Of a stretch of DNA of 64,000 nucleotides, positions 1-64,000 are shown in pieces. The stretch is from an uncultured Gammaproteobacteria bacterium (GTDB lineage: Bacteria > Patescibacteriota > Patescibacteriia > Magasanikbacterales > UBA922). The DNA is taken from positions 72,032 to 136,031 of the forward strand of contig CAZFTR010000002.1 of NCBI GenBank assembly GCA_964522405.1, written 5' to 3'. The notes beneath the pieces are model-generated. The model searched no databases. It worked only from the letters and a program-made list of their open reading frames with translations, and had not been told where the DNA came from. Positions within the stretch are counted from its first letter, which is position 1, and every line of letters begins with the position of its first letter. A program made the translations under genes and the position numbers.

Positions 1-120
1 ATAGCTTTTTTAATTGATACTGAAACTCAAAATGAGCAAGAGTTAAAATCTAAAATAAATTATCTTAAAAATAAATTTTTACTTTCAACAGAAGATCTGG
101 TTCCGATTTGTGACAATGAA

Positions 121-1260
121 ATGAGGATTTTAAGCATGTCTACCATAGAGGCGCTCTTACACGCAGAAGATCAAAGAAAAAATTTACTGGAACGATCAGA
201 AACAATCAATTCTGTAAAAGATGTTTGCATTATTGGTGGTGGGGGATACCTAGGTACGGTTTTAGCAGAAAAACTTTTAGCGCTGGGTTACAATGTAAAG
301 ATTTTTGATTGTTTTGTTTTTGGAAAAGAGGCAGTAGAAAAATTAAAAAAAGCAGTATTAGGAAAGGAAGAATTTGGTAAATTGGATATTTATGAAGGTG
401 ATATGAGAAGTACCTCTGATCTGGTAAATGTTCTAGAGGGAGCTGATGCCGCTGTACTACTCGGTGCCGTAGTTGGAGATCCGGCTTCAACAAAATACCC
501 AATATCAACTTTTGAAGTAAACTATCTTGCTGCTCAAACTATTGCAGAGATTTGCGCTTATCTAAATATAAATCGTTTTATTTTTGCTTCAACTTGTTCT
601 GTCTATGGTCATAGCGAAACAAATTCGGCGTTGGATGAAAGCGCAAAATTAAATCCGGTTTCTCACTATGCACGCACCAAGATAAATGCTGAAAAAGCAG
701 TATTAAGACTTGATTCTTCCAATTTTGCGCCAACAATTTTGCGTATGTCTACTCTCTATGGTCCGTCCTTTAGAATGAGATATGATCTAGTAGTTAATAC
801 TATGATGATGAGAGGAATAGCTAATAAGAAAATAACAGTTTTTGGAGGAAAACAATGGAGACCGCTCTTGTCAGTAGATGATGCTGCCGAAGCTTATGTT
901 TCAGTTATAAAAGCAGATATTGGTAAGGTCAAAAGACAGGTTTTCAATGTTGGTGATGAGAGAGAAAATTATCAAATAATTGATCTTGGAAAAATGATTG
1001 GAAAATTTCTCAAAGACAAGGGAAGAGAAATTGAAGTTGAAATAGTGGAGCATGATGTTGATGAAAGAGATTACAAGGTTTCATTTGAAAAGATTAAATC
1101 AGAGCTCGGTTATAGTGTGAAAGATTCTGTTGAAGACACCTTGGAAGAATTGTATCAGAGGGTAATGGATCAATTTGAAAAAGACCTGATTTCTGATGCT
1201 TCAAATTACAATGTTCAGAATGAATTTAAGACTGATGTCAGAGGGGGATTTTTAGAATAA
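121..1260 (+). CDS. NAD-dependent epimerase/dehydratase (SDR family, nucleotide-sugar modifying)
   Basis: Rossmann motif GGGGYLGTVLAEKLL and a YxxxK-type SDR fold. It is the first gene of the glycan cluster. Confidence 0.8.
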   Translation: MRILSMSTIEALLHAEDQRKNLLERSETINSVKDVCIIGGGGYLGTVLAEKLLALGYNVKIFDCFVFGKEAVEKLKKAVLGKEEFGKLDIYEGDMRSTSDLVNVLEGADAAVLLGAVVGDPASTKYPISTFEVNYLAAQTIAEICAYLNINRFIFASTCSVYGHSETNSALDESAKLNPVSHYARTKINAEKAVLRLDSSNFAPTILRMSTLYGPSFRMRYDLVVNTMMMRGIANKKITVFGGKQWRPLLSVDDAAEAYVSVIKADIGKVKRQVFNVGDERENYQIIDLGKMIGKFLKDKGREIEVEIVEHDVDERDYKVSFEKIKSELGYSVKDSVEDTLEELYQRVMDQFEKDLISDASNYNVQNEFKTDVRGGFLE

Positions 1261-1266
1261 TTTTTT

Positions 1267-2196
1267 ATGGATTTCAAAAAAATAATGGTAACCGGAGGTT
1301 CAGGGTTTATAGGTTCGCATCTTGTTGATCTTTTGATTGAAAGGGGATATGAAGTTTATATTTATGATATTGCTGAGCCTCAGTATAAAAATGATTTTAC
1401 TTATATAAAAGGAGATATTCTCGACCTCGACGCTCTTATAAAAGCATCAAAAGAAATGGATGCTATTTATCACCTGGCAGCTGAGGCAAATGTTAATTAT
1501 TATCATCAGGCACCGAGAGAGTCAACTATTCTTAATACTATCGGCACCATAAATGTTCTAGAAGCAGCTCGAGAAAACAGTGTAAAAAGAGTTTTGTTTG
1601 CCTCAACAGAATGGGTTTACCAGGGATCAAAAGAATCAGTGGTAGATGAAGAAACTCAGTTATATCCAAATGCGCCAGATCATATCTATACTTCATCAAA
1701 AATTGCTTCAGAATTATATTTGGTAAATTATCAAAAACTCTATGATGTTAATTATACAATTATAAGATTTGGAATTCCTTTTGGAGAGAGAGCCAGACCA
1801 CAGACAGTTACTCCAATTTTTATTTTGAGAGCATTGAAAAATGAACAAATAACTGTTGATGGAGATGAGGGTAATTTTAGACAATTTATTTATATAGATG
1901 ATCTGGTGAGGGGTTGCGCTGATTGTCTTCAAGACTCAGGAAAAAATCAGATTATTAATATCAACGGATCACAGAAGATAAAAATAGTTGATATTATTGA
2001 AAATTTAGAAAAAATCATGGATAGGAAAATTGATTATAAAGTGGATACAGATAGAGCTGGAAACTACAAAGGAAGAATAGTCAAAAGTGAGAAAGCAAAA
2101 GAGCTTCTTGGCTGGTATCCTCAGTTTTCTTATGAAAAAGCTTTAAATAAATACTATAATTGGTATTTGGAAAATGTTTGGCAAAAGAATAATTAA
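1267..2196 (+). CDS. NAD-dependent epimerase/dehydratase (UDP-glucose 4-epimerase-like)
   Basis: GGSGFIGSHLVDLL Rossmann motif at the N-terminus. It is tightly spaced after the previous gene. Confidence 0.8.
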   Translation: MDFKKIMVTGGSGFIGSHLVDLLIERGYEVYIYDIAEPQYKNDFTYIKGDILDLDALIKASKEMDAIYHLAAEANVNYYHQAPRESTILNTIGTINVLEAARENSVKRVLFASTEWVYQGSKESVVDEETQLYPNAPDHIYTSSKIASELYLVNYQKLYDVNYTIIRFGIPFGERARPQTVTPIFILRALKNEQITVDGDEGNFRQFIYIDDLVRGCADCLQDSGKNQIININGSQKIKIVDIIENLEKIMDRKIDYKVDTDRAGNYKGRIVKSEKAKELLGWYPQFSYEKALNKYYNWYLENVWQKNN

Positions 2197-2211
2197 TTTT
2201 AGATTATAAAT

Positions 2212-3243
2212 ATGATAATTCCATTTGAAAAAGAATACAGAGATGAATATTACACTTTGCTTGATCAAGTATTTGATAGTAATTACCTGTCTCATGGAAG
2301 TATGAATGCCAAGTTTGAGCAAGTTTTTTCTGATTATACTGGTCTTAAATCAGTAACAATATCAAGTGGAGGTACAGGTCTTTTGGCGCTTCTAAACTAT
2401 GTTGATGTAAAAGGAAAAGATGTGATTGTTCCTACAAACACTTTTATTGCCACACCAAATTCAGTTAAGCTGGCTGGGGGAAATGTTGTTTTTGCTGATT
2501 GTAAACGCGAAGACTTATGTATTGGTGTTGAAGAGATCAAAAAAGCCTTAACTCCAAATACAAAAGCAGTGATAGTTGTTCATATTGGCGGACATTTATC
2601 ATTTGATATATTTGAAATAGAAAAATTTTGTAAGGAAAATGATCTTTATCTGATCGAGGATTGCGCTCATGCGCATGGCGCCACTTACAAGGGTAGAGTT
2701 GCCGGTAGTTTTGGAGTGGGTGGATCTTATAGTTTTTACGCAACTAAAACCATGCCTATGGGAGAGGGTGGTATGATTGTGAGTCAGAATCAAGAGGTGA
2801 TTGATTTTGTAAATTTATATAAAAATTATGGAAAAACCGCTGATCAGACAGGAAAATTAATTTATCCGGTTGAAGGATTTAATTTTCGCATGAGTGAAAT
2901 AATGGCAGCATTTGGAATTGTGCAAATGGAAAGGCTCCCAAAAATGATTGAGTGGAAAAGAAAATTAGCCAAAAAATATGATCAATTATTTGATCAAACA
3001 AAACGCATGGTTATGCCCGAAGGTATGAATTCTGGATATTATAAATATATTGTTTTTGATCATGATCTCAAAGAAGTAACAGGTGCTGTGTTTGATGATC
3101 TTTGTCATGATATTATGAAAGTTCCCGGGGATTTTCCAAATTCTGAATGGATTAAAACTCATCATTTTTGTCCACCAATATATTTTGGTTGGGAACACTC
3201 ACAAGAAGATATTGAAACACTTAGAAAAATATTATTAGCTTAG
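2212..3243 (+). CDS. DegT/DnrJ/EryC1/StrS family sugar aminotransferase (PLP-dependent)
   Basis: Conserved SFYATKTMPMGEGG lysine region typical of the DegT family, with a length of about 340 aa. Confidence 0.8.
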   Translation: MIIPFEKEYRDEYYTLLDQVFDSNYLSHGSMNAKFEQVFSDYTGLKSVTISSGGTGLLALLNYVDVKGKDVIVPTNTFIATPNSVKLAGGNVVFADCKREDLCIGVEEIKKALTPNTKAVIVVHIGGHLSFDIFEIEKFCKENDLYLIEDCAHAHGATYKGRVAGSFGVGGSYSFYATKTMPMGEGGMIVSQNQEVIDFVNLYKNYGKTADQTGKLIYPVEGFNFRMSEIMAAFGIVQMERLPKMIEWKRKLAKKYDQLFDQTKRMVMPEGMNSGYYKYIVFDHDLKEVTGAVFDDLCHDIMKVPGDFPNSEWIKTHHFCPPIYFGWEHSQEDIETLRKILLA

Positions 3244-3247
3244 TTTT

Positions 3248-4045
3248 ATGATCAAAAAGATTTTGAAAAAAACTTTTGGAAAATTGGGATATGATCTCAC
3301 TTCAAAAAAAGTCCAAGAAAGAAAATCTATCAAAGGAGCTCTCAAGCAAATAGCTAAATTTTGGAGTCCAGATACTGTTATTGATGTTGGAGCTGCTTTT
3401 GGTAAGTGGAGCCTAGAAGCTAATAAGGTTTTTGAAAACTCAGATTATATTTTGCTTGAGCCAGTAGAAGAATATCAAAAAGTTTTAAAAGACTTGGAAA
3501 ATCAAAACAAGAGATTTAAATATCTAAAACTTGGCGCAAACTCAAAGCAAGGTGAATTTGAGTTTAATCTGCATGATGACTTGGTTGGTTCTTCTCTAAA
3601 AAAAGAGGTAGAAGGTGGAGATGTTGATGGAAAGTCAATAAAAATTAACTGTGACACTTTAGATAATATTTGCAAAGATCGCTTAGATAAAACTTTTTTA
3701 TTAAAATTGGATGTGCAGGGAGCAGAACTGGATGTGCTTGCAGGAGCTGAGCAAGTTCTTAGGCAAACAGAATGTTTAGTAATGGAAGTTTCACTTTTTA
3801 AATCATTTGAAGATGGTATTGATTTCTATGATGTGGTTAAATATATGAAAGAAAGAGATTTTGTTTTGTATGACATTTTTTCTTTTTTATACAGACCATA
3901 CGATGATGCGCTTTGCCAGGTGGATGCGATTTTTGTAAAAGAAAATGGTACTTTTAGAAAATTTCATGGATATGCAACAGAAGAGCAGCGCAAAGTACAA
4001 AATCAAAAATTTCTAGAAAAAAATTCTAATATTTTAAATAAGTAA
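3248..4045 (+). CDS. FkbM family methyltransferase
   Basis: VIDVGAAFGKWS SAM motif and LKLDVQGAELDVLAGAE, the FkbM-type signature. Confidence 0.7.
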   Translation: MIKKILKKTFGKLGYDLTSKKVQERKSIKGALKQIAKFWSPDTVIDVGAAFGKWSLEANKVFENSDYILLEPVEEYQKVLKDLENQNKRFKYLKLGANSKQGEFEFNLHDDLVGSSLKKEVEGGDVDGKSIKINCDTLDNICKDRLDKTFLLKLDVQGAELDVLAGAEQVLRQTECLVMEVSLFKSFEDGIDFYDVVKYMKERDFVLYDIFSFLYRPYDDALCQVDAIFVKENGTFRKFHGYATEEQRKVQNQKFLEKNSNILNK

Positions 4046-4049
4046 AATT

Positions 4050-5363
4050 ATGAGTAGAAAAGTATCAATAATCGGACTTGGCAAGCTGGGGAGCTGTATG
4101 GCAGCAGCTTATGCCAGCAAAGGTCATGAGATTATTGGAGTAGATATAAATAGTGATTTTGTTGATAAGGTCAATAAGGGACAGGCTCCGGTAAAAGAAA
4201 AAGATCTTGATAAATATATTTCAGAAAACAGCTCAAAGATTGAGGCAACTCAGGATTTTGAATATGCAATTACAAATACTGATATAACTTTTATCATTGT
4301 TCCCACACCAACAGATAAGTCAGGTGGTTTTTCAGTTGAATATGTAGAAAAAGCATGTGAAGATATTGGAAAAGCTTTATCAAAAAAAGATAGTTATCAT
4401 CTGGTGATTTTGACCAGTACGGTTTTGCCAACTGATTCAGAAGAAAAGATAATTCCAATTTTAGAAAAGTTTTCAGGAAAAAAATGCGGAGTTGATTTTG
4501 GATATTGTTATAGCCCTGAATTTATTGCCATTGGAACTGTTCTTCGAGATTTATTAAATCCTGATTTTTTTCTGGTGGGTGAGTTTGACCAAAAGTCTGG
4601 GGATTTGCTGGAAAAATTTTACAGTACAGTTTCAGATAATGGATCTTCTTGTCGGAGAATGAATATAGCAAGTGCTGAGCTTACTAAAATTAGTGTAAAT
4701 TCTTTTCTGACCATGAAAATTACTTATGCAAATATGCTTGCTGAAATTGCTGAAAATATTCCCGGAGTAGATGTTGATGATGTTACCGGAGCTATTGGAA
4801 GTGATATTAGAATTGGAAAGCATTATCTCAAAGGTGGTTTAGGTTTTGGTGGTCCATGTTTTCCAAGAGATAATAGGGCTTTTGCATATATGGCAGAGAA
4901 CAGAGGTATAAAAGTTCCTTATGCAGCCAAAACAGATGAATACAACAAACATATAATCCAAAGAAGTGTTGAGCTTGTAAAAAATTCTGCAGAAAAAGAT
5001 TTAAAAATAGGAATTCTAGGAATGAGCTATAAAACCGGAACCAGTTTTTCAGAGGAATCTCAATCACTGCTAATTGCCAAACAATTATCTTCAGATGGTT
5101 ACACTGTCAATGTTTTTGAGCCATTTGGAAATGATCATGCAGAGTATCTTTTGGGTGATTTGGTTAATTATTCAGAAAGTATTGAAGATTGTTTAAATAA
5201 TTCAGATTTGCTTTTTGTGGCTGCGCTTGATAGTAGTTATTCAGATTTGCCTGAATTATTAAAGAATTCAAATATTAAAATATTGATAGATCCTTGGAGG
5301 CAGTTCACTGAATTACAGAATGAGGAGAATATCAAATATATACCTTTTGGACTCAGCTTATGA
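4050..5363 (+). CDS. UDP-glucose/GDP-mannose dehydrogenase family protein (nucleotide-sugar dehydrogenase)
   Basis: N-terminal IIGLGKLGS NAD fold and catalytic GGLGFGGPCFPRD motif. It overlaps the next gene by ATGA. Confidence 0.8.
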   Translation: MSRKVSIIGLGKLGSCMAAAYASKGHEIIGVDINSDFVDKVNKGQAPVKEKDLDKYISENSSKIEATQDFEYAITNTDITFIIVPTPTDKSGGFSVEYVEKACEDIGKALSKKDSYHLVILTSTVLPTDSEEKIIPILEKFSGKKCGVDFGYCYSPEFIAIGTVLRDLLNPDFFLVGEFDQKSGDLLEKFYSTVSDNGSSCRRMNIASAELTKISVNSFLTMKITYANMLAEIAENIPGVDVDDVTGAIGSDIRIGKHYLKGGLGFGGPCFPRDNRAFAYMAENRGIKVPYAAKTDEYNKHIIQRSVELVKNSAEKDLKIGILGMSYKTGTSFSEESQSLLIAKQLSSDGYTVNVFEPFGNDHAEYLLGDLVNYSESIEDCLNNSDLLFVAALDSSYSDLPELLKNSNIKILIDPWRQFTELQNEENIKYIPFGLSL

Positions 5364-6250
5364 AATACCCAAAAATATCCTTTGTAACAGTTTGCTATAA
5401 TCATGCAGATTATATTGCTGAAACAATTGAATCAGTATTAAACCAAAATTATCCAAATCTGGAATATATTGTTATTGATGACGGAAGTACTGATAACAGT
5501 TGGGAAATAATTCAGAAATACAAAGACAAATTAACTTATTGTCAGAAAATGGAAGGATATAGAGATACTCCCACGGTCGCTATCAATTATGCCTTTTCAA
5601 AAACTAGTGGAGAGATAATGGGCTGGCTAAATAGTGATGATATTTTACTTCCCAATTGTTTGTCGAGTGTACAAAAAGTCTTTGCAGATAATCCGGATAT
5701 AAATTGGATTACAGGAATGGCAAGCACTATAAATTCTAATTCATTACTGGTAAATTCAAAATTGCGTTTTAAAAATAGATACGATTATCTGATTGGGGAT
5801 TGGGCTGTGATACAACAAGAATCAACTTTTTGGCGTAGAGATTTATGGGAAAAGGCTGGATCAAAACTGGAAGGAAAATACAAATGGGCCTTTGATACAG
5901 AATTATGGACTAGATTTTTTATGCTTGATGAACATGTTCATGTCAGTGCTCCACTTGGTGCTTTTAGAAAAGGAATGCAAAGCAAAAGTGTGAGTGATCA
6001 AAAATCATTTACAGCTCCAACTGAAAAATATCTAAAAGAAATGAAACAAAAGATCGGTTTTTTATTAAAGTTAGATGTTGGGGTTTATTTTATTTGTAAA
6101 AAAATACTTTGGCCATTGTTTTATATCTTACCACATAGAGTGATTAAATATCTTCCATTTATAAAAAGATATGCTTATACCTTGCTGGAATATTCCTTTA
6201 AAGATGATAAATGGATTAAAAAAACAATAAACCCATTTCGAAGTAGATAA
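5360..6250 (+). CDS. glycosyltransferase family 2
   Basis: ISFVTVCYNHADYI...IVIDDGSTDNS GT-A fold signature. Confidence 0.75.
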   Translation: MKYPKISFVTVCYNHADYIAETIESVLNQNYPNLEYIVIDDGSTDNSWEIIQKYKDKLTYCQKMEGYRDTPTVAINYAFSKTSGEIMGWLNSDDILLPNCLSSVQKVFADNPDINWITGMASTINSNSLLVNSKLRFKNRYDYLIGDWAVIQQESTFWRRDLWEKAGSKLEGKYKWAFDTELWTRFFMLDEHVHVSAPLGAFRKGMQSKSVSDQKSFTAPTEKYLKEMKQKIGFLLKLDVGVYFICKKILWPLFYILPHRVIKYLPFIKRYAYTLLEYSFKDDKWIKKTINPFRSR

Positions 6251-6253
6251 GAT

Positions 6254-7090
6254 ATGAAGCCCTTAATTTCAGTAATAATTCCCTGTTATAATTCAGCTCA
6301 ATATGTAACCCATGCTATTGATGCTATTCTTTGTCAAACTTATCCTAACATTGAAATTATTTTAGTGGATGATAATAGTACAGATAATTTACAAGAAGTG
6401 GTGGAGTCTTATATAAAGACAGGAAAAATAATATATAAGAAAAATGAATTTGATGATCCGCTTAGGTACAATAAAGCTGGAAAAAATATCAATGCTGGAT
6501 TTTCAGCTAGAAATTTTGGAGTAAGTATTGCCAAGGGTGAGTTGATCACTTTTCAAGATGCAGATGATGGATCCTGTTCCAATAGGTTAGAAGTTCAGTA
6601 CCATATAATGCAAAAATACAATTCCCATCATGTAAATGTTGATTGGCAGGAATATCAAGATAAATTGAATTGTAAAAAATTAGATTATGAGATTCAAGAA
6701 ACTGATATTATTAGCTCAAAAGAAATTTTAAAGTTTTATTATAAATCAAGAAAAGGTTTGTTTAAAAAACCTTTTGGAAAAAATGAAGATCAAAATCCTA
6801 TAGAAAAATTCATCAGGAGAGTTGACAGAAAGTTTTTTCGAGATTGGCCTTCTTATCCCACCGCAGCAAGTATGCCTCTTCTTAAAAAGGAAGTATTTGA
6901 AAAATGTAATTTTAGACAGTTGTACGACAGAACCATGCCTTCTTGGCGGGGTAGAGGAACTGATTGTGATTTTAATTTTTGGGTGGCGGCTACATTTAAA
7001 AACAGTATTGCCGTAAAAATACCCCTCATACTCTGGAGAGCCGGTGCTCAGAATCCCGAGTATATTGATAATAAATATAAACCATTATAA
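6254..7090 (+). CDS. glycosyltransferase family 2
   Basis: ISVIIPCYNSAQYV...ILVDDNSTDN GT-A signature. Confidence 0.75.
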   Translation: MKPLISVIIPCYNSAQYVTHAIDAILCQTYPNIEIILVDDNSTDNLQEVVESYIKTGKIIYKKNEFDDPLRYNKAGKNINAGFSARNFGVSIAKGELITFQDADDGSCSNRLEVQYHIMQKYNSHHVNVDWQEYQDKLNCKKLDYEIQETDIISSKEILKFYYKSRKGLFKKPFGKNEDQNPIEKFIRRVDRKFFRDWPSYPTAASMPLLKKEVFEKCNFRQLYDRTMPSWRGRGTDCDFNFWVAATFKNSIAVKIPLILWRAGAQNPEYIDNKYKPL

Positions 7091-7094
7091 GCAT

Positions 7095-8822
7095 ATGTGT
7101 GGAATAATGGGGATATTTGGAGAAAGAGTTTACACAGACAAAATTTTTTTTTCAGAAATAGCAAAAAATTTGAACAGACGAGGTCCGGATGCTGAAGGTT
7201 TTTTTTATTCAGATAATTGTTATCTTGGACATAAGAGATTGAGTATTATTGATTTGAAATCAGGAGCCCAACCTATGCATTCAGAAAATAATAGATATGT
7301 AATTAGTTTCAACGGGGAAATTTACAATTTTAAAAAATTAAAAAAAGAATTGGATAATTACAAGTTTACTACTAATTCTGATACTGAAGTTTTACTTGCG
7401 TCATATAAGCAATTTGGTGAAAAGATGTTAGATAAGATCGAAGGAATGTATGCTTTTGCAATATATGATAAAAAAGAAAACTCTATTTTTCTGGCGCGGG
7501 ATCCACTGGGAATTAAACCTTTGGTTTACGCAAATATAGATGGAAAATTTGTCTTTGCCTCAGAAATAAAAGCTCTTTTGCCTTTTTTTCGGCAAAAATT
7601 AAATATAGATGAACAGGCTGTTTTTGATTTTTTTTGTCTGAAATATATTCCTGCGCCAAGAACAATTTACCGGGAGATAAAAAAACTTTCAGCAGGCTCA
7701 TATATAAAACTGAATTTAAATAGTGTAGATAAGATTAGCCAAATTAAATATTGGCAACCTGAATATAGTAGTGAGCATTTAGAAAATGTAAATATAGATA
7801 AACTAAGAGAGATGTTTTTAAAGACAGTTGAGGATCATTTAATCTCAGACGTGGAAATAGGCGCTTTTTTAAGTGGTGGGATTGATTCCACATCCATAGT
7901 TTGGGCTATGAAAGAGCTGGGAATTGAGCCAAATACATTTACAGTAGGTTTTTCTCAATTTACTAATGATAAGGATATTGAGTATTCGAAGTTGGTAGCA
8001 AAGCATTTTGGAACTAATCACCGGGAACTTAGTATTGGTACAAGTGAATATGTAACTGATGCTCGAGAGATGGTGGAATACTTTGATGAGCCATTTGCAG
8101 ATCCGGCTAGCATTTCAAATTGGTATGTTGCTAAAGCTACGTCAGAACATGTAAAGGTGGTTTTATCTGGTGACGGGGGAGATGAGTTATTTTTCGGATA
8201 TAATATATATAGTAAATTTTACAAAAAAAATATTATTAGCAGGCTTTTAAATCGAAATATAAATATCTTAGAAAATTATTTTGGATTTGATATGGATTCT
8301 AATCAAGAATTGTTAAACAGTGAAATTAAACTTCATTCTTTGTCAGATAAGATCGGCAACAAGGATAAGGCGTTAGAGATGAGAAATTTTGATTTAAAAT
8401 ATACTTTACCGGAATATTATTTGCGTAAAACTGATGCCAGTAGCATGACTAATTCACTGGAAGTGAGGGTACCATTTTGTTATCGGCCATTTGTTGAAAA
8501 AGTCTTAAGAATTTCTTATCAGGATCATTTTGCCCATAATAAGGGCAAGGCAATTTTACGGAAAATGCTAGATGGGAAAATTCCTAAAGAAATAATTAAC
8601 AGAAAAAAACAGGGTTTTTCTCGACCTGTGCATCTTTTATTTAATGCTCAAAATCAAAAATTTTTAAAGCAGGTTCTGACTGGTTCAGGTTTATTTAATA
8701 CATCCATACTTGATTTGATTTTAGATTATAATAGAAAACAAAAAAAGCTTCATCCACTTTCTTGGCGATTATTAGTTTTTGCCTTTTGGTTTGATAAAAA
8801 TAAAAAAATAATAAATGTATGA
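7095..8822 (+). CDS. asnB: asparagine synthase (glutamine-hydrolysing)
   Basis: Start moved to Met-Cys (MCGIMGIF) because Cys2 is the Ntn-amidotransferase nucleophile. SGGIDSTS PP-loop is present, and the 7088-7090 stop of the upstream gene precedes it. Confidence 0.85.
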   Translation: MCGIMGIFGERVYTDKIFFSEIAKNLNRRGPDAEGFFYSDNCYLGHKRLSIIDLKSGAQPMHSENNRYVISFNGEIYNFKKLKKELDNYKFTTNSDTEVLLASYKQFGEKMLDKIEGMYAFAIYDKKENSIFLARDPLGIKPLVYANIDGKFVFASEIKALLPFFRQKLNIDEQAVFDFFCLKYIPAPRTIYREIKKLSAGSYIKLNLNSVDKISQIKYWQPEYSSEHLENVNIDKLREMFLKTVEDHLISDVEIGAFLSGGIDSTSIVWAMKELGIEPNTFTVGFSQFTNDKDIEYSKLVAKHFGTNHRELSIGTSEYVTDAREMVEYFDEPFADPASISNWYVAKATSEHVKVVLSGDGGDELFFGYNIYSKFYKKNIISRLLNRNINILENYFGFDMDSNQELLNSEIKLHSLSDKIGNKDKALEMRNFDLKYTLPEYYLRKTDASSMTNSLEVRVPFCYRPFVEKVLRISYQDHFAHNKGKAILRKMLDGKIPKEIINRKKQGFSRPVHLLFNAQNQKFLKQVLTGSGLFNTSILDLILDYNRKQKKLHPLSWRLLVFAFWFDKNKKIINV

Positions 8823-9904
8823 AGAATAAAATTTTATTTATTTACCGTTATGGCGATTTAGATAGCCGTATAAACCCGGATGGATCAATAAAACCACCTG
8901 GAGAGTTTTTTTGGGGTATGAAAGATCTAGATAGAGATAAGTTTGAAATATCTTTTATAAATGCGCCAAGACTTCAAAAAAGAGTTGGTATAAGGCGTTT
9001 GACTTGGTTTATTGAGTTTCCATTTGCCAAATTAACCAGAATTGGATTGCCAATTGAAATTTATCATCTTTTTAAAAAGGAAATTAAAGAGGCTGATCAA
9101 ATAGTATGTGTAAATGATCAAATAAGTTTGGGAGTTTTATCTGCAAGGCTTTTTGGGAAAATGAAGGACAAAAAGATTCACTGTATAGTTATGAGTTTGC
9201 AAGAGAGAATAAAATATTTTAGATTTATTCGTCCACTGGTCTGGTTTGTTTCTCTGCTTTTGCGACAGGCAGATACAATTTTATGTTTAACAGATTTTGT
9301 AAAATCAGATTTCAAAAAAGATTATAATCTAAAGAATACCAAATTGGAAACTTATCATTTTGGTATTGATAGTGATTTTTGGAAACCGGATGAGAATATC
9401 AAAACAGAAAATTTCATTTTATCAATTGGAAATGATATGAATCGAGATTATCAAACTTTGGTTAAGGCTCTGCCGGAACATATCAAATTAAAGATTATTA
9501 CCAGAAAAAAGATCGATACCAAAGGTAAGAATATTGAACTTTTATCAGGAATAAGTGATCAAGAGCTTAGAAATGTTTACAATCAGGCCTTATTTGTGAT
9601 TGTGCCCAGCATTAAGCTTAAAAATGAATCATCAGGCTTATCTTGTGCCTTACAAACTATGGCTTGCAAAAAAGCACTGATAATTTCAGATGCAGAAGCT
9701 CTAAAAGAACAATTTCAAGATCAAAAAGATTGTTTATTTTATCAAGCCCAAGATCCTCAAGATTTAGCCAAAAAAATTAGTTTTCTACTTGAAAATACTT
9801 CAAAAAGACAAGAATTTGCTGAAAATGGACATAAGTTGGCAACTCAAAAATATACTTGCAAAAATATGAGTAAAAGGTTAAACTATATCCTTAGTAACTA
9901 TTAA
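8819..9904 (+). CDS. glycosyltransferase, group 1-like
   Basis: C-terminal GT-B type region resembling GT4, with ATGA overlap to asnB. The call rests on weak family-level similarity. Confidence 0.55.
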   Translation: MKNKILFIYRYGDLDSRINPDGSIKPPGEFFWGMKDLDRDKFEISFINAPRLQKRVGIRRLTWFIEFPFAKLTRIGLPIEIYHLFKKEIKEADQIVCVNDQISLGVLSARLFGKMKDKKIHCIVMSLQERIKYFRFIRPLVWFVSLLLRQADTILCLTDFVKSDFKKDYNLKNTKLETYHFGIDSDFWKPDENIKTENFILSIGNDMNRDYQTLVKALPEHIKLKIITRKKIDTKGKNIELLSGISDQELRNVYNQALFVIVPSIKLKNESSGLSCALQTMACKKALIISDAEALKEQFQDQKDCLFYQAQDPQDLAKKISFLLENTSKRQEFAENGHKLATQKYTCKNMSKRLNYILSNY

Positions 9905-9913
9905 GAAAGCATT

Positions 9914-11302
9914 ATGAATATACTATATATTGGAGCTGGATTTGTCGGTGCTTGTTCAGCAGCTGTTAGTGGAAATAGCGGACATAACACCTTAGTTTTT
10001 GATATAAATGAAGAGAGAATCAAGATGTTAAACTCTGGAGATAGAGATACTATTGAAGCTTGTCTTTTTGAAAAGGGATTAGGAGATCTACTAGTTCGAC
10101 ATAGCGGACTTATTAATTTTACTACAGATTACTCAAAAGTTGAGTCATTTCTTGAGAAGGCTGATGCGGTTTTTATGTGTTTACCAACCCCGGAAATTGA
10201 TGGGACTGGAGAGAGTGATCTCAAATATTATAATATTGCAGCAGAAAAATTGGCAGAAGCAATGAAAAAGAGAAACAACGGCACCCAAGATAAATATATA
10301 GTAATTGTTAACAAGAGTACAGTTCCGATAAATATGATGGATCAAACTAAGAATATTTTTGATGCGGCTGGAGTGAAGAATTATGGAGTTGTTTCAAATC
10401 CTGAGTTTTTGGTCGAGGGAAAAGCTGTACAAGGTGCCATGAAGCCGGATCGAGTTGTGGTAGGAGCAAATGAAGAAAAAGAATTCGAAGTAATGAGAAA
10501 TATCTACCAGAGATTTTATGAAGCTCCTGATGTTTCATTTTTGGAAGTTAATCCCAAAGAAGCTGCCGCAGGAAAACTTTTATCAAATTTTTATCTTTTT
10601 CATAAACTAATGGCATGTTTTGATGTTATAGGTAGAACTTGTGAAACTTTTGAAGATTTGCGTTTTGAAAAAGTTAGAAAAATAATTATGAGCGATAAGA
10701 GAATTGGTGGTTGGGGATTTTATAATAGTTTATATGCTGGTGGAAGTTGTCTTATCAAGGATGCTCGATCACTTTCTCATCAATTGCAATTGCATGGTAA
10801 GAGCGCAGCTCTGGTGGACGAAGTGTATTTTGCCAACAAAAGACAGCTTGAGATGTTTTTGGGAAGAGCTAAGAGCGAAGCAGATTTTGATTGGCAAGGA
10901 AAGAAAGTTGCTTTGATTGGTGGAGCTTTTAAGCGCGATACCAATGATATTAGAAACGCGCCATCAATAGATATCATTAATTTTCTAAAAGAACAGCAAG
11001 TTTCAAAAATTAGTATAAATGATCCTGCTGCCATGGATAACCTCAAAAAAGTTCATCCTGAATCAGAAACTATTGAGTATGTTTCTCATGAATTTGACAC
11101 AACAAAGGATGCAGATGTTATAATACTGGCAACTGATTGGCCGCAATTTAGAGGTTTGGCTGATTCAATAGTAGAAGAGCTTACCAAAAGACCTCTGATT
11201 ATGGATGGAAGAAGAATGCTCCAGCACAGATATGCAGATTTACAGCGTGCTGGATTTGATATAATTTCAGTCGGAAGTCCTTTTATAAAAGGAAAAAAAT
11301 AA
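9914..11302 (+). CDS. UDP-glucose 6-dehydrogenase family protein
   Basis: MNILYIGAGFVG NAD fold, GGSCLIKD catalytic Cys region and a UDPG_MGDP_dh C-terminal domain. Confidence 0.8.
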   Translation: MNILYIGAGFVGACSAAVSGNSGHNTLVFDINEERIKMLNSGDRDTIEACLFEKGLGDLLVRHSGLINFTTDYSKVESFLEKADAVFMCLPTPEIDGTGESDLKYYNIAAEKLAEAMKKRNNGTQDKYIVIVNKSTVPINMMDQTKNIFDAAGVKNYGVVSNPEFLVEGKAVQGAMKPDRVVVGANEEKEFEVMRNIYQRFYEAPDVSFLEVNPKEAAAGKLLSNFYLFHKLMACFDVIGRTCETFEDLRFEKVRKIIMSDKRIGGWGFYNSLYAGGSCLIKDARSLSHQLQLHGKSAALVDEVYFANKRQLEMFLGRAKSEADFDWQGKKVALIGGAFKRDTNDIRNAPSIDIINFLKEQQVSKISINDPAAMDNLKKVHPESETIEYVSHEFDTTKDADVIILATDWPQFRGLADSIVEELTKRPLIMDGRRMLQHRYADLQRAGFDIISVGSPFIKGKK

Positions 11303-11309
11303 TTTTTCT

Positions 11310-12212
11310 ATGAATTATCTAGTTACAGGCGGAGCAGGATTTATTGGTACAAATCTTGTTAAGAAATTACTAGCAGAAGGACACACTGTTCGAGTTTTGG
11401 ATAATTATTCTGCAGGAAAAAAGCCTGAGCGTATACAAGAGGGGGCTGAATATATTGAGGGAGATATTAGAAGTTTAGAAGATTTGGAAAAAGCCATGCA
11501 AGGTATTGATGGTGTTTTTCACATGGCTGCTTTACCTAGGGTTACTTATTCAGTTGAGCATCCTGAACTTACCCATGAAGTAAATGTAAATGGAACTTTG
11601 AATGTTTTGATAGCTGCGCGTGACAATGGCGTAAAAAGAGTTGTATTTTCTTCTTCATCTTCTACTTATGGAGACCAGAAGAAATTTCCTTTGGTCGAAG
11701 ATGGAACAGTCAAGATGCCTATAGCGCCTTATGCACTTCATAAATTTATTGGTGAGCATTATTGTCGGATATTTGCCAGTCTCTATGGATTGGAAACAGT
11801 TAGCCTGATTTATTTCAATGTTTATGGGCCTTATTCAGATCCAAATGGAGCTTATGCCTTGGTAATAGGTAAATTTCTCAAACAGGTAAAGGGTGGAGAA
11901 CCAATGACAGTTTGTGGTGATGGAGAATATTTTAGAGATTATACTTATGTAGATGATGTTGTGCGCGGAAATATGCTGGCTATGACCAGTGAAAAGGTTG
12001 GAAAAGGGGAGACGGTCAATATGGGAAATGGAAATCCAAGATCAGTAAATGATATTGTCCAGATAATTGGTGGAGAATCAGTAAATATAGATCCAAGACC
12101 TGGAGATGGTAGATATTTTGCAGCAGACACCACCAAAGCAAAAGAACTCCTTGGTTGGGAGCCGACTATAACTTTGGAAGAGGGAATTGCTAAACTAAAG
12201 AAATTGGAATAA
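11310..12212 (+). CDS. NAD-dependent epimerase/dehydratase
   Basis: YLVTGGAGFIGTNLVKKLL Rossmann motif. It is the last plus-strand gene of the first sub-operon. Confidence 0.8.
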   Translation: MNYLVTGGAGFIGTNLVKKLLAEGHTVRVLDNYSAGKKPERIQEGAEYIEGDIRSLEDLEKAMQGIDGVFHMAALPRVTYSVEHPELTHEVNVNGTLNVLIAARDNGVKRVVFSSSSSTYGDQKKFPLVEDGTVKMPIAPYALHKFIGEHYCRIFASLYGLETVSLIYFNVYGPYSDPNGAYALVIGKFLKQVKGGEPMTVCGDGEYFRDYTYVDDVVRGNMLAMTSEKVGKGETVNMGNGNPRSVNDIVQIIGGESVNIDPRPGDGRYFAADTTKAKELLGWEPTITLEEGIAKLKKLE

Positions 12213-12400
12213 AGTGACGTATTCAGATTAGTTGATGATAAGAACCTTTGACCAGTTTATGAGACTGGCTTAGGGTATCCGGACTTACGGATATTCCTGA
12301 TAATCCGGATAGTGTGTGGAATATTTTATCCGTATAATCAGTATCATCCGTAAATCCGGATACCTCAACCCGGTATAATAAACACATCAGCTTATCTATA

Positions 12401-13795
12401 TTACTGGCCCATCATCCGCAGTACTACATTTACAGTTCGTAGAACAATAGACAGATCCAGAAGAAAGGATCTGTTTTTTATATAATAGAGATCATATTGC
12501 AGTTTATCCTGAGAAGTTTTCATGGTGTCTGTATAGTTTTGGTGTATAGCAGCCCATCCGGTAATTCCAGGTTTAACAATATGTCTTAGAGCGTAATAAG
12601 GCATTTTTTCTGTTAATTCTTCTACAATTTGCGGTCTCTCTGGTCTTGGCCCTATTAAGCTCAGATCTCCTTTGATAAGGTTGATAACCTGAGGAAGTTC
12701 ATCAAGTCTGGTTTTTCTAAGTATCTTTCCAATTTTAGTAATTCTTTTATCATCTTTTTGTGCAAATTCAGGCTTGCCTTCTTTTTCCGCACTACCATCA
12801 GGAGCAAGGGCATACATGGTTCTGAATTTATATATCCAGAAGATTTTTCCAAATTCACCAACACGTTCTTGTTTGAAAAAAATCTGCCCCTTTGAGCTTA
12901 GCTTAATTGATAAAGCTATAAAAGGAAAAATGCTAATTAGAAAAATTAGTAAAACAATCGCAGCCAAATAATCTAACAAGCGTCTGAATTTATTATAAAT
13001 AGCCTGTTCTTTTTTTCGGAGATTATTGAGAAACCAAGTTTCTGAAAAAATAGAAGGCGGAATTCTGCCAGTTACAATTTCATAAAATTCACTAAAATCA
13101 ATATTTTGAACCGGCCAAAATAGAAGCTCATAAAGTTCTGTTAACACACCTTCTTGAGTTTTTATTCCCGGAGCTGTCACTATTATATCAGCTTTGTGGG
13201 TGCTTATTGCCGGACGTAGAGCTTTTAAACTGCGATAGATCGATACACTTCCTGGAAAATCTGAATTTTTAATTTTACCACTGGGATCACAGATAGCAGT
13301 AATTTTATAGCCTTTTTCTGGATGTCTTTCTATTATTTGAAACAAATGCTTTATTTCTTCTTCATATCCTACAATTACTACTTTTTTTAGTAATTTTTTG
13401 CTGCCGATCAATCGATCATAGACTGCTCGCCATAGAGAGCTAAAAGAATAACCAATTAGTATATTAAGTAAGAGAATGGTTTTTGGAGTAATATCTCCCT
13501 TTGGTAATAGATATAAAAGTAATATACTCAAAATCAATGACATTATTCCAGCTTCAAGTACTCTTTTGTATGATTTTGCTGTATAGGTTGATTTAAGATC
13601 GTATAAACCATTGATGAAATTGATCAAAATCCAAAATAAAAAAAGCACAACAAAAAGACCGCTATGTTTTTGCAAGGTTTCAATATTTGGTAATTGGCCA
13701 TGTCTGATTATTAGACTTAGCCAAAAAGCCAAAATATAGAAGAGTAGGTCTCCACCTGCTAAGATTATCTGTTTAATTCTATAAACGAATTTCAT
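12401..13795 (-). CDS. polyprenyl-phosphate sugar phosphotransferase (WbaP/CpsE-type priming transferase)
   Basis: N-terminal TM helices and C-terminal bacterial sugar-transferase domain (DELPQVINLIKGDLSLIGPRP). It is convergent with the cluster. Confidence 0.8.
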   Translation of the reverse strand: MKFVYRIKQIILAGGDLLFYILAFWLSLIIRHGQLPNIETLQKHSGLFVVLFLFWILINFINGLYDLKSTYTAKSYKRVLEAGIMSLILSILLLYLLPKGDITPKTILLLNILIGYSFSSLWRAVYDRLIGSKKLLKKVVIVGYEEEIKHLFQIIERHPEKGYKITAICDPSGKIKNSDFPGSVSIYRSLKALRPAISTHKADIIVTAPGIKTQEGVLTELYELLFWPVQNIDFSEFYEIVTGRIPPSIFSETWFLNNLRKKEQAIYNKFRRLLDYLAAIVLLIFLISIFPFIALSIKLSSKGQIFFKQERVGEFGKIFWIYKFRTMYALAPDGSAEKEGKPEFAQKDDKRITKIGKILRKTRLDELPQVINLIKGDLSLIGPRPERPQIVEELTEKMPYYALRHIVKPGITGWAAIHQNYTDTMKTSQDKLQYDLYYIKNRSFLLDLSIVLRTVNVVLRMMGQ

Positions 13796-13918
13796 AATTG
13801 TCCACAGTCTCTTTTTCTGATATAATAAAAGCCATAATTTACCTTAATTTATAGCATATTTGCCTGTCAAAAACAAGAGCAAGTCTGATTTTTGTGCTAA
13901 ATTAAGCCATTTTATCTT

Positions 13919-16024
13919 ATGCGGATAACCCAGAATTTTAAATTAGTTTTAGTATTGATCGTTTTTTCTGCTTTTGCTGGTATTTCTCCAGTTTTAGCTA
14001 AAAAAAGTAATGATCCATTTGTAGAGCAGTGGTCTTACGAGAGAATCGGATTATATAATGCTTGGGATTATGCTACTGGTTCACATGACGTTATAGTGGC
14101 GGTTTTGGATAATGGTTTTGATTCATTTCATCCAGATTTGCGTAACAATGTTTGGAAAAATGAAGATGAAATTCCAAGTAATGGAGTTGATGATGATAAA
14201 AATGGTTATATAGACGATGTCTGGGGTTGGAATTTCCATGAAGCAGATTTCAATAAAAATGGTGTACTTGAGGACAGTGAAACTAGGGGTAATAATAATC
14301 CTCGCCCAGATGTTTCAGATTTGACTGAAAAAGAAAAAGAAGATGGTGTATTTAATCATGGGACACTTGTTGCCGGAATAATAGGCGCTCAAGGAAATAA
14401 TGGTAGAGACGGCGCAGGCGTGAATTGGAATGTGAGATTGATGAATTTAAAAGTTTTAGGAAATAAAGGAATTGGAAGTTTGAGACCCATGTCTGAAGCA
14501 GTATACTATGCAGTTGATAATGGAGCTGATGTTATAAACATTAGTATGGTTGGTACTGAAAATGGAGATAGATTGATGGAAGCTCTAACTTATGCTTTTG
14601 AAAATGGTGTGGTAGTTGTGGCTGCTGCAGGAAATGATCTGGTAGTCCTCAATGACAATCCTCTTTATCCGATTTGTAGTGATGCAGAAATTGATGAAGA
14701 GAGAGTGTTGGGGGTAAGTGCCATAGACGAGGAGAGAAGAATTGCTCGATTTTCAAATACCGGATCAGATTGTGTTGATATTGCAGCTCCTGGTGTTGAC
14801 ATTGCTTCAACAGTTAGATTTTCTCCGACAAATGGCTTGTCTGATACTTACCTTTCTGGATATAAAGGAACTTCATTTGCAGCTCCATTTATAAGCGGTG
14901 CCGCTGCACTTATTAAGAGTGTTAGACCTGATTGGGGTGCAGTAGAAATCTTTGATGCCATACTTAAGACTGTGATGCATACTCCTGGACAAGATGAGGT
15001 TGTATATGCAAATTTATTTGGTGCAGGCCTGATTCAGATCGACAAAGCGTTGGCATATGCAATTGCACAAAAAACAGAACAAAAAATAACAGAAGTTGAA
15101 AAAAAGACAGATCAAGTAGAGTCAAAACAAGAAATGCCAGCTTCTAAGCTTGTTGCGTCTGAAAAAAAAGTTTTGTTTTACAAAAAAAGCAGTGGGGAAG
15201 TTAGTGTTTTAAATTTAAGTACCAGAGAGTCAGAAAGATATTTTAGAGGTGGTTTCAAGAGTATTGATGATTTGGCTGTTTACCAAGAAGGTGGAAAAAT
15301 GCGCTATGTTATTGCCAGAAAAAAAACAGATAAATTACGAGAAATAAAAGTATACAATGAAAGATGGATAAGTCTAGCCAGTTGGACAGTTCCGGCCAGT
15401 GGTGAGTTAAATTTGGCTATTGGTAATTTTTCTGATCAGCCTGGAATGGAAATAGTGTTGGCACCAAACTACTCTGATGATCAGATTTTTAGAATTTTTA
15501 GTTTCAAAGGAGAGTTTATAGCTGAATATAGTTTAAGTGGTATTCATGGTGGTGTGGACATAGCCATCAATACTTCTAAAGTTGGTTTTGATCAGATTTT
15601 GACTCTGTACAAGTTTAATTCTACGGTTTTTGTAGAGAGATTTGATAGTTTTGGAGATTCTTTTGGGCGAAATTCTGTAAATTCATTAGTTGAAGGAGGT
15701 TCAATAAGTGTGGGAGATTTAGATGGAGATTCAGAAAATGAAATTGCTCTAGTGTCAGGATCTGGAAAGAACAGCAGTATTTTTTACTATGAATTAGATG
15801 GGGGTTTGTTGAGAAATTTTTATGGCTATGATTATAGTTTTACAGGCGGTATAAATGTAAATGTGTTTAACTATAATTCTGATTTAAAAGATGAAGCGAT
15901 TATAACTTCCATGGATGGTACTCGTCCGGTATCAGTTTGGTCAAATCACAGTAGACGTTTGGCTAAGTTTTATCCTTTTGGAGAGGATAACCAAGAAGAA
16001 TTCGAAGTCGTGCCACTTTGGTAA
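13919..16024 (+). CDS. secreted S8 family serine peptidase (subtilisin-like) with C-terminal repeat/beta-propeller-like region
   Basis: Signal peptide, D-H-S triad context (VAVLDNGFD, HGTLVAG, GTSFAAPFISGAAAL) and a thermitase-like Ca-binding DDDKNGYIDD loop. Confidence 0.8.
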   Translation: MRITQNFKLVLVLIVFSAFAGISPVLAKKSNDPFVEQWSYERIGLYNAWDYATGSHDVIVAVLDNGFDSFHPDLRNNVWKNEDEIPSNGVDDDKNGYIDDVWGWNFHEADFNKNGVLEDSETRGNNNPRPDVSDLTEKEKEDGVFNHGTLVAGIIGAQGNNGRDGAGVNWNVRLMNLKVLGNKGIGSLRPMSEAVYYAVDNGADVINISMVGTENGDRLMEALTYAFENGVVVVAAAGNDLVVLNDNPLYPICSDAEIDEERVLGVSAIDEERRIARFSNTGSDCVDIAAPGVDIASTVRFSPTNGLSDTYLSGYKGTSFAAPFISGAAALIKSVRPDWGAVEIFDAILKTVMHTPGQDEVVYANLFGAGLIQIDKALAYAIAQKTEQKITEVEKKTDQVESKQEMPASKLVASEKKVLFYKKSSGEVSVLNLSTRESERYFRGGFKSIDDLAVYQEGGKMRYVIARKKTDKLREIKVYNERWISLASWTVPASGELNLAIGNFSDQPGMEIVLAPNYSDDQIFRIFSFKGEFIAEYSLSGIHGGVDIAINTSKVGFDQILTLYKFNSTVFVERFDSFGDSFGRNSVNSLVEGGSISVGDLDGDSENEIALVSGSGKNSSIFYYELDGGLLRNFYGYDYSFTGGINVNVFNYNSDLKDEAIITSMDGTRPVSVWSNHSRRLAKFYPFGEDNQEEFEVVPLW

Positions 16025-16056
16025 AAACAGTAAACAGTAGTGACTGGTAAAATTTG

Positions 16057-16106
16057 TCATCTCGAGCGGAATTTTCTGAAAGAAAAATGGAGTCGAGAGA
16101 TCCCTT
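16057..16106. repeat. partial (left-arm only) copy of the inverted-repeat element found at 59989-60143
   Basis: About 45 of 50 nt identical to the left arm of the 59989 element (gtcatc[t/c]cgagcgga[a/g]ttttctgaaagaaaaatg...gatccct). No matching right arm lies downstream. Confidence 0.5.
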
Positions 16107-16233
16107 GTTTTCAGTAAGTCGTCTAATAGGAATAATAAGTTCAATCACTGGTCATTATTATTTATTATTTACTGCTTGCTGTTTTCAATGTATAATATCA
16201 GCATCAAAGAAAATTATCATATAAAAAAATCAT

Positions 16234-17262
16234 ATGATTAACCAAACACCAATTTTTGAAAAAAAGAACGTGGTTATAACCGGTGGCGCCGGATTTGTTG
16301 GTTCACATCTTTGTGAAAGACTCTTAAAAGACGCAAAAGTTATTTGTATTGATGATCTTTCAAATTCTCATATTCAAAATATTGAACATCTCTTACAGTA
16401 TCCTGATTTTGAGTTTCTTAAATATGATATTAATAACCCCATTGATTTAGATGATTTTCCAGAATTAGATAAGTTCAAAGTTAAATTTCAAGGAATTCAA
16501 GAAATTTACCATCTTGCTTGTCCTACCAGTCCTAAACAATTTGAATCATTGAAAATACATTCATTGTGGGCAAATTCCCGAGCAATGCTTTCTACTCTGG
16601 ATTTATCATTGAAATATAAGGCCAAATATCTTTTTACCTCCAGTTCAGTAGTTTATGGAGAAGCTACAGATGATGATTATATATTTTCAGAAAATGAAGA
16701 AGGAATTGTAAATCATCTTTCCCCAAGAGGTTGTTATGATGAGGGGAAGAGATTTGCAGAAACCTGTGTGGAAACCTATAGACAGGTCTATGGGTTGGAT
16801 GTTAAAATTGCCAGGCTATTTACAACCTATGGTCCGAGAATGAAATTGCGTGATGGGCTCTTGATCCCGGATTTTATTTTAAATGCTCTTGAGCAAAATC
16901 CTCTTACAGTTTATGGTGATGAAACTTTGGAGCAGTCACTGTGCTACATAACAGATGCTATAGATGGGCTGGTAAGACTTATGGATTCAGATCCTGAAGT
17001 CTCAATAGTTAATCTTGGAAGTGAAACACCAATGCGAATGGTTGATGTGGCTAATAAAATTATCCAGATGACTCATTCATCTTCAAGAGTAGCATTTGAA
17101 GATCCTTTAGTTTTTTTAACCAAAAAAGGAATTCCAGATTTACGTTTGGCCAAGGAAAAATTAGGTTGGATTCCACTTGTTGGACTTGATGAGGGTCTAC
17201 AGCGAACAATTGATTATACACTTGCCAACAAAGAAGCTATGGGACTAAATCACTTATATTAA
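16234..17262 (+). CDS. UDP-glucuronate decarboxylase-like SDR (NAD-dependent epimerase/dehydratase)
   Basis: VVITGGAGFVGSHLCERLL motif and UXS-like length and organisation. Confidence 0.75.
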   Translation: MINQTPIFEKKNVVITGGAGFVGSHLCERLLKDAKVICIDDLSNSHIQNIEHLLQYPDFEFLKYDINNPIDLDDFPELDKFKVKFQGIQEIYHLACPTSPKQFESLKIHSLWANSRAMLSTLDLSLKYKAKYLFTSSSVVYGEATDDDYIFSENEEGIVNHLSPRGCYDEGKRFAETCVETYRQVYGLDVKIARLFTTYGPRMKLRDGLLIPDFILNALEQNPLTVYGDETLEQSLCYITDAIDGLVRLMDSDPEVSIVNLGSETPMRMVDVANKIIQMTHSSSRVAFEDPLVFLTKKGIPDLRLAKEKLGWIPLVGLDEGLQRTIDYTLANKEAMGLNHLY

Positions 17263-17265
17263 AAT

Positions 17266-17925
17266 ATGATGTTAGCTGTTGTGCCTGCTTTCAATGAACA
17301 AAGAAAAATTCAAAAAGTTGTTTCTGATCTCATCCCTTTTGTGGATGAGGTTCTTGTTATAGACGATGGTTCAGTGGATATGACTGCGCAAAAAGCAAAG
17401 GGCGCCGGAGCAAGTGTTTTAATACATAAAATAAACCGAGGGCAGGGAGCTGCACTGCAAACCGGACATCAATATGCTCTTGCAAAGAATTTTGACCATG
17501 TTTTGCATTTTGATGGAGATGGACAATTTGACACAGGGCAAATTAAGCCTGCGCTCGAATTTCTAAAAAAGAAAAAAGTAGATATTTTGCTGGGTTCAAG
17601 GTTTTTGGATAAAAAATCTAATATTCCTTTTTTGAAAAAAAATCTGCTACTTCCAATAGGGAGAGTAATAGATAGATTGTCAGGCGCAGTTAGGCTAACA
17701 GATGCTCATAATGGATTTAGAATTTTAACCAAAAAAGCCCTGCAAAAGATCGTAATAACTCAGGACCGCATGGCACATGCAACTCAGATTCCAGTATTGA
17801 TCAAAAAAAATGATTTGGATTATGTTGAATATCCTGTTACAGTAGAGTATAGTGAATATGGACAAGGCCTGAAGGGGGGATTAGCAATTTTAAAGGATCT
17901 ATTTTTTGATAATTTTGTGAGGTAA
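17266..17925 (+). CDS. glycosyltransferase family 2 (polyprenyl-phosphate sugar synthase-like)
   Basis: AVVPAFNEQRKI...VIDDGS GT-A motif. The short 219 aa length is typical of DPM-synthase-like enzymes. Confidence 0.75.
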   Translation: MMLAVVPAFNEQRKIQKVVSDLIPFVDEVLVIDDGSVDMTAQKAKGAGASVLIHKINRGQGAALQTGHQYALAKNFDHVLHFDGDGQFDTGQIKPALEFLKKKKVDILLGSRFLDKKSNIPFLKKNLLLPIGRVIDRLSGAVRLTDAHNGFRILTKKALQKIVITQDRMAHATQIPVLIKKNDLDYVEYPVTVEYSEYGQGLKGGLAILKDLFFDNFVR

Positions 17926-17939
17926 ATTATTTTATTGTT

Positions 17940-18263
17940 ATGATAATAATATTCCAAATTTTGTTTGTACTGTTTGCCTTATTTGCAATAGGAGTAGTAC
18001 TAAAAAGAAAAAAAGATGGACTGCTCGGACCAAAAGGAGTTATATTTTGGATAGTTTTTTGGTTAATTGCAATATTAGTAGTGTTTTGGCCAAATAGCAC
18101 TTCAATATTGGCAAAGTATCTAGGAATTGGAAGAGGGAGTGATTTGGTCATATATGTTTCATTAGCTTTAATGTTTTTTATCTTGTTTAGGCTTCACGTA
18201 AAAATAGAATCAATAGGAAGAGATATTACCAAAGTGGTTAGAAAAGAAAGTTTAGAGAAATAA
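17940..18263 (+). CDS. small membrane protein, DUF2304-like
   Basis: 107 aa with two to three TM helices, placed immediately after the DPM-synthase-like GT2 gene. Family assignment comes from memory of the architecture, not an alignment. Confidence 0.45.
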   Translation: MIIIFQILFVLFALFAIGVVLKRKKDGLLGPKGVIFWIVFWLIAILVVFWPNSTSILAKYLGIGRGSDLVIYVSLALMFFILFRLHVKIESIGRDITKVVRKESLEK

Positions 18264-18299
18264 AACCAAGATATAGTCTATCGAATAACAACTAAAATT

Positions 18300-19487
18300 A
18301 TGAAAATAGCCCAAATAGTCTGCAGTTATCCACCATATTACGGAGGAATGGGCAATGTTGTTTTCCAAACAGCAGCAGGATTGGCAAATTTAGGGCATCA
18401 AGTTCAGGTTTTAACCCCGCAATTTCTTGAAAAAAAAGAAATAAAACCAGTCACCGAGCCAGTAGAAAAAAAACATACAAAAGAGCTGCAAAGCCAAATA
18501 GATTATGCTAAAAGATTGAAGCCTAGTATACGATATGGAAATGCAGCACGTCTTCCTCAAATTCAGAGTGAGTTAGATGAGTTTGATCTGGTTCATTTAC
18601 ATTATCCTTTTTTTGGTACAGCAAATCTGGTTAGGCGTTGGAAATTAAGAAATCCTGATAAGCCGCTGGTGATAACCTATCATATGGATAGTAGAAGTGG
18701 TGGTTGGAAAGGTTTGATTTTTTCATATTATGCAAAATATTGGATGCCAAAAATTCTTGGTACGGCAGATAAATTAATAGCAAGCTCATTTGATTATATT
18801 GAGTCAAGTGATGCCAGAGAAATATTTGCAAAAAAACCAGAGAAATGGCTTGAATTGCCCTTTGGTGTAGATGCGGAAAGGTTTTCACCTCGAGCAAAGC
18901 CTGAATATTTATTTCAACAGTACGGTTTGGATATGGGGCAGCCCACAGTTTTATTTGTGGGCGGGATGGATACTGCTCATTATTTTAAAGGTGTAAAATA
19001 TTTTTTAGAAGCGATTCTTTTTTTGCAAAAGAAGAATATTAATTTACAAGCAGTATTAGTTGGTGATGGTGATTTGAAAGTCGGTTTTGAACAGTTGGCA
19101 CGTTCGTTTGATTTGAAAAACACTGTTTTTGCAGGGTCAGTTTCTGATAGTGATTTGCCAGCCTACTATAATATGGCTGATTTACTTGTTTTACCCTCAA
19201 TAAACAAGTCAGAAGCATTTGGGATGGTTCTGCTTGAGGCTATGGCCAGTGGAGTTCCGGTTATTGCCAGTAATTTGCCTGGAGTTAGGTCTGTTGCTGC
19301 TGATGGTGGTGTGTTGGTTGAGCCAGGAAATTATCAGGATATTGCTGACGCAATCCAAGGTTTTTTTATGAGTGATGGTAATAGAGAAGAATGGAGACAG
19401 GATGTTCGAAGTATTGTGGAGCAAAAATATTCTTTGGAACAAGTTACCAATAGTCTCGATTGGATTTATAGATCACTTGTTAGTTGA
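18300..19487 (+). CDS. glycosyltransferase family 1 (GT4)
   Basis: EAFGMVLLEAMASGVPVIASNLPG, the GT-B E-X7-E region. Confidence 0.8.
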   Translation: MKIAQIVCSYPPYYGGMGNVVFQTAAGLANLGHQVQVLTPQFLEKKEIKPVTEPVEKKHTKELQSQIDYAKRLKPSIRYGNAARLPQIQSELDEFDLVHLHYPFFGTANLVRRWKLRNPDKPLVITYHMDSRSGGWKGLIFSYYAKYWMPKILGTADKLIASSFDYIESSDAREIFAKKPEKWLELPFGVDAERFSPRAKPEYLFQQYGLDMGQPTVLFVGGMDTAHYFKGVKYFLEAILFLQKKNINLQAVLVGDGDLKVGFEQLARSFDLKNTVFAGSVSDSDLPAYYNMADLLVLPSINKSEAFGMVLLEAMASGVPVIASNLPGVRSVAADGGVLVEPGNYQDIADAIQGFFMSDGNREEWRQDVRSIVEQKYSLEQVTNSLDWIYRSLVS

Positions 19488-19533
19488 TTTTTGTTTTGTT
19501 ATACTAGAGTCATAAAAAATTAATAAAAATCAT

Positions 19534-19860
19534 ATGGGTAGATTTAAAAAAGGATTATTCCTTGGAAGTTTGTTAGGTGCTGGAGTTGTCTGGCTAAACA
19601 CTACAAAAAAGGGAAGAGAAACAAAAGATAAGATATTGGATCACGCTGCAGTAGTATATTCAAAAGCATTACAGCAAGCCAGAGATTCAGGAGCTCTTGA
19701 TAAATTGACTAAACAAAAATATGTCAAAATAGTCAGAGAAATTGTGGATAAATATGCTATTCAAAATGATCTTGCTGCCAATGTTAAGAGTATGGTAGTA
19801 AAAGTTGTTGGCAGTCAGTGGTCAAATGTACAAAAAGAAATCAAGAAAAGAAAGAAATAG
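19534..19860 (+). CDS. YtxH-like small membrane-anchored protein
   Basis: N-terminal KGLFLGSLLGAGVVW...GRETKDKI resembles the YtxH GxxxG + SGKETR motif, followed by a coiled helical tail. Confidence 0.5.
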   Translation: MGRFKKGLFLGSLLGAGVVWLNTTKKGRETKDKILDHAAVVYSKALQQARDSGALDKLTKQKYVKIVREIVDKYAIQNDLAANVKSMVVKVVGSQWSNVQKEIKKRKK

Positions 19861-19926
19861 GTATTAGTCTGTAGTTATCAGTCGATAGAAAGAGTATTAT
19901 TTAGACCTTGAATTAATAATTAGCAA

Positions 19927-19953
19927 TAAAAAAGCACCGCAATTGTGGTGTTT
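19927..19953 (+). terminator. intrinsic terminator
   Basis: gcaccgcaattgtggtg hairpin followed by ttttt. Confidence 0.6.
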
Positions 19954-19970
19954 TTGATTATATTATGTTT

Positions 19971-20210
19971 GGGGCCGCGGGGGACGACTCCATCTCAAAT
20001 GCAACTCGTGTGCTGCTCCCGTCCCCACAAGAGAGGCACAGGTTTACTCGACACCGCAAAGCCGAGGAATTACATAGAGAGGAGTCGTCCCCAAAGGATC
20101 TGGAGGGTGGCCGTCTAAGCCTGGTTATCAAGCAGACTCAGGAAAGCAGAGGAGAGTGTTGTCGGAGAGACATCGCCACCCTTGAGAATCCTTAGCGCGT
20201 ACAGAGCATA
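19971..20210. ncRNA. GC-rich structured element made of two stem-closed units; candidate ncRNA of unknown family
   Basis: About 60% GC in a 33% GC context. GGGGGACGACTCC at 19979-19991 pairs with GGAGTCGTCCCC at 20081-20092, and GGAGGGTGGC at 20102-20111 pairs with GCCACCCTT at 20175-20183. There is no SD-led ORF. Confidence 0.35.
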
Positions 20211-20324
20211 TCATGTTTATTAGATTTTGTCTAGTCCTGCATAATTTTTTCAGTCAGATTTTTTGATTATTGAGCATGTATCCTCTTTATGCTACAATTT
20301 ATCTATATTCTTATTATTTGATTT

Positions 20325-21359
20325 ATGAGCTCAATAAACAGTTTTTTTGATCATGCAGTCAGTAAATCTGCTTCTGATTTGCATTTGGTTGGTGGGGAAA
20401 AGCCGATGATACGCATACACGGGGTATTGCAAGAAATATCAGATGAAGTGCTTCCTGTAGAGGTGCTGGAAAAGGAAATTTTTGCGCTTTTATCAGAAGA
20501 GCAGCAAGGTAAGTTCAAAAAGGAATTAGAACTTGATTTTGGATATGAATTAAATTCCAATCGTTTTCGTATAAATCTACACAGGCAAGAAGGTAAAATT
20601 GGTTTATCAGCACGTCTTATACCTACACAAATACCAACTCCAGAGCAATTGAACTTAGAAGAGAGTATTTCTGGATTTAGTGGTCTTATGGATGGTTTGG
20701 TTTTGGTAGTGGGGCCTACAGGTCATGGAAAATCAACAACCATTGCCAGTGTCATAGAGGAAATAAATAAAACTAGAAAAACTCATATTGTTACCATAGA
20801 GGATCCCATAGAGTTTCATTTTGAAGATAAAAAAAGCCTTATAGAACAAAGAGAAGTTGGGACAGATACTAATTCATTTGCTTCAGCCCTTAAACATGTT
20901 TTGCGCCAAGATCCTAATGTTATTTTGGTGGGAGAAATGCGAGATCCGGAAACTATAGCTACAGTGCTTACTGCAGCAGAGACCGGACATCTGGTTTTTT
21001 CTACACTTCATACCAGTACAGCGGCAGAAGCAGTTGAGAGAATTGTTGATGTTTTTGAGGGTTCAAAGCAAAAACAAGTACTTATTCAGCTCAGTGCTGT
21101 ACTCCGAGGAGTGGTTGCGCAGCAATTGGTACCCACAGTTGATGGTAAGCAGGTGATAGCAAGAGAAATACTAGTTAATACACCGGCGGTTGCCAACTTA
21201 ATTCGAGCCAATAATATTTCTCAGATTTATAGTATGATTCAGACTGGCACAAAAGAAGGTATGATAACTATGGAGAATTCAATTAAAAAATTATTAAAAA
21301 AGGGGATTATAGATCGGCAGACAGCAGAACGAAGAATAATTAGACATAAAAAAGTTTAA
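20325..21359 (+). CDS. pilT: type IV pilus retraction ATPase PilT
   Basis: Walker A GPTGHGKSTT, a T2SSE-family core and the roughly 344 aa size typical of PilT. A TGnTACAAT extended -10 element lies at about 20289-20297. Confidence 0.85.
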   Translation: MSSINSFFDHAVSKSASDLHLVGGEKPMIRIHGVLQEISDEVLPVEVLEKEIFALLSEEQQGKFKKELELDFGYELNSNRFRINLHRQEGKIGLSARLIPTQIPTPEQLNLEESISGFSGLMDGLVLVVGPTGHGKSTTIASVIEEINKTRKTHIVTIEDPIEFHFEDKKSLIEQREVGTDTNSFASALKHVLRQDPNVILVGEMRDPETIATVLTAAETGHLVFSTLHTSTAAEAVERIVDVFEGSKQKQVLIQLSAVLRGVVAQQLVPTVDGKQVIAREILVNTPAVANLIRANNISQIYSMIQTGTKEGMITMENSIKKLLKKGIIDRQTAERRIIRHKKV

Positions 21360-21367
21360 TCAACAAA

Positions 21368-23149
21368 ATGAAATATCGTCGCAATAGATCAAAAAATCTA
21401 TCCAAATTTGAGATGGAAGAAATTGATCCTAGACTACGTGCCACTTCAATTATAATTATTATTGGCGCGTTTTTAATCATAGCCAGACTCTTTGTTCTTA
21501 TGGTTCTTCAGCATGGTTTTTATACTGCTTTGGCTCAGGGATCACACACCATGTATTCAAAATTATTTCCAGAAAGAGGAAATATATATGTGCAGGATTC
21601 ACGCACAGGAGATCAATTTCCAGTGGCTATTAACAAGGATATGTTTTTGATGTATGCCGATACTAGAGAGATTGATTCAGATGATCAGGCAGATAAGATT
21701 GCCACTGAACTTGGTCAAGTATTAGAGTATGATGATCAGCAAAAATTAGCATTGTATTTGCAATTAAACAAAAGAGATGATCCTTATGAGCCTTTGCTTG
21801 ATAATATGGAAGAGGATACTGTGGATATTATAAAAGCTTTGGATTTGGATGGTATTTTATTTACTAGAAATCAAGATCGATTTTATCCAGAATCAAATCT
21901 GGCATCTCATGTAATAGGTTTTTTAGGAAAAAATCAAGAGGGAGATAATGTTGGACGCTATGGAATTGAGGGTTATTGGGATGGTAAAATATCTGGACAG
22001 GGAGGATTTTTAGAGGGAGCCAGAAGTGCTAGGGGTAGATGGATACCTCTAGCTGGCAGGCTTTTTAAGCCGGCAGAAGATGGTGTGGATGTAAAATTAA
22101 CTATAGAGAGAACTGTGCAATTCAAATCATGCCAGATATTGCGTCAGGCTATGGAAGAATACGCTGCCACAAGCGCTTCTCTTTTGATTATCAATCCAAA
22201 AAATGGGGCAATTTTAGCGCTTTGTTCATTGCCGGACTTTGACTTGAACAATTATGGAGAAGTTGAAGATTCATATATTTACAATAATTCAGCAATTTTT
22301 ACGCCTTATGAGCCTGGTTCAATTTTTAAACCAATTGCTGCCGCAGCAGCGCTAAACGAAGAAGCAATAACACCACAAACTTCTTTTTATGACACAGGTT
22401 CGCGAACAGATATTTGTGATACGCCAATCAGAAATGCCAGCCAAAAAGTTTACAAAGATACAGACATGATTGGAGTAATGGAAAACTCTATAAATACAGG
22501 AATGGTTTACGTGGTAGAGGAATTAGGAAAAAATCTTTTTAGAGATTATGTTGAAAATTTTGGATTTGGGACTAAAACCGGAATTGAATTGGATACTGAA
22601 GTTTCAGGAACAATTGACTCATTGTTTATTAACAAAAAAGATCGATTGGATTGCTATACTGCCACAGCTTCATTTGGACAGGGAATTACAGTTACTCCAT
22701 TACAAATGGCAGTAGCATATTCAGCAATTGCTAATGGAGGAAAATTGGTTAAACCTTATATAGTTGAAGAACTTCGCTTTCCAAACAAGCAAGTAGAAAA
22801 AACCAGACCAAAAGAAGTTAGGCAGGTTATTACCAAGAGAGCAGCTTCACTTTTATCAGGTATGTTAGTCAAGGTTGTAGATTCAGGGCATGCCGGTAGT
22901 GCAGGTGTAGAAGGTTTTTATGTTGCCGGAAAAACCGGAACAGCTCAGATCTCAGGTCGAGGAGGGTATACAGAAGATACTAATCATTCATTTGTTGGTT
23001 TTGCTCCGGTTGATGATCCAAAATTTGTAGCCATAGTTAAATTTGAAAAACCTGAGAGAAAGTTTTCAGCAAGTACTGCAGCGCCAACTTTTGGAAAAAT
23101 TGCTAAATTTATACTAGATTATTACCAAGTAGCTCCGGGAAGAGATTGA
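21368..23149 (+). CDS. penicillin-binding protein 2 / peptidoglycan D,D-transpeptidase
   Basis: N-terminal TM anchor and a transpeptidase domain with SIFK (SxxK), SIN (SxN) and KTGT motifs. Confidence 0.8.
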   Translation: MKYRRNRSKNLSKFEMEEIDPRLRATSIIIIIGAFLIIARLFVLMVLQHGFYTALAQGSHTMYSKLFPERGNIYVQDSRTGDQFPVAINKDMFLMYADTREIDSDDQADKIATELGQVLEYDDQQKLALYLQLNKRDDPYEPLLDNMEEDTVDIIKALDLDGILFTRNQDRFYPESNLASHVIGFLGKNQEGDNVGRYGIEGYWDGKISGQGGFLEGARSARGRWIPLAGRLFKPAEDGVDVKLTIERTVQFKSCQILRQAMEEYAATSASLLIINPKNGAILALCSLPDFDLNNYGEVEDSYIYNNSAIFTPYEPGSIFKPIAAAAALNEEAITPQTSFYDTGSRTDICDTPIRNASQKVYKDTDMIGVMENSINTGMVYVVEELGKNLFRDYVENFGFGTKTGIELDTEVSGTIDSLFINKKDRLDCYTATASFGQGITVTPLQMAVAYSAIANGGKLVKPYIVEELRFPNKQVEKTRPKEVRQVITKRAASLLSGMLVKVVDSGHAGSAGVEGFYVAGKTGTAQISGRGGYTEDTNHSFVGFAPVDDPKFVAIVKFEKPERKFSASTAAPTFGKIAKFILDYYQVAPGRD

Positions 23150-23202
23150 GTTTACTATTGACTGAGAGCTTAAATTGCTGTATACTCTTGAAACTAGTAC
23201 AC

Positions 23203-23274
23203 GCCGCCATCGTCTAGTGGTTAGGACGCCGGGTTCTCATCCCGGTAACCGGGGTTCGATTCCCCGTGGCGGTA
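23203..23274 (+). tRNA. tRNA-Glu (anticodon CUC)
   Basis: Cloverleaf read by eye. Acceptor GCCGCCA pairs with TGGCGGT, D arm is TCGTCTAGTGGTTAGGAC, the anticodon loop TTCTCAT gives CTC, and the T-loop is GGTTCGATTCC. CCA is not encoded. Confidence 0.8.
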
Positions 23275-23282
23275 CAAATGAA

Positions 23283-23356
23283 GTCAGGGTAGCTCAGCTG
23301 GTTAGAGCGTCGGATTCATAACCCGGAGGTCGGGAGTTCAAGTCTCCCCCCTGACA
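23283..23356 (+). tRNA. tRNA with CAU anticodon (Met elongator or Ile2/lysidine type)
   Basis: Acceptor GTCAGGG pairs with CCCTGAC, D arm AGCTCAGCTGGTTAGAGC, anticodon loop TTCATAA, T-loop GAGTTCAAGTCTC. A hairpin-plus-T terminator follows at 23362-23393. Confidence 0.8.
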
Positions 23357-23361
23357 CAATG

Positions 23362-23393
23362 ACAAAAGAAAAGCCATTTGGCTTTTCTTTTGT
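23362..23393 (+). terminator. intrinsic terminator after the tRNA pair
   Basis: aaagaaaagcc-attt-ggcttttcttt perfect hairpin followed by T-run. Confidence 0.7.
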
Positions 23394-23466
23394 TTGACAC
23401 TATATAATTACTTTGTTAAGTTAAATTTAGGTATAAATCCCAGTCTATGGGAAAGGGGACAGCGTA

Positions 23467-24171
23467 GTGAAGACGCTTTGCAGCGTTTTTTTGCTTGCTG
23501 CTCTTTTGGTGGCTCTTGCTTGTCACTGGCTGATCGGGGTTCTAACCCCCGAGAAGCCCAGTGAGTCAATTCAGGAGGTCTTTTCAGGACTTGTTCAGCT
23601 CGATGAACAGGAACGAGAAGAGATCCTTTGGGTTGAGAGTGAGCCTGAAGAAGGGCGCCGGCAGATCAAGCCTGCCCTAACCATCCTGCTTTCAAGATCA
23701 GACGTGCAAATGTACGTTGATCAGGAAATTGACGAGTACCAACTCGTCTCTCGAGGTACTCTGTCTGTCACGGTGCGAAATATCACTGTGGCACTGCGCA
23801 ATTCTTGGGCTGTGTTTGACACCCGGGTTTTGGTGCAATTCAATGGCAAAATGTACACTAGCAGAATAGTTTTGAGGTTGGCTGAAATCAACTACGAACG
23901 GGAAAGCCGAGCAATCTATGTGGGCAAGTTCAAGATCGATCATATCAAGACACCGGCAGCGCCTTACTTCGTTGCCGAACTTCTGAGATGGCCGCTCAGT
24001 GAACTGATCACCTGGACTATCTCGAATCGTCCACTCCACTACCTGACTGAAGATGACTTGTCTGACTTGCCGGTCAAAGGTGTTTGGCCTTCGGCGATTT
24101 GGTTGGAAGATGACAAGGTAGTCGTCGGTTTGGGTGTTGCAGACGACGTCGTGAGCTCAGGCTCTCCGTAA
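23467..24171 (+). CDS. GC-rich hypothetical secreted/membrane-anchored protein (no recognisable family)
   Basis: GTG start preceded by an AAAGGGGA Shine-Dalgarno sequence, N-terminal hydrophobic helix, and about 52% GC against the roughly 33% backbone. A bidirectional terminator follows. Confidence 0.5.
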   Translation: MKTLCSVFLLAALLVALACHWLIGVLTPEKPSESIQEVFSGLVQLDEQEREEILWVESEPEEGRRQIKPALTILLSRSDVQMYVDQEIDEYQLVSRGTLSVTVRNITVALRNSWAVFDTRVLVQFNGKMYTSRIVLRLAEINYERESRAIYVGKFKIDHIKTPAAPYFVAELLRWPLSELITWTISNRPLHYLTEDDLSDLPVKGVWPSAIWLEDDKVVVGLGVADDVVSSGSP

Positions 24172-24218
24172 CCGTCGCAGTCTTGGAGGAACAGTGACGG
24201 TCATGCATCAATAAAACT

Positions 24219-24246
24219 CAGCCCCTTATAAGGGGCTGAGTTAATT
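24219..24246. terminator. bidirectional intrinsic terminator
   Basis: ctcagcccc-ttataa-ggggctgag perfect hairpin between the convergent 23467 and hup genes. Confidence 0.7.
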
Positions 24247-24262
24247 TATATTTAGTTTATCA

Positions 24263-24637
24263 TTAAAATTGAGAAGTTGTTTCTTCCTCTTCAGAATCAT
24301 CTGCAGGCGGGGGAGTTGGAGTAGGTACAGCTGCTGGAGTTGGCTTTGCACCTTTCAGTGCATCTTTTAATCCTTTTCCTGCTTTGAACTTTGGAACAGT
24401 TACAGGCGGGATTTGAATTTTTTCTGTGGGATTTTGTGGATTAACTCCTACACGTCCTGCTCTGGTTTTGGCACTAAAAGCTCCAAAACCGGCAATGTTT
24501 ACACTTCCATCAGCTTGAAGTGTGGTTGTAACTATCTCTACAAATGCCTCAATCATTGATTCTGCTTCTTTTTTTGAGACTCCTGCTTTGTCTGCTATTG
24601 CTTGACTCAATGCTGCTTTGTTCATAATATACCTCAT
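24263..24637 (-). CDS. hup: HU family DNA-binding protein with Lys/Pro/Ala-rich C-terminal tail
   Basis: MNKAALSQAIADKAGVSKKEAE...GFGAFS...RVGVNPQNPTE HU core. GGAGG sits 5 nt upstream of the ATG at 24637. Confidence 0.85.
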   Translation of the reverse strand: MRYIMNKAALSQAIADKAGVSKKEAESMIEAFVEIVTTTLQADGSVNIAGFGAFSAKTRAGRVGVNPQNPTEKIQIPPVTVPKFKAGKGLKDALKGAKPTPAAVPTPTPPPADDSEEEETTSQF

Positions 24638-24798
24638 TAGTTCCTCCAGGCGCTTGACCCTTTGGAAGTTAGATTACTAATTACAAGTATTGTATCTTAT
24701 GTTAATATTTGCGTCAATAGAGCAAAAAAAACCTTTGTGGAAAATTAGCAAAATACTCTCTAGGTTTAATTAATAAAAAATGGCCAGAAGGCCATTTT

Positions 24799-26331
24799 TT
24801 ATTTTGCGTATTCTATAGCTCGATTTTCTCTAATTACGTTAACCCTGATTTCCCCGGGATAGGTCAGCTCATTTTCGATTTTTCGGGCAATATCTTTTGC
24901 CAAATTGTAAGCATCATAATCATCAATATCATTTGGATTAACAAATACTCTAACTTCGCGTCCAGCTTGGATAGCATAAACTTTGTCAATTCCAGGAAAA
25001 TCACTGGCTGTTTTCTCAAGCTCTTCAAGTCGCATCACATACTGTTCGTATGTATCACGTCTTGCACCGGTTCTTGAGGCTGAAATTGCGTCAGCAGCCA
25101 TAACCAGCTTTGTCAGAAGAAGTGGTGGATTGGTCTCATGATGAGTTAGGGCTACTTCTGCAATATCCTCAGAAAGTCCAAATTTATTTAGAATTTTATG
25201 ACCCACTTCAGGATGTCCACCTTGAGTTTCATGATCAATAGATTTACCAATATCATGGAAAAATCCAGCTTTTTTGGCAAGAGCCGGATCAACTCCAAGT
25301 TCTTGAGCCATAAGAGCAGAAAGATGTCCAACCTCTATGCTGTGGTTCAAAACATTTTGTCCATAACTGGTTCTGTACTTAAGTCGACCAACAATTGAAA
25401 CTAATTTTGGATCAATTCCTGTTATACCCATCTCATAAAGAGCTTCTTCTCCAGCTTTTCTAAGATCTAGTGCTAGTTCTCTTTTTGCTTCTTCAATAAA
25501 TTCTTCGATTTTTGCCGGTTGAATTCTGCCATCTTTTATAAGTTTTTCTAGGGCAAGCTGACAAACACGTCGTCTAATTGGAGAGAATCCTGAGATGATA
25601 AGCATGCCAGGAGAATCATCAATTATTAATTCACAGCCGGTTAATTTCTCAATAGTCTTAATATTTCTTCCATCTTTTCCAATTATACGACCTTTCATTT
25701 CATCACTTGGTAGATTTACTACAGTTCCAGTGTTTTCGTTAGCATGGTTTGCTGCACATCTTTGCATGCTATCAATAATTATTCGTCTGCCTTTTTCTTC
25801 ATAAAACTCAGTATTTTCTTTTTCAATTTTCATCAATCTTGATTGAAGAGCATTTTTACTGTCATCTTCAACTCGATCAATTAGAATTTCCAATGCCTGT
25901 TCTTTGTCATATCCTGAAATTTTTTGAAGTTTATCTTTTGCTTCTTCGTGCATTTCATCTACTCTTCCTTTAATTTTTCTTACTTCGTCTGCTTTTTTCT
26001 CTAGTTTTGTTCTGGTTTCTTCTACTTCTGTAATTTTTTTATCAAACATTTCTTCGCGTTTTTCAAGTCTGGCTTGAGAATTTTTGATTTCCTGTCTTCT
26101 TTGACTTTCTTCTTTTTTTGCATCATCAATAAGTTTGATAGCTTTTTCTTTTGCCTTTAAAAGAAGTTCCTTTTCTTGGTTTTTGGCTTCCATTATTTTT
26201 TTCTCTGCCAAAGCTTCAGCAGAATTTGCTTTTGCTTGTGCAAGTTGTTTGCGTACTGCATATCCAATGGCAATACCAAGAATTCCACCAAGAAGGGCAG
26301 CAAGTACAGCATAAATTAGTGTTAATTGCAT
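24799..26331 (-). CDS. rny: ribonuclease Y
   Basis: N-terminal TM helix, long coiled-coil, KH domain (GRIIGKDGRNIK) and HD domain (HHETNPP / HDIGK). Confidence 0.9.
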   Translation of the reverse strand: MQLTLIYAVLAALLGGILGIAIGYAVRKQLAQAKANSAEALAEKKIMEAKNQEKELLLKAKEKAIKLIDDAKKEESQRRQEIKNSQARLEKREEMFDKKITEVEETRTKLEKKADEVRKIKGRVDEMHEEAKDKLQKISGYDKEQALEILIDRVEDDSKNALQSRLMKIEKENTEFYEEKGRRIIIDSMQRCAANHANENTGTVVNLPSDEMKGRIIGKDGRNIKTIEKLTGCELIIDDSPGMLIISGFSPIRRRVCQLALEKLIKDGRIQPAKIEEFIEEAKRELALDLRKAGEEALYEMGITGIDPKLVSIVGRLKYRTSYGQNVLNHSIEVGHLSALMAQELGVDPALAKKAGFFHDIGKSIDHETQGGHPEVGHKILNKFGLSEDIAEVALTHHETNPPLLLTKLVMAADAISASRTGARRDTYEQYVMRLEELEKTASDFPGIDKVYAIQAGREVRVFVNPNDIDDYDAYNLAKDIARKIENELTYPGEIRVNVIRENRAIEYAK

Positions 26332-26758
26332 ATAAAAAATTTCTCAGTAACGTGAGATTTTCAAAATCTTTTTGTACGAAGAGAAAACCCAAAAAAGGGC
26401 TTATTAAGCGTCTTGTCTAATGCTAGACAAAGAGATAGAAGTTCCTAAGTCTGAAATTTGACTTATTTTTAACATATCTATAGTAATATTTACGATTGTC
26501 TTTCTGGTCTAATACGCTAGATTCGCATTCAAAGATTCTTTTCTTCACGTTAAGTTTAATTAAATCGTGAGTTTATACTATCAGAAAAGAGGTCTTTTGT
26601 CAATCATGCCAGATATTTGCTAAAATTAGCTATTTTGAGATAGTTTTAATATAGAAAAGAGCTGTGGATAATTAAAAAGACCGCTTTTAGGGGTCTGGAT
26701 ATTTTGGTTTTCGGAGCCACTGCGCACGCCGGGTAGGCGAACGCAGCAGTACCATGGA

Positions 26759-26983
26759 TCAGATCTCGATCTCCGGAATCGCCCTGTTGTGGCGGTCCGG
26801 CGGGTCGAAGGGCTCGTAGGCCGGCAGCTGGGTCGGCCTCAGCGAGGTCTGTCCTTCTTCTCCCTCGTCGTCCTCCTCTTCGTCAGTGTAGTGGCGCACC
26901 GGCTCTTCCGCAGGACGGTCAAGCCGACGAGTGTCATCACATGGGCCCGGTTCTGGTGGGCTCGGGTGATCCTCTTTGGGCAT
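26759..26983 (-). CDS. GC-rich small acidic Pro-rich protein (74 aa), unknown function
   Basis: About 62% GC. AGAGGAG Shine-Dalgarno sequence 7 nt upstream, TTGACA-17-TATCTT promoter at 27015-27043 (minus strand), and a terminator hairpin at 26673-26696. Confidence 0.4.
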   Translation of the reverse strand: MPKEDHPSPPEPGPCDDTRRLDRPAEEPVRHYTDEEEDDEGEEGQTSLRPTQLPAYEPFDPPDRHNRAIPEIEI

Positions 26984-27089
26984 ATCTGAACTCCTCTAGA
27001 CAATTCTATTATTGAAGATAGTATTTTTTATAGGTTTTGTCAATAAAAAAGAGCTGATTAAAGCTCTTTTGATAAGTTTTCCAAGAAAA

Positions 27090-27791
27090 TTATTTTATTA
27101 AAAAAGAAAAATCTTGATAATTATTTGAAGTTATTTTTTTGGGAGGTTGTGCATCTTCAACTTGGTATTTACCAATCTCAGTTCTTCTCAGTTCTTTGCA
27201 ATAGGCTCCGGTTTTAAGTTTTTGCCCAATGTCATGCGCAAGAGTTCTTATATATGTGCCTGTGCCACATTTTACTTCCAGTTTTAGATTGGGATAATTA
27301 TATTCAAGTAATTTAATATCATGAATTGTAATTTCAGATGGTTTACGTTCAACCTCTATTCCTTTTCTGGCAAGTTCATAAAGTTTTTTACCTTTTATTT
27401 TCTTGGCTGAAAACATCGGTGGTATTTGTTCTTGTGCTCCGATAAAATCCTCTAGAATTTCAAGTATCCTTTCTCGCGTTGGTTCAATTATTTCACCTGC
27501 TGTTTTTTTGATATTTCCAGTTAGATCATAGGTTTCAGTTGTTGCTCCAAGTTCAATTTCTACTGTATAGGTTTTATCTTGATTTTTAAATTGATCAATT
27601 CGTTTTGTAGCTTGTCTTCCAACCGCAACTATAAGAAGCCCGGTGGCAAAGGGGTCTAGAGTCCCGGCATGACCTATTTTTTTGATTTTTAGGACACTAC
27701 GAAGATAAGCCACAATATCATGACTGGTCCAGTCAACTGGTTTATCAATTAGCAGAAAAAATGACTCAATTGTTTTTATTTCTTGTTCCAT
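27090..27791 (-). CDS. truB: tRNA pseudouridine(55) synthase TruB
   Basis: DKPVDWTSHDIV and GHAGTLDPFATGLL catalytic-Asp motif. The start is chosen at the internal Met (MEQEIK) instead of the hydrophobic 27827 extension, and that choice is uncertain. Confidence 0.8.
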   Translation of the reverse strand: MEQEIKTIESFFLLIDKPVDWTSHDIVAYLRSVLKIKKIGHAGTLDPFATGLLIVAVGRQATKRIDQFKNQDKTYTVEIELGATTETYDLTGNIKKTAGEIIEPTRERILEILEDFIGAQEQIPPMFSAKKIKGKKLYELARKGIEVERKPSEITIHDIKLLEYNYPNLKLEVKCGTGTYIRTLAHDIGQKLKTGAYCKELRRTEIGKYQVEDAQPPKKITSNNYQDFSFLIK

Positions 27792-27816
27792 TCTAATATG
27801 ATACAATAATACCAGT

Positions 27817-28481
27817 ATGAATAGCAAAAAACAGATAAAAAATCAAGCCTGGGGGTTTGTAGATTCAAAAGGAATAGAAGTTCCCAATACTAAGCCAATT
27901 TTTGAAGATAGTAAAAAAAATCAACTAAGATTATTTTTCCATCCCGGAAAATTTTTTTATATAATTACATTAAAAAAAATAAAAAAAACCAAAAGAAGGA
28001 TAGAAATTTTTATTCAGAGCCATTTCGTATTTTGGATTTTGGCTGCGGTTCAGGATCAGTCATTGTTGATTTCAAAAAAATGTTTGGCTCTGAATCAGAA
28101 ATTATTGGAATAGATACTTCTCAGTTGCAAATAGATATTTCCAAAAAGAAAATTAAAGAATATGGAGTAAATGCAGAATTAATTTCATATGATGGAAAAC
28201 AACTTCCTTTTAGTGATAATTCTTTTGATATTGTTCACGCTAATCAAGCCTTCAAGGAAGTTGACAATATTCCATATTGTCTTGATGAATTTTATCGAGT
28301 TTTGCGAGCAGGTGGGGCAGTGACAATTTATACTGATTCCAACAAGCACATTGATAAATTATTAAAGGATTCAGGTTTTAAGATTGAAAAGAAGTATTGT
28401 ATTCCACAAAAATTGGCCTGGCTATTTGGTAGAAGTTGTGTTATATTGGCAAAATCAAAAAAAGTACTCATAGAATGTTGA
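27817..28481 (+). pseudogene. class I SAM-dependent methyltransferase (type 11) split by an apparent frameshift in a poly-A tract
   Basis: The N-terminal reading frame (27817..about 27980) and the frame holding motif I (ILDFGCGSG, from about 27915 to 28481) overlap across the runs aaaaaaaataaaaaaaacc at 27973-27990. Together they give a normal 221 aa methyltransferase. Confidence 0.5.
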
Positions 28482-28511
28482 TTTTTAGGATAGAAAATTA
28501 GTATTTAAAAT

Positions 28512-29033
28512 ATGCATATTCCGTCATTAGAAGAATTAGACAATATCAGAAAAAGCGGTTTTAGGCCACAGGTTGTTGGTTGTTTTTTGAATGAAAAAAA
28601 TATTTTATTTGTTTTTAAAAAAGATTATGATCTTTGGCAGTTGCCGCAGGGTGGGATAGATAATCAAGAAATATTAGAGCGAGCAGTTGTTCGAGAAATG
28701 ACAGAAGAATTAGGAGATAATTTTGTGGAAGCTTCAAGTAAGCAAATAGAAATTATTGGAGAAAACAAAGTTGAGTTTCCTTCGAGTACTCAAAATAAGA
28801 GGGACTTAAAGACAGATGATGGTGAAGATGTATTTATGAAAGGAAAAAAATATTTTTTTACCGCTGTAAATACAGAAAATACAGAATTAGATATTTCTGA
28901 AACAGAGTTTGATGATTATAAGTGGGTTAGCTATGAACAGGCAATTAAATTGTCTGATAAAATTTATCAAAAAGGTAAAAAGAGAATTACTTTGGATACC
29001 TTGGAGAAATTGAAGAAAAGAAAATTATTATAG
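28512..29033 (+). CDS. NUDIX hydrolase
   Basis: Nudix box GGIDNQEILERAVVREMTEELGD. Confidence 0.8.
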   Translation: MHIPSLEELDNIRKSGFRPQVVGCFLNEKNILFVFKKDYDLWQLPQGGIDNQEILERAVVREMTEELGDNFVEASSKQIEIIGENKVEFPSSTQNKRDLKTDDGEDVFMKGKKYFFTAVNTENTELDISETEFDDYKWVSYEQAIKLSDKIYQKGKKRITLDTLEKLKKRKLL

Positions 29034-29067
29034 GTTTTGTATAGTTTAGATTTTTTTAATGAAAATG

Positions 29068-29096
29068 TTGACACTAACGTACTAAATTGGTATATT
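29068..29096 (+). promoter_or_regulatory. consensus sigma-70-like promoter for a short transcript
   Basis: TTGACA at 29068-73, a 17 nt spacer, then TATATT at 29091-96. Confidence 0.5.
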
Positions 29097-29102
29097 TAGG
29101 TC

Positions 29103-29173
29103 AAAGGATGGATTGGTTGAATAATCGGCCAAATACAGCTTGCTACAAAAAATCCAGATTTCTGGGTTTTTTT
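29103..29173 (+). ncRNA. candidate small RNA of about 70 nt, unknown family
   Basis: The transcript would be bounded by the consensus promoter above and a CCAGA-tt-TCTGG hairpin plus T9 terminator at 29153-29173. No ORF is present. Confidence 0.35.
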
Positions 29174-29222
29174 GTTTAGCGTTTAAGATAAATTTAATAC
29201 TATTTTTGATAAAGTTATTAAT

Positions 29223-29311
29223 GGTGGACTTGGGGCCGGTAATTTAATCGGTTAAAATCCAGCCTTTAGCAAGCTATAATCCGGGTTCAAATCCCGGTCG
29301 GTCCACTACCA
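29223..29311 (+). tRNA. tRNA-like element with atypical geometry; possible unusual tRNA or tRNA pseudogene
   Basis: 7-bp acceptor helix GGTGGAC/GTCCACT, then A and encoded CCA. The T-arm CCGGG-TTCAAAT-CCCGG is canonical, but 3 extra nt separate it from the acceptor and the D and anticodon arms are non-canonical. An own terminator lies at 29326-29352. Confidence 0.3.
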
Positions 29312-29597
29312 AAGACACTCTATTCTCAGGGTGTTTTTTGTACCCACCCCCTTGCCAAATAACTAAAATTTGTTATAATGGCTCTGTCTTCAAATACCAT
29401 TTTGGCTGAATTTACCATTTTTTCATTAAAATCTTTTCAAATTTTTTTAGCTTAACAAAGGTTAAGCCGCAAAAATTGTTCAAAGATTTTAATTGAAAAA
29501 AATGAAAAATTCATCTCAAAAGCGTATTTAAAGACAGCGCCATATCGCTATCTTTAAAAAAGACAAATTTTTAATTTATATACTTAACTCAAACGTT

Positions 29598-31583
29598 ATG
29601 CATATCTGGCTAACTCTAGTGCCAGCAATTCTGGCCATTTTATATGGTTTTTTCTTAATTCAATGGATCAAAAAGCAGCCTGCAGGAGGAGACAAAATGC
29701 AGACAATTGCCAAAGCTATCCAAGAGGGCGCAAAAGCTTATCTTGGGCGCCAATATAAGACAATTGCAGTAGTTGCAATAGCGGTATTTGCACTACTTTG
29801 GTTTTTTATTGATCTAAACACAGGAATTGGATTTCTAGTTGGTGCAGTTTTATCTGGTCTTGCTGGATATCTGGGCATGACAATTTCTGTTCAAGCAAAT
29901 GTTCGAACTACAGAAGCTGCCAAAAAAGGTCTAAAAGAAGCTTTATCAATGGCTGTAAAAGGTGGATCTGTAACAGGTTTACTAGTTGTGGGTCTAGGAC
30001 TTCTGGGTGTTAGTGGATTTTACCTAATTTTCAAAGATGTAAATGCTCTTATCGGACTTGCATTTGGTGGAAGTCTTATTTCAATCTTTGCTCGTATTGG
30101 TGGTGGAATTTTTACCAAAGCTGCAGATGTTGGAGCTGACCTGGTAGGAAAAGTTGAAGCTGGAATTCCAGAAGATGATCCACGAAACCCGGCAGTTATT
30201 GCAGACAATGTGGGGGACAATGTCGGGGATTGTGCTGGAATGGCAGCTGACTTGTTTGAAACGTACGCTGTTACTGCTGTTGCTGCAATTCTTCTTGGAT
30301 ACTTAACTTTTAACAACAAAGAATCTGCAATTTTTTATCCACTTGTAATTGGTGGAGTATCAATTATTGCTTCAATCATTGGAACCTTCTTTATAAAACT
30401 TGGAAAAAAGAAAAATATAATGGGAGCCCTTTACAAGGGTCTAATAGTTTCAGCAATTCTTTCACTTGGGGCTTTCTGGTTTGTAAGTGATTGGTTTGCT
30501 CCAGGACTTGAAATGAAAACAACAGCGCTTTTCTACAGTGCTCTTGTTGGTGTAATTCTTACAGCACTTATGGTTTGGATTACAGAGTATTATACTTCTA
30601 CAGAATTTAAACCGGTAAAATCAATTGCAAAAGCAAGTGAAACAGGACATGGTACAAATGTAATTGCAGGTCTTGCTGTTTCTATGAAAGCAACCGCTCT
30701 CCCAGTAATTTTCATTGCAGCTGGAATGCTCGTAGCTTTTTCATTTGCAGGTTTGTATGGAGTTGCAATCGCAGCTATGGCCATGCTTTCCCTGACAGGA
30801 ATTATTGTAACAATTGATTCATATGGTCCTATTACTGATAATGCTGGTGGAATTGCTGAGATGGCAGAGCTTGGTGAAAGTGTCCGCGCTGTAACTGATC
30901 CACTTGACGCAGTTGGAAACACAACAAAAGCAGTTACCAAAGGATATGCAATCGGAAGTGCTGCTCTTGCTGCGCTTGTTTTATTTGCTGATTTTACGCA
31001 CAAGCTTACTGAAAATGGAATGGATACGGTTTTCAGAATTGACGATCCAAATGTACTTGTGGGATTATTTATTGGTGGACTTCTTCCGTACTTGTTCGGT
31101 GCTTACCTGATGGAATCAGTTGGAAAAGTTGCTGGATCTGTTGTAAAAGAAGTTAGAAGACAGTTCAAAGAAATTAAGGGAATTATGCAAGGTGAAGGGA
31201 AACCGGATTATGCAACTTGTGTAGATATTGTAACCAAGGGTGCAATCGGACAAATGGTTTTACCAGCCCTTATCCCGATTGTGGCTCCGATCTTGGTTGG
31301 TGTATTCCTGGGCGCAGCTGCACTTGGTGGATTACTTGTTGGTACAATTGTAACAGGAATATTTGTAGCACTATCCATGACAGCAGGTGGTGGAGCTTGG
31401 GACAATGCCAAGAAATATATTGAAGACGGAAATCATGGTGGAAAGGGAAGCGATGCCCATAAAGCCGCAGTAACAGGGGATACAGTTGGTGATCCCTACA
31501 AAGACACTGCTGGTCCTGCTATTAATCCTATGATTAAGGTGGCAAATATTGTTGCACTGCTTATTGTTGGATTATTGAAGTAG
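29598..31583 (+). CDS. hppA: membrane-bound H+/Na+-translocating pyrophosphatase
   Basis: 661 aa polytopic protein with GGG(I/L)[16 protein letters not shown] and DNVGDNVGD motifs diagnostic of the family. Confidence 0.9.
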
Positions 31584-31608
31584 AATTTATAGCTTAAAAC
31601 TACTAAAA

Positions 31609-31635
31609 CTCTGCTAAATTTAGCAGAGTTTTTTT
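31609..31635 (+). terminator. intrinsic terminator of hppA
   Basis: ctctgctaaa/tttagcagag perfect palindrome followed by T7. Confidence 0.7.
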
Positions 31636-31644
31636 GATCATATC

Positions 31645-31673
31645 TTGACAAAACAGGATTTTTGTGTTATATT
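31645..31673 (+). promoter_or_regulatory. consensus promoter of GC-rich cassette 1
   Basis: TTGACA, 17 nt spacer, TATATT. Confidence 0.5.
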
Positions 31674-31796
31674 AATTTGTTATTTTCAGGACTTCGTTCC
31701 AGCTTTTTAGTTGCTTTTTTAGGCAGTTGAAAAGCCGGAGCGGAGAATAGATAGAGAAAACGTTGCGGTCGCCGGTGCCGCAGGAGGGAAGAAGAT

Positions 31797-32240
31797 ATGG
31801 AGAGGTTGCTTAACCTCTGGGACAATTTCGCCGACTGGCGCTGGACCCCGGTCATCGGGATCTTGGTGGCTCTCGTGCTCATCGTCGGCCTCATTCGCGA
31901 GGCGTCGTACATGATCGGGATGGAGCCGATCATCGGTGAGCAGTTCGCGGCCGAGGTCGGTGCTTCCTACTGTCAGGCGGCTCACGCCGACCCGGAGTGG
32001 GGAGCTGCTGAGCTCCGGGCCTGTGGCGCGCGGCTCGAGCAGCTGGTCACGCCCGAGGAGTGGGACGAGCTCAAGCCGACGATCATCTCGGTCTACTCCG
32101 AGGAATGCGTTCCTGTCAACCTCGGCCTCTGCGCTGAGATCGAGGCTCGGTACAAGACGCTCGAGGACGATCCTCATCTCGGAATGCTCGTCGTGGCCCG
32201 CGACTTCGTCTGGCTGCGACGCGGCCTGTACGGAGACTAG
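31797..32240 (+). CDS. GC-rich small membrane-anchored protein (147 aa), unknown function
   Basis: GGAGGGAAG Shine-Dalgarno sequence 6 nt upstream, one N-terminal TM helix, four Cys in the soluble part, about 60% GC. Overlapping alternative-frame ORFs were rejected. Confidence 0.5.
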   Translation: MERLLNLWDNFADWRWTPVIGILVALVLIVGLIREASYMIGMEPIIGEQFAAEVGASYCQAAHADPEWGAAELRACGARLEQLVTPEEWDELKPTIISVYSEECVPVNLGLCAEIEARYKTLEDDPHLGMLVVARDFVWLRRGLYGD

Positions 32241-32277
32241 GCCGCGAGCCAGGTTCGAACGTTCATCTCGCGTTGGT

Positions 32278-32390
32278 AGGCGAGATTCTGTTCTTTTCTT
32301 TTACGCTTTCATTGGAGACGAAGGCGTTCCCGGCGACAACTACCAGTCGCCATCGGAACTATGTTTTTTTGAAAAAGAAAATATTGACCA
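32278..32390 (+). repeat. 110-bp 3' repeat module, copy 1 (nested hairpins plus T-run; terminator-like)
   Basis: Nearly identical to 32842-32953. Contains GTTCCcGGCGACaactaccaGTCGCCatcGGAAC followed by tatgttttttt. Confidence 0.7.
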
Positions 32391-32434
32391 ATAAAAAATT
32401 GCTTTCTTAAGCATTTTTTTATTTTCTACAGGTC

Positions 32435-32463
32435 TTGACAAAAGCTAAAATATATGTTATAGT
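32435..32463 (+). promoter_or_regulatory. consensus promoter of GC-rich cassette 2
   Basis: TTGACA, 17 nt spacer, TATAGT. The leader shares ttgttatttt..gttccag with the cassette 1 leader. Confidence 0.5.
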
Positions 32464-32534
32464 CTTTTGTTATTTTTTGTTCCAGTCTAGTAGTTACTTA
32501 TTAGGTGCTTATTAGATCGGAGTAAGGAGCCATC

Positions 32535-32840
32535 ATGGACTTGTCGGTTCGTTTGGATCGCTGGATTCTGGTATGGGTCATTGCTTCCGCGCTGGTCGTC
32601 TTCGGCGTGCTGGTGTTCTCCACCAACGATTGGATGGAGTTCAACAGCGTAAACGTTGAGATCGACTTCGTTGCCGTCAGACTGGCCTCGGTCGTAGACG
32701 ACAACTCCGAGCAGGAGCAGCCGACGGCCAGTCCGACCGTCTACGCTCTGCGTCCCGGAATCCGTCCCGGGATCAGGATGTGGGACCATTCGGCCCACGA
32801 GTATCGCGTGGTAGCACGACTCGACCACCCGCGCCGGTAG
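32535..32840 (+). CDS. GC-rich small membrane-anchored protein (101 aa), unknown function
   Basis: TAAGGAG Shine-Dalgarno sequence 6 nt upstream, N-terminal TM helix, PGIRPGIR repeat, about 58% GC. Confidence 0.5.
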   Translation: MDLSVRLDRWILVWVIASALVVFGVLVFSTNDWMEFNSVNVEIDFVAVRLASVVDDNSEQEQPTASPTVYALRPGIRPGIRMWDHSAHEYRVVARLDHPRR

Positions 32841-32841
32841 G

Positions 32842-32953
32842 CGGGATTCTGTTCTTTTCTTTTACGCTTTCATTGGAGACGAAGGCGTTCCCGGCGACAA
32901 CTACCAGTCGCCACCGGAACTATGTTTTTTTGAAAAAGAAAATATTGACCACA
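32842..32953 (+). repeat. 110-bp 3' repeat module, copy 2
   Basis: Direct repeat of 32278-32390 with 2 to 3 mismatches, followed by a further hairpin terminator at 32959-32982. Confidence 0.7.
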
Positions 32954-33291
32954 TAAAAAACACGTGTAAACCGTGTTTTTTTGTTTTGGTAAATTTCCTT
33001 GCCTCGCCCCGATTCTCACCGGGGCGAAGCTGGTTGGCGACCTTGGTCGCTCAGGTGATGCAGGATCCGCCGATCAGGAGACCGGCAAAAGCAAAGGCCA
33101 GCGCTACGACCCTGATCATGTGCCAGAAGTCGGTCGGCTGTCCGTAACTGCGTCCACTCCGATTGCTCAAAACTTGTCCTCCCAGACTACATTTTAGACC
33201 TTTTTTGCCTAATAGGTCAAATAAGGCTAAATCATTGACTTTTTAGGCATTTTAGAATATAATCAATCCACACTTATAAAAATTCAAATTT

Positions 33292-35322
33292 ATGAACGTT
33301 ACTGAATTAGCCAGAAAATTACGAGTTAATACCAAAGAACTTTTGGAAATTTTGCCTGAGCATGGTTTTGATATAGGAAAAAAGGCTATTAAGATCGATG
33401 ATAAGGTTGCGCAACAAGTTATGCGTAAATGGAGATTTATAAAAAAAGAACTTGAAGAGAGAAAAGCCAAAGAACTTGAAGAGAGAAAAGCCAAAGAAAA
33501 AGAACTTCGAAAAGAAATGGGGCAAACTGTTAAATTGCCTTCTTTTATTACTGTTCGAGAATTTGCTGAAAAAATGGAGCTTCCAACCACTCAAGTTATT
33601 ATGGAGCTGATGAAAAATGGAATTCTTGCCAATCAAAACCAAGATATTGATTATGAAACAGCAGCAATTATTGCCGAGGAGCTGGGATTTGGAGTTGAGC
33701 AGGCTGGATCAGATTCAGATCAAGTACAACAAGATTCTTCGAGAGAAGAAGATTTGGAAAAAGCAATTGCTTCAGGAGATGATCGACAAACAAGGCCCCC
33801 GGTTATTGTTATTATGGGTCATGTTGATCATGGTAAAACTTTACTTTTAGATACTATTAGAAAAGCTGATGTTATTTCCGGAGAAGCTGGGGGAATTACT
33901 CAGCATATCGGGGCTTACCAAACTATTTGGGAAGATCCTAAAACAAAGGAAAAAAGAGCAATCAGTTTTATTGATACTCCGGGACATGAAGCTTTTACTA
34001 TGATGAGAAGTCGTGGTGCAAAAGTTGCAGATATTGCCATTTTGATTGTTGCAGCTGACGATGGTGTTAAACCACAGACCAAAGAAGCAATTGATATTAT
34101 CAAGGCTGCCAAACTTCCATTTGTGGTGGCTGTAAACAAGATAGATAAGCCAGGCGCTGATCCGCAAAAAGTTAGAACAGAATTATCTCAACATGGAATT
34201 CTTACTGAGGAATGGGGTGGAGATATTCAAATGGTAGATATTTCTGCAAAAGAAAATACAAATATTGATAAATTATTGGATGTTCTTCTTCTTGTTGCAG
34301 ATATGAATGAAGAGTCTATACAAGCCGATGCTTCCATGCCGGCAGCCGGAACTGTAATTGAATCACATGTAGACAAGGGAATGGGCGCTGTTGCAACAGT
34401 GCTGATTCAGTCAGGAACCCTTAAGAAAGGGAATAAATTGGTTGTGAATGGTGAGATCTATGGAAAAGTAAGAGCAATGAAAGATCATCGGGGCGAAGAC
34501 ATGCAGGAGGCAGGTCCATCTGTACCAGCTCAAATTCTTGGATTCAAAGTTGCTCCTGTTGTTGGAGATGTGCTTGATGTTTCAAAATCAGATACTGCCA
34601 GTGAAATTGATGTAAAAAAGAAAAAAGTAGAACAAACCGGAGCTGAGCGCTCAACAGTTCTTGACTCAATGCAATCAGAAGATGAAGATGATGGCGGAAA
34701 GAAAACAATCAATTTGGTTATAAAAGCAGACGTGCTTGGTTCTCTTGAGGCAATTATTGCTTCTCTTTCAAAAATTAAACATCCAGAGGTTGGAATTAAA
34801 ATTATTGGAAAGGGTCTTGGAAATATAACAGAAGACGATGTTAGAAAAGTGGAGGAGCCAAATACCAGTATAGTTGGTTTTAATGTAAATGCCACTCCTG
34901 TAGCAAAAGACATGATTCAGGAAAAAGATATCCACTTTTTGCAGTACTCTGTTATTTATGATTTAATTAATTGGGTCAAACAAGAGCTTGGAAAGCTTCT
35001 GGAAGACGAAAAAATTATAACAGAACTTGGAAAATTAAAAGTTTTGGCAATTTTCAAAAAAGAAAAAGGCTCAATGATTGTTGGTGCAAAAGTAGAAGAT
35101 GGTAAAGCTATCAAAAAAGAAAAAGTAAGGGTAAAAAGAGAAGGTGTTGTTATGGGAACTGGAGAAATAAAAGAATTAAAAGTTGGGCAGCAAGTTTCAA
35201 AAGAAGTTTCAGTTGGAACAGAATGTGGACTTGAAATTATAACTAGAGAGAAAATTCAAGAAGGAGATGTTTTAGAAGTTTACAAAGAAGAATCAAAAAC
35301 AAGAGATCTAGAGACTATTTAA
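33292..35322 (+). CDS. infB: translation initiation factor IF-2
   Basis: IF2 N-terminal domain, G domain (GHVDHGKTTLLD, DTPGHEAF, NKID) and C-terminal beta-barrels. Confidence 0.9.
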   Translation: MNVTELARKLRVNTKELLEILPEHGFDIGKKAIKIDDKVAQQVMRKWRFIKKELEERKAKELEERKAKEKELRKEMGQTVKLPSFITVREFAEKMELPTTQVIMELMKNGILANQNQDIDYETAAIIAEELGFGVEQAGSDSDQVQQDSSREEDLEKAIASGDDRQTRPPVIVIMGHVDHGKTLLLDTIRKADVISGEAGGITQHIGAYQTIWEDPKTKEKRAISFIDTPGHEAFTMMRSRGAKVADIAILIVAADDGVKPQTKEAIDIIKAAKLPFVVAVNKIDKPGADPQKVRTELSQHGILTEEWGGDIQMVDISAKENTNIDKLLDVLLLVADMNEESIQADASMPAAGTVIESHVDKGMGAVATVLIQSGTLKKGNKLVVNGEIYGKVRAMKDHRGEDMQEAGPSVPAQILGFKVAPVVGDVLDVSKSDTASEIDVKKKKVEQTGAERSTVLDSMQSEDEDDGGKKTINLVIKADVLGSLEAIIASLSKIKHPEVGIKIIGKGLGNITEDDVRKVEEPNTSIVGFNVNATPVAKDMIQEKDIHFLQYSVIYDLINWVKQELGKLLEDEKIITELGKLKVLAIFKKEKGSMIVGAKVEDGKAIKKEKVRVKREGVVMGTGEIKELKVGQQVSKEVSVGTECGLEIITREKIQEGDVLEVYKEESKTRDLETI

Positions 35323-35330
35323 AATCTTCT

Positions 35331-36155
35331 ATGGTTGTGGAACGAGAAAATCTACCATCTGGTGAACAAAAATCAGAAATTAAAAAACCAAAATTAGAAG
35401 TTGTTTCTCAAGGACCTTCTGACCAGTCTGAACCGGTAGCGCCGATGAATATTGATCGCGGTACTGTTCGTGAATCTCGAGTAACTCTTGTGAAAGAAAA
35501 TGGTGGCTATCTGGGTCAGGCAGAGGTTGGAAAAGCAATTGTGCAAAAAACAGTTTTTGAGCCTAGGGAAGCAGATCTTGAGCCAGGAGAGAGTAAGGAA
35601 CAAGCATTTGCTGAAAAAATAAATGAGTCCGAAACACCAGCTGAGGAAGCTAGAGAAATAAAACAGGAAATACAAAAAGAACATATTGAGGCTGCAGTTG
35701 AATTGTTTTGTCTTGAATATTATAAACGTTCAGGCGCTGCTGTGTATGAGGCAAAAACCATTACTCTTGGAGAGCGCGGAACCCAGAATAGGACGGCTGA
35801 TTTAACTGGGGAGGTTAGCCATAGGACAGAATTTCAATACGTAATTTCAAGAAGTGGAAAGAAACAAATGAAAGATCTTCTAAGTAGTGATTTGCCAGGA
35901 TTTATTACTAGAGATGGTTATAGATTTGATTTAGACCCCACAAAAGGAGATCTGCTAGGAGACAGAGGATTTACTGTTACTTTAAATATTACTGATCAAT
36001 TTGGAAATGAAAGACCGATAGATATTAATTTTTTCTACGGTGATGATGGAACTTCTGAAGACGAATCGGAAGATGAGTCAAAGATTGTAAATTTGAGTGA
36101 AAGAAGAGACCAAAAAAGAGAAGATGCAGATCATGATCAGGCTTTGGCAGCTTAA
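35331..36155 (+). CDS. hypothetical protein
   Basis: 274 aa acidic protein with no recognisable motifs. The ORF sits downstream of infB. Confidence 0.45.
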   Translation: MVVERENLPSGEQKSEIKKPKLEVVSQGPSDQSEPVAPMNIDRGTVRESRVTLVKENGGYLGQAEVGKAIVQKTVFEPREADLEPGESKEQAFAEKINESETPAEEAREIKQEIQKEHIEAAVELFCLEYYKRSGAAVYEAKTITLGERGTQNRTADLTGEVSHRTEFQYVISRSGKKQMKDLLSSDLPGFITRDGYRFDLDPTKGDLLGDRGFTVTLNITDQFGNERPIDINFFYGDDGTSEDESEDESKIVNLSERRDQKREDADHDQALAA

Positions 36156-36186
36156 TTTAAATAAATTTATTAATTTTATAGAAAAT

Positions 36187-36513
36187 ATGGCAGAATTAAA
36201 TATTACAGATGCAAATTTTGAAGAGGAAGTTCTTAAATCAGAAGTTCCTGTTTTATTGGATTTTTGGGCTCCATGGTGCGGTCCTTGTCAGATGATGGGT
36301 CCAATTATCGAAGAGCTTGCAGCTGAATATGAAGCTGGAAAAGTAAAAATCGCAAAATTAAATGTAGATGAAAATCCGGCAACAGCTGGAAAATATCAGG
36401 TTATGAGTATTCCAACTTTTATTTTATTCAAAGGCGGTGAAGCAGCTGACAAGATGACCGGTGGAATTCCAAAAGAAAAATTAAAAGATTTTGTTGATAA
36501 AGGAATTGCTTAA
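36187..36513 (+). CDS. trxA: thioredoxin
   Basis: WAPWCGPCQ active site. The start is reassigned to MAELNIT, giving 108 aa, instead of the upstream 36097 extension. Confidence 0.85.
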   Translation: MAELNITDANFEEEVLKSEVPVLLDFWAPWCGPCQMMGPIIEELAAEYEAGKVKIAKLNVDENPATAGKYQVMSIPTFILFKGGEAADKMTGGIPKEKLKDFVDKGIA

Positions 36514-36559
36514 AAAAATATTTATAAAAAAGCTCTGTGAAACAGGGCTTTTTTATTTG

Positions 36560-36736
36560 TCAAAGTCTCAATAGAGATATTTCTTTTCGTATAGGTTCAA
36601 GTTCATTTCGAATTGTATCGGCAATTTCTTTTTTTGCTTTCCAAACTATGGCAAGGAGAGCTGAAAAAATAGAAATAATAGCAATTAAAACTGATAATGC
36701 ATTTACATTAAATGAAATTACAGTTTCTGGATTCAT
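36560..36736 (-). CDS. possible small membrane protein (58 aa)
   Basis: Minus-strand ORF MNPETVISFNVNALSVLIAIISIFSALLAIVWKAKKEIADTIRNELEPIRKEISLLRL with one TM helix. It ends at the bidirectional hairpin at 36520-36548. No clear SD is present. Confidence 0.25.
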   Translation of the reverse strand: MNPETVISFNVNALSVLIAIISIFSALLAIVWKAKKEIADTIRNELEPIRKEISLLRL

Positions 36737-36900
36737 AAACAGTTTATTTAATAGTAAATTTAGTGTAACAGACTTAGTATAGCATACTCCATTTACTATT
36801 TTTTTGTTTTATTAAAAAAAATTAAACTCAGATTAATTTAGTTGTGGTTTTAAGTATTTTTTTATATACTGAAAATATTACTCATTAATAAAATATTTAT

Positions 36901-37833
36901 ATGAAAAAAGAATATAAGATTTTTGGATATTTTTTGCTTGCCATTGCAGCTATTTTCGTGGTTGTATTTGTTATCAATGCTTTTTCTAGTAGAGGTGGTC
37001 TTGGGGTCAGTCCTGGTTATGGTCCAAAAGTGTTATCCAAGCAATCAGTTGTTGAGTATGGAGAAGCAATGCCAGCACTCTACGCTTCTCAAGATGAAGA
37101 TTTTTATGATGACGGTACATTTGAGTCAGAATCAGCGGTTGACATGGATGAGCGAATGATAATTAAAACTTCAGAACTTTCAGTTGTGGTTGAAGATGTC
37201 GCAAGTTCAGTTAAATCAATTACTAAATTTGCTACAGAAAATAATGGTTTTGTGGTTTCAAGTGATATAAGTAAATATAATCAGATTCCTTCGGCAACAG
37301 TTGTAATTCGAATTCCATCAGAGGTATTTGATTCAGGAGTAGAAGAAATCAAAAAAATAGGAGATGTTAAAAGTCAGTTTATAAAAGGTGATGACGTAAC
37401 AGAAGAATATGTAGATTTGGACGCTCAAATTAAAAATTTAAAAGCAACAGAAGAGCAATTTCTTGCGATTATGAAAAAAGCAGTCAAAATCGAAGATATT
37501 TTGGCAGTTCAAAGAGAGTTAAGCAATGTTAGATCAAATATAGAGAGAATTGAAGGAAGAATGAAATACTTGCGAGAGAGTGTGAAACTTTCTACTATCA
37601 CAATTCATCTTTCTAGTGATCCGGCATCACTTCCAGTTGTTGATCAAGAAGATAAATGGAAGCCGCTCGCCACTATCAAAGATGCAGTACGCGGACTTTT
37701 TGATAGTTTGAAAGTGTTTGCAGATTTTGTGATTTGGTTTGTAGTTTACATTCCAGTATTTGTGATCTACGCAGCACTTTTTTATCTGTTGTATAGATTT
37801 GGATTTTGGGTTTTTTACAAAATTAAAAAATAA
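36901..37833 (+). CDS. DUF4349-like membrane protein (N-terminal TM, central coiled-coil, C-terminal TM)
   Basis: Architecture and length match DUF4349 proteins. The assignment is from memory of the family, not an alignment. Confidence 0.45.
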   Translation: MKKEYKIFGYFLLAIAAIFVVVFVINAFSSRGGLGVSPGYGPKVLSKQSVVEYGEAMPALYASQDEDFYDDGTFESESAVDMDERMIIKTSELSVVVEDVASSVKSITKFATENNGFVVSSDISKYNQIPSATVVIRIPSEVFDSGVEEIKKIGDVKSQFIKGDDVTEEYVDLDAQIKNLKATEEQFLAIMKKAVKIEDILAVQRELSNVRSNIERIEGRMKYLRESVKLSTITIHLSSDPASLPVVDQEDKWKPLATIKDAVRGLFDSLKVFADFVIWFVVYIPVFVIYAALFYLLYRFGFWVFYKIKK

Positions 37834-37953
37834 TAAAAATGGTCTCGCAAGAGGCCTTTTTTTGTTATTGTAGATAAAATTTAACAACACTTGACTATTT
37901 ATTTTAAAAGCGTAAAATTAAGGGGCTAATTTATTCATTTTTATTTTTTAAAT

Positions 37954-39180
37954 ATGCAAAATCCTTTTGAAAATGCCATGAGTCAGCTAGATAAGGCTGC
38001 AAAGGTTATGAATCTGAATAAAGATACTCATGAGATACTAAGACATCCAGAGAGGGTGCTCACAGTGTCAATTCCAGTAAAGATGGATGATGGGTCAACA
38101 AAAGTATTTACAGGTTTTAGAAGTCAGTACAATAGCGCTCGTGGGCCATACAAGGGTGGAATTCGCTATCACTGGAACGTAACACTTGATGAAGTAAAAG
38201 CCTTGTCATTTTGGATGGCTATGAAATGCGCCGTGGCTGGAATTCCACTAGGTGGAGGGAAGGGTGGAATTATTGTAAATCCAAAAGAGCTTTCAGAGGG
38301 TGAACTTGAAAGATTGTCTCGTGGATTTATCCAGAAAATTTACAGATATATTGGCTCAGACAAAGATATTCCAGCACCTGATGTGTATACAACTCCACAG
38401 ATTATGGCTTGGATGAGAGATGAATATGAAAAACTTGTAGGGCATGAAGATCCAGGAGTTATTACAGGAAAACCACTTGATCAAGGTGGTTCAGAAGGAA
38501 GAGGATATTCAACAGCACAGGGCGGTTTCTATTGTCTTCGCGAGTCAGCCAAGAAACTTGGACTAGAACCAGCAAATACCAAAGTTGCAATTCAGGGATT
38601 TGGGAATGCTGGAAGTTTTATGGCCAAGATTTTATCAAAAGCAGGATACAAAGTAGTGGCAGTTACAGATTCTCGTGGCGGAGTGATGAATATGGAAGGT
38701 CTTGATGTGGAAGCGGTTTCTGCTCACAAAGAACAAACCAGATCAGTAGCTGATGCGCCAGGCACACAGCCGATAAGTAACGAAGAAATTCTTGAGCTGG
38801 ATGTAGATGTGCTTGTCCCTGCAGCACTAGAAAATGTAATTACGCAGGAGAATGCAGCAAATATCAAAGCAAAAGTAATTATTGAGTTGGCAAATGGTCC
38901 AGTAACTCCAGAAGCAGATGAAATTCTTCATTCAAATGGAATTTTGTTTGTGCCAGACATTCTTGCGAATGCTGGAGGAGTAACAGTCAGTTGTTTTGAG
39001 TGGCAGCAAAATGTTCGTGGAGAACATTGGACAGAAGAAGATGTAATTGAAAAATTAGATAAGCTCATGGTAGAAGCTTTTGATGCTGTTTGGGATGTTA
39101 AAGAAAAGCATGGTATTGATATGAGAACAGCTGCTTTTGTGCATGCGACTGGTTTGATCGAAGAGGCGATGAAGAAATAG
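37954..39180 (+). CDS. gdhA: Glu/Leu/Phe/Val dehydrogenase (glutamate dehydrogenase)
   Basis: Catalytic-Lys motif GGGKGG and an NAD(P) fold in the GFGNAG region. The terminator lies at 39200-39226. Confidence 0.85.
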   Translation: MQNPFENAMSQLDKAAKVMNLNKDTHEILRHPERVLTVSIPVKMDDGSTKVFTGFRSQYNSARGPYKGGIRYHWNVTLDEVKALSFWMAMKCAVAGIPLGGGKGGIIVNPKELSEGELERLSRGFIQKIYRYIGSDKDIPAPDVYTTPQIMAWMRDEYEKLVGHEDPGVITGKPLDQGGSEGRGYSTAQGGFYCLRESAKKLGLEPANTKVAIQGFGNAGSFMAKILSKAGYKVVAVTDSRGGVMNMEGLDVEAVSAHKEQTRSVADAPGTQPISNEEILELDVDVLVPAALENVITQENAANIKAKVIIELANGPVTPEADEILHSNGILFVPDILANAGGVTVSCFEWQQNVRGEHWTEEDVIEKLDKLMVEAFDAVWDVKEKHGIDMRTAAFVHATGLIEEAMKK

Positions 39181-39274
39181 AATTAAAGAAATATTAGAAA
39201 ACCCTCAAGAAATTGAGGGTTTTTTGATTGTGGAACCGAAGGTGGACGGAGATCTCCTTCGGTAGGTGTTGTTG

Positions 39275-39682
39275 TCAGGGAGTCTCGCCCTCGTAGAGCT
39301 TGGGACAGTGCCGGCGCAGGCGGGCGCGCCAGCGATCATTGGCGCACTCAGCCGGGCACCAGAATCCGAGTCTGCACATCAGGCGCTCGGCCAGCCGGTA
39401 GCCGATCTCGCGGATGTCACCGACCGCCTGGGTGCCGATGAACCGGTGCGGAATCCCGCAGCGGTCGAGAAAGGTCAGTGCTCGGGTGCAGGGGTCGGTT
39501 TCTCTTCCAACCCAGCTGAACTCCTCGGAGATGTATCCGTCTTCGAGGGCGCGCGTCAGACGCGCGCCGAAGCCGAACTCGATGAGGGGTCTGGGGTTCC
39601 CTTCGACGATTTCACAGAGAACCAGGATGCCACGGTGATCTCTGTCACCGAGGATCCGCATCATGTGGCGGTATTCTGTCAT
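39275..39682 (-). CDS. GC-rich hypothetical protein (135 aa) with C-terminal Cys cluster
   Basis: About 62% GC. GGAGAAGG Shine-Dalgarno sequence, promoter TTGCAA-17/18-TAATAT on the minus strand (39710-39739), WCPAEC...HCPKL possible zinc ribbon, and a terminator hairpin at 39243-39270. Confidence 0.5.
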   Translation of the reverse strand: MTEYRHMMRILGDRDHRGILVLCEIVEGNPRPLIEFGFGARLTRALEDGYISEEFSWVGRETDPCTRALTFLDRCGIPHRFIGTQAVGDIREIGYRLAERLMCRLGFWCPAECANDRWRARLRRHCPKLYEGETP

Positions 39683-39797
39683 ATTTGCCTACCTTCTCCG
39701 TCCAAAAAACATATTAAAACAAATAGATATTTTTTGCAAGTAAGATTTAATGTTTTTCTTGCATTTTCAGCCATTTTTTAGTAGCATAGGATATGCT

Positions 39798-40577
39798 ATG
39801 AAAGATTTTTTAAGAAGTATTATAAAAGAAGCTGGAGCTCTTTCTGTTGAGTATTTTCGCAAAGGTGTAACTCATGAGACTAAGAGTAATTTGAGTGATT
39901 TGTTAACTGAGGCAGATGTGGCAGTTAGCGAGCTTTTGGTAGAAAAAATTCATACAAAATATCCAGACCATCATATCTATAGTGAAGAGTTGGAAGAAGA
40001 TATCAATCCGGGAGCAGAATTTCGTTGGGTAATAGACCCAATTGATGGGACTAGAAATTTTGCTATGGGTCTGCCACTTTTTTGTCAAATTGTGGCTATT
40101 CAACAAAATGAAGAAATAATCCTAGGTGCAGTTTACAATCCTATTGCAGGAGAGTTATTTTTTGCAGAAAAAGGAAAAGGAGCAAGTATGAATGGGATGC
40201 CAATTTCAGTGGATAAAAAGGAAACACTAGATTATACAGCTGGATCATTTGGAGCTTATTCTCAGGAGAGTGATGTTTATGGATCTCATTTAGAGCTTTT
40301 TAAAAAAGTTAAGCATAGATTAATTGATGAAACAACCATGTGGAATCATATGTTCGGTTGTATGATTGCCGGTTGTCAGGTGGCCAGTGGAGGATTTAGT
40401 TATTTTGTGCAAAATGCCGGACTTGATCATGATTATATTGCCGCAGCACTTATTTGTCGCGAAGCAGGAGCAAAAGTAACAGACAGTGATGGAAATGATT
40501 GGATGCCAGGAAGGCAAGATATAATAATTGCCAATCCAGTTTTGCATGAACAAATTATGAAGTTTTTTAAGGAATAG
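39798..40577 (+). CDS. suhB: inositol monophosphatase family protein
   Basis: WVIDPIDGTRNF metal-binding motif. The start is set at MKDFLRS rather than the upstream extension that overlaps the divergent promoter. Confidence 0.8.
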   Translation: MKDFLRSIIKEAGALSVEYFRKGVTHETKSNLSDLLTEADVAVSELLVEKIHTKYPDHHIYSEELEEDINPGAEFRWVIDPIDGTRNFAMGLPLFCQIVAIQQNEEIILGAVYNPIAGELFFAEKGKGASMNGMPISVDKKETLDYTAGSFGAYSQESDVYGSHLELFKKVKHRLIDETTMWNHMFGCMIAGCQVASGGFSYFVQNAGLDHDYIAAALICREAGAKVTDSDGNDWMPGRQDIIIANPVLHEQIMKFFKE

Positions 40578-40582
40578 TTTCT

Positions 40583-43411
40583 ATGAAAACCTACAAAGAA
40601 TTTTTAGAAAATGGCGGAGAAAAAAAATGGCAAGCAATTTGGGAGGAGAGAGAGCTTTTCAAAACTCCGGCAGACGCAACTTCTGAAAACAAGATGTACA
40701 TACTTCCACAGCTTCCATATCCATCAGGAAGCGGTCTTCATGTAGGTCATGCTGAAGTTTATACTGCATGTGATATCTATTCTCGTTATCAGCGCATGAA
40801 AGGCAAAAAAGTTTTGCAGGTTTTTGGACTTGACTCTTTTGGTTTGCCCGCAGAAAATTATGCAATCAAGACAGGGGTTCATCCCAAGCAAACCATTGAT
40901 CAAACCGGAGAAAATTTTGTTTCCCAAGTAAAAGATTTGGGAATTTCAGTAGACTGGGATAGATTTGTGCGTACCAGTGATGCGGATTATTATAAGTGGA
41001 CTCAATGGTTTTTCTTGTTGATGTACAAACGAGGATTGGCATATAGAAAAAAGCAGGCAGTAAATTGGTGTGAAAGTTGTAAAACAGTTTTGGCCAATGA
41101 GCAAGTTGTAGAAGGAAACTGTGAAAGATGTGACACAACTGTTGAGCAAAAACAAATGGAACAGTGGTATTTGCGTATTACTGAATATGCTGATCGTCTT
41201 CTTGAGGGTTTGGAAAATATTGATTGGCCAGAAGAAACCAAAAAGCGCCAAGCAGATTGGATTGGAAGAAGTGAGGGCGCTGAAATAGATTTTGCGATTT
41301 TTGGTTCAGAGCAAAAAATAAAAGTATTTACCACTAGACAAGATACTTTATTTGGTGCAACCTATATGGTTTTGGCGCCAGAACATGGTTTAGTTCAAGA
41401 ATTAAAAGAAAAAATCGAAAATTTTGAAGAAGTTCAAAAATATATAGACAAAACCAAAAAGAAAACAGATCTAGAGCGACAAATAGAACAGGAAAAAACA
41501 GGAATAGAGCTAAAAGGTCTAAAAGCTATAAATCCGGTAAATGGAGAGGAAATTCCAGTTTGGATTGCTGATTATGTACTCATGGGCTATGGAACCGGAG
41601 CAATTATGGCAGTTCCGGCGCATGATGATCGGGATTATGAATTTGCTAGTAAGTTTGGGATTGAAATTAGAGAGGTTGTTGCAAAGAGGTTTGGAGAGCC
41701 GGTTGAGGGGGCAGAGCATAGAGACTGTGTTTTTGGAGTTGTGGTAAGGAATGAAAAAATTCTTGTTTTGTATGATAAAGAAAATAATGAGTATCGTTTG
41801 CCTGGAGGTGGGTATGATGGAGAAGATGAAATCAAGGCTCTTGAACGAGAGTTGATTGAGGAGTCAGGTTATACAGATTTTGAAATTGGAGATTGTTTAG
41901 GAACAATAAATAGTCATTTTTATGCAGTTTTGAAAAAGGTGCAGAGATCAAAATTTTCAAGAGCATATGTGATCAATGTTAAATCAGACAATCAGCAGCA
42001 GGTTTCAGATGAAGATGCAGTTTACGAAATAAAATGGTTAGAGCCGGAAAAAGCTTTTTCGGCCTTAGAAGGAAACAAGGAAGACGCTGGAGAATACGAG
42101 TTTGTAAAAAGATATATTGAAAAAAGCAATTTCCACAATGACAATGGTGTAATGATAAATTCAGATTTTCTAAATGAATTAACAGTATCAGAAGCAAAAG
42201 AAAAAGCACTTGATTGGCTGGAAGAAAAAAAACTTGGAAATAGAAAAGTGCAGTATAAACTTCGAGATTGGTCAGTTTCGAGGCAGAGGTTTTGGGGTGC
42301 GCCGATTCCGATGCTTTATGATGAAAAGGGTGAGCTACAACCAGTACTAGAGGGGGATTTGCCGGTTATATTACCAGACGACGTAGATTTCAAACCAACA
42401 GGGGAGTCTCCACTTAATTACTCAAAATCTTTTAATGATGGAGTAGAAGAGAAATATGGAAAAGGCTGGAAACGAGAACCAGACACACTTGATACATTTA
42501 TGTGCTCAAGCTGGTATTTTTTCCGATATTTGGACCCAAAAAATGAAACAGAATTTGCCTCACCAGAAGCTCTCAAAAAATGGATGCCAGTGGATTTTTA
42601 TCTTGGTGGTCCAGAACATGTCAATGGGCATTTACTCTATGCTAGATTTTTCACCAAGGTCTTATTTGACGCTGGGTATATAGATTTTGATGAGCCTTTC
42701 AAAGTAAATAGACATCAAGGATTGATTTTAGGAGAAGATGGTAGAAAAATGAGTAAGAGATGGAATAATGTGGTAAATCCAAGTGATGTGGTTTCTGAAT
42801 TTGGAGCTGACACCTGTCGTATGTATGAGATGTTTATGGGGCCACTTGAAGATGATAAGCCGTGGAATATGAATGGTGTGAAGGGGATTAGTAGGTTTTT
42901 GGAGAGAGTGTGGAGATTGCAAGAAAAAGTTCAAGATTCTGTTTCAGATGAAAATCTAGAAAAATTAGTAAATAAAACAATTAAAAAAGTTGGTGAAGAT
43001 CTCTCAGCTCTTGGCTTTAATACTGCAATTGCAAAATTAATGGAGCTTTCAAATGCGTTTGGAAAAGCAGAGAGTATTTCAAAAGAAAATTTCAAAGTAT
43101 TTATCAAAATGCTTTCTCCATTTGCTCCTCATGTCTCAGAAGAACTTTGGAGTGATCTCGGTCATGAAAGTTCATTAATTCTCGAAACATGGCCAAAATA
43201 TGATGAATCAAAAATTATAGAAGAAAAACTAACCCTAGCAGTTCAAGTAAACGGAAAAGTTCGAGCAAATATCGAAATTGACGCAGAAGAAAACGAAGAG
43301 AAAATAAAAGAATTGGCTCTAAACCAGGAAAACGTTCAAAAATGGCTGGAAGGAAAAGAACCAAAGAAAGTAATCTATGTAAAAGGACGTTTGGTTAGTG
43401 TGGTAGTTTAA
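40583..43411 (+). CDS. leuS: leucine--tRNA ligase with an inserted NUDIX-box domain
   Basis: HVGH (HIGH) and KMSKR (KMSKS) motifs, zinc knuckle CESC...CERC and CP1 editing TTRQDT / MAVPAHDDRDYEF. A roughly 180 aa insert at about 41690-42235 carries a perfect Nudix box GGGYDGEDEIKALERELIEESGY. Confidence 0.9.
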   Translation: MKTYKEFLENGGEKKWQAIWEERELFKTPADATSENKMYILPQLPYPSGSGLHVGHAEVYTACDIYSRYQRMKGKKVLQVFGLDSFGLPAENYAIKTGVHPKQTIDQTGENFVSQVKDLGISVDWDRFVRTSDADYYKWTQWFFLLMYKRGLAYRKKQAVNWCESCKTVLANEQVVEGNCERCDTTVEQKQMEQWYLRITEYADRLLEGLENIDWPEETKKRQADWIGRSEGAEIDFAIFGSEQKIKVFTTRQDTLFGATYMVLAPEHGLVQELKEKIENFEEVQKYIDKTKKKTDLERQIEQEKTGIELKGLKAINPVNGEEIPVWIADYVLMGYGTGAIMAVPAHDDRDYEFASKFGIEIREVVAKRFGEPVEGAEHRDCVFGVVVRNEKILVLYDKENNEYRLPGGGYDGEDEIKALERELIEESGYTDFEIGDCLGTINSHFYAVLKKVQRSKFSRAYVINVKSDNQQQVSDEDAVYEIKWLEPEKAFSALEGNKEDAGEYEFVKRYIEKSNFHNDNGVMINSDFLNELTVSEAKEKALDWLEEKKLGNRKVQYKLRDWSVSRQRFWGAPIPMLYDEKGELQPVLEGDLPVILPDDVDFKPTGESPLNYSKSFNDGVEEKYGKGWKREPDTLDTFMCSSWYFFRYLDPKNETEFASPEALKKWMPVDFYLGGPEHVNGHLLYARFFTKVLFDAGYIDFDEPFKVNRHQGLILGEDGRKMSKRWNNVVNPSDVVSEFGADTCRMYEMFMGPLEDDKPWNMNGVKGISRFLERVWRLQEKVQDSVSDENLEKLVNKTIKKVGEDLSALGFNTAIAKLMELSNAFGKAESISKENFKVFIKMLSPFAPHVSEELWSDLGHESSLILETWPKYDESKIIEEKLTLAVQVNGKVRANIEIDAEENEEKIKELALNQENVQKWLEGKEPKKVIYVKGRLVSVVV

Positions 43412-43446
43412 CAAAAATTTAACCTGCTTTTTGCTATCATGTATGC

Positions 43447-44985
43447 ATGAAGCTTGAACAGGGTTTGAAAAAGATAATTAGTTCCCCAAGCAAGGCATTT
43501 TCAGTGCTTTGCTTTTGTTTTCTGCTCGGAGTAGCTTTTATTTCGATTTTAGATTTTAAGCTGAAGTTTTTTCACGCCTATATTTGTTTTTTTACAATTA
43601 TTTCATCTTTGTTTTTGTTTTGGAATAAAAAACAAATAAGATTTTCATTATTTTGCGTATTTTTATTTGTTTTTGGGATTATCAGATATGCTTTAGCATT
43701 TCCAATTAATCAAAATCATATTTCTAAGTATATAGATCAGAAAATTAGTTTTATTGGAATTATTACTGCTGAACCTGATGTGCGTATGGATGGAGTTAGA
43801 TACATTATTGAAAGCAGAGAGGTTTTGGAAGAGGAATCAAGTAAGAAATCAAAAGGACGAGTATATATAAAAGAAAAACTGTATCCGCGATACAGCTATG
43901 GTGATAAATTAGAAATTTTTTGCAGAATCCGGGAACCAGAACCAATTGAGGCAGATCCAGGATCAAAAGATAGAGATTTCCGCTATGATCGTTATCTGGC
44001 GCGTTTTGGAGTATTTGCAAATTGCCAAAATCCAAAAATAGAGGTTTTGGAAGCGAGTCGGGGGAATATGATCATGAGATCAATACTTTCTTTAAAAGAA
44101 ATAGTAGCCCGGAAAATAAACCAACTTTGGCATGAGCCCCACGCTAGTTTTATGGCAGGCTTGCTCTATGGTTATCGTGGAGGACTTGGAAGCTTGAATG
44201 AGCTTTTTAGTAGAACAGGAGTAACTCATATTGTTGCGATCTCTGGATACAATATTACAATTATTTCTACGATTTTGATCACAGTTTGTGTGCGACTTTT
44301 GATCCCTAGAAAAAAGGCTTTTTGGTTGATTGTTATTGGAATAATAGTTTTTCTTATTTTTGCCGGGCTTAGCGCCTCAGTTGTCCGAGCTGGAATTATG
44401 GGAATAATTGTTTTGATTGCAAAGCAGCTTGGTAGAGCAAGTCGAGTAGGAAATGTTATGTTACTTACAGCAGTTGTTATGACTCTGCACAATCCCTTTA
44501 TTCTTATTTGGGATGCAGGATTTCAATTATCTTTTATTTCAACTCTTGGGCTTGTTTATCTGACAAAATTTGTAGAAAAACCCTTTGAGAAATTACCGGA
44601 AATATTGGGAATAAAAGAATCAGTCCTTTCAACTTTGGCTGCTATTATTTCAACATTGCCGCTTATACTTTATCAGTTTGGGAGATTATCGATTGTCGCT
44701 CCAATTGTAAATGTGTTGATACTCTGGATTATTCCCTGGATTATGATTGTTGGTTTTTTTGGAGTTGTGGTTGGTTTTGTTTTTAAACCGATTGCAGTTT
44801 TACTTGCTTGGATTTCTCATGCAGGCATGGCATATATAATTTTGATTGTTAAATTTTTTGCTGGATTTAGTTTTGCAGCTGTGGATATGCGAGTTCCGAT
44901 TTGGTTTATGTTGGCTTCATACTTTGCAATGATTTGGTTTGTGATCAAATCAAAGAAATTAGAAAATAAAAAAAGCTCTGGATGA
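43447..44985 (+). CDS. comEC: ComEC/Rec2-family DNA internalisation channel (membrane competence domain)
   Basis: Polytopic membrane protein with DUF4131-like N-terminus and a Competence domain (GVTHIVAISGYNITI). Confidence 0.75.
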   Translation: MKLEQGLKKIISSPSKAFSVLCFCFLLGVAFISILDFKLKFFHAYICFFTIISSLFLFWNKKQIRFSLFCVFLFVFGIIRYALAFPINQNHISKYIDQKISFIGIITAEPDVRMDGVRYIIESREVLEEESSKKSKGRVYIKEKLYPRYSYGDKLEIFCRIREPEPIEADPGSKDRDFRYDRYLARFGVFANCQNPKIEVLEASRGNMIMRSILSLKEIVARKINQLWHEPHASFMAGLLYGYRGGLGSLNELFSRTGVTHIVAISGYNITIISTILITVCVRLLIPRKKAFWLIVIGIIVFLIFAGLSASVVRAGIMGIIVLIAKQLGRASRVGNVMLLTAVVMTLHNPFILIWDAGFQLSFISTLGLVYLTKFVEKPFEKLPEILGIKESVLSTLAAIISTLPLILYQFGRLSIVAPIVNVLILWIIPWIMIVGFFGVVVGFVFKPIAVLLAWISHAGMAYIILIVKFFAGFSFAAVDMRVPIWFMLASYFAMIWFVIKSKKLENKKSSG

Positions 44986-45328
44986 GCTTGGAATTAGTGC
45001 AGGAGTGATCTCGGGGCTCGCAGTGGCGCACTTCCGACCTTTTCTCGGTATGGGCGGCGGCTAATTGCCAGCCGGCCTCACCGTAAGGTGTTGGATAGTA
45101 CGCCACGCGAGCCCTCTAGTCAGATGCCGTGCATCTCGTTCTCCCCCTAATAGCCGCATGTGGCCCAGACGTAGTTTGGTTTCGTTGCCGTTTTGCCTCC
45201 GTGGTTTTGAAGTGGAGGTCTTGGCTCGAATTGGGCCGTCGTTGATTCTTCTGCTCGGCTATAAGCAGAAGAACCCGACGCAAATATTAAATCATAAAAA
45301 AGATTTTTTGTCAAGATTATCACTCTCC
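44986..45328. ncRNA. 343-bp GC-rich non-coding island (about 58% GC), candidate structured RNA or inserted element
   Basis: No SD-led ORF. It contains a perfect 10-bp hairpin TTCTTCTGCT/AGCAGAAGAA at 45246-45273 and other stems. It lies between comEC and the ComEC-type MBL gene. Confidence 0.3.
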
Positions 45329-46243
45329 ATGAAACAGATTTTTTACCTAAATTTAGCCATTTTTCTGCTATTTTCATCTGGTTTTTCATGTAAGAACTCT
45401 GATTTTGTGCAAAATCAAGGTAAAAAACAAGAAAAAGCACTAAAAATAACCTTTTTAGGTATTGGTCAGGGAGACGCCACACTTATAAAATTTCCAAATC
45501 AAGAACAAATGCTAGTAGATTGCGCGATTGACGCTCGAGTTATAGAAGCTCTGGGAAGAAATATGAAATTTCATGATAAAGTTATTGATTATCTACTCAT
45601 AACTCATCCAGATTCAGATCACTATGGAGGTTGTGTAGACGTGATAAATCGATTTGAAATAGGGCATATTATTTATAATGGATTTGAAAAACCATACAAT
45701 AGTTTTTGGCTTTCATTTATGGAAAGCATTGAAAGTGAAAGAAAAAAAGGCGCAAAGTATTCAATTATTGATAAACAAGAAAAATGGAATATTTCTGGAG
45801 TTGAAATAGATTTTCTTTATCCAGATCATGATTTGGCAGAAGATCCACTAGTTCCAGGAGAGAAAAAAACTAATAGTAATAATACTTCAATTACTTTGAT
45901 GATAAGTTATGGCAGAAATGATCTGTTGATAACTGGAGACGCAGAATTTGAACTTGAGAATTACTTAGTTGAAAAATACCAAGATCAGCTTGATGTCGAA
46001 ATTCTCAAAATCGGACATCATGGCAGTGACACATCTTCTATAAAAAAATTTTTAGAATTTACAACTCCGGAAATTTCAGTAATATCATCTGGAAAAGAAA
46101 ACCAGTATGGTCATCCTTCGCGAAGAGTTCTAAAAAGATTGCAAAGATTTGGCAGTGAGATCTGGCGAACAGACGCGCAAGGTGATATAATAGTAGAGAT
46201 ATATAAAAATGAAATTCATGTATCAAATAAAAAGGATTTTTAA
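45329..46243 (+). CDS. MBL-fold metallo-hydrolase (ComEC C-terminal beta-lactamase-like domain) encoded as a separate lipoprotein/secreted protein
   Basis: HxHxDH motif ([11 protein letters not shown]) and a signal peptide with a lipobox-like SGFSC. The start is set at MKQIFYL; the upstream GC-rich in-frame extension was rejected. Confidence 0.75.
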
Positions 46244-47648
46244 AATTTCTTTGGTAGTGTTTTTTGCATTACTATTTTTTGCTATACCGGTAAAAGCTGA
46301 ATTTAATTTTGTGATCAATCAAGGTGTTTGGATGTCAGACAGTAGTGCTTTTGCAGGAGACAAGGTTAAACTATATACAGTAGTTATAAATAATGAATTT
46401 CAAACTCTTTTTGCAGATCTAAATTTTTATAATAATGGAGATTTGATCGGAGTGGCCAAAGCCGATGGAGTTAAATATGAAGAAGCTCGACAGGTTTGGA
46501 TTGAATATACTTTGCCAGAAGGTGACCTAAATATTGAGGCAAGATTGGCAAATGTTTCAGTTGAAGAAATTTCCGGAAATACATTGCCGGTAAATGATGA
46601 TGACCTGGGTGGTTCATCAGTAAAATCCAGTTATGAAATAGACCTGGATACAGACGGCGATGATGTTGGAAACAAAGAAGACACAGATGATGATAATGAT
46701 GGACTTACTGACCAAAAAGAATCTGAAATCGGCACAGATCCGCTTAGTTCTGATTCAGATAGTGATGGTCTAAAAGATAAAACAGAAGTTGATCGGGGTC
46801 TGAATCCAAACAATCCTGATTCAGATGGAGATGGCCATTCCGATAGCAAAGACCTGTTTCCAAATAATAAAGGCGAGTGGAAAGATGCAGATGGCGATGG
46901 AATTGGAGACAATAGTGATAATGATGATGATAATGATGGGCTTAGTGATGATGAAGAGGAAAAGTTGGGGAGTGACCCGAACAATCCAGACTCAGATGGT
47001 GATGGTTTAAATGATGGAGAAGAAAAAGAACTTGGAAGTGATCCAACCAAAGCTGATTCAGATGGAGATGGTATAGATGATAAGGCTGAATTTGATCAAG
47101 GAACCAATCCTGCAGAATCAGATTCAGATGGAGATGGCCTTAGTGATGCCAAAGAAATCAATGAATTAAATACTGACCCGAATAATCCAGATTCAGATGG
47201 TGATGGTCTAAATGATGGAGAAGAATCAGAAAAAGGCACAGATCCACTAAAAGAAGATACAGACGGAGATGGTGCCAATGATCTGGTGGATATCTTTCCT
47301 TTGGATCCGGAAGAGTCAGTAGATACAGATCTCGATGGGATAGGAAATAACACAGACACAGACGATGATGGAGATGGTCTAAGTGACCAAGAAGAAAAAA
47401 ATATTGGTACCAATTTGCTTGAAGCAGATACAGACCAAGATGGGCTAGGAGATAAAGAAGAAAAAGATCTTGGAACAAATCCGACAGCATCTGACACAGA
47501 CGGAGACGGAGTAAATGATGGAAAAGACAAAGAGCCCTTAATTCCACAAAAGAATTTATTGAAGAAAATCATGATCGGCGCGGCAATCCTTTCATTTTTA
47601 CTGTTTTTAGTATTTTCAGTTTTGTATAGTCAGAAGATAAAAGAATAG
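46209..47648 (+). CDS. secreted acidic protein with many thrombospondin type-3-like Ca-binding repeats and a C-terminal TM anchor
   Basis: Signal peptide, about 20 DxDxDGxxDxxD-type repeats ([24 protein letters not shown]) and a terminal hydrophobic helix. Confidence 0.7.
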
Positions 47649-47714
47649 TTAGGTTTTGATGATTTGTACTAGCTTCAGGCTAAGAAAGAGGTGTAATTGT
47701 ACCATTCTTGATAG

Positions 47715-47916
47715 TTATTTATCTGCAAATATCATATAAAATGTAACGTCAAGTGATCAATTTAATTTGCTAATTTGGTTATTTCTGTAGAGCAGAGCGA
47801 TATTTTATCTGTATATATCATATAAAATGTAACGTTAGGCGATCAATTTAATTCGGTGATTGGATTGTTTCTGTAGAGCCGAGTGTAATTTTATATGATA
47901 TATACAGATAAAATAC
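47715..47916. repeat. two 88-bp direct repeats plus an inverted partial copy
   Basis: Repeat 1 at about 47715-47803 and repeat 2 at about 47803-47892 share roughly 80% identity (tctg..tatcatataaaatgtaacgt..gatcaatttaatt..ttctgtagagc). 47891-47916 is the exact reverse complement of the start of repeat 2. Confidence 0.6.
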
Positions 47917-47986
47917 ACAGAACAGACAGTCAACAATTTTTTCAAAGTAACATATAGTTTAGTTTTGTGTTATACTTAGACATACT

Positions 47987-49126
47987 ATGGCATTATTTGG
48001 CAAAAAAACAGAATCATACTTAGGTGTGGATATTGGCGCGCATGGAATCAAGTTGGTTGAGCTTCGAAAAACCAAAGATCGTCCACAATTGTGGACCTAT
48101 GGAATAGTAGAAAGAGAACTGGATATACATATTTCAGCAAAAGGTGAAAAGCAAATAGGTGAATTATTGGAAGAGAAAACAGGAGTTAGTCCGCTCGAAC
48201 CAAAAGAAGAAGATCTGGATAAATCATTTTTTCAGGATAAGAGAATAGACGAGTACGCAGAGCTTCTAAAGGTATTGATGAAAGATGCAAAAGTTCAAAC
48301 CAACCGAGCAACTTCAAGTTTGCCGGTTTCTCAGGTTTTTCATACCATTATAAATTTTCCAAAAATTGAAAAAAAAGAAATAGATGAAATTGTTCATGCT
48401 GAGATAGATAAGCTCTTGCCTCGCTCAGTAGATGATATGCAGGTTGTTTATCAGCCAGTGCCTATGAGTGAAGAAGAGGAAAAAAGATATACCCGTTTGT
48501 TGGTCACAGCTGCGCCAAAAGAACTTGTTGCATTTTATACTTCAATTTTTAACAAGGCAGGACTTCAGCTCTATGAACTGGAAACTGAAGCCTTTGCCCT
48601 TGCTCGCTCATTGGTGGGAATAGACAAATCAGTATCAATTTTAATTGATATAGGAGCAGAAAGAACCAATTTTTTTATAGTGGATAGCGGATTACCAGTG
48701 ACACATAGAAGTATTCAGATTGGCGGAAATAATTTTGATGAGCTCATGGCCAGAAATCTGGCAATTCAGATTGACGACGTAAAGCAATTAAAACATGATA
48801 TATCTCGTTTTGGAAATGGAAATGTTGATATTGAGCCTTTTTTATCACTTCTGGATCCTATAGCAAAGGAAATTCAGTATAATTTTGATATTTATTTAAG
48901 ACAAGCAGGAAATCAAGGAAAAAGACCGGAGAAGATTATATTAACCGGAGGATCTTCTCTTTTTCCACCAATAAAAGCATACTTAAAAGACCTTTTTCCT
49001 TTGAAAGTTTTTGTTGGTGATCCTTGGGCAAGGGTTATTTACCAGGATGGTTTAAAAGACATTTTGGATGAAATTGGTCCGAGAATGGCGGTAAGTATTG
49101 GACTTGCTTTGAGAAATTTTAAATAG
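47987..49126 (+). CDS. pilM: type IV pilus assembly protein PilM
   Basis: Actin-like ATPase fold with N-terminal GVDIGAHGIKLVEL, at the right length. Confidence 0.8.
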   Translation: MALFGKKTESYLGVDIGAHGIKLVELRKTKDRPQLWTYGIVERELDIHISAKGEKQIGELLEEKTGVSPLEPKEEDLDKSFFQDKRIDEYAELLKVLMKDAKVQTNRATSSLPVSQVFHTIINFPKIEKKEIDEIVHAEIDKLLPRSVDDMQVVYQPVPMSEEEEKRYTRLLVTAAPKELVAFYTSIFNKAGLQLYELETEAFALARSLVGIDKSVSILIDIGAERTNFFIVDSGLPVTHRSIQIGGNNFDELMARNLAIQIDDVKQLKHDISRFGNGNVDIEPFLSLLDPIAKEIQYNFDIYLRQAGNQGKRPEKIILTGGSSLFPPIKAYLKDLFPLKVFVGDPWARVIYQDGLKDILDEIGPRMAVSIGLALRNFK

Positions 49127-49164
49127 TTTTTTTATATTTAGTTACCAATTTTTGTTGTTTAGGG

Positions 49165-49294
49165 TTCATGTCATGAAGGCAGATGAGACAATCCGCAGCT
49201 CCCTTGCTTATGTCCCTGAAAGTGGGTGCCGTGTGAGTGCTGAAAGCAGATCAGCAAGAGAGGCGAGGACGGCGAAGCTGTCTTTATGACATGA
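49165..49294. ncRNA. GC-rich element closed by an 18-bp imperfect inverted repeat; candidate structured RNA
   Basis: TTCATGTCATGAAGGCAG at 49165-49182 pairs with CTGTCTTTATGACATGAA at 49277-49294, matching in 16 of 18 positions. The core of about 95 nt is roughly 58% GC. It sits 150 nt upstream of the response-regulator gene. Confidence 0.3.
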
Positions 49295-49439
49295 AGCTCT
49301 GTATATGGAATCAATTTATAATCATATTTAAAAAAGGGTAATCAATTTCCTATCCACAAAGATTTAATTCACAAAGATCTATATCTGGCGTATAATGGAA
49401 AATGGTACTTGATATAAAAAGGTACAATTAATAATTAAT

Positions 49440-49820
49440 ATGGCAAAAGATAAGAAAACCCATATAGTATTAGTCGAGGATGATCGTTTTCTAGCTAATA
49501 TCTATAAAACAAAATTTGAAATGGAGGGTTTTAAAGTTACAGTTGAAGAAAATGGAGAGTCTGGTCTGGCTGAAATTATCAAGAAAAAACCAGACGTAGT
49601 TCTTTTGGATATTCTTCTCCCCAAGATGGATGGATTTACAGTCTTGGAAAAATTAAAAGCAGAAAGTAAAACAAAAGATATCCCGGTTATTTTGTTGACA
49701 AATTTGGGTCAAAAAGATGATGTGGATAAAGGGCTTGAAATGGGGGCTGTAGATTATTTGATAAAAGCCCATTTCAAACCATCAGAAACTGTAGAAAAAG
49801 TAAAAAAAGTATTAGTATAA
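49440..49820 (+). CDS. single-domain response regulator (CheY-like receiver)
   Basis: Receiver domain DD...D (phospho-Asp in VLLDILLP) ...K. Confidence 0.8.
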   Translation: MAKDKKTHIVLVEDDRFLANIYKTKFEMEGFKVTVEENGESGLAEIIKKKPDVVLLDILLPKMDGFTVLEKLKAESKTKDIPVILLTNLGQKDDVDKGLEMGAVDYLIKAHFKPSETVEKVKKVLV

Positions 49821-49860
49821 AAGATTTTATATATTTTCCCGCTTGAGGGGAGGTGATAAC

Positions 49861-50316
49861 ATGAAAAGATCTCTAACTCAAAATAAACAAGGTTTTACAT
49901 TGATTGAGCTTCTTGTTGTGATAGCGATCATTGCTCTTTTGTCAACTTTGGCTGTTGTGGCACTTGGTTCTGCACGTCAAAAGGCAAATGATGCTAAAAG
50001 GTTATCAGACATCAAGCAAATGCAAACAACTTTGGAGCTATATTACACAGACAATAATGCTTATCCGACAACAACTGCCCAGGGTATTACTCTTGGTTCT
50101 ACAAATGCGGCTTGTCTAAGTTCTGCCGGTTTTGCGGCAGCAGGTTGTGCAAATCCATATATGGGACAAGTTCCATCTGATCCAGGAAATAATAGTTATA
50201 CATATACAGCTACAGCCGGTACCACATATACTATTGTAGGTACACTTGAGGCTGGTGCAGCTAATCTGAACGCAGGTGCTGTACAAGCAACACCATCTGG
50301 AATTGCTAACCAGTAA
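49861..50316 (+). CDS. type IV pilin (prepilin-type N-terminal cleavage/methylation domain)
   Basis: KQGFTLIELLVVIAIIALL class III signal peptide. GGAGGTGA Shine-Dalgarno sequence 5 nt upstream of the ATG at 49861. Confidence 0.8.
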   Translation: MKRSLTQNKQGFTLIELLVVIAIIALLSTLAVVALGSARQKANDAKRLSDIKQMQTTLELYYTDNNAYPTTTAQGITLGSTNAACLSSAGFAAAGCANPYMGQVPSDPGNNSYTYTATAGTTYTIVGTLEAGAANLNAGAVQATPSGIANQ

Positions 50317-50337
50317 TTGGTGAAATATAGATTCAAA

Positions 50338-50372
50338 AATGCTCTCCCGCGCGGGGGCATTTTTGTTTTGGT
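50338..50372 (+). terminator. intrinsic terminator after the pilin gene
   Basis: ctcccgcgcggggg GC-rich palindrome followed by catttttgttttg. Confidence 0.6.
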
Positions 50373-50478
50373 GCATTATGCCGAGTGGGAGTATGTGGTA
50401 TAATAAGGGTATTCGGATTTACGGATAAATCCTGATTATCCGGATATCTGCATATAATCTCTAAATCCGAAGCAATTT

Positions 50479-51255
50479 ATGTTACCAATCTATACACTTA
50501 CTTTTGTTTTAGGGCTAATCCTGGGTAGTTTTTTGAATGCTTGTATTTGGCGTACAAAAAATCAAAAAAGAGTTACAAGAGGCAGATCACAGTGCATTCA
50601 TTGCGATATACAAATTAGAGCGATAGATAATATACCGGTACTTAGTTATGTTTTGTTGTGTGGTAAATGTAGAGAATGCAAAGGTAAGATCCCGATTTCT
50701 TATCTTTTGGTTGAGTTGTGGATGGGCTTGGCTTTTTTGTTTGTGCTTATCTATCACATCTTAAATCCCAGCGATACTATTTTACTGCATAGTTTGAGAG
50801 ATATGTATATTATTTGGCTGCTTAGCTATATATTTGTCTATGATTTACTGTATATGGAAGTGTTGGATAGTGTAACCCTTGCTGGCGCAGCTCTGATTTT
50901 TATAACCTCATTGATTTACGGTTGGAATACTTGGACAAATATGCTTTTTGCAGCGGTTATTGGCTCGGGTTTCTTTTTATTTCAGTTTGTAGTTTCAAAA
51001 GGAAAATGGATCGGAGGCGGAGATATAAGAATTGGTCTCTTGATGGGTATTATTCTGGGCTGGCCTAAAATTATTTTAGGATTATTTTTAGCATATATAA
51101 TTGGGGCGGTTATCAGTGTTTTGTTGATTTTATTAAGAAAAAGACATTTGGCAGATAAAACTGCTTTTGGAACTTATCTGACACTGGCTACTTTTATTGC
51201 AATGTTTTGGGGTACAAGTATAATAGAGTGGTATTTAGGATTAGTTGGTTTTTAA
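50479..51255 (+). CDS. pilD: prepilin peptidase (A24 family)
   Basis: N-terminal CxxC...CxxC zinc motif (CIHC...CGKCREC) and a polytopic peptidase A24 domain. Confidence 0.8.
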   Translation: MLPIYTLTFVLGLILGSFLNACIWRTKNQKRVTRGRSQCIHCDIQIRAIDNIPVLSYVLLCGKCRECKGKIPISYLLVELWMGLAFLFVLIYHILNPSDTILLHSLRDMYIIWLLSYIFVYDLLYMEVLDSVTLAGAALIFITSLIYGWNTWTNMLFAAVIGSGFFLFQFVVSKGKWIGGGDIRIGLLMGIILGWPKIILGLFLAYIIGAVISVLLILLRKRHLADKTAFGTYLTLATFIAMFWGTSIIEWYLGLVGF

Positions 51256-51259
51256 TTTT

Positions 51260-53281
51260 ATGTCGGATCAGGAATTAAAAAAACAAGTTAAGCGACTAAG
51301 AGAGCAGATAAGTGATTTGAGATATAAATATCATGTTCTTAATGATCCTGCAGTTACTGATAAAATGTATGAAGGCTTAATGGATGAACTGAGAAAAATT
51401 GAAGAAAAATATCCTGAGCTGATTACATCTGACTCTCCGACACAGCGGGTATCAGGAACCCCGCTCGATAAATTTCAAAAAGTGCAACATACTGTTCCTC
51501 AATGGTCTTTTAATGATGCTTTTACCAAGGAAGACTTGGAAAATTGGCAAGAAAGAATCTATAAGTTTTTAGAGAAAAAATTAGGTAGTCGTCCAAGTGA
51601 TCTCAATTTTAGCACTGAACTTAAAATTGATGGTTTACATATTGTTTTGACCTATAAAAATGGATTATTGCAAACTGCTGCAACTCGAGGTGATGGAAAA
51701 ACAGGGGAAGATGTAACTCAGAATATCAGAACCATTCATTCGGTTCCTATCAAATTAAGAGAGCAGATTGATCTTATTGCCGAGGGAGAAGTATGGATGG
51801 GAACTAAAATGTTTAATAAGATAAACCAAGAAAGAGAAAAAAAAGGAGAAGCTCTTTATGCTAATCCTAGAAATATTGCCGCAGGGACTATCAGGCAACT
51901 TGATTCGCGAGTTGTGGCAAAACGCAAGCTTTCACTGACTGCTTATGATATTTCTGACGGAGAAATTCCAGAGACCCAGGAAGAAGAGTTAAAAAAATTA
52001 AAAAAACTAGGTTTCCCTACAGGAAATGATTGGAAAGTTTGTAAAAATCTCAATCAAGTTATTGATTTTTGGAAAAAATGGGAGAAAAAGAAAACTTCAA
52101 AGGAATTTTGGATTGATGGCGTAGTAGTTAAAGTTAATCAAAAAAAATATCAGGATTTGCTAGGGTTTACAGGAAAAGCTCCAAGATGGGCACTGGCTCT
52201 TAAATTTACTGCAGAGCAGGGAACTACCAAAATAAAAGATATATATGTTCAGGTTGGAAGAACAGGAGCCCTTACGCCTGTTGCGCTTTTGGAGCCGGTA
52301 CAATTAGCCGGCAGTACAGTAACTCATGCAACTTTACATAATTTTGAAGAAATAGAGCGTTTGGGTGTAAGAGTGGGTGATACTGTGGTGGTAGAGAAAG
52401 CAGGAGATATAATTCCCAAGATTGTCAGGGTTTTGGAAAAAATGCGTACTGGAAAAGAGAAAAAATTCAAAACCATAGAAAAATGTCCAATTTGCGGTGC
52501 ACAAGCTGAAAAAAGAAAGATTAGTGATAAGAAAAAAGAAACTTCTGCTGCGCTTTTTTGTACAAATTCAAAATGTTATGCTCAAGAACTTAGAAGAATT
52601 AATCATTTTGTTTCAAAACATGCTTTTAATATTGATGGTTTAGGAAAGAAAATAGTTGAACAATTGGTAAATGAAGGATTGATAAAAAATACTGCAGATA
52701 TTCTCACTTTGACACAGGGTGATCTTGAGCCGTTGGAGAGGTTTGCAGAAAAATCAGCTGAAAATTTAATTAAAGCGATCGGAGACTCAAAAGAAATTTC
52801 ATTTTCCAGATTTATTTATGCTCTTGGAATTCATCATGTTGGAGAAGAAACAGCAATTGCTCTTGCAGAATATTTTGGAAGTCTAGAAAGATTAAGAAAA
52901 GCCTCAAGAGAAGATTTAGAGCAGATTCAGGATGTTGGACCAAATGTTTCTGAGTCAATTATTAATTATTTTATTAATAGAGAAAGTGTGGAATTAGTTG
53001 AGGATCTTTTGAAAAATGGGGTTAAGATCAAAAAACAAGAAATTAAAAAACAAGATAGGAAATTTACTGGAAAAACTTTTGTTTTAACCGGGACTCTAGA
53101 AAAAATGACTAGAGACGAGGCAAAAAATTTAATTAGAGAAATGGGTGGATCTGTTTCAGGATCAGTTAGTAAAAATACTGATTTTGTGGTTGTGGGCAGT
53201 GATCCGGGAAGTAAATATGAAAAAGCAAAGAAACTAGATGTGGAAATACTTTCTGAACAGGAATTTATAAAGAAATTATAA
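51260..53281 (+). CDS. ligA: NAD-dependent DNA ligase
   Basis: KIDG adenylation motif (ELKIDGLHIV), OB fold, Zn finger (CPICG), HhH repeats and a C-terminal BRCT domain. Confidence 0.9.
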   Translation: MSDQELKKQVKRLREQISDLRYKYHVLNDPAVTDKMYEGLMDELRKIEEKYPELITSDSPTQRVSGTPLDKFQKVQHTVPQWSFNDAFTKEDLENWQERIYKFLEKKLGSRPSDLNFSTELKIDGLHIVLTYKNGLLQTAATRGDGKTGEDVTQNIRTIHSVPIKLREQIDLIAEGEVWMGTKMFNKINQEREKKGEALYANPRNIAAGTIRQLDSRVVAKRKLSLTAYDISDGEIPETQEEELKKLKKLGFPTGNDWKVCKNLNQVIDFWKKWEKKKTSKEFWIDGVVVKVNQKKYQDLLGFTGKAPRWALALKFTAEQGTTKIKDIYVQVGRTGALTPVALLEPVQLAGSTVTHATLHNFEEIERLGVRVGDTVVVEKAGDIIPKIVRVLEKMRTGKEKKFKTIEKCPICGAQAEKRKISDKKKETSAALFCTNSKCYAQELRRINHFVSKHAFNIDGLGKKIVEQLVNEGLIKNTADILTLTQGDLEPLERFAEKSAENLIKAIGDSKEISFSRFIYALGIHHVGEETAIALAEYFGSLERLRKASREDLEQIQDVGPNVSESIINYFINRESVELVEDLLKNGVKIKKQEIKKQDRKFTGKTFVLTGTLEKMTRDEAKNLIREMGGSVSGSVSKNTDFVVVGSDPGSKYEKAKKLDVEILSEQEFIKKL

Positions 53282-53310
53282 AAAGCCCTTTAAGAGGCTT
53301 CTGGGAATGT

Positions 53311-53398
53311 GCCTTACTCGCAGTATAATTCCCCCGAGCGAATTGGGAGTATCACCTTCCTGGTGATGGCAGAGAAAGGGATTTACTGCGAGTAAGGC
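53311..53398. ncRNA. 88-bp GC-rich element closed by perfect 15-bp terminal inverted repeats
   Basis: GCCTTACTCGCAGTA at 53311-53325 and TACTGCGAGTAAGGC at 53384-53398. It lies between the ligA terminator and the gatC promoter. Confidence 0.3.
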
Positions 53399-53464
53399 CT
53401 GATTAAATTATCAGGTTGTTGCTTATTTGTCAAAAATTGGCTTTTCTAGTAAACTTAAGACAAT

Positions 53465-53758
53465 ATGGCTCTATCTATTGAACAAATTGAGCAGATTTCA
53501 GTTCTGGCTAGACTTAGCTTAACTGAAGAAGAAAAAAAACAATATGCGGAACAACTTTCCGTTGTTTTAGATTATATTGAAGTTTTGAATGAAGTGGATA
53601 CAGAAGGTGTTCCTGAGACTTCTCAAGTTACAGGTCTAGAAGATATTGTACGCGAAGATCAAGTAATTGATATTCCAGAAGATATAAAACAGAAATTAAT
53701 TGAAAGTTTTCCAGGCCAGAAAGGAAATTTACTAAAAGTAAAAGCGGTTTTTGAGTAG
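53465..53758 (+). CDS. gatC: Asp-tRNA(Asn)/Glu-tRNA(Gln) amidotransferase subunit C
   Basis: 97 aa, LSLTEEEKKQYAEQLSVVLDYIEVL. Confidence 0.85.
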   Translation: MALSIEQIEQISVLARLSLTEEEKKQYAEQLSVVLDYIEVLNEVDTEGVPETSQVTGLEDIVREDQVIDIPEDIKQKLIESFPGQKGNLLKVKAVFE

Positions 53759-53761
53759 ATT

Positions 53762-55189
53762 ATGAATTTGAATCAACTTACAATTAGTCAAGCAGTGAAA
53801 GGTCTTTTAAAAAAAGATTTTTCTTCTGTTGAAATTACCCAGGCTTGTTTGGATAGAATTAGTGAAAGAAACGGAGAGGTAAATGCCTTTATTACAATTA
53901 CAGAAGAGCTAGCTCTCGAAGAAGCCAAAAAAGCAGATCAAAGTATTTCAAGTGGAAAGGCAGAAAAATTAACTGGGATTCCTTTTTGTGTAAAAGACGC
54001 AATTTGTACTGAGGGCATTCGTTCGACCGGTGGTGCAAAAGTTTTGGATAATTACCAACCACCCTATCAGTCAACAGTTATTTCAAAAATAAGAGAGCAG
54101 GGTGCAGTTTTGCTTGGAAAAAATAATTGTGATGCTTTTGGGCATGGCGCCAGTAATGAAAATTCAATGTATGGTCCGGTAAAAAATCCACATGATCTTA
54201 CCAAGGTGGCTGGTGGATCAAGTGGTGGTTCTGCTGCTGCGGTTGCAGACGGTATGGCTCTGTTTTCTATTGGAGAAGATACTGGAGGTTCTATTCGTCA
54301 ACCTGCATCTCTGTGTGGTGTTTATGGATTAAGGCCCAGTTATGGTAGAAATTCCAGATATGGAATTATGCCTATGGCCAGCTCACTAGATACTGTTGGA
54401 CCAATGGCCAGATCTGTTGAAGATATTGCTCTTTTGGCGGAAATTATGGCAGGGCAAGATCTCAATGACGCTACTACTATTCCGGATCATGTACCAAACT
54501 ATACTGAGGAAATTAAAAAATTACCAAAAGGAATGAAAATCGGTATTCCAGAGGAATATTTTAATATAGAAGGAATGGATAGTGAAACCAGAGAAATTGT
54601 TGAGAAGAAAATTCAATCTCTAAAAGATTTGGGCTGTGAGTTGAAACAAGTTTCACTTCCATACACCAAATACGCTATTCCGGTTTATTATATTGTGGTT
54701 CCTAGTGAAGATAGTTCCAACTTAGCCAGACTTGATGGGATCAGGTACGGGGTTCGTGAACAGGCTGCTGACCTATATACAACTTATGCTGACTCTAGAT
54801 CTGCTGGCTTTCCTGAGGAAGTAAAAAGAAGAATTATGATTGGGACTTATGCGCTTTCTGCCGGCTATTATGATGCCTATTATCGCAAAGCTCAAAAAGT
54901 TCGAACTTTGATTGTTCGAGATTTTGAAAGAATCTTTCAGGAAGTTGATTTGTTGGTCACACCAACATCACCATATCCAGCTTTTGATCTTGGTGCAAAA
55001 AAAGACGATGTGTTGGCAATGTATCTAGCAGATGTCTTTACCACTCCTGCTTCAGTGGCTGGAATTCCAGGTTTAAGTGTTCCGGTTGGAGATACTAAGG
55101 CGGGTTTACCAGTTGGTCTGCAAATTATTGGGCCAAGACTTGCTGAATCAAAAGTTTTTCAGCTTGGATTTGGAATTGAAAATATTTAG
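53762..55189 (+). CDS. gatA: Asp-tRNA(Asn)/Glu-tRNA(Gln) amidotransferase subunit A
   Basis: Amidase signature GGSSGGSAAAVA and catalytic Ser-cisSer-Lys context. Confidence 0.9.
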   Translation: MNLNQLTISQAVKGLLKKDFSSVEITQACLDRISERNGEVNAFITITEELALEEAKKADQSISSGKAEKLTGIPFCVKDAICTEGIRSTGGAKVLDNYQPPYQSTVISKIREQGAVLLGKNNCDAFGHGASNENSMYGPVKNPHDLTKVAGGSSGGSAAAVADGMALFSIGEDTGGSIRQPASLCGVYGLRPSYGRNSRYGIMPMASSLDTVGPMARSVEDIALLAEIMAGQDLNDATTIPDHVPNYTEEIKKLPKGMKIGIPEEYFNIEGMDSETREIVEKKIQSLKDLGCELKQVSLPYTKYAIPVYYIVVPSEDSSNLARLDGIRYGVREQAADLYTTYADSRSAGFPEEVKRRIMIGTYALSAGYYDAYYRKAQKVRTLIVRDFERIFQEVDLLVTPTSPYPAFDLGAKKDDVLAMYLADVFTTPASVAGIPGLSVPVGDTKAGLPVGLQIIGPRLAESKVFQLGFGIENI

Positions 55190-55190
55190 T

Positions 55191-55616
55191 ATGGACAGGA
55201 AAAAAGTAGATGGAAGTTCAATTGCGCATTCTGGTTTGCTTGGTTTACGTCATCAGGATGAATTGAAAAAAGTACATAGAGCAGAAAGAATTGATAGGCT
55301 TGAGCAGCGAAGTTTAACTAATGCTCAAGAAATAGAAAATCTCCAAGGTGCTATAGTTGAATTTGAAGATGGTTTATTACCGGAAATTAATAAATTAATT
55401 GCAGAAGTTCCAACACTTCAGGGAGACCAAGCACAAAGAGAGCAAACAGAGCAGGATTTAGCAGGTTTGGTTGAGGAAAGAGATGGAGTTTTGGATTATC
55501 TAAGAAATGCAAGAATTAGAATTACGGTATTACAGGCTGAGATTGATACTAATAATAAATTGATAGCGAGAATAAAAGAAAAGAATTTGGAAGACCAAAA
55601 AGTAGATCAAAATTAA
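55191..55616 (+). CDS. hypothetical coiled-coil protein (141 aa)
   Basis: The start is set at MDRKKVDG directly after the gatA stop. The longer 55077 ORF overlaps gatA and was rejected. Confidence 0.4.
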   Translation: MDRKKVDGSSIAHSGLLGLRHQDELKKVHRAERIDRLEQRSLTNAQEIENLQGAIVEFEDGLLPEINKLIAEVPTLQGDQAQREQTEQDLAGLVEERDGVLDYLRNARIRITVLQAEIDTNNKLIARIKEKNLEDQKVDQN

Positions 55617-55631
55617 TTTTAAAAAATTTCT

Positions 55632-56990
55632 ATGAGGGAAGAAACAATAAAAAAAATCGAAGAACAAGCTGAAATGGATACAACCTACAAGATGAATGAA
55701 TCAGGCGATTATAGAGAGGCCTGGAGAATTTTTCGTATTATGTCTGAGTTTGTAGAAGGTTATCAGTTTTTGAGTTCATTTCAAAGAGAAGTTACAATTC
55801 TTGGTTCAGCCAGAACAGAAAAAGATGATAGATATTACAAAGATGCTCGAGCTTTTGGAAAATTACTGGCAGAAAACAAATTCACTACGATCACAGGTGG
55901 TGGTCCGGGAATTATGGAAGCTGCAAATCAGGGTGCTGATGAGGGTGGGGGAGAATCAGTAGGTTTAAATATTCAACTTCCATTTGAACAGCGAGTAAAT
56001 CCATATGTTCATAAATCAACTGCTTTTTATTACTTCTTTACCAGAAAAGTAATGCTGACTGCACCTGCACATGCTTTTGTGTTTTTTCCAGGAGGTTTTG
56101 GAACTATGGATGAGTTTTTTGAGGTCGTTGATCATATACATCTGGGGAAAATGTGTGAAGTTCCAATAGTCCTCTACGGAAGTGATTATTGGACTCCAAT
56201 TTTGAATTTCTTAAAAGAGGGTGGTTGTAAAATGGTTGGTTCTCTTCGTGAAGAAAATATGAAAAATTGGCAAGTTGTAGATACACCTGAAGAAGCACTA
56301 CAAGCAATTGAACATGATGATAAGCAGCATAATGATTGCGAGCTTGGTGCGATCAATTTTCATAGTAAGCAAAAAGTCGATTGGAGAGTTTTTCGAATAA
56401 TGGCAGAGTTGGTTGATGGCTTTGAATTTTTAACCGGTCTAGTTGATGATGTTACTATTCTTGGTACTAGAAGTGTTGAAGTTGGTAGTGATTATTATAA
56501 TTCATCATTGGAATTGGGCAGGAAGCTAGCTGAAGATGGATATGCAATTGTAACCGGTGGAGCTTCTGGAATTGCTGAGGCAGCAAACAGGGGTGCATTT
56601 GAAGTGGGTGGAGAGTCAATTGGTATTGGTATGGAAGTTAGAGGTAAGCAAATGATGAACCAATATATAAATAAATCAATCATGTTTAAATTTCCATTTA
56701 CTCGTAAATTGATCGTAACTTCACCATCAAAGTCTTTTGTATTTTTTCCAGGAGGTTTTGGAACAATGCATCAGTTGTTTGAAGTTTTGACTTTGATTCA
56801 GACCAAAAAAATGCCTAAACTACCTATTATTTTGTTTGATAGTAATTTCTGGGGTCCTCTTGAAAAAATATTAAAGGAAAAATTTATTGATGAATTTAAA
56901 ACTATAAGTCCTACAGATGAAGAATTGTATACTGTGGTAGATGATGTTGATGAGATAGTTAGTATTGTTAATGGATTTAGGAAGAAATAG
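55632..56990 (+). CDS. tandem-duplicated LOG family protein (two TIGR00730-type Rossmann domains fused)
   Basis: GGGPGIMEAANQGA and PGGFGTMDEFFEV in the first half are repeated as GGASGIAEAANRGA and PGGFGTMHQLFEV in the second half. Confidence 0.75.
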   Translation: MREETIKKIEEQAEMDTTYKMNESGDYREAWRIFRIMSEFVEGYQFLSSFQREVTILGSARTEKDDRYYKDARAFGKLLAENKFTTITGGGPGIMEAANQGADEGGGESVGLNIQLPFEQRVNPYVHKSTAFYYFFTRKVMLTAPAHAFVFFPGGFGTMDEFFEVVDHIHLGKMCEVPIVLYGSDYWTPILNFLKEGGCKMVGSLREENMKNWQVVDTPEEALQAIEHDDKQHNDCELGAINFHSKQKVDWRVFRIMAELVDGFEFLTGLVDDVTILGTRSVEVGSDYYNSSLELGRKLAEDGYAIVTGGASGIAEAANRGAFEVGGESIGIGMEVRGKQMMNQYINKSIMFKFPFTRKLIVTSPSKSFVFFPGGFGTMHQLFEVLTLIQTKKMPKLPIILFDSNFWGPLEKILKEKFIDEFKTISPTDEELYTVVDDVDEIVSIVNGFRKK

Positions 56991-57106
56991 ATTATAGTTT
57001 ACAGATGACAGTTAATAGTTAATGAATGTTGTTACATTTTGTTAACTAATAACTGTAAACTACCAACTGTAAACTACCAACTGTAAACTACCAACTGTAA
57101 ACTAAT

Positions 57107-57874
57107 ATGATCCCATGGTTTCAATATAATGTTGTTTATTTAGGTCCTCTGCCCCTTCAGGTTTGGGGATTTTTTGTTGCTTGTGGAATAGCTTTGTCAT
57201 TGATTTTATTATATAGATTTGGAAAGAAAAAAGGATTTGACCCGAGTCAATTATTGGATCATGCAGTTTGGATTATTATCGTCGGATTGATTTTTTCCAG
57301 AATTTTTCATATTGTTTTTTATGAGCCTGCGTTTTATATTTCCAATCCGCTAGAAATAATTAAAATATGGCATGGTGGTTTATCATCTTATGGTGGTTTT
57401 GTGGGTGCTATTATTGGATTTTTTCTATTTGCCAAAAAGCGAAAAATTGATAGGAAAAAGTTTTTAAAAATCTCAGACTTAGTTGGTTGGACAGCCATTT
57501 TTGGTTGGATTATCGCTAGGGTTGGTTGTTTTATGATACATGATCATATGGGGAAACCTTGTGATTGTTTTTTAGCTATAAATACACCTGATGGACCTCG
57601 GCTGGAAATGGCTTTTCTTGAAATTTTGGCGCTTTTGCCTTTGGCAATTTTATTTATATTTCTTAGAAACAAAAAAATGCCTGAGGGATGGTTTATTTCA
57701 GTTTTAGCCATATATTACGGTATTACCAGATTTGTGTTAGATTTTTTCCGAGCAACAGATATTGCTCAGGCTGATGCGCGTTATTTTGGATTGACACCAG
57801 CTCAATATTTTAGTATGGTTGCCTTTGGTTTTGGGGTGTATATGTATTCCAAAATCAAAAAAAGAAAAAAGTAG
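57107..57874 (+). CDS. lgt: prolipoprotein diacylglyceryl transferase
   Basis: Lgt signature GGLSSYGGF, polytopic, 255 aa. Confidence 0.85.
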   Translation: MIPWFQYNVVYLGPLPLQVWGFFVACGIALSLILLYRFGKKKGFDPSQLLDHAVWIIIVGLIFSRIFHIVFYEPAFYISNPLEIIKIWHGGLSSYGGFVGAIIGFFLFAKKRKIDRKKFLKISDLVGWTAIFGWIIARVGCFMIHDHMGKPCDCFLAINTPDGPRLEMAFLEILALLPLAILFIFLRNKKMPEGWFISVLAIYYGITRFVLDFFRATDIAQADARYFGLTPAQYFSMVAFGFGVYMYSKIKKRKK

Positions 57875-57892
57875 GTTTAGAAAATCCAATAG

Positions 57893-57980
57893 GGAAGGTT
57901 CGCATAGAGGTCTAGTGCGCTGCCTTGGAAAGGCAGTATATCGCAAGGTATCGAGGGTTCGAATCCCTCACCTTCCGCCA
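57893..57980 (+). tRNA. tRNA-Ser (anticodon GGA), class II with long variable arm, CCA encoded
   Basis: Acceptor GGAAGGT pairs with ACCTTCC, then G and CCA. Anticodon stem-loop CTGCC-TTGGAAA-GGCAG gives GGA, and the T-arm is GAGGG-TTCGAAT-CCCTC. Total 88 nt. Confidence 0.85.
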
Positions 57981-58023
57981 GTCTTCGTCCTACAGGCTAG
58001 GTCAGGTAAGTAGTAAAAATATT

Positions 58024-58332
58024 ATGTTAGATCTAAAAAAACTTCAAAAAGAAACACTTGAGCTCAAGAAGAGACAAGGTTTTAATACTAGTAATATTGA
58101 AATGGAGTTTTGTCTTATTCATGAAGAAGTTTCAGAAGCTTTTCGAGCTTATTATAGTAAGCTCCCGGATTTGGGAGAGGAGATAGCTGATATTGCCATT
58201 TATCTGGCCGGACTTTCTGAAATACTTGGTATTGATTTAGAAACTGAAATTATTGCTAAAATGGCCAAGAATCAAAAGAGAGAATACCAGAAAATAGATG
58301 GAGTATTGAAAAGAACCAAAGAAGCAGAATAA
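58024..58332 (+). CDS. MazG-like nucleotide pyrophosphohydrolase domain protein
   Basis: EEVSEAFRA...EEIADIAIYL all-alpha NTP-PPase motifs. The start is set downstream of tRNA-Ser and a terminator follows at 58333-58358. Confidence 0.6.
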   Translation: MLDLKKLQKETLELKKRQGFNTSNIEMEFCLIHEEVSEAFRAYYSKLPDLGEEIADIAIYLAGLSEILGIDLETEIIAKMAKNQKREYQKIDGVLKRTKEAE

Positions 58333-58415
58333 AATCCCCGTGATAGGGGATTTTTTATATGCCTTCTTTGCAATTTCAAATAAAAAAGCTATAATAGAGA
58401 TAATTAATCTAATTT

Positions 58416-59297
58416 ATGAAAAAGAAATTTATAACATTATTCGGGGTTATTTTTTTAGTAGCCTTATCGGCTTTTTTTGTTCTTAAAGAAAATCAGTATA
58501 TGGAATTAGATATTTCTAAGGAAATTACCCATGAAGCAGAAATGGATTTGCGAATAGACAGTATTCGTTTGGTCATGGCATCAAATGCTGACGGCTTCAA
58601 TGATCTTTATTTTGACTTGTATTTAGATCGTCCGGATTTGAATTTGGTTCAGCCGGAAAACGCTGGGAATATGTTAACTGTTGATCTTGAGCCTGGGTTG
58701 CAGCCAAAATATATGTATGTTAGTGAAGTTGAAGATTTGGCAAAAGACACTGGAAATATCTGTGATCGACCTAGATTTCCTCATGAGTGTAGATATGCAT
58801 TTACAGAAGGAAAAAGATTGGATGGGCCACAGGATTTGCTTGTAAAAGTTTTATTTGAGGATGGTGGATATGCCCAAAAACAGGTTTCAGTGTCTGTTCC
58901 AGAGGTGATTGAGTCTGCTGTTATTACTGAGCCAGAGAAAACACCTGCGCAAGGGGGTAAATTTACCATGAAATTCAGAGATGTTGGCGCAGATAAATAT
59001 GAGGTGGGTGTTTATATGTGCAATGAATATCAAAATGATGGTATAAATCCTTGTTTGGATAATTATGAATTTAGTTTAGTCAAGAAAAAAGACAATTTTG
59101 TTTTAGAAGATGATTATTGGTCTGATTTGAATTTACAAATAAACAAAGAAGGGGGTAGTATTGTTATAAATTCTAATATTGAGTTATTTTTTGAAGAATC
59201 TATGCAGTATACTGTCAAAGCAATTGTAAATTCAGTCTCAGAAAATAAAATCCCAATGAGTGCTGAATCTTTCTATTCAAAAGTTTTGAAAAAATAA
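58416..59297 (+). CDS. hypothetical secreted/membrane-anchored protein
   Basis: N-terminal signal/TM helix. No recognisable domain. Confidence 0.45.
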   Translation: MKKKFITLFGVIFLVALSAFFVLKENQYMELDISKEITHEAEMDLRIDSIRLVMASNADGFNDLYFDLYLDRPDLNLVQPENAGNMLTVDLEPGLQPKYMYVSEVEDLAKDTGNICDRPRFPHECRYAFTEGKRLDGPQDLLVKVLFEDGGYAQKQVSVSVPEVIESAVITEPEKTPAQGGKFTMKFRDVGADKYEVGVYMCNEYQNDGINPCLDNYEFSLVKKKDNFVLEDDYWSDLNLQINKEGGSIVINSNIELFFEESMQYTVKAIVNSVSENKIPMSAESFYSKVLKK

Positions 59298-59300
59298 TTT

Positions 59301-59987
59301 ATGGATAGTGTTGAGGTAAGAAAATTTATAGAAAATTCTTTAAAAAATCATCTCTCAGAAGAAGATATTTATGCTGATTTGATTAAAAAAGGTTTAAAGA
59401 TAAAAGAAATAAAAGATCTTTTGGAAAACGCTAGGACAGAAAAAAATCAAGATCAAACAGAAAAAAGAACTATAAAAGTAGTTCTAACTATAGGGGCTGT
59501 TCTTGTTGGTGCTGGGGTTTTTTCTCTAATTGCTTCAAATTGGGAGGATATGGCAAAAGCTTGGAAAGTTTTTGTTATAGTTTTTTCTATGTTACTTTCA
59601 TATTTTGCAGCATGGTATTTTTCCCAGAAAAAGGGCTACGAGAAAACTGGTTCAGCTTTGTATCTTCTGGGAATTTTGATTTATGGCGCTGGAATTTTCC
59701 TAATTGCTCAGATTTTTAATATTAGTGCTAATTGGCCGGATGGTTTTATTCTTTGGATGTTTGGAAGTTTGACTCTTTATTTTGCTGTGAAGAATAAAAT
59801 CTTCCTCTATTTGTCATTTGTACTTGGCCTTTTTTCTATTTTTGGACATCCGGCAGCTGTTTTTGATGTTTTTCATGTTCATGATCGGTTTTTGTTAACT
59901 TCTTCTGTATTTTTGCTACTTGCTGCTGTGGTTTGTTTTGTAGTGGCGAGTATTGTTGAAAAAAAGAATTTTAAAATTGATACTTAG
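59301..59987 (+). CDS. DUF2157-like membrane protein
   Basis: Soluble N-terminal helical region followed by several TM helices. It is first in a triad with the DUF4401-like and GDYXXLXY genes. Family name from memory. Confidence 0.45.
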   Translation: MDSVEVRKFIENSLKNHLSEEDIYADLIKKGLKIKEIKDLLENARTEKNQDQTEKRTIKVVLTIGAVLVGAGVFSLIASNWEDMAKAWKVFVIVFSMLLSYFAAWYFSQKKGYEKTGSALYLLGILIYGAGIFLIAQIFNISANWPDGFILWMFGSLTLYFAVKNKIFLYLSFVLGLFSIFGHPAAVFDVFHVHDRFLLTSSVFLLLAAVVCFVVASIVEKKNFKIDT

Positions 59988-59988
59988 T

Positions 59989-60143
59989 GTCATCCCGAGC
60001 GGAGTTTTCTGAAAGAAAAATGAAGCCGAGGGATCCCTGTCTATGTAGTAGAAAGAGTGGATTAAAAGTGTTGCATTCTACTGTATAGACAGGGATCCCT
60101 CGGCTACGTCCCTTACTTCGTAGAGACTCCGCTCGGGATGAAA
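59989..60143. repeat. 155-bp element with 16-bp perfect terminal inverted repeats and a nested internal palindrome; MITE-like or structured RNA
   Basis: Outer IR TCATCCCGAGCGGAGT pairs with ACTCCGCTCGGGATGA. An inner stem of about 27 bp pairs AGCCGAGGGATCCCTGTCTATGTAGTAGAA with TTCTACTGTATAGACAGGGATCCCTCGGCT. A partial copy lies at 16057-16106. Confidence 0.55.
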
Positions 60144-60164
60144 ATTTCTATTAACTAACATAAT

Positions 60165-61205
60165 ATGTTCGGAATAGTAGCAGTATTTATAACCACTTTT
60201 TTTCTGGCCTTGTTTTTATTCAAAGCAGGTTCTTTTTTCTTTTCAAAGACTAAACATGAAAATCTGCAATTTTTTGATTCTAAAAAGTCCCTGATTGCTG
60301 AGAGCTTTTTTGCTTTTTTCATTTTGTTTCTGACCATAAGTTTAGTCGGATTTAACCATGACTTTGGTGGTTTTTTTGAATGGTATACAGTTATTTTGCT
60401 GTGTTCTGTGTTGGGTTTTTTCTTGGCTTACAGAAAAAACTTGGTTTTACTTTTGTTTTTAGCAGTTTCAGGATTAATTGCCTGGTGGGTGGGATTGATG
60501 TTGGATTTTTCAGATATATACAATATTAGTCCTGTTTCAGCAAGCTCAGGCATAATGATACTTGGTATAGGTCTTTATTCCTTTGGAAGATTGTTGGATA
60601 GTGAGAAAAATCAGAAAAGATTTGCCTTGATTTATAAGTTTTTTGGTATTCTTACTACAACTTCAGTTTTATTTGCTTTTTCTTCCAAACAAGCACTTAA
60701 AATGTTAAATAATACTGTTGTTGAATATTCTGCTTATCATCATTGGCAGATTTTCTTTTTTGTATTATTTTTTCTTTTTGCATTGGCCATGATTTTTTGG
60801 ACAAAGAAAAACCAGACAATAGCAATTTGGGAGTTTACAGGTTCACTTTTTTTGATTTCTCTGTTTGCTTTGATTAGCTATTTTCCATTTCCACAATTAT
60901 TCTCAGGTTTATATTTAGCAGATCTTTCAACTTCAGGATTAGTTTGGGCTGTTGTCTTGAACTTAACACTTTTTTTCTATCTTTTTGGCTTTATTATGCT
61001 GGGATACCAGAGAAAAGAGGAGACCTTGATAAATTTTGGAAGCTTTTTCTTATTTGTTTTTATTTTGGTAAAATACTTTGATTGGTTTTTTAGTTTTATG
61101 GACAAAAGTGTATTTTTTATCGGAGCAGGGTTTTTGATGTTTGTAGTTGGTTGGTTTATGGAGCGCAGTAGAAAATTTCTCATAAACGAAATTGAAACTA
61201 AGTAA
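60165..61205 (+). CDS. DUF4401-like polytopic membrane protein
   Basis: 346 aa with at least 10 TM helices, placed between the DUF2157-like and GDYXXLXY genes. Family name from memory. Confidence 0.45.
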   Translation: MFGIVAVFITTFFLALFLFKAGSFFFSKTKHENLQFFDSKKSLIAESFFAFFILFLTISLVGFNHDFGGFFEWYTVILLCSVLGFFLAYRKNLVLLLFLAVSGLIAWWVGLMLDFSDIYNISPVSASSGIMILGIGLYSFGRLLDSEKNQKRFALIYKFFGILTTTSVLFAFSSKQALKMLNNTVVEYSAYHHWQIFFFVLFFLFALAMIFWTKKNQTIAIWEFTGSLFLISLFALISYFPFPQLFSGLYLADLSTSGLVWAVVLNLTLFFYLFGFIMLGYQRKEETLINFGSFFLFVFILVKYFDWFFSFMDKSVFFIGAGFLMFVVGWFMERSRKFLINEIETK

Positions 61206-61833
61206 TATGAAATTAAACAAAACTCAAAAAATTTTAGTGGCAGTTTTGGTACAAGTTTTGATACTGGGATTTTTATTATTGTCAAAATATTTTTTGTTCG
61301 CAAATGGAACAGAAATAATCTTGAGAATTTATCCGATCGATCCAACAGATCCTCTGAGAGGGGACTATATAACTTTTGAATACGATATTTCAGAGATTTA
61401 TGATTATAATCAAGGAGTAGTAAATGAGGGTGATACAGTGTATATTCCTATCAATAAAACAGGTAAATATTGGTACGCCAGAAACGAGATAATCCTAAAG
61501 GAAAAACCAGAAACAGGCTTATTTATAAAGGGTGTGGTAGAAGAAGTAGATAAAAGAGGTGGTTTCGAAGAGCCAATACCTCTTCCTCCTCCACCAAAAG
61601 AATCAAGAGAAGATATGGTTGTTGAAGTGGGTCCAGAAATGGATGAAGAGCTTGGCTATTATGTAGAAAATCTAGTTCAGATAAAGTATGGAATCGAAGA
61701 ATATTTTATCCCAGAAGGCGTGGGAAGAGATTTTGATTTTAGTTCAAAAGATATTTCTGCCAAAGTTGTTATAGATAGTAATGGCGAAGCAATGCTTAAA
61801 CAAGTATTTATAGATAATCAACCTTGGCCATAG
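61192..61833 (+). CDS. GDYXXLXY domain protein
   Basis: N-terminal TM helix followed by the GDYITFEY motif, which matches the GDYXXLXY family signature. Confidence 0.6.
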   Translation: MKLSNMKLNKTQKILVAVLVQVLILGFLLLSKYFLFANGTEIILRIYPIDPTDPLRGDYITFEYDISEIYDYNQGVVNEGDTVYIPINKTGKYWYARNEIILKEKPETGLFIKGVVEEVDKRGGFEEPIPLPPPPKESREDMVVEVGPEMDEELGYYVENLVQIKYGIEEYFIPEGVGRDFDFSSKDISAKVVIDSNGEAMLKQVFIDNQPWP

Positions 61834-61837
61834 ATAC

Positions 61838-62143
61838 ATGAAGCTATTTTTTTCCGGAAACTACCAGTACAATCATCGAATTCTTCTCCAAAAATGCGGA
61901 TATGCTGAGATATCAAATAGACAGGGACAGATTAGCTATGTTCGGGTTTTTGGTAGAAGTGGATATCCTAGGTTTCATTGTTATGTGCAGAGGGATGAGG
62001 AGGGTTTTAGAGTAAATTTACATATTGATCAGAAAAAGCCCAGCTATGGTTCAAATACGGCTCACAGTGGAGAGTACGAAGGAGAAATAGTAGAAGCAGA
62101 AGCATTTAGGATTAAAAAGATCATAAACAGTTTATCAAGATAA
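61838..62143 (+). CDS. hypothetical protein
   Basis: 101 aa ORF with no motif recognised. Confidence 0.35.
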   Translation: MKLFFSGNYQYNHRILLQKCGYAEISNRQGQISYVRVFGRSGYPRFHCYVQRDEEGFRVNLHIDQKKPSYGSNTAHSGEYEGEIVEAEAFRIKKIINSLSR

Positions 62144-62245
62144 AGGTATTTTACCTTTTTTTTGGATTATGTTAAGATTTAATAGATTTACAACAATAAC
62201 AGTGATGAGCGAGGGCGCTGTATAATATATATAATTAAATTTTAT

Positions 62246-63001
62246 ATGCCTCCAAAAAAGAAAACTCCAAGCAAAAAACCTGTCCCAACACCGAAACCAC
62301 TGGAAAAGCCATCTTCTAGTCCGGGATTGGTTATTTTTCCAATAATAATAATTGCTATCATAGTTATAGTATTGGTTATGTTTGCAGCTCAGAATAACAA
62401 AGCTGAAATTCTTGAGAAAGAAATTGCAACTTTGAAAACTGAGATTAAAACTGAGATATTAGATGTAGAATCAAAAGTAAATGATATAGAAGCAGAAAAG
62501 CTAGCAGAAGAAGAGGCCGAAAAAGCAGAAGAAGAGAGATTGGCTAGTATAAATACTTACAAAAGTTCCTTGCATGGTTTCTCTGTGGAATATCCTATTG
62601 GGTATAAGGTAGACCAAATTGAAACCAAAACAAATGAAACCCTACAAGAAACAGTAATTTTGATTAGAAAATCTGATCAAGAGAAATACCAAGACACTAT
62701 GGAGGGTGGACCAAGTGTTTATCTTGAAGTTTTGTCTAATCCTGATGGATTATCAGTTGATGAATGGGCAAAAGAAAACCAGCAATATTCAAATTTTGAT
62801 GAAAATGTTGATGATCAGGAGTTCAAAACAGTGGGTGGTATGAGAGCTTTTGTTTATTCCAATCAAGGTTTGGGCGGGTTTGATTATTACTTATTTGAAT
62901 ATGGAGAAAATATTTTTTTGGGTAGTGTAAATTACTATGAAGAAGATGACACAATTAGACTTGATATGCTCAAGATTTTGGATAGTTTGGAATTAGAATA
63001 A
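62246..63001 (+). CDS. hypothetical membrane-anchored protein with Pro/Lys-rich N-terminus
   Basis: One TM helix followed by a coiled-coil and a beta-rich C-terminal domain. Confidence 0.45.
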   Translation: MPPKKKTPSKKPVPTPKPLEKPSSSPGLVIFPIIIIAIIVIVLVMFAAQNNKAEILEKEIATLKTEIKTEILDVESKVNDIEAEKLAEEEAEKAEEERLASINTYKSSLHGFSVEYPIGYKVDQIETKTNETLQETVILIRKSDQEKYQDTMEGGPSVYLEVLSNPDGLSVDEWAKENQQYSNFDENVDDQEFKTVGGMRAFVYSNQGLGGFDYYLFEYGENIFLGSVNYYEEDDTIRLDMLKILDSLELE

Positions 63002-63051
63002 ATTAAATATAAACAAAAAACAGGCTTTGGCCTGTTTTTTAATATTCTATT

Positions 63052-63861
63052 TTATCTTCTCTTCCTGAAAGGAAAAAGCATAAAATAAGAAACCAGTAAA
63101 TGAAAAATAGAAATAACTGTTGCATAAGTGAAAATAGCCACAAAAATACCTAGGTATTGATTTACTTTTAGAACATACTTGGTAATGTCCACTCCAACTA
63201 GAAGAGTAATTCCATTTACAAGTAAGAGTAAAATCACTAGCCAGATAAATCCATTCCACATTCCTTGCCTGTCTTTTCGACTTGGGGCAATATGAGAGCT
63301 AATACAAAAAGAAAGATAAACAAAAAGCCAGAATTTCCAGGAGCTTAGGTTTTCCGGAGTAAATAAATTAACCAAACTTGCTTTGACAGAATAAAGAATA
63401 TCCAAAAATCCAGAGAAATCAGATTTGAGTGGCGCAAAAACCTCTTTTCCATTTGGAACCAGCCAGAAAAGTAAGAAAACCATGATCAGCGATCCAAAAA
63501 TCATGGGCGCAGCTCCGATAAAAAAATTTCCAATTTTCTGGTAAGTGCTTTTCCTGTCATAACTGTGGTCGACATGGCCTAGGCGTCCAGTTGACTGGTC
63601 TGGTCTAAATAGATTTATTTGTTCAATTTTATGACGAAAAATTTTTGCAAAAAAAGCATGGCCCAGCTCATGAACCGGAGTACCAATCCAGGCAGTCCAG
63701 AGAATTCCTTTCCAGCCAGTGCTGCGGAAATATTGTTTTTGAGTCCAGTCCTGGAGTTTTGAGAGAATATATCCAAAAGCAAAGAATATGCCAAGAACTC
63801 CGATAATTTGAGTAATTACGGTGGTTAATAGGACAATAGAGTATTCTTTTAGTTTATCCAT
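63052..63861 (-). CDS. membrane zinc metalloprotease (HExxH; site-2-protease/DUF3267-like)
   Basis: HELGH embedded in a TM region, polytopic. Confidence 0.55.
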   Translation of the reverse strand: MDKLKEYSIVLLTTVITQIIGVLGIFFAFGYILSKLQDWTQKQYFRSTGWKGILWTAWIGTPVHELGHAFFAKIFRHKIEQINLFRPDQSTGRLGHVDHSYDRKSTYQKIGNFFIGAAPMIFGSLIMVFLLFWLVPNGKEVFAPLKSDFSGFLDILYSVKASLVNLFTPENLSSWKFWLFVYLSFCISSHIAPSRKDRQGMWNGFIWLVILLLLVNGITLLVGVDITKYVLKVNQYLGIFVAIFTYATVISIFHLLVSYFMLFPFRKRR

Positions 63862-64000
63862 AGATAAATGCGCCTACTACAATAGTAATGTTTATAACAA
63901 AAAGTAGAATATACATAAAAACCAATGGTTTTTCTTTGTGGACTACGCCATAAACCAGCCAGACCAGGTTTGCTACTATGTATCCGCTGTAAGCAATTAC
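63855..64000 (-). CDS. partial ORF at the window edge; C-terminus of a small membrane protein, possibly SemiSWEET/PQ-loop-like
   Basis: The translation ends ...ANLVWLVYGVVHKEKPLVFMYILLFVINITIVVGAFIYG. The stop overlaps the downstream ATG (ATGGATAA), and the 5' end lies outside the window. Confidence 0.25.

Follow-up and report, generated by a model that had tools for sequence, protein, structure and literature searches.

A GC-rich intergenic island upstream of pilT in a Magasanikbacteria genome as a candidate minus-strand structured RNA gene

A GC-rich segment between ytxH and pilT

Which kind of genetic element, if any, resides in the GC-rich segment that separates a ytxH-like gene from pilT in the 64-kb stretch of DNA analyzed here (the whole of this stretch is referred to as the window)? 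The segment (19971-20210) has a GC content of 56.2%, as compared with 27% in its 100-nt flanks and 36% in the window, and this value lies inside the range of the genome's own tRNAs (49-64%). The first-pass annotation of this DNA had described the island as being about 60% GC; the GC-rich island is real, but this figure is slightly high for a mean of 56%, and 61% is reached only as the peak of a 100-nt window within it. A scan for promoters and terminators bore out the reported location of the island, since it is flanked by the ytxH terminator (19930-19955) and by the pilT promoter (TTGAGC-17-TG-n-TACAAT; 20270-20298), which is positioned downstream of it. The sequence of the island is 100% identical in three independent Logan assemblies from two studies of the same organism. 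It is therefore not an assembly artefact; by the same token, three identical copies from one organism provide no evolutionary information.

Two long-range helix closures, previously estimated to span about 90 and 65 nt, are both present. The sequence GGGGACGACTCC (19980-19991) pairs perfectly (12/12) with GGAGTCGTCCCC (20081-20092) across 89 nt, and TCTGGAGGGTGGC (20099-20111) is 85% complementary to GCCACCCTTGAGA (20175-20187), with 63 nt between the arms. When the 240 nt were shuffled by mononucleotides 300 times, no perfect inverted repeat of 12 bp arose (the longest had 11 bp, and 6-7 bp was usual), and folding of the region 19965-20215 yielded z-scores of -3.9 for the plus strand and -5.0 for the minus strand. 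The motif GAAAGCAGA(G), which had been assigned to both stem-closed units and to a further element at 49165-49294, did not hold up in this form: GAAAGCAGA is present in a single copy in the island (20142-20150), in the second unit only. Three copies of it exist in the window versus 1.25 expected, a number that 15 of 100 shuffles reach, and its joint occurrence in the island and at 49165-49294 is at chance level.

An open reading frame (ORF) of 76 aa (19965-20195) covers the GC block nearly exactly. As the first-pass annotation had stated for the island as a whole, there is no Shine-Dalgarno (SD)-led reading frame: this ORF lacks an SD sequence, no promoter was found on its strand, and the gene callers used for the source assemblies left it uncalled. 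Its codon-position GC values (0.60/0.48/0.58) show no periodicity, and neither a Pfam match nor a protein homologue was found for it.

Strand, transcript ends and predicted fold

A sigma-70-like promoter (TAGACA-17-TG-n-TATGCT; 20233-20205; 9/12 match) was predicted on the minus strand by the promoter scan. It consists of a -35-like hexamer, TAGACA (20228-20233), and an extended -10 element, TGaTATGCT (20205-20213), that adjoins the GC block on its right side. With the usual spacing of 5-8 nt, transcription would start at about 20198-20200. In the 800-nt region scanned, four matches of this grade were obtained, versus 1.8 expected by chance. At the other end, the intrinsic terminator of ytxH (19928-19955), detected on the plus strand, is bidirectional; its minus-strand reading, CACCAC-AAUU-GCGGUG followed by C and U6 (19933-19928), folds as a hairpin that starts about 20 nt past the left edge of the island. 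The predicted primary transcript, from the putative start to the terminator U-tail, would thus comprise about 275 nt (19926-20200). On the plus strand, no promoter was found in the stretch from the ytxH terminator to the island, and no terminator past the island. The layout that defines a stand-alone small RNA (sRNA) gene, a non-coding segment bracketed on one strand by its own promoter and an intrinsic terminator, is hence present here at the level of consensus predictions.

Folding of the predicted minus-strand RNA (20200-19926) gave a minimum free energy (MFE) of -109.6 kcal/mol (z = -6.35), and not one of 200 shuffled sequences was as stable. The MFE structure is near-identical to the centroid structure. 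Two domains are enclosed in it by a weak, purely predicted closing helix of 4 bp, P1, whose 5' strand CGCG (20196-20199, minus strand) pairs with the 3' strand CGCG (19976-19979, minus strand); toward the 3' end of the RNA, a spacer rich in A and U separates them from the terminator hairpin.

Domain A (20094-20193, minus strand), which corresponds to the second unit of the first-pass annotation, is predicted to form a long hairpin in which the stems AAGGAU/AUCCUU and AGGGUGGC/GCCACCCU are arranged around a pair of small hairpins and a large internal loop. Its inverted repeat matches at 8/8 and 6/6 positions, and it folds with z = -3.3 when read as the minus strand, as compared with -2.8 for the plus strand. 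A pyrimidine-rich stretch of 18 nt, ACACUCUCCUCUGCUUUC (20142-20159, minus strand), is unpaired in the MFE structure and in the centroid structure alike. It contains anti-SD-like CUCC/CCUC sequences and may, on the strength of this model, be a candidate interaction site. A duplex scan of the window with this CU-rich loop revealed no outstanding target site: the top sites (-23 to -27.5 kcal/mol) lie dispersed in the window and do not cluster at translation starts.

Domain B (19980-20092, minus strand), the first unit of the earlier description, is predicted to begin with a 16-bp stem (with a perfect core of 12 bp) that leads into a helix of 9 bp and, beyond it, a three-way junction carrying two hairpins with the loops UUUGCGGU and GGGG. 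On the minus strand it folds with an energy of -63.6 kcal/mol (z = -7.4); the plus-strand value is -47.5 kcal/mol (z = -5.1). The inner three-way junction (19995-20077) forms on the minus strand only (-30.5 kcal/mol, z = -2.3, versus -16.7 kcal/mol, z = -0.3, on the plus strand); its five G.U pairs would be A.C mismatches on the plus strand, and in total the minus-strand fold holds seven G.U pairs and the plus-strand fold three. It is on the minus strand that the promoter, the U-tail of the terminator and the helices with G.U pairs are seen, so that the evidence favors this strand for the element. The notion of a structured non-coding RNA (ncRNA) put forward in the first-pass annotation is still the best reading of the locus, but the RNA would be read from the minus strand, divergently from pilT, and not as a plus-strand element.

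The pilT slot in relatives and searches for homologous or known RNAs

Judged by its pilT and ytxH neighbors, the source genome places among the Magasanikbacteria (Patescibacteria/CPR); its PilT is at most 72% identical to the matches listed from GTDB species genomes, and its YtxH at most 65% to any of 5.8 billion proteins, the organism itself aside. We surveyed the slot occupied by the island in 80 pilT loci, taken from the matches listed among GTDB species genomes, and in 11 ytxH-anchored contigs. Nineteen of the 34 Magasanikbacteria relatives among the matches listed that provide enough sequence upstream of pilT carry a minus-strand tRNA-Pro gene (CGG and/or GGG) within about 1 kb upstream of pilT, mostly within 350 nt, and where ytxH is present as well, tRNA-Pro is placed between ytxH and pilT. 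In the closest syntenic relatives among the matches listed (L001, L010, L085, L086), the order is ytxH, a bidirectional terminator, a minus-strand tRNA-Pro(CGG) gene, divergent promoters, pilT, a PBP gene, tRNA-Glu and tRNA-Met; the window has its pilT, PBP, tRNA-Glu and tRNA-Met genes in this same order. A minus-strand RNA gene at this position would, judged by these four loci, represent the ancestral layout. Other relatives differ: ytxH directly adjoins pilT in L006, L009, L027, L032 and L033, the slot of L008 contains an unrelated stem-closed non-coding element of about 190 nt, that of L002 contains pseudo-tRNA-Pro copies with hairpin insertions, some relatives possess two tRNA-Pro genes in the slot, and in yet others ytxH is followed by unrelated small ORFs or by other genes. 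From this survey, the slot thus appears to be a plastic hotspot that is most often filled by an RNA gene on the minus strand.

No homologue of the island was detected by BLAST and nhmmer in the 80 loci, nor did single-sequence covariance models of both domains find a match in 36-44 of the relatives' loci. Collections of plasmids and phages likewise held no homologue. A metagenome scan with the outer-helix pattern GGGACGACTCC-N(75-105)-GGAGTCGTCCC returned nine matches, all of which turned out to be unrelated palindromic repeats on contigs of 53-72% GC, and five viral scans with 18-20-mers retrieved nothing or chance matches inside genes. Within the 64-kb window, there is no second copy of either unit, as judged by BLAST with 7-nt words and by the covariance models. 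Homologues with compensatory changes, the hallmark of a conserved structured ncRNA class, were thus not encountered in the sources searched, and with no homologue found, the fold is without covariation support. The conservation of sequence or structure in relatives to which the first-pass annotation had looked was seen in none of those sampled, their slot holding tRNA-Pro, nothing or unrelated DNA. By these comparisons, the island appears to be an orphan among the relatives sampled.

Known RNA families were searched for with Rfam 15 (4227 models, including those for RNase P, tmRNA, SRP and 6S RNAs, riboswitches, HEARO, raiA, ROOL and GOLLD). At gathering thresholds, only four tRNAs were found in the whole window, and searches of 601 and 256 nt with relaxed filters (E <= 10) brought up only two chance-level riboswitch matches; that no family would be assigned to the island had been expected in the first-pass annotation. 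ARAGORN detected neither a tRNA nor a tmRNA in the island. For tmRNA, there is a plus-strand 5' GGGGCCG, but no complementary 3' end and no Rfam match at E <= 10. We also rejected a remnant of tRNA-Pro and a tRNA that is split or contains an intron, because Smith-Waterman alignments to four tRNA-Pro genes from relatives were no better than those of shuffled sequences (at best an 11-mer matched, and a fraction of 0.19-0.56 of the shuffles scored equally high). Manual inspection of the sequence revealed no T-arm, D-arm or CCA-proximal acceptor pairing, and no P4/CR-I/CR-V motifs, SRP helix-8 motif or single-rod 6S shape. Motifs of tmRNA, RNase P RNA and SRP RNA had already been looked for in the first-pass annotation and not been found.

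Both riboswitch matches were rejected. The guanidine-II riboswitch (mini-ykkC) scored 12.4 bits against a threshold of 32, with most of the model pairs non-canonical; this class is defined by two hairpins with ACGR tetraloops, whereas GGGGACGAC lies instead in the long-range 12-bp helix. The c-di-GMP-I riboswitch (RF01051/RF03168) was matched through its UAU variant on the plus strand (20026-20133; 14.2 bits against a gathering threshold of 65.9), where P1 with its GNRA tetraloop is missing and P2 contains an insertion of 50 nt.

The window contains further GC-rich islands. Those with ORFs (26759-26983, 31797-32240, 32535-32840 and 39275-39682) are 60-64% GC, with GC3 values of 0.71-0.84, GC2 values of 0.40-0.50 and clear SD sequences; they are orphan cassettes with their own TTGACAAAA-type promoters, and a 135-aa island protein had no homologue in two protein libraries. 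Membership of the element in this group was rejected on account of its GC1/2/3 values given above, its lack of an SD sequence and the lack of sequence overlap. Three non-coding islands have a tRNA-like GC content, namely the element itself, 44962-45290 (minus strand, folding z = -8.1) and 49161-49303 (folding z = -3.0); neither of the latter two has an Rfam match. The element has no sequence in common with any other island, and a family link to 49165-49294 was dismissed since the 9-mer and the 10-mer common to the two lack colinearity and do not exceed chance. What stands of the earlier assignment to a GC-rich island family is the resemblance in composition and layout to 44962-45290 and 49161-49303, not a sequence relationship; the element may be grouped with the non-coding islands by analogy only. 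Other palindromic repeats in the window are located at 16055-16105 and 59988-60140.

A putative small RNA gene, its rivals and its closest known counterparts

With a probability that we put at roughly one half, the island is a lineage-specific, minus-strand structured sRNA gene that occupies an ancestral tRNA-Pro slot. Its transcription would begin near 20198-20200 from a sigma-70-type promoter set back to back with that of pilT, and would stop at the bidirectional intrinsic terminator common to ytxH. The resulting RNA of about 230-275 nt would comprise two stem-closed domains within a short helix, followed by the AU-rich spacer and the terminator hairpin, and domain A would expose the 18-nt CU-rich, anti-SD-like loop. 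Since a loop of this kind suggests pairing with purine-rich mRNA sites or binding of a protein, our best guess is a trans-acting regulatory RNA that would pair with purine-rich, ribosome-binding-site-like mRNA sequences, or else a protein-binding RNA. This proposal derives from the composition of the island, the alignment of promoter and terminator with its edges, the strand-specific inner structure and the absence of a coding signal; it is from such features that we infer transcription, the transcript ends and a function. In AT-rich genomes, structured RNAs are known to be enriched in long intergenic regions of high GC content (PMC6429828, PMC8632094).

Several observations argue against an sRNA gene. 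No homologue was found anywhere searched, the closing helix has only 4 bp, the CU-rich loop has no outstanding target, and the minus-strand promoter matches at only 9 of 12 positions, a degree of similarity that arises by chance. The long perfect helices also count against it, because helices of 12-16 perfect bp are commoner in young inverted repeats than in old functional RNAs. In addition, the promoter and the terminator could have been left behind when a tRNA gene was lost.

The main rival explanation, which we consider less likely, is that the island consists of one or two palindromic DNA inserts (MITE/REP-like, with terminal inverted repeats, of about 113 and 100 bp) that have no RNA function. 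Such inserts would have displaced tRNA-Pro(CGG) at a recombination-prone hotspot, or followed its loss, and any transcription from the former tRNA promoter would be incidental. The near-perfect inverted repeats that bound each unit (12/12 extending to 16 bp; 8/8 plus 6/6), the high variability of the slot among relatives, the lack of conservation in any of those sampled and the existence of further palindromic repeats in the window are all in keeping with this explanation. It is weakened by the single-copy state of either unit in the 64-kb window and by the flanking direct repeat ATTATGTTT/ATCATGTTT, which is not above chance, given that 75% of shuffled AT-rich flanks reach as good a repeat. 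Nor does it account for the interior of unit B, which folds well on one strand only, something not required of a DNA palindrome, or for the way in which a promoter and a terminator, both on one strand, line up with the ends of the GC block. A further possibility, to which we assign a distinctly low probability, is that the island belongs to a set of recently acquired GC-rich orphan transcription units equipped with promoters and terminators (three structured non-coding RNAs, 19926-20200, 44962-45290 and 49161-49303, and several high-GC small-protein cassettes) and is a functional foreign RNA gene that took over the tRNA-Pro(CGG) slot. If true, this would point to an unrecognized route for the import and expression, in ultra-small episymbiotic bacteria, of small RNA and protein genes whose base composition is very different from their own.

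We regard the remaining explanations as far less probable. The position directly upstream of pilT, on its coding strand, could suggest a plus-strand cis-regulatory pilT leader, for instance a divergent c-di-GMP-I-like riboswitch controlling type IV pili, and the sole plus-strand Rfam hint is indeed to c-di-GMP-I-UAU, whose blocks GCACAG, CGCAAAGCC and AGCCUGGUU appear one after another in the right order. We judge this very unlikely. The E-value of the 14.2-bit match is 1.6-3.8 even when only 256-601 nt are searched, and accommodating the 50-nt insertion leaves about 10 nt for the P1 hairpin with its GNRA loop. The immediately adjacent ytxH terminator accounts for the lack of an upstream promoter, and a good pilT promoter downstream of the element would place it outside the pilT mRNA; moreover, an expression platform is missing, the fold is weaker on the plus strand, and no such leader exists in the relatives sampled. 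Little credence can also be given to a divergent universal RNA (RNase P RNA, tmRNA, SRP RNA, 6S RNA) or to an intron-containing, permuted or split tRNA-Pro. The island is GC-rich, structured and promoter-driven in a tRNA slot, a failure of the models is conceivable as two other structured non-coding islands have no Rfam match either, and UUGGGGA (20095-20089, minus strand) is like the anticodon loop of tRNA-Pro(GGG). Against these points stand the absence of any Rfam family at E <= 10 beyond the two chance-level riboswitch matches, the negative ARAGORN result, the tRNA-Pro alignment that did not exceed shuffles, and the hallmark motifs of tRNA, RNase P, SRP and 6S RNAs that manual inspection failed to reveal. 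Least credible of all is a decayed or very small coding member of the high-GC ORF islands, a foreign gene remnant drifting toward AT. The 76-aa ORF does span nearly the whole GC block, and the window has several high-GC ORF cassettes that are orphans and carry promoters of their own. However, the ORF shows no GC3 periodicity, unlike the real islands, its strand offers neither an SD sequence nor a promoter, it is uncalled in the source assemblies and has no Pfam match or homologue, and the island has no sequence in common with any of the others.

If expressed, the proposed minus-strand sRNA would be among very few candidate regulatory RNAs described for candidate-phyla-radiation bacteria, organisms in which, to our knowledge, regulation is almost unknown. 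It would also provide an example of a non-tRNA RNA gene in the promoter/terminator slot of a tRNA gene, and, together with the other GC-rich orphan units, it hints at the uptake and expression of small foreign units. As a singleton without homologues, it allows no general conclusion yet; it is a target for metatranscriptomics rather than a discovery.

Among known systems, the c-di-GMP-I (GEMM-I) riboswitch, UAU variant (RF03168), resembles the element in that a type IV pilus gene lies downstream and in three short plus-strand blocks that occur in order; however, the element scores 14 bits versus 65.9, lacks the P1 hairpin with its GNRA loop, has the 50-nt P2 insertion and lies outside the predicted pilT transcript. 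With miniature palindromic repeat elements (Correia/NEMIS, RUP, BOX, ERIC, REP/BIME), which are sometimes co-transcribed, the element has in common units of about 100-115 bp that are bounded by inverted repeats and an intergenic position beside promoters and terminators. Unlike these, it is single-copy in 64 kb and without a significant target-site duplication, its two units are mutually unrelated, and its inner structure is strand-specific.

Candidate structured ncRNAs have been drawn from GC-rich intergenic regions of AT-rich genomes by the GC-IGR approach (PMC6429828, PMC8632094, PMC11109978). The element is similarly intergenic, much GC-richer than its genome and endowed with a strong predicted structure; it is, however, an unnamed singleton for which no homologue was found, whereas those candidates were accepted on covariation among homologues. 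The relatives' tRNA-Pro(CGG) gene is three times shorter and has the tRNA sequence and cloverleaf that the element lacks, but like the element it is situated between ytxH and pilT on the minus strand, has a similar GC content, is served by a promoter divergent from that of pilT and ends at a bidirectional terminator common to ytxH.

Stand-alone, trans-acting sRNA genes with an intrinsic terminator are exemplified by RsaE/RoxS of the Firmicutes, with its C-rich loops, and by MicF, which is divergent from ompC. The element has no sequence or family relationship to these RNAs, and it is larger and far more base-paired (76 pairs, a 16-bp stem) than typical sRNAs. Nevertheless, it resembles such genes in its predicted sigma-70-type promoter and Rho-independent terminator, its size of a few hundred nucleotides, its intergenic position divergent from a neighboring gene, its exposed pyrimidine-rich, anti-SD-like loop and its restriction to a lineage.

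A GC-rich non-coding unit between comEC and a metallo-beta-lactamase-domain gene

Outside the GC-rich non-coding element upstream of pilT (19971-20210), the window contains a GC-rich non-coding unit of about 320 nt (44962-45290, minus strand; 56% GC), flanked by comEC and by a gene for a secreted protein with a metallo-beta-lactamase domain. It is framed by a predicted promoter of the CTTGACAAAA type (TTGACA-17-TTTAAT; about 45283-45315) and a predicted terminator consisting of a hairpin followed by U7 (about 44965-44985). On the minus strand the computed fold reaches -136.6 kcal/mol (z = -8.1), an extremely high stability, and its minimum free energy structure coincides with the centroid. No Rfam match was found for this unit, even at E ≤ 10. 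It is a better ncRNA candidate than the element at 19971-20210.

A long hairpin (49161-49303; 52% GC) is positioned between pilM and a cluster of response-regulator, pilin and prepilin-peptidase genes. When both strands were folded, z was about -3.0 for either of them, with -56.1 kcal/mol for the plus strand and -44.6 kcal/mol for the minus strand. A plus-strand promoter (TTGAGA-18-TATATT) is predicted upstream of the hairpin; neither a terminator nor an Rfam match was found for it. With the element at 19971-20210 it shares two short exact matches of 9 and 10 nt, which are no more than chance would yield and are not arranged colinearly.

High-GC ORF cassettes and repeats

Set apart from these non-coding islands are small ORF cassettes at 26759-26983 and 39275-39682 on the minus strand, at 31797-32240 and 32535-32840 on the plus strand, and at 32958-33203. 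Their overall GC content is 60-64%, compared with 36% for the genome, and rises locally to 65-74% over 100 nt; their GC3 values range from 0.71 to 0.84. Each cassette possesses a canonical promoter, mostly of the form TTGACAAAA..., and a strong SD sequence. In native genes, for example ytxH and pilT, no SD is seen. Searches against Pfam returned no convincing match for the cassettes, only two below the threshold (E about 0.09). For the 135-aa cassette protein, no full-length homologue was present among either 5.8 billion or 1.84 billion proteins; its one match is partial and covers 30 residues (E = 1.4e-8). Collectively, the cassettes resemble orphan genes that were acquired recently or are anomalous in some other way.

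Two copies of a 125-nt segment (32275-32398 and 32836-32960; 97.6% identity), each containing a hairpin (GTTCCCGGCGAC...GTCGCCACCGGAAC) and a T-run together with the TTGAC promoter that comes next, follow two different high-GC ORFs in tandem. These copies suggest a duplicated cassette scaffold carrying differing ORFs.

Directly after the genes for tRNA-Glu and tRNA-Met lies a 234-aa ORF (23467-24171) with a GC content of 52-57%, well above the genome average, and with a hydrophobic segment at the N-terminus of its product.

The repeat TGTCATCYCGAGCGGARTTTTCTGAAAGAAAAATGRAGYCGAGRGATCCCT occurs twice (16055-16105 and 59988-60140; 90% identity); its second copy is located after a gene end, within a long nested palindrome whose 30-nt arms are 93% complementary. 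Tandem or dispersed arrays are found at 46736-47519 (a 109-nt unit in seven copies, spaced 66, 135 or 171 nt apart), at 47718-47915 (two 86-nt units together with a perfect 28-nt inverted repeat) and at 57040-57109 (four overlapping copies of TGTAAACTACCAAC with a 14-nt period).

Pattern matches in metagenomes and the pilT slot of relatives

Scanning for the outer helix of the element at 19971-20210 retrieved a family of palindromic repeats that is based on (TAC)GGTGCCAGGGACGACTCCGACACC... / ...GGTGTCGGAGTCGTCCCTGGCACCGTA and clustered in high-GC JGI metagenome contigs (L088, L090, L092, L093, L095 and L096; 68-71% GC). It was matched only because it has an 11-mer in common with this helix, and is otherwise unrelated.

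In one relative (L008), the slot between ytxH and pilT is occupied not by a tRNA but by a non-coding element of about 190 nt (L008:3705-3900), which has a 10-12-bp closure (GGGGGAGAAG/CTTCTCCCCC), a z of about -2.6 for either strand and no similarity to the window's element at 19971-20210. Upstream of pilT in another relative (L002), a degenerate tRNA-Pro-like sequence, present twice (L002:3300-3412 and L002:3658-3778) and undetected by Rfam and by ARAGORN, adjoins intact tRNA-Pro(CGG) and tRNA-Pro(GGG) genes; its 5' half is truncated, and its T-arm carries inserted GC-rich hairpin modules.

Follow-up and report, generated by a model that had tools for sequence, protein, structure and literature searches.

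A GC-rich orphan gene beside a tRNA pair in a Magasanikbacteria genome, probably acquired by horizontal transfer

In a genome of Candidatus Magasanikbacteria (Patescibacteria/CPR), an open reading frame much richer in GC than its neighbours lies directly downstream of two tRNA genes, which raises the question of how it came to be there and what its product might do. The initial annotation of the 64,000-nt stretch of DNA analysed here (the window) had proposed a single-gene cassette at a tRNA-linked integration hotspot, encoding a signal-peptide protein of no recognised family. The core-gene neighbours of this open reading frame, which we call ORF234, are pilT, pbp2, the tRNAs, hup and rny, and comEC also lies in the window. 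The features of the locus are as follows.

23158-23186, plus strand: promoter of the tRNA pair (TTGACT-17-TATACT), from the promoter scan
23203-23275, plus strand: tRNA-Glu(CTC), from ARAGORN and the Rfam tRNA model
23283-23357, plus strand: tRNA-Met(CAT), from ARAGORN and the Rfam tRNA model
23362..23393, plus strand: terminator hairpin of the tRNA operon, ACAAAAGAAAAGCCA / TGGCTTTTCTTTTGT, with 15-bp arms; an inverted repeat, 100% complementary, also seen in the fold
23394..23440, plus strand: AT-rich spacer 5' of ORF234, read from the sequence, with a weak candidate promoter only
23441..24212, plus strand: GC-rich (0.51) segment of foreign composition, ~773 nt, from the fine GC profile
23450..23459, plus strand: Shine-Dalgarno-like GGAAAGGGGA, 7 nt 5' of the GTG and within the GC-rich segment
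23467..24171, plus strand: ORF234 coding sequence, GTG start, 234 aa, TAA stop; an orphan
24167..24205, plus strand: GC-rich imperfect hairpin of 39 nt, from the fold, overlapping the ORF234 stop and inside the foreign segment
24215-24242, both strands: perfect 14-bp palindrome AACTCAGCCCCTTA/TAAGGGGCTGAGTT, 100% complementary and terminator-like each way
24263-24637, minus strand: hup, convergent with ORF234

ORF234 is a genuine and intact protein-coding sequence. The GTG-initiated frame of 234 codons described in the initial annotation was recovered together with its Shine-Dalgarno sequence (read from the sequence as AAAGGGGA), and it starts 110 nt past the tRNA pair. Its stop-free run of 243 codons was matched by 4 of 1000 dinucleotide shuffles, and a single stop falls in its reading frame versus 7-15 in each of the other five frames. 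GC2 was the lowest codon position in all six 39-codon blocks, indicating that the periodicity extends along the full ORF. The antisense strand carries a 113-aa ORF for which no Pfam match was found. An identical 234-aa product is recorded at NCBI and Logan, and contigs built from three sequencing runs (SRR8146440, SRR8146441, and SRR31802803), apparently belonging to two studies, contain ORF234 with both of its junctions at 100% identity.

The composition of ORF234 is foreign to its surroundings. GC3 was 0.55 versus 0.240 ± 0.026 in 46 window genes (z = +11.7), and the codon adaptation index was 0.444 versus 0.714 ± 0.028 for window genes (z = −9.6). While a GC content markedly above that of the neighbours was thus upheld, the figure of about 52% originally given for it comes down slightly, to 0.504 for the coding sequence (GC1/2/3 = 0.58/0.38/0.55) and 0.51 for the GC-rich segment; the genome as a whole has 36% GC, so that the deviation is upward. 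The segment hugs one gene, beginning 26 nt 5' of the ORF234 start and ending 41 nt 3' of its stop. With regressions that are reportedly those of Lawrence and Ochman from 1997, GC1 and GC3 alike gave a donor GC of about 51%, and this agreement argues against long amelioration.

The flanking signals delimit the gene on both sides. Both tRNA genes were found where they had been placed (Rfam scores of 64.6 and 66.4 bits), and the terminator of their operon stands between them and ORF234. Scanning for sigma-70-type promoters gave no call upstream of ORF234, so its promoter is a weak candidate only: reading the sequence revealed a candidate -10 element, TATAAAT, at 23432-23438 with a poor -35, and a TTGACA at 23393-23398 that is 33 nt off. 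On the 3' side, the 39-nt hairpin may be the original 3' hairpin of the donor gene. The perfect bidirectional hairpin claimed for the end of ORF234 is present as the 14-bp palindrome, which is predicted to be a bidirectional intrinsic terminator common to ORF234 and hup; the fold of the 98-nt 3' region gave z scores of -6.2 and -5.3 on the two strands.

We compared the locus with the surroundings of rny and pbp2 in relatives within Candidatus Magasanikbacteria, covering 66 loci from genomes and 31 from metagenomes. The order pbp2, tRNA-Glu, tRNA-Met, hup was present in 20 GTDB loci and three metagenome loci (L072, L073, and L083), which amount to 22 distinct genomes, L072 being a second copy of the L027 scaffold. 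The interval with this synteny usually measured 380-750 nt and held only the two tRNAs, with tRNA-Met adjoining hup and no gene intervening in the 22 relatives. In L083 and L073, which are the closest loci, only one bidirectional terminator separates tRNA-Met from the stop codon of hup; L083 has its hairpin at the equivalent position, directly 3' of tRNA-Met. By tblastn, a relative of ORF234 was found in 0 of the 22 syntenic genomes, and none was detected in ~1.2 Mb of the relatives' loci plus L001 and L068-L070. The initial annotation had named one observation that would speak against an insertion, namely that low-GC relatives carry orthologues at the same place; none was found in those 22 genomes. 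The absence of ORF234 from the syntenic relatives, together with the single terminator in the closest of them, indicates a lineage-specific insertion.

Other relatives have a variable interval with unrelated inserted genes. In L021, another GC-rich orphan ORF lies between the same two tRNAs, and this locus also carries a duplicated terminator and tRNA-Glu 3' end, resembling an att-type duplication. Since the interval varies among relatives and takes up unrelated inserts, the proposal of a tRNA-linked hotspot holds. The nearest available relative is distant (75% amino-acid identity in RNase Y and 72% in PBP2), so synteny does not bound the age of the insertion. No variant with an empty site was seen in the population: look-ups with the exact protein returned only 100%-identical contigs of the same population, and those with the 124-aa HU and the 593-aa PBP2 returned nothing on record.

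Searches for homologues likewise bore out that no family is recognisable. ORF234 matched only itself in a word-indexed search of 5.8 billion clusters and in an exhaustive phmmer search of 1.84 billion representatives, and no homologue was found among 15 billion proteins. Pfam, NCBIfam, PHROGs, PADLOC, and PDB sequences yielded no family; tblastn against phages and plasmids, as well as pattern and tblastn scans of JGI metagenomes and IMG/VR, yielded no homologue; and the window contains no paralogue.

The predicted product has three parts.

Residues ~3-27: sole hydrophobic segment, predicted signal peptide or N-terminal anchor
Residues 27-66: acidic linker, pI 4.15
Residues 67-234: predicted domain rich in beta strands, containing a single helix at ~165-186

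The Kyte-Doolittle mean over 19 residues (7-25) was 2.5, a basic residue precedes this stretch, and no second hydrophobic segment was found by the same measure. AlphaFold2 placed a helix at residues 2-26 (pLDDT 85-88). The signal peptide that had been proposed is therefore consistent with the profile, and the product is probably exported or membrane-anchored. The N-terminus reads MK-TLCSVFLLAALLV-ALA-C19, with alanine at position -3 and leucine at -2, a non-canonical arrangement, and hydrophobic residues run past the cysteine; this poor lipobox before Cys19 makes lipoprotein status doubtful. For the remainder of the protein, single-sequence AlphaFold2 reached a pLDDT of 42.6 over the full length and 38.0 over residues 60-234, and these models are unusable; with this low-confidence model, Foldseek against PDB returned nothing below E = 1.

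The best Pfam match was DUF1439/YceB (PF07273), at 15.0 bits versus a gathering score of 25.9 (E = 0.022), aligning residues 78-199 with profile positions 4-135 of 152. Like members of this family of putative lipid-binding lipoproteins, ORF234 has a predicted N-terminal export signal and a cysteine at position 19, and the low-confidence model would give a similar order of beta-meander, helix, and two C-terminal strands. Unlike them, it has an additional 40-residue acidic linker and a poor lipobox. BLASTP against E. coli YceB gave E = 4.7. The hhalign comparison with a YceB alignment gave a probability of 0.36%, in the same register as the Pfam match; this alignment held 12 sequences whose members are at least 81% identical, a shallow profile because the homologue list gave close relatives only. 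Foldseek ranked 3l6i_A 50th (E = 4.8, rmsd 13.5 Å, from a model of low pLDDT). Membership of ORF234 in DUF1439/YceB is accordingly unsupported by the Pfam score, BLASTP, or hhalign.

The reading that we prefer, with a probability of about 0.6, is that ORF234 is a recently acquired horizontal gene of one Magasanikbacteria lineage and encodes an exported or anchored accessory protein of the envelope. A gene-sized fragment of ~0.77 kb would have landed in the short stretch that separates the tRNA-Glu/tRNA-Met pair from the convergent hup, bringing with it a ribosome-binding site, ORF234, and a 3' hairpin from a donor of perhaps 51% GC. Natural transformation or illegitimate recombination is the probable route of entry: the window contains comEC and pilT, and searches for an integrase (by the ORF list), an att repeat, or an attC site found none. 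Natural competence has been demonstrated in Saccharibacteria (PMC10633639), and horizontal transfer, single genes included, has been documented in Patescibacteria (PMC12455944). No donor or homologue was found, so the case for horizontal transfer is built on composition and on absence from relatives.

Under this horizontal-acquisition reading, transcription may start from the weak local promoter or result from read-through of the tRNA terminator, and it would end at the shared bidirectional terminator; as no promoter was called upstream, we infer expression rather than observe it. The product would enter the Sec pathway via its single N-terminal hydrophobic segment and might then be secreted, or held on the outer membrane face by the acidic linker with the beta-rich domain at the cell surface. 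Its most likely role is that of an envelope or surface accessory, in host-cell or phage interaction or in lipid binding of the YceB type.

Alternatively, the segment could be inert captured foreign DNA, with an ORF that is intact because it is recent, little useful expression, and decay ahead of it. The lack of a called promoter and the strong terminator between the tRNA operon and ORF234 fit this explanation, as do GC1 and GC3 values without amelioration, which are those of a very recent arrival. Moreover, purifying selection is not demonstrable without homologues, and the population copies are all identical and hence give no sign of constraint. However, the fragment is cut to a single complete gene, ribosome-binding site and 3' hairpin included, its position lets it share a terminator with hup, and the insertion recurs in the three runs from apparently two studies. 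Each sister cassette in the window likewise consists of one complete ORF, with near-consensus promoters of native type preceding three of them, and this pattern of complete, promoter-equipped units argues for selection of expressed units. We therefore regard inert DNA as somewhat unlikely.

We consider it improbable that ORF234 is the remnant of a site-specific integrative element without its former recombinase, whether an island targeted to tRNAs or a cassette from an integron. The gene adjoins two tRNA genes and forms a gene-sized unit with a 3' hairpin, and the ORF in L021 with its att-like duplication sits between the same tRNAs. In contrast, no direct repeat of the tRNA end flanks ORF234 at its far junction, and no att sites, target duplications, or tandem repeats were found around it. 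No integrase was found in the window on the basis of the ORF list, with ~40 other long ORFs lying outside the scan, and the window has no other GC-rich ORF of at least 110 aa outside the cassette regions. ORF234 resembles an integron cassette in being gene-sized and having an imperfect hairpin straight after its stop, but it differs in lacking attC core sites and an array and in having no integrase on the ORF list. The 3' hairpin was ruled out as an attC by its length, 39 nt being too short, and by its missing R''/R' core sites (RYYYAAC/GTTRRRY). A catalogue for Patescibacteria (PMC12455944) lists small genomic islets as well as genes transferred singly at hotspots linked to tRNAs. ORF234 is like these in being anomalous in composition, lineage-specific, and located beside tRNAs in a variable interval, yet it is unlike them in its size (~0.8 kb, one gene) and upward GC deviation and in having no integrase found, no att duplication, and no identifiable donor.

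In AT-rich genomes, an island of high GC often turns out to be an RNA gene, and the segment could in principle be mainly a structured RNA element in which the long ORF is secondary or incidental. The sense strand of the coding sequence does fold unusually well (z = -5.0, 0 of 60 shuffles, versus -2.3 for the antisense strand), with 16 core-gene controls spanning +0.8 to -3.3 and the excess located in 23450-23850. Nevertheless, Rfam at the gathering threshold matched only the two tRNAs and, up to E = 1, gave only matches at chance level. Periodicity and stop avoidance extend across all 705 nt of a single frame and are confined to it, the ORF is significantly long, and the Shine-Dalgarno sequence and the signal-peptide-like N-terminus are correctly placed, all of which make an RNA element very unlikely. 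A T-arm-like hairpin inside ORF234 (23535-23551) and a mascRNA match (E = 0.74) were judged to be due to chance. The unusual structure in the 5' half of the sense mRNA is left unexplained by the acquisition of a gene.

An assembly chimera or a contaminant joined to a CPR contig, which the sharp GC change and the lack of a homologue in the lineage might suggest, is effectively refuted by the presence of both junctions in the independently built contigs and by AT-rich host sequence within tens of bases on either side of the GC-rich part. The idea of a long-standing conserved gene, of the core or of the lineage, with no more than a GC bias, for which the intactness of ORF234 and nothing else speaks, is contradicted, since ORF234 is missing from the 22 syntenic relatives, ~1.2 Mb of related loci, and 15 billion proteins.

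The layout of ORF234 recalls that of single-gene insertions in phages. A moron is an independent transcription cassette, first defined in phages HK97 and HK022 (PMC3594210). As in a phage moron, ORF234 lies between features that are adjacent in relatives, has a composition unlike that of its neighbours, and ends at a factor-independent terminator (24215-24242, shared with hup). Many morons encode membrane or surface products, and ORF234 likewise has a predicted export signal. Morons have a promoter of their own, for which ORF234 shows only TATAAAT with a poor -35, whereas a promoter is present in front of sister cassettes c, d, and b. Unlike a phage moron, ORF234 lies among core genes on the chromosome of a CPR bacterium rather than in a phage or prophage, and it had no match in PHROGs or in phage or IMG/VR collections. 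By analogy, then, ORF234 may be described as a moron-like single-gene islet in layout.

ORF234 is one of at least five GC-rich single-ORF cassettes in the window, and the resemblance to the others that had been suggested extends to composition and layout, with near-consensus promoters in front of sister cassettes c, d, and b. It does not extend to sequence, as no similarity among the cassettes was detected except a 130-nt repeat common to c and d, or to inferred donor GC, which is about 59-69% for the other window cassettes versus about 51% for ORF234. Exhaustive searches covered two of the window cassettes, and both proved to be orphans. GC-rich islands occur in about half of the related loci, and no Pfam family was found for eight of nine ORFs tested from relatives. 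A literature search found no account of GC-rich islands in Magasanikbacteria or CPR.

These observations raise the tentative and rather doubtful idea of a lineage-wide process in Magasanikbacteria, perhaps in CPR, in which GC-rich fragments are captured and fixed at intergenic hotspots as "chromosomal morons". The donors would be unsampled higher-GC hosts, neighbours, or viruses, with the competence machinery as one conceivable means of uptake. The tRNA-hup and truB-rny spacers are examples of hotspots that would receive units with a promoter and terminator that encode mostly orphan proteins, some with an N-terminal membrane anchor. If so, such units would provide minimal epibionts with a fast-turnover set of surface or accessory proteins.

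Taken alone, ORF234 is an unremarkable example of a gene gained horizontally at a hotspot next to tRNAs, and it adds one more orphan to an orphan-rich phylum. The pattern adds value to it: a 36% GC genome and many of its relatives carry several single-ORF islands of 50-62% GC, several of them behind near-consensus promoters of host type and almost all without homologues. Should this pattern reflect a specific route of capture or a shared role, such as varying the cell surface of epibiotic CPR bacteria, it would bear on how small genomes gain functions and would point to candidate host-interaction genes.

ORF234, a GTG-initiated, GC-rich open reading frame of 234 codons, lies between a tRNA pair and hup in a window whose overall GC content is 36%. 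The initial annotation, a model's reading of the sequence alone, had proposed a foreign single-gene cassette that directly follows two tRNA genes and ends at a perfect bidirectional terminator. All of these structural elements were recovered, including the ribosome-binding site.

Features of ORF234 and its surroundings (window coordinates, strand)
20325-21359, pilT-like gene, core neighbour upstream
21368-23149, PBP2-like gene, core neighbour upstream
23158-23186 (+), promoter of the tRNA pair, TTGACT-17-TATACT, from the promoter scan
23203-23275 (+), tRNA-Glu(CTC), upstream of ORF234
23283-23357 (+), tRNA-Met(CAT), upstream of ORF234
23362-23393 (+), terminator hairpin of the tRNA pair, an inverted repeat
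ending 7 nt upstream of the GTG (+), Shine-Dalgarno-like sequence GGAAAGGGGA
23467-24171 (+), ORF234 coding sequence, GTG start, 234 aa
24167-24205 (+), imperfect GC-rich hairpin overlapping the ORF234 stop codon, from folding
24215-24242 (both strands), perfect 14-bp palindrome, terminator-like in both directions, 20 nt from the hup stop
24263-24637 (-), hup, HU gene, convergent to ORF234
24799-26331, RNase Y gene (rny), core neighbour downstream
27090-27827, truB-like gene, core neighbour downstream

Past its conserved 82-residue core, the HU protein carries a Pro/Ala/Glu-rich C-terminal tail of ~40 residues; this tail varies among relatives, and gene callers differ on the hup start (124 aa versus 120 aa).

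The markedly raised GC content that had been claimed for ORF234 was borne out when it was scored against 46 window genes. Its coding sequence has a GC content of 0.504 (GC1/GC2/GC3 of 0.58/0.38/0.55), with GC3 lying 11.7 standard deviations above those genes (0.240 ± 0.026; z = +11.7), while its codon adaptation index, with the same genes as reference, is 0.444 compared to 0.714 ± 0.028 (z = −9.6). The GC-rich stretch (23441-24212, GC 0.51) hugs the gene closely. ORF234 is a coding sequence: its 243-codon stop-free run was matched in only 4 of 1000 dinucleotide-preserving shuffles, its frame contains one stop compared to 7-15 in the other five frames, and a G-rich first and GC-poor second codon position recurs in all six 39-codon blocks. 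An assembly artefact is ruled out by contigs built independently from three runs (SRR8146440, SRR8146441 and SRR31802803), which cover ORF234 and both junctions at 100% identity; an NCBI contig of 169,945 nt supplies a record of the identical 234-aa product as well. Inside hup, at ~24396-24428, independent Logan contigs of two runs (L104, L106 and L105) all end within ~30 nt of one another; a variant at strain level or a branch in the assembly graph could account for these shared breaks.

RNase Y relatives place the host in Candidatus Magasanikbacteria (Patescibacteria/CPR), with a best match of 75% amino-acid identity. The same CPR synteny, with an RNase Y 66-75% identical to that of the window, occurs in many MAG records that bear the title "uncultured Gammaproteobacteria bacterium" (L002, L005, L006, L013 and others), a taxonomy that looks like a placeholder or an error.

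The conserved gene order among relatives is rny-hup-[tRNA-Met, tRNA-Glu]-pbp2-pilT. Both hup and pbp2 were present in 20 GTDB and 3 metagenome loci, representing 22 distinct genomes since L072 is the L027 scaffold. In the 20 genome loci, hup and pbp2 are mostly separated by 380-750 nt, and every interval this short contains the two tRNAs alone. At the closest loci, L083 (PBP2 72% identical) and L073, one bidirectional terminator comes after tRNA-Met, and the hup stop is reached within tens of bases. Because the tRNA-Met to hup gap is 905 nt in the window compared to this short gap, and because no fetched locus encodes an ORF234 relative even at E ≤ 1, the comparison identifies ORF234 as a lineage-specific insertion. 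Thus, the comparison of related genomes that the initial annotation had proposed revealed syntenic relatives lacking ORF234 and no orthologue at the site.

The suggestion that the tRNAs mark an integration hotspot also held, in that other relatives carry unrelated extra genes in this interval: Mur-ligase-like genes, GIY-YIG-like genes and others with the composition of the host. In L021 (region 11600-12570), a different GC-rich (0.59) orphan ORF of ~93 aa lies between the two tRNAs on the minus strand; its promoter is TTGACA-17-TACTAT and its ribosome-binding site GGGAGG. It is accompanied by a duplication of ~200 nt comprising a terminator and the tRNA-Glu 3' end (12289-12306 and 12491-12508), which looks like an att-type footprint.

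GC-rich islands, defined as 0.11 or more above local median GC, were found in about half of the related loci. They are mostly single ORFs with a GC3 of 0.6-0.9, a few of them behind TTGACA-17-TAnnnT promoters, and are mostly unrelated between genomes; eight of nine tested ORFs had no Pfam family, the ninth being a Band_7/SPFH protein. In many Magasanikbacteria, lineage-specific GC-rich ORFs also recur at a second site, the truB-rny spacer, which holds the GC-rich cassette b of the window; these ORFs are likewise mostly unrelated to each other and without Pfam families. Some long GC-rich genes of relatives reach a GC3 of 0.73-0.91 against 37-41% GC backgrounds. The L035 gene has a consensus promoter and encodes a Band_7/SPFH protein in which ASLGC resembles a lipobox, so gene gain with upward GC goes beyond orphans.

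GC-rich sites in the truB-rny spacer (others occur too) and long GC-rich genes
Spacer, window, 26332-27089
Spacer, L006, 7727-9689
Spacer, L012, 8631-9723
Spacer, L024, 8954-9614
Spacer, L028, 9228-9527
Spacer, L050, 9359-9631
Spacer, L053, 9243-9672
Long gene, L035, 6264-7142 (-)
Long gene, L008, 1492-3156
Long gene, L027, 697-2679
Long gene, L006, 1874-3124

Four further single-ORF cassettes in the window (b, c, d and f) have GC contents of 0.55-0.62 compared to 36% for the window, with codon adaptation z-scores of -13 to -16.

GC-rich cassettes of the window other than ORF234
26759-26983 (-), cassette b, 74 aa, GC3 0.71
31797-32240 (+), cassette c, 147 aa, GC3 0.84
32535-32840 (+), cassette d, 101 aa, GC3 0.78
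39275-39682 (-), cassette f, 135 aa, GC3 0.77
~33000-33200 and ~44990-45290, two shorter GC-rich patches

Promoters matching 11 of 12 consensus positions, with an extended −10 element, precede c and d, and one matching 10 of 12 precedes b; c and d both start with a membrane-spanning segment. None of the four matched Pfam, PHROGs or PADLOC, and f, also an orphan, had no homologue at all. The resemblance to ORF234 that had been noted earlier holds for composition and layout only: save for a direct repeat after c and d, no sequence similarity links the cassettes to ORF234 or to one another, and their inferred donors are GC-richer (~59-69% versus ~51% for ORF234). This repeat of ~130 nt follows the c and d stop codons (32269-32398 and 32830-32960, about 96-98% identical) and includes a T-run and a hairpin, GGCGAC...GTCGCC. 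The window has no third copy of it, and IMG/VR has no copy at all. Its presence suggests a duplicated 3' scaffold common to c and d, whose ORFs are unrelated.

As had been stated initially, the ORF234 protein belongs to no recognisable family. A word-indexed search of 5.8 billion clusters and an exhaustive phmmer scan of 1.84 billion representatives returned the protein itself only; there was no match in phage or plasmid collections, JGI metagenome contigs or IMG/VR, and no significant one in Pfam, NCBIfam, PHROGs, PADLOC or PDB sequences. By these searches, the family appears to be new in the sense of having no relatives. The one lead was DUF1439/YceB (E = 0.022, 15 bits versus a cut-off of 25.9, 132 of 152 profile positions), a possible relationship that was supported neither by BLASTP against E. 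coli YceB (E = 4.7) nor by hhalign against a YceB alignment too shallow to be decisive (probability 0.36%, though in the same register). Two single-sequence AlphaFold2 models (pLDDT 42.6 and 38.0) carry no weight, and a fold search gave no match below E = 1. The protein has a single hydrophobic segment (~residues 3-27) after Met-Lys, with an Ala-Leu-Ala before Cys19 that is a possible signal-peptidase I site and poor as a lipobox, followed by a 40-residue acidic linker (pI 4.15) and 168 acidic residues predicted to be beta-rich. The product is most likely exported or an N-terminally anchored extracytoplasmic protein.

We also considered whether the segment acts at the RNA level. Sense-strand folding of the coding sequence (z = −5.0, reached by none of 60 shuffles) leaves room for such a role, 16 core-gene controls ranging from +0.8 to −3.3. 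The excess is centred on 23450-23850 (+), the 5' half of the mRNA, where 150-nt windows have z-scores of -3 to -4.9, and is largely missing on the antisense strand. However, no Rfam family matched, and we assign this role a small probability. Within ORF234, the hairpin CGGGGTTCTAACCCCCG (23535-23551) has the geometry of a T-arm, with a stem of 5 bp and a loop of 7 nt, and shares 82% identity with the T-arm of tRNA-Glu; a weak tRNA-like (mascRNA) match (E = 0.74) falls at the same place. We judged this hairpin a chance resemblance, although it could be what is left of an attachment site derived from a tRNA.

With regard to how ORF234 was acquired, GC1 and GC3 both give a donor GC of ~51% using the Muto-Osawa/Lawrence-Ochman regressions. 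Since this agreement speaks against long amelioration, the acquisition was probably recent. The foreign segment takes in the ribosome-binding site, ORF234 and the 3' hairpin but not the AT-rich upstream spacer. Neither an att-type repeat nor an attC site or tandem repeat was found with ORF234 and, judging by the list of window ORFs, no integrase or transposase lies beside it. Genes for ComEC (43447-44985) and PilT lie in the window, Saccharibacteria have been shown to be naturally competent (PMC10633639), and horizontal transfer, of single genes as well as of islands, has been documented for groundwater Patescibacteria (PMC12455944). The simplest route would be that DNA was taken up by transformation and inserted into the terminator-rich spacer through illegitimate recombination. 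Because the promoter scan made no call upstream of ORF234 and the sole visible promoter-like element is TATAAAT at 23432, with a poor −35, we infer its expression, which would start at this weak site or depend on transcription running through the tRNA terminator.

Anatomically, the closest known system is the phage moron (as defined in PMC3594210). ORF234 resembles a moron in being extra DNA between features adjacent in relatives, in its deviant GC and in having its own terminator. In contrast with morons, it lies outside any phage and its own promoter is only putative, so it should not be filed as one. Taken together, composition and absence from relatives support the initial reading in its essentials, and the best description of ORF234 is a small islet, acquired horizontally, that carries an orphan gene at a tRNA-linked hotspot. 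Events of this kind are known and have been reported in bulk for Patescibacteria, and the mechanism is nothing unusual; the part most deserving attention is the recurrence of GC-rich orphan cassettes across Magasanikbacteria.

Follow-up and report, generated by a model that had tools for sequence, protein, structure and literature searches.

Morons, as defined with gene 15 (gp15) of phage HK97 as a precedent (PMC3594210), are extra DNA between otherwise conserved neighbour genes of a phage or prophage, in which every unit brings a promoter and a terminator of its own, differs in base composition from the genes around it and frequently encodes a small membrane protein. Horizontal gene transfer and genomic islands are also common in Patescibacteria, and a survey of MAGs from this group described mostly transfers between Patescibacteria and larger islands (PMC12455944). 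Genomic islets and chromosomal integration hot spots have accessory genes between core genes that are kept, and the content differs in every relative, with atypical composition and strain-specific cargo. Integron cassettes and CALINs (groups of attC sites without the integron integrase) are tandem arrays of small genes, each followed by a structured repeat, and many of these genes lack homologues. In integrons the array adjoins IntI, attI and a Pc promoter, the cassettes themselves are promoterless, and attC is an imperfect palindrome with R'' and R' cores.

We analyzed a 64-kb stretch of DNA (the window) whose gene content, with type IV pilus genes, ComEC and few metabolic genes, suggests a CPR/Patescibacteria organism. 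The first-pass annotation had placed a tandem pair of cassettes between hppA and infB. Both units were recovered where it had put them, but the gap contains three autonomous cassettes, units 1 and 2 on the plus strand and unit 3 on the minus strand (Table 1). Units 1 and 2 each consist of a promoter, a 5' hairpin, a Shine-Dalgarno (SD) sequence and one ORF. The GC-rich tail, which had been credited with just a 22-codon minus-strand ORF, is actually the third full cassette, having its own promoter, SD and a longer ORF with a TTG start within a 58% GC segment (32990-33190), with two GC hairpins 3' of the stop. We consider these units to be, more likely than not, laterally acquired moron-like cassettes for small single-pass membrane proteins, forming a strain-specific islet in the variable gap upstream of infB in a small-genome bacterium that is AT-rich and SD-poor.

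Table 1. Features of the hppA-infB gap (positions in the window).
Feature	Position	Strand	Description
T1	31605-31632	.	AT-rich perfect palindrome (14+14) containing A and T tracts; hppA bidirectional terminator; left edge of island
P1	31645-31673	+	Sigma-70-type TTGACA-17-TATATT, extended-10 TG
Leader 1 hairpin	31692-31745	+	CUUCGUUCC-A-(15-bp AT stem)-C-GGAGCGGAG
SD of ORF1	31782-31788	+	AGGAGGG
ORF1	31797-32240	+	147 aa; 64% GC, GC3 0.84
3' module, copy 1	32265-32398	+	Three hairpins; A-rich tail ending ATATTGACCAATAAAAAA
Copy 1, hairpin 1	32265-32286	+	Followed by U-rich run
Copy 1, hairpin 2	32303-32327	+	
Copy 1, hairpin 3	32326-32359	+	Followed by U7
T2	32390-32423	.	AT-rich hairpin terminator separating units 1 and 2
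P2	32435-32463	+	TTGACA-17-TATAGT, extended-10 TG
Leader 2 hairpin	32473-32529	+	UUUUUUGUUCC-A-(AT stem)-C-GGAGUAAGGAG
SD of ORF2	32524-32529	+	AAGGAG, inside 3' arm of leader 2 hairpin
ORF2	32535-32840	+	101 aa; 60% GC, GC3 0.77
3' module, copy 2	32828-32960	+	95-96% identical to copy 1
T3	32955-32981	.	AT-rich bidirectional terminator common to unit 2 and convergent unit 3
ORF3	33051-33170	-	39 aa, TTG start, MSNRSGRSYGQPTDFWHMIRVVALAFAFAGLLIGGSCIT; C-terminal TM helix
SD of ORF3	33183 to 33177	-	GGGAGGA
P3	33220 to 33191	-	TTGACC-18-TAAAAT; divergent from infB promoter
infB promoter	33235-33263	+	TTGACT-17-TATAAT; right edge of island

The likeness to phage morons lies in the presence of extra DNA between neighbours whose order (rny-truB-MT-slot-infB) is otherwise kept, in a cargo composition unlike that of the neighbouring DNA (58-63% vs 25-28% GC in the flanks), in the small membrane proteins that the cargo appears to encode, and in a promoter and terminator predicted for each cassette from sequence features (P1 and P2 score 11/12; hairpin followed by a U-run). 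Unlike morons, these cassettes sit among chromosomal housekeeping genes with no phage genes in the 64 kb, the annotated window ORFs being housekeeping or unknown and having no phage, integrase or transposase domain. Two of the units also have near-identical terminator modules and related promoter/leader DNA, and similar inserts recur in several conserved gaps across related genomes. With hot spots and islets the locus shares the conserved flanking core genes, the relative-specific content and the atypical, strain-specific cargo, whereas its units are tiny, with 0.2-0.55 kb of cargo and a single gene each, and bear native-type promoter and terminator DNA on each gene. Classical genomic islands adjoin a tRNA gene and combine an integrase and flanking direct repeats with atypical composition. 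Here the composition is atypical, but no integrase was found in the window ORFs scanned, the sole direct repeat is internal to the island, and no tRNA gene borders the gap: the nearest one (tRNA-Leu) lies on the far side of hppA and ends about 2.3 kb upstream.

Composition sets the cargo apart. The cargo segments have 58-63% GC and GC3 values of 0.70-0.84, the AT-rich promoter/terminator DNA between them has 25-28% GC, and the successive segments along the island give 28, 63, 42, 26, 59, 45, 58 and 25% GC. The 58-60% GC initially attributed to ORFs and 3' modules alike does not apply to the modules, which have 42-45%, and the window, whose backbone had been put at about 33%, averages 36%. GC at codon positions 1/2/3 is.67/.41/.84 in ORF1 and.63/.40/.77 in ORF2, a profile that is that of a genome of roughly 60-65% GC, and GC3 is.77-.84 in these two ORFs against.22 in the backbone (hppA.23, infB.22). 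Both products are Arg-rich and Lys-poor, with Arg:Lys ratios of 9:2 and 10:0. The idea that the ORFs arose de novo out of GC-rich RNA genes was rejected because their GC1/GC2/GC3 values are the long-evolved coding profile of a high-GC genome.

Translation signals distinguish the cargo as well. SDs lie upstream of both ORF1 and ORF2, as first annotated, and the SD-to-start spacing of the cargo ORFs is correct, while native genes mostly lack SDs, also as proposed: only 3 of 40 have a match of at least 5 nt, and an SD is found on 2.4% of 123 genes when those of the window and of the relatives are taken together. Of an automated count of small GC-rich ORFs in the loci, this native-gene statistic alone was kept, since the calling often chose antisense frames. 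Codon GC, Arg:Lys ratio, SDs and absence from 18 related loci make the proposal of foreign and recently acquired DNA well supported. The island resembles the Patescibacteria islands (PMC12455944) as laterally acquired DNA in ultra-small streamlined genomes, and differs from them in its codon signature of about 60-65% GC and in cargo with no detectable homologues.

The consensus TTGACA-17-TATAnT promoters reported earlier were found again upstream of both plus-strand units, each with a score of 11/12 and an extended-10 TG. Both strands of the 64 kb together contain only six sites of this grade, and 6/6 are correctly oriented upstream of a gene; locally shuffled sequence yields 3.9 +/- 1.9 such sites. 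P2 shares 71% identity with P1 over 58 nt. The leaders, previously put at about 100 nt, measure about 117 nt in unit 1 and about 65 nt in unit 2 if transcription is assumed to start about 7 nt past the -10 element. The GTTCCAG motif that they were said to have in common is present in both, and is more exactly the 5' strand of a long stem-loop in each unit. Leaders and 3' modules are all predicted to fold as hairpins (leader 1, 31680-31800, z = -4.0), and the onset of GC-rich DNA coincides with the 3' arm of the leader 1 hairpin.

Both plus-strand units end in a structured repeat that is near-identical, as had been noticed, with 95-96% identity, and whose length is 130 nt (32269-32398 and 32830-32959/60) and not 110 bp. 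It is a predicted double terminator and folds as three separate hairpins with no single long palindrome, and hairpin 1 of copy 2 shows a compensatory change (CCCGC/GCGGG vs CTCGC/GCGAG). The last codons and the stop of ORF2 fall within this hairpin, the repeat starting at the ORF2 stop codon, and the two copies form direct repeats 561 bp apart that flank unit 2 exactly. The idea of a duplicated module stands for the flanks (the 3' module, and the promoter with its 5' hairpin leader at 71%) but not for the ORFs, between which BLASTP shows no relationship (E = 2). The window contains the module just twice, and the viral collection searched yielded no copy. A 20-mer match in a genome collection (L003) lies in coding sequence of a MAG with 57% GC and was rejected as a chance match, because about one is expected by chance in roughly 1.2e12 positions. 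The module was also considered as a separately promoted gene and this was rejected, no called gene on record matching the module ORF.

This arrangement could be that of an integron-like array or another cassette-capture system, site-specific or driven by homology, with the 130-nt module as recombination site and unit 2 (T2-P2-leader-ORF2-module, 561 bp) arriving as a small circle that left the module as direct repeats. The precise bracketing of unit 2, the start of the repeat at a stop codon, the tandem small cargo genes without homologues and the structured repeat, alike in both units and about 130 nt long, that follows each gene all resemble integron cassettes, and in one relative (L006) there is another tandem pair, at a spacing of 440 bp, whose own 3' repeat measures 48 nt and is 96% identical. 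On the other hand, a regex search of the module on both strands revealed neither R'' (RYYYAAC) nor R' (GTTRRRY) attC cores, no IntI or other recombinase and no integrase, transposase or phage domain was detected in the window ORFs scanned, a few of which had no match at the cut-off, and every cassette has its own promoter. The scarcity of module copies speaks against it too, as does a tandem pair without any repeat in another relative (L011), and we regard a capture array of this kind as unlikely.

The single N-terminal hydrophobic helix described for each of the two larger products is present in both. ORF1 combines this TM anchor with a helical domain containing four Cys, and ORF2 likewise has an N-terminal TM anchor, so the products are best read, from their sequences, as small single-pass membrane proteins. 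Neither could be assigned to a recognised family, in line with the initial description, and protein and profile searches turned up no homologue: 1.84 billion representative proteins contained nothing truly homologous to ORF1, a word-indexed protein search gave no homologue of ORF2, whose exact sequence is absent from the protein collection searched, and neither the phage and plasmid collections nor PHROGs and PADLOC gave a match (PHROG families matched 0/10 of the small GC-rich ORFs tested). These searches yielded no donor, and the lack of homologues is odd for a recent transfer out of well-sampled high-GC bacteria. Among the rejected candidates, a viral match of ORF1 (L022) is the exact peptide PEEWDELK in a phage portal protein, a by-product of pattern searching and not homology, and Pfam matches to Clr5, SECRET and DUF6895 (E about 0.1) were dismissed as noise. 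The AlphaFold model of ORF1 is all-helical with a mean pLDDT of 57, too poor for a fold search. By analogy with small membrane proteins encoded by morons, HK97 gp15 among them, the products might perhaps have an envelope role, for instance in excluding phages or incoming DNA or in contact with the host.

Type I toxin-antitoxin systems pair a small hydrophobic toxin with an overlapping antisense RNA gene. Modules like these, and bacteriocin/immunity modules, are often found as tandem repeated units, and small membrane toxins of these kinds would account for small, single-pass, hydrophobic proteins encoded in tandem units with repeated flanks, strong promoters and leader hairpins predicted to occlude the SD. 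ORF3 (39 aa) fits the size of type I toxins, but ORF1 and ORF2 are far longer and mutually unrelated, the promoter scan found no antisense promoter overlapping the ORFs, and PADLOC and Pfam gave no matches, which leaves this explanation highly improbable.

GC-rich islands in AT-rich genomes are frequently structured non-coding RNAs, in which case the ORFs would be incidental. The ORF2 region does fold unusually well (z = -4.0) and may have a role at the RNA level, and two other GC-rich islands in the window lack codon periodicity and have fold z values of -7.2 and -5.8. ORF1 and ORF2, in contrast, show a strong GC3 > GC1 > GC2 periodicity in the SD-led frame, with SDs and start codons properly spaced, and the ORF1 region has a fold z of only -0.9, so that its transcript is best read as an mRNA rather than a structured RNA. 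Against Rfam 15, only tRNAs pass the gathering threshold in the window; the matches obtained for 31550-33300 at E <= 10 are far below it, and a weak one to lysM-TM7 was discarded as noise. We consider an RNA identity for the cargo segments very unlikely.

Comparison with related genomes places the moron-like cassettes in a variable slot. The gene order rny-truB-MT-(variable)-infB-trx-DUF4349 gene-gdh-(variable)-inositol monophosphatase gene is kept in 18 metagenome loci whose infB is 61-77% identical, and the equivalent gaps are filled by different GC-rich genes. When the repeat and island were compared with these 18 loci, as the first-pass annotation had suggested, the island DNA found no match except for the infB promoter. 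The infB slot is reduced to 516 nt in L015, and in L009 it contains ppa alone. The repeat of the tandem pair in L006 likewise ends at an A-tract directly before a unique terminator hairpin, and L018 contains a cassette of like architecture. At least two further such cassettes exist in the window itself, at 26759-26983 and 39275-39682, both on the minus strand. These, together with the third cassette and the GC-rich inserts in the equivalent gaps of relatives, had been overlooked.

An assembly chimera, or contamination by a high-GC organism, would explain the abrupt composition changes at the segment borders; moreover, no independent contig covers the right-hand junction (32313-33249), and the contig of one sequencing run (SRR8146441) terminates in P1 at 31672. 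However, the left junction recurs exactly in Logan contigs assembled from single runs, one of them (L001) being 100% identical over 31400-32313 and joining hppA through P1 and ORF1 into the module. The composition borders match promoters, SDs and terminators, a sister cassette (P0002; 135 aa, 39275-39682) is found with both of its native flanks in three sequencing runs, and a similar pattern is seen in independent JGI metagenomes. A chimeric assembly is unlikely, and to an artefact of either sort as the source of the island we give only the faintest probability.

Under the preferred reading of laterally acquired cassettes, the high-GC cargo of the islet would be three segments, all of them complete small genes with an SD of their own, each set in a self-contained, insulated transcription unit as in phage morons. 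Read from sequence at every step, transcription would start at a native-type sigma-70 promoter, and a 5' stem-loop would stabilise the mRNA and in unit 2 also occlude the SD. SD-led translation, exceptional in the host genome, would then yield a small single-pass protein inserted in the membrane, and two tandem intrinsic terminators would end transcription and shield infB. As units 1 and 2 have common flanks around different genes, the flanks may have been copied and reused for a second cargo; alternatively, the cargo may have been swapped by recombination between the common flanks.

A broader and unlikely proposal is that this group of AT-rich, SD-poor bacteria captures cassettes, placing small genes of a high-GC donor (host or phage) in a reusable native expression frame, made up of promoter, 5' hairpin and repeated terminator module, at a few conserved gaps, a functional analogue of the integron that would operate via an unknown recombinase or flank homology. 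Were this so, the cargo would also record the high-GC partner of the organism. If the lateral origin is right, streamlined genomes of probable episymbionts would keep gaining tiny foreign genes, strongly expressed and insulated, at a few fixed gaps, and the donor signature of about 60-65% GC with SDs would offer a testable handle on the organisms or phages that are their DNA-exchange partners, whose identity is a key question in the study of uncultured CPR-like bacteria. The small membrane proteins would then be candidates for envelope roles at the symbiont-host or cell-phage interface.

Small GC-rich genes of this kind are easily missed in annotation. GC-rich islands in AT-rich genomes appear to be a mix of foreign mini-genes and unknown structured RNAs.

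The gap between hppA (stop at 31583) and infB (start at 33292) consists of AT-rich control DNA alternating with GC-rich cargo, in a window with a mean GC content of 36%. Here the first-pass annotation had described a tandem pair of cassettes, an observation confirmed with corrections to its details; its GC-rich "tail" is actually a third unit on the minus strand, comprising a promoter (TTGACC-18-TAAAAT), a Shine-Dalgarno sequence (SD), a TTG start 6 nt after the SD and a 39-aa ORF (ORF3) with a TM helix at its C-terminal end. Units 2 and 3 share a bidirectional terminator, T3. ORF1 (147 aa) and ORF2 (101 aa), the cargo genes of units 1 and 2, each have a strong SD and a single N-terminal hydrophobic helix.

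Layout of the hppA-infB gap and GC-rich inserts in other gaps of the window and its relatives (MT, methyltransferase gene; IMP, inositol monophosphatase gene)
Feature	Position	Strand	GC	Properties
Terminator T1, promoter P1, leader	31584-31732		28%
Cargo 1	31733-32268		63%
3' module, copy 1	32269-32398		42%
Terminator T2, promoter P2, leader	32399-32515		26%
Cargo 2	32516-32829		59%
3' module, copy 2	32830-32960		45%
Cargo 3	32990-33190		58%
Divergent promoters	33191-33291		25%
GC-rich ORF, rny|truB gap	26759-26983	minus	65%	74 aa, acidic, proline-rich; GC3.72
P0002, gdh|IMP gap	39275-39682	minus		135 aa, cysteine- and arginine-rich; GC3.78; own promoter
L006, truB|MT gap	1620-2700			GC-rich three-ORF mini-operon and a fourth cassette
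L006, gdh|IMP gap	13839-14700	minus		tandem pair, each unit with its own promoter
L011, truB|MT gap	210-900			tandem pair without repeat
L005, L007/L019, L008	slot before infB	minus		NhaA
L013	slot before infB	minus		CPA2-like antiporter
L017/L012, L004	slot before infB	minus		another membrane protein
L018/L014	slot before infB	minus	65%	107-aa ORF, C-terminal TM helix
L011	slot before infB	plus		POT/MFS-like transporter

P1 and P2 each match the sigma-70 consensus at 11 of 12 positions and carry an extended -10 TG. Only six equally good sites occur in the 64 kb, all of them upstream of a gene or cassette and correctly oriented, against a background of 3.9 +/- 1.9 sites of the same quality in locally shuffled sequence. 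As the hppA promoter has the same form (TTGaCAAA...TGTTATAnT), P1 and P2 are promoters of native type. The cargo-gene SDs are AGGAGG, AAGGAG and, in unit 3, GGGAGGA. SD matches of at least 5 nt precede only 3 of 40 native window genes, one being the HU gene, which is among the few native genes with GGAGG. Across 123 long genes from the window and loci L004-L021 of its relatives, SDs of this kind were found in 2.4%, and this group is almost SD-free.

Duplication had also been proposed, and it applies to the flanks but not to the cargo, since ORF1 and ORF2 are unrelated (E = 2). The two copies of the 130-nt 3' module are 95-96% identical and contain, in order, a GC hairpin, a U-rich run, a second hairpin, a third hairpin and U7, and the module is therefore predicted to be a double intrinsic terminator. 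In hairpin 1, within which ORF2 terminates, an A/G difference in the 3' arm is compensated in the 5' arm (CTCGC/GCGAG versus CCCGC/GCGGG), suggesting that selection maintains this hairpin. The promoter and leader of units 1 and 2 share 71% identity over 58 nt, and both leaders have the same long-hairpin design (...GUUCC-A-[AT stem-loop]-C-GGAG...; z = -4.0 and -2.7), the SD lying inside the 3' arm in unit 2. The duplicated module brackets unit 2, which could be read as integron-like: a 561-bp circle would have inserted in Campbell fashion or site-specifically, leaving the repeats on either side. This is improbable, as the module lacks attC core motifs, the window ORFs scanned include no recombinase and each cassette brings its own promoter.

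Codon-position GC follows genomic GC. At positions 1/2/3 it is.67/.41/.84 in ORF1 and.63/.40/.77 in ORF2, a pattern absent from their other frames, against backbone GC3 values of.23 (hppA) and.22 (infB). Such values agree with an evolutionary history in a genome of about 60-65% GC, and speak against both de novo origin of the ORFs and an element that is RNA only. ORF1 has an Arg:Lys ratio of 9:2 and ORF2 one of 10:0. For the ORF1 region, the fold is no more stable than in shuffled sequence (z = -0.9); the ORF2 region does fold better (z = -4.0), so that an added RNA-level role alongside coding is possible. No Rfam family matched the island.

The island is unlikely to be an assembly artefact; the stretch 32313-33249 is represented by no independent contig. 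Records of the ORF1 protein come from a 169,945-bp NCBI contig and a Logan assembly. Logan contig L001, assembled from SRR8146440, has 100% identity to 31400-32313 and runs from hppA through P1 and ORF1 into the repeated module, where it breaks as expected of de Bruijn assembly. The P0002 cassette was recovered at 100% identity with both native flanks in SRR8146440, SRR8146441 and SRR31802802. Another Logan contig, L026 (SRR8146441, equivalent to 29333-31672), stops within P1, through which the SRR8146440 contig passes; the reason may simply be low coverage, or the population may be heterogeneous at the edge of the island.

ORF1 matched only itself in a search of 5.8 billion proteins and in a full HMMER search of 1.84 billion representative proteins, two other HMMER matches being spurious (short stretches of long proteins). 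Its AlphaFold model is helical and of low confidence (pLDDT 57). The protein search gave no match for ORF2, of which no exact copy is on record. No match was obtained by tblastn against 50,697 phage records and 72,556 plasmids or in Pfam, PHROGs and PADLOC, and no real match in IMG/VR.

A metagenome scan with IF-2, the infB product, yielded 18 loci (61-77% identity) with the conserved order rny-truB-methyltransferase-[variable slot]-infB-trx-DUF4349 gene-gdh-[variable]-inositol monophosphatase gene-leuS. Most relatives have a soluble PPase gene (ppa) in the slot before infB; the window and L018 have hppA there. On the minus strand adjoining infB, relatives carry differing GC-richer genes. Island DNA showed no similarity to the relatives anywhere except in the infB promoter, and the GC-rich small ORFs formed no families across genomes. 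Within the window, the ORF in the rny|truB gap is SD-led with its own TTGACA promoter; neither it nor P0002 matched Pfam, PHROGs or PADLOC. The L006 tandem pair carries a 48-nt 3' repeat (96% identity) ending at the A-tract that precedes a unique terminator hairpin, the same repeat layout as in the window.

The earlier interpretation, a recently acquired and duplicated foreign module, is supported in part. The best-supported reading is that donors of ~60-65% GC supplied, by lateral transfer, small, complete, SD-led genes that settled in a few permissive gaps between genes, where each would be expressed as an insulated unit. It is also possible that a single larger foreign fragment came first and that AT-rich terminator/promoter modules were later inserted between its genes. 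By definition (PMC3594210), phage morons are added DNA, deviate in GC and carry a promoter and a terminator of their own. The island resembles them in being added DNA of deviant GC with a predicted promoter and terminator of its own, but lacks one defining feature, residence in a phage genome. Patescibacteria are known to harbour HGT islands (PMC12455944); unusual here are the very small units, the unrelated cargo genes with flanking DNA in common and the recurrence across a whole group of relatives. The products of the cargo genes are predicted to be small proteins that cross the envelope membrane once, and by analogy they may act like HK97 gp15, which blocks phage DNA entry (PMC3594210).

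The window ORFs scanned encode housekeeping products or products of unknown kind, with no integrase, transposase or phage domains. They include surface polysaccharide synthesis genes, PilT, PilM, prepilin peptidase, PBP2, HU, RNase Y, TruB, H+-PPase (hppA), IF-2, thioredoxin, GDH, LeuRS, ComEC, LigA, GatA and Lgt, a content that suggests a CPR/Patescibacteria-type host. A 274-aa gene (35331-36155, plus strand) with no Pfam match separates infB from trx, two genes that are direct neighbours in several relatives; the composition of this insert is native (GC3.21), and strain-specific inserts are therefore not uniformly GC-rich. The gene at 23467-24171 (plus strand; 50% GC, GC3.55) encodes a 234-aa protein that begins with a signal or TM segment and has no Pfam match; it may be an older foreign gene whose composition has partly drifted towards that of the host.

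Two GC-rich islands on the minus strand are of another kind. The one at 44975-45285 (~60% GC), between a ComEC Competence-domain gene and a separate metallo-beta-lactamase-domain gene, has a TTGACA promoter and a terminator and no codon periodicity; given its strong 311-nt fold (z = -7.2) and lack of an Rfam match, it probably encodes a structured RNA that is either undescribed or very divergent. The second, non-coding, at 19950-20215, has a promoter-like site, a terminator and a 266-nt fold (z = -5.8), also with no Rfam match. A 51-nt intergenic repeat, 90% identical, occurs at 16055-16105 and 44 kb away at 59988-60140, where it is part of a ~150-nt palindrome. Finally, the long hppA leader (promoter at 29352, start at 29598) contains an imperfect inverted repeat of 170 nt (29378-29543) that could be a regulatory RNA structure.

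Follow-up and report, generated by a model that had tools for sequence, protein, structure and literature searches.

In our preferred reading (probability about 0.7), the gdh–suhB interval of a Candidatus Magasanikbacteria contig carries an intact coding gene that was recently and laterally acquired from an unsampled, high-GC donor using Shine-Dalgarno (SD) sequences, and that sits at a variable spot between the two genes. The window, i.e. the whole 64,000-nucleotide stretch of DNA that was analysed, has a mean GC content of 36.0% in its composition profile. The best two-change-point maximum-likelihood fit delimited within it a block of about 440 bases with 63.6% GC between flanks of 35.2% GC, which starts 6 nt past the hairpin terminator of gdh. 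An earlier note on this DNA had described a GC-rich cassette here, and such a block does exist in the 35-36% GC genome of this ultra-small bacterium. Base composition, codon usage, CpG content and the ribosome-binding signal all mark the block as foreign DNA.

The junctions of the block are real. The arrangement gdh–ORF–suhB was found in three separately assembled Logan read sets (SRR8146441, SRR8146440 and SRR31802802), one of them from an unrelated accession series, and all three assemblies were 100% identical to the window over both junctions, which excludes a chimera. All further copies of the locus that were found were likewise 100% identical to the window, with zero sequence variation.

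Analysis of the codon phase indicated that the minus-strand ORF coding for the 135-aa protein P0001, whose presence the earlier note had claimed, has true coding periodicity and is protein-coding. Its GC1/GC2/GC3 values are.63/.50/.77, the order GC3>GC1>GC2 being the expectation for genes of GC-rich organisms, and the same GC contrast between codon positions was reached in 0 of 20,000 shuffles. Across 38 host genes GC3 averages.244±.026 and never exceeds.32, so that the orphan ORF lies about 20 standard deviations above them. Leucine is encoded exclusively by CTC and CTG, isoleucine by ATC (8:1), tyrosine by TAC (4:0) and histidine by CAC (4:0); C occupies 52% of the third positions versus 7-9% in gdh, suhB and leuS, and the CpG observed/expected ratio is 1.1 (no depletion) versus 0.43-0.62 in host genes. 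P0001 contains 20 Arg to 1 Lys, and an excess of Arg over Lys is a high-GC signature. From the codon-phase contrast, the codon choice and the Arg/Lys bias we conclude that the ORF evolved in a GC-rich genome and encodes a protein, or did so until very recently.

Long ORFs arise easily in GC-rich DNA, and by our own estimate stop codons amount to about 3% per codon at the composition of the block. A 171-aa ORF on the plus strand (39266-39781) spans the same DNA; it was rejected as a gene since its phase pattern,.77/.50/.63, is the mirror image of the one above and hence that of a shadow frame. This ORF gave no match in Pfam or among plasmids.

Table. Features of the gdh–suhB interval and of the other GC-rich islands, as positions in the window.
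Feature	Position	Strand	Basis or remark
gdh (Glu/Leu/Phe/Val dehydrogenase)	37954..39180	+	PF02812, PF00208; upstream neighbour
gdh hairpin terminator	39198..39223	.	terminator-like on the minus strand too
GC-rich foreign block	39230..39671	.	change-point fit and composition profiles
3' stem-loop, 8-bp stem ACCGAAGG/CCTTCGGT, 13-nt loop	39235..39263	-	unique in the window
3' arm of inverted repeat, mRNA UCUCCGUCCA	39243..39252	-	within the 3' hairpin loop, anti-SD-like
135-aa orphan ORF (P0001)	39275..39682	-	ORF list, codon phase, third-position C, CpG
5' arm of inverted repeat, mRNA UGGACGGAGA-AGGUAGG	39688..39704	-	spans the predicted 5' end and the SD
Shine-Dalgarno GGAGAAGG (plus strand CCTTCTCC)	39692..39699	-	-17..-10 from ATG
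Sigma-70-like promoter candidate TTGCAA-17-TAATAT	39711..39739	-	read from sequence, AT-rich DNA
suhB (inositol monophosphatase family)	39798..40577	+	start from alignment with seven homologues
Apparently non-coding island	19934-20210		no codon phase; folds far better than shuffles
Island ORF, 234 aa	23467-24171		GC3.55, coding phase, strong SD; adjoins two tRNA genes
Island ORF, 74 aa, acidic and Pro-rich	26759-26983		coding phase, strong SD
Island ORF, 147 aa	31797-32240		GC3.84, coding phase, strong SD
Island ORF, 101 aa	32535-32840		GC3.77, coding phase, strong SD
Apparently non-coding island	32973-33197		no codon phase
Apparently non-coding island	44961-45284		no codon phase; folds far better than shuffles

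The gene order in relatives is conserved as H+-PPase – IF2 – thioredoxin – (DUF4349) – gdh – gap – suhB, and continues beyond suhB as gap – leuS – comEC(N) – comEC(MBL). The gdh–suhB gap measures 0-53 bp in the relative loci L006, L007 and L012-L014, and contains a minus-strand gene of the sigma-70 family in L004 and L009; in L008 an unrelated membrane ORF of 96 aa occupies it; over L004, L006-L010 and L012-L014 it is either empty or occupied by other genes, and tblastn of P0001 against all these loci gave no match. Since the gap of the relatives is that short or holds unrelated genes, the orphan gene is judged to be a lineage-specific insertion at a variable spot, in agreement with the insertion between the gdh terminator and suhB that had been proposed. 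A conserved housekeeping gene of host-like GC content at this position, which the earlier note had named as the contrary case, was not encountered, P0001 being absent from the site in relatives.

The cassette had also been thought to overlap suhB, and this has to be withdrawn. The long suhB ORF opens at 39750, alignment with seven homologues placed the start (MKDFL...) at 39798, and the 16-residue N-terminal extension is probably spurious; the suhB gene call in the Logan contigs is 259 aa long. The orphan gene and suhB are divergent, with a 115-bp AT-rich spacer between them. The best match to SuhB in the genome collection was a Candidatus Magasanikiibacteriota MAG at 45% identity, the protein search returned many SuhB from Magasanikbacteria, none of them above 62% identity, and a scan of JGI contigs with SuhB revealed no close relative. 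From these identities the host is judged to be a fairly isolated member of Candidatus Magasanikbacteria (CPR).

The expression signals around the orphan gene were of unequal quality. The SD that had been pointed out was found 10-17 nt 5' of the orphan ATG, and it pairs with a generic anti-SD at -8.8 kcal/mol. The letters of the proposed promoter are likewise present, TTGCAA at 39739-39734 and TAATAT at 39716-39711 with a 17-nt spacer, and they make a plausible promoter for the orphan gene with a predicted start near 39704; as a promoter claim this stood less well, the match being a weak one (8 of 12 consensus positions) that was not called by a promoter scan of 39100-39850. AT-rich DNA is expected to yield promoter-like matches by chance, and the number of sites that the scan calls is similar for shuffled and real sequence. 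The sole site that it called in this interval is on the plus strand at 39154-39183, inside gdh; it precedes the gdh terminator and does not reach the GC-rich block. Downstream of the stop codon, the 3' stem-loop was recovered as described, as ACCGAAGG(13 nt)CCTTCGGT; it occurs a single time in the window and gave 0 matches in 100 shuffles. The gdh terminator reads as terminator-like on the minus strand as well and so probably ends the orphan transcript too.

The two ends of the block are complementary to each other. On the plus strand, TGGACGGAGA (39243-39252) is complementary to TCTCCGTCCA (39695-39704) at 10 of 10 positions, and this pairing is extended by GGTAGG (39261-66) and CCTACC (39688-93); in the mRNA, GGUAGG of the 5' arm also pairs with CCUACC (window 39261-39266). 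A 10-nt repeat between two 40-nt end windows arose in 26 of 20,000 shuffles, and the end pairing between windows of 30 nt of the 5' UTR and 60 nt of the 3' UTR had p=0.0028 and a duplex z of -3.1. The MFE fold of the whole orphan transcript joins its two ends, and the 5' arm begins where the promoter-like site would place +1. A fold-back of the mRNA through this 10+6-nt complementarity, between the SD-bearing 5' end and the loop in the 3' UTR, is thereby predicted (p≈0.001-0.003), and the complementarity of the ends suggests a 5'–3' UTR pairing that would mask the ribosome site. Applied to the remaining four coding islands, the same test was negative; for the islet of L004 it was marginal (p≈0.05). 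No second copy of the block ends occurs in the window at up to 3 mismatches and no target-site duplication was seen by eye at the block borders; for these reasons a cis-regulatory reading of the ends is favoured over a transposon terminal repeat, both being predictions.

P0001 is a soluble, cytosolic protein of 15.8 kDa (GRAVY -0.41, pI 7.6) without a hydrophobic segment. Cysteines are located at positions 23, 65, 75, 103, 109, 113 and 126 and histidines at positions 6, 16, 79 and 125; the C-terminal cluster has the spacing C103-x5-C109-x3-C113-x12-C126, with His125 adjacent to C126. The letters of the motif WCPAEC...HCPKL, which had been taken to suggest a zinc ribbon, are present, and the zinc ribbon itself was not borne out. 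A zinc ribbon consists of two Cys knuckles (CxxC or CPxC) about 10-30 residues apart; no CxxC pair occurs anywhere in the 135 residues of P0001 (spacing x5, x3 and x12), which by definition is therefore not a zinc ribbon. The Pfam search moreover gave no match at E<=10, and the single-sequence AlphaFold2 model was uninformative (pLDDT 43.5, pTM 0.26). WhiB-like Fe-S proteins carry the motif C-x(n)-C-x2-C-x5-C followed by a G[VI]WGG turn; the Cys spacing of P0001 differs from it, and none of the Pfam profiles matched. A metal or redox site of another kind than a zinc ribbon is possible. The segment RWRARLRRH flanking the Cys cluster is Arg-rich, and that P0001 is a small protein with metal- or redox-type cysteines whose Arg-rich helix contacts nucleic acid or another protein is our best guess, though a tentative and rather unlikely one.

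Searches for relatives of P0001 were uniformly negative. No match was obtained with Pfam and NCBIfam profiles at E<=10, with PHROGs and PADLOC at permissive thresholds, in 50,697 phage and 72,556 plasmid records searched by tblastn, or in scans of IMG/VR and JGI contigs; blastn of the island DNA against plasmids was also without match, and the best match among PDB sequences (E=0.92) was unrelated. A word-seeded search of 5.8 billion clusters returned P0001 itself alone, and an exhaustive HMMER scan of 1.84 billion representatives revealed no true homologue besides itself. P0002, which was obtained in the HMMER scan with E=1.4e-8, was rejected as a homologue, being a 662-aa tandem-repeat translation in which one stretch of 25-30 residues was matched nine times. 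No homologue from a high-GC donor, actinobacterial or other, was present in any collection searched. The observation that no family could be recognised now extends to about 15 billion proteins, and by these searches P0001 is a new protein family without known relative.

The orphan gene is one of at least five intact island genes in the 64 kb, with 50-64% GC (60-64% in four of them). The four other island ORFs gave no significant match in Pfam, PHROGs or PADLOC, and each of the four proteins is the sole member of its 90%-identity cluster; provisionally they are also regarded as orphans. An alignment of the island A protein to an IMG/VR portal protein (33% identity over 64 aa, 32 bits) was dismissed as chance seeded by the peptide PEEWDELK. 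The description of the islands as foreign genes held for four of them, which are coding, high in GC3 and SD-led, and failed for three, which have no codon periodicity. Two of the latter, 19934-20210 and 44961-45284, have fold z values from -4.2 to -6.6 against shuffles and look like structured RNAs; no window island matched Rfam, either at gathering thresholds or at E<=1. Only islands A and B have a module in common, a 130-nt 3' terminator module, and no ends or modules are common to the P0001 island and the others. Near-consensus TTGACA-17-TATAnT promoters were found at three of the five island units. The PPase–IF2 and comEC(N)–MBL gaps hold islands here and measure 8-130 bp in relatives, from which it follows that the islands there are insertions as well.

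A strong SD precedes all five island ORFs (-7.4 to -10.8 kcal/mol) and none of the 38 host genes (Fisher 1e-6), the best pairing energy of the latter being -5.6 and the median -0.9 kcal/mol. The core genes of relatives are likewise without SD. According to published work, about half of the 16S rRNAs of Parcubacteria lack the anti-SD motif (PMC9297842). The third-position composition of the orphan ORF is compatible with that of island B (p=.24), marginally different from that of island A (p=.012) and clearly different from that of the ORF at 23467-24171, and thus does not establish one donor for the islands.

The route by which the orphan gene arrived may be outlined as follows. DNA entry was probably by natural transformation. 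A Pfam scan identified the uptake-related genes ComEC, PilM, pilin and prepilin peptidase in the window, and a 344-aa ORF (20325-21359) is, read by eye, what we take to be PilT; there was no recombinase, integrase or transposase among the 20 window ORFs scanned with Pfam, and no tRNA or mobility gene adjoins the orphan gene. Given ComEC and the type IV pilus genes and no recombinase found, uptake of free DNA is the simplest route that we infer. Illegitimate insertion would then have taken place just past the gdh terminator, and deletion would have trimmed the insert to a gene-sized unit. Transcription would run leftward out of the AT-rich spacer between the gene and suhB; its start would be near 39704, and it would stop at the 3' hairpin together with the gdh terminator, which reads in both directions. 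In the mRNA, the SD and the rest of the initial 10-16 nt would be bound by the 3' hairpin loop (UCUCCGUCCA), a pairing that would mask the ribosome-binding region and/or protect the ends as in 5'–3' UTR pairing of the icaR type. If the lineage has no anti-SD, the SD would be a relic and the GC-rich paired leader would be poorly translated; poor translation agrees equally well with an inert passenger and with a regulated gene.

An inert and very recent passenger is indeed the main alternative to a functional gene, even if we hold it to be improbable. Environmental high-GC DNA would have been captured at an intergenic break, with the ORF intact through recency and of no function in the host. That P0001 has no homologue or detectable fold, that the host does not use SDs, that the promoter is weak, that the leader is sequestered in the MFE structure and that a single strain carries the gene would all fit such a passenger. 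Against this, the block has been pared down very nearly to a single complete ORF plus its SD and 3' hairpin, and a whole gene is rare in a random 440-bp fragment; the genome is streamlined and the homologous gaps of relatives measure 0-53 bp, while five SD-bearing units in 64 kb, three of them with near-consensus promoters, suggest retention by selection.

A self-contained mobile cassette, whose end repeat would have moved the gene in, either as a recombination hairpin or as a terminal inverted repeat (MITE-, IS- or attC-like), appears more doubtful still. The 10/10 inverted repeat lies exactly at both block ends (p≈0.001), the unit has the size of a gene, and integron cassettes typically have orphan content; yet the ends have no second copy at <=3 mismatches and none in common with the other islands, the borders show by eye neither a target-site duplication nor a GTTRRRY/RYYYAAC core, the ORFs scanned include no integrase or transposase, and the left arm is not terminal but lies inside the hairpin. 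This alternative bears on how the gene entered and does not conflict with the acquired coding gene. It is very improbable that the block is a GC-rich structured RNA instead of a protein gene. GC-rich RNA genes are conspicuous in AT-rich genomes, other GC-rich islands of the window are RNA-like, and the whole orphan transcript folds modestly better than shuffles (z=-2.55), whereas the strong three-base periodicity in one frame, with GC3>GC1>GC2, is entirely missing from the RNA-like islands, Rfam gave no match at E<=1, and SD and ATG are correctly placed. That the abrupt jump in composition reflects an error of assembly, or contaminating DNA fused to a CPR contig, is scarcely credible, both junctions being identical in three separately assembled read sets that include an unrelated accession series.

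The orphan gene belongs to a known kind, the laterally acquired orphan gene islet, and is moron-like in layout. Laterally acquired ORFans and genomic islets are reportedly the subject of Daubin & Ochman 2004 and Hsiao et al. 2005, and horizontal gene transfer in Patescibacteria is said to be treated in the literature. As in such islets, the gene is short, of atypical composition, without homologues, confined to one lineage and located between conserved syntenic core genes. Its composition and codon usage are deviant and it is absent from the syntenic site in relatives, as is usual for a genomic islet, while no donor or homologue elsewhere was found among 5.8 billion clusters and 1.84 billion representatives. 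Classical ORFans have a higher AT content than their host; the orphan gene, in contrast, is about 28 points richer in GC than its host. It further differs in carrying a strong SD where the lineage's own genes have none, and in having no adjacent mobility gene or tRNA. With phage morons, reportedly described by Juhala et al. 2000, it shares the condition of a single extra gene between two genes, with its own promoter-like site and terminator and a composition unlike that of its neighbours. In contrast to morons, the flanks are housekeeping genes in a phylum-wide conserved order and not a prophage, and P0001 had no PHROGs, phage or IMG/VR match.

Integron cassettes resemble the block in having one ORF and a hairpin-forming 3' end and in that several unrelated cassettes occur in one region; content of unknown function is common in them. 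No attC core, IntI or array was found at the site, where the block stands alone with its own upstream promoter-like site: the 8-bp stem with its 13-nt loop is accompanied by no GTTRRRY or RYYYAAC core at either border (by eye), and the 20 ORFs scanned with Pfam, all from these 64 kb, include no recombinase. Masking of the SD by 5'–3' UTR pairing occurs in S. aureus icaR, and the hok mRNA has a fold-back element, 'fbi'. The likeness to both consists in a C/U-rich, anti-SD-like segment of the 3' UTR complementary to the SD-containing 5' end (10 bp + 6 bp); the difference is that the pairing here is predicted and that SD pairing may play no part in the host. Unlike hok, P0001 is not a small hydrophobic toxin and no antisense RNA is evident; compared with type I toxins, which are hydrophobic and of <60 aa, it is soluble and 135 aa long, and no antisense promoter was called in the GC-rich block.

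CPR/Patescibacteria have tiny streamlined genomes, and their hosts are mostly unknown. The orphan gene alone would be ordinary horizontal transfer, and it is the cluster of SD-led, GC-rich orphans in a CPR genome without SDs that is of interest. The islands show that foreign DNA from a very different organism enters and persists in CPR genomes, and SD together with GC3 provides a simple marker for recent imports; if the donor were identified in the same samples, it could indicate the physical partner of the bacterium. A bolder and clearly improbable proposal is that expression-ready, SD-led, GC-rich orphan minigenes, each with its own promoter and terminator, have repeatedly been captured and kept by an SD-less, competent CPR bacterium from one high-GC partner, possibly its host. 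Were this true, possible roles would include orphan immunity or host-interaction factors, the predicted 5'–3' UTR lock would keep such a gene quiet, and throughout Magasanikbacteria an SD would flag a gene as acquired. Relatives have few genes with an SD; among them are the ORFs in the variable gap of L008 and L009 and the GC-rich islets found in L004 and L008.

Scoring of Shine-Dalgarno (SD) pairing energies revealed that all five GC-rich island ORFs of the window carry a strong SD. None of the 38 host genes scored in the window had a strong SD, the best value being -5.6 kcal/mol and the median -0.9. The core genes of the relatives likewise had no SD, while several of their accessory gap genes had one. 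The presence of an SD may be a marker of recently acquired genes in this lineage. The coordinates of the features described here are given in the table below.

GC-rich features of the window and of related loci, and repeats of the window
Feature	Position	Strand	Size or composition	Location
ORF	23467-24171		234 aa; 50% GC; GC3.55	
GC-rich ORF	26759-26983	minus	74 aa	between RNase Y gene and 245-aa ORF
GC-rich minigene	31797-32240		147 aa	PPase–IF2 gap, region 31620-32960
GC-rich minigene	32535-32840		101 aa	PPase–IF2 gap, region 31620-32960
Third GC-rich segment	32973-33197			PPase–IF2 gap
GC-rich intergenic element	19934-20210		53% GC	upstream of 344-aa ORF 20325-21359
GC-rich element	44961-45284	minus	about 320 nt	between two comEC halves
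GC-rich islet	L008 12495-12694			same comEC gap, related locus L008
GC-rich islet	L004 1670-2000			directly past thioredoxin terminator, Magasanikbacteria MAG nzgw355
51-nt repeat, two copies	16055-16105 and 59988-60038		90% identity	44 kb between copies
Inverted repeat (AGCCGAGGGATCCCTGTCTATG...)	60024-60105		30 nt, 93%	

The PPase–IF2 gap measures about 84-130 bp in the relatives, whereas here it holds two adjoining minigenes, each preceded by a near-consensus promoter (TTGACA-17-TATATT/TATAGT). Both products have a hydrophobic, TM-like N-terminal stretch and show no kinship to each other, and both genes are followed by a common 130-nt 3' module (32269-32398 and 32830-32959, 95% identical) which, on folding, gives a terminator hairpin. 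Codon periodicity was absent from the listed plus-strand ORF of the third segment in this gap. A minus-strand ORF for a 22-aa hydrophobic peptide, MIRVVALAFAFAGLLIGGSCIT, was read by eye in the same segment at about 33119-33051, and on this visual reading the peptide would be type I toxin-like.

The 74-aa ORF is preceded by TTGACA-17-TATCTT and a strong SD; on one side of it lies the RNase Y gene, whose family assignment comes from L015, an identical locus, and on the other a 245-aa ORF which we take to be truB. Its Pro-rich, highly acidic protein looks disordered, is the sole member of its own 90% cluster and gave no match in family searches. The 234-aa ORF starts about 110 bp past tRNA-Glu and tRNA-Met, on their downstream side, and has a strong SD and a product with a hydrophobic N-terminal stretch. 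Only weak sub-threshold matches to Pfam were obtained for this product (DUF1439, E=0.02), and the gene may be an older import or one from a different source.

The element between the comEC halves is a candidate novel structured RNA, since it showed no codon periodicity and no match in Rfam, its minus strand folded with z=-6.6 and a promoter (TTGACA-17-TTTAAT, 45314-45286) is directed into it. The gap between the comEC halves is 8-20 bp in the relatives except in L008, where the islet codes for a 25-aa hydrophobic peptide, MFIFRLLRDAALIRFGLLISILIWG, with a strong SD upstream. The intergenic element preceding the 344-aa ORF, presumably pilT, was also without codon periodicity and without a match in Rfam; its folding gave z=-4.2 on the plus strand and -5.0 on the minus strand, and the element may represent either a divergent housekeeping RNA or a new one.

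The islet of the related locus L004 (57% GC vs 41%) harbors a minus-strand orphan ORF of 69 aa with a phase GC of.56/.46/.67 (p≈.03) and an SD-like GAGGGGG. A segment of its 3' UTR, CCUCUCAAG, showed complementarity to the SD region (p≈.05).

The second copy of the 51-nt repeat overlaps the inverted repeat, and the two may therefore form a small repeated element. Analysis of the leucyl-tRNA synthetase (40583-43411) revealed a NUDIX domain at residues 383-500 (E=3.7e-11), inserted after the editing domain, while in several relatives the enzyme has an alpha/beta-hydrolase domain instead.
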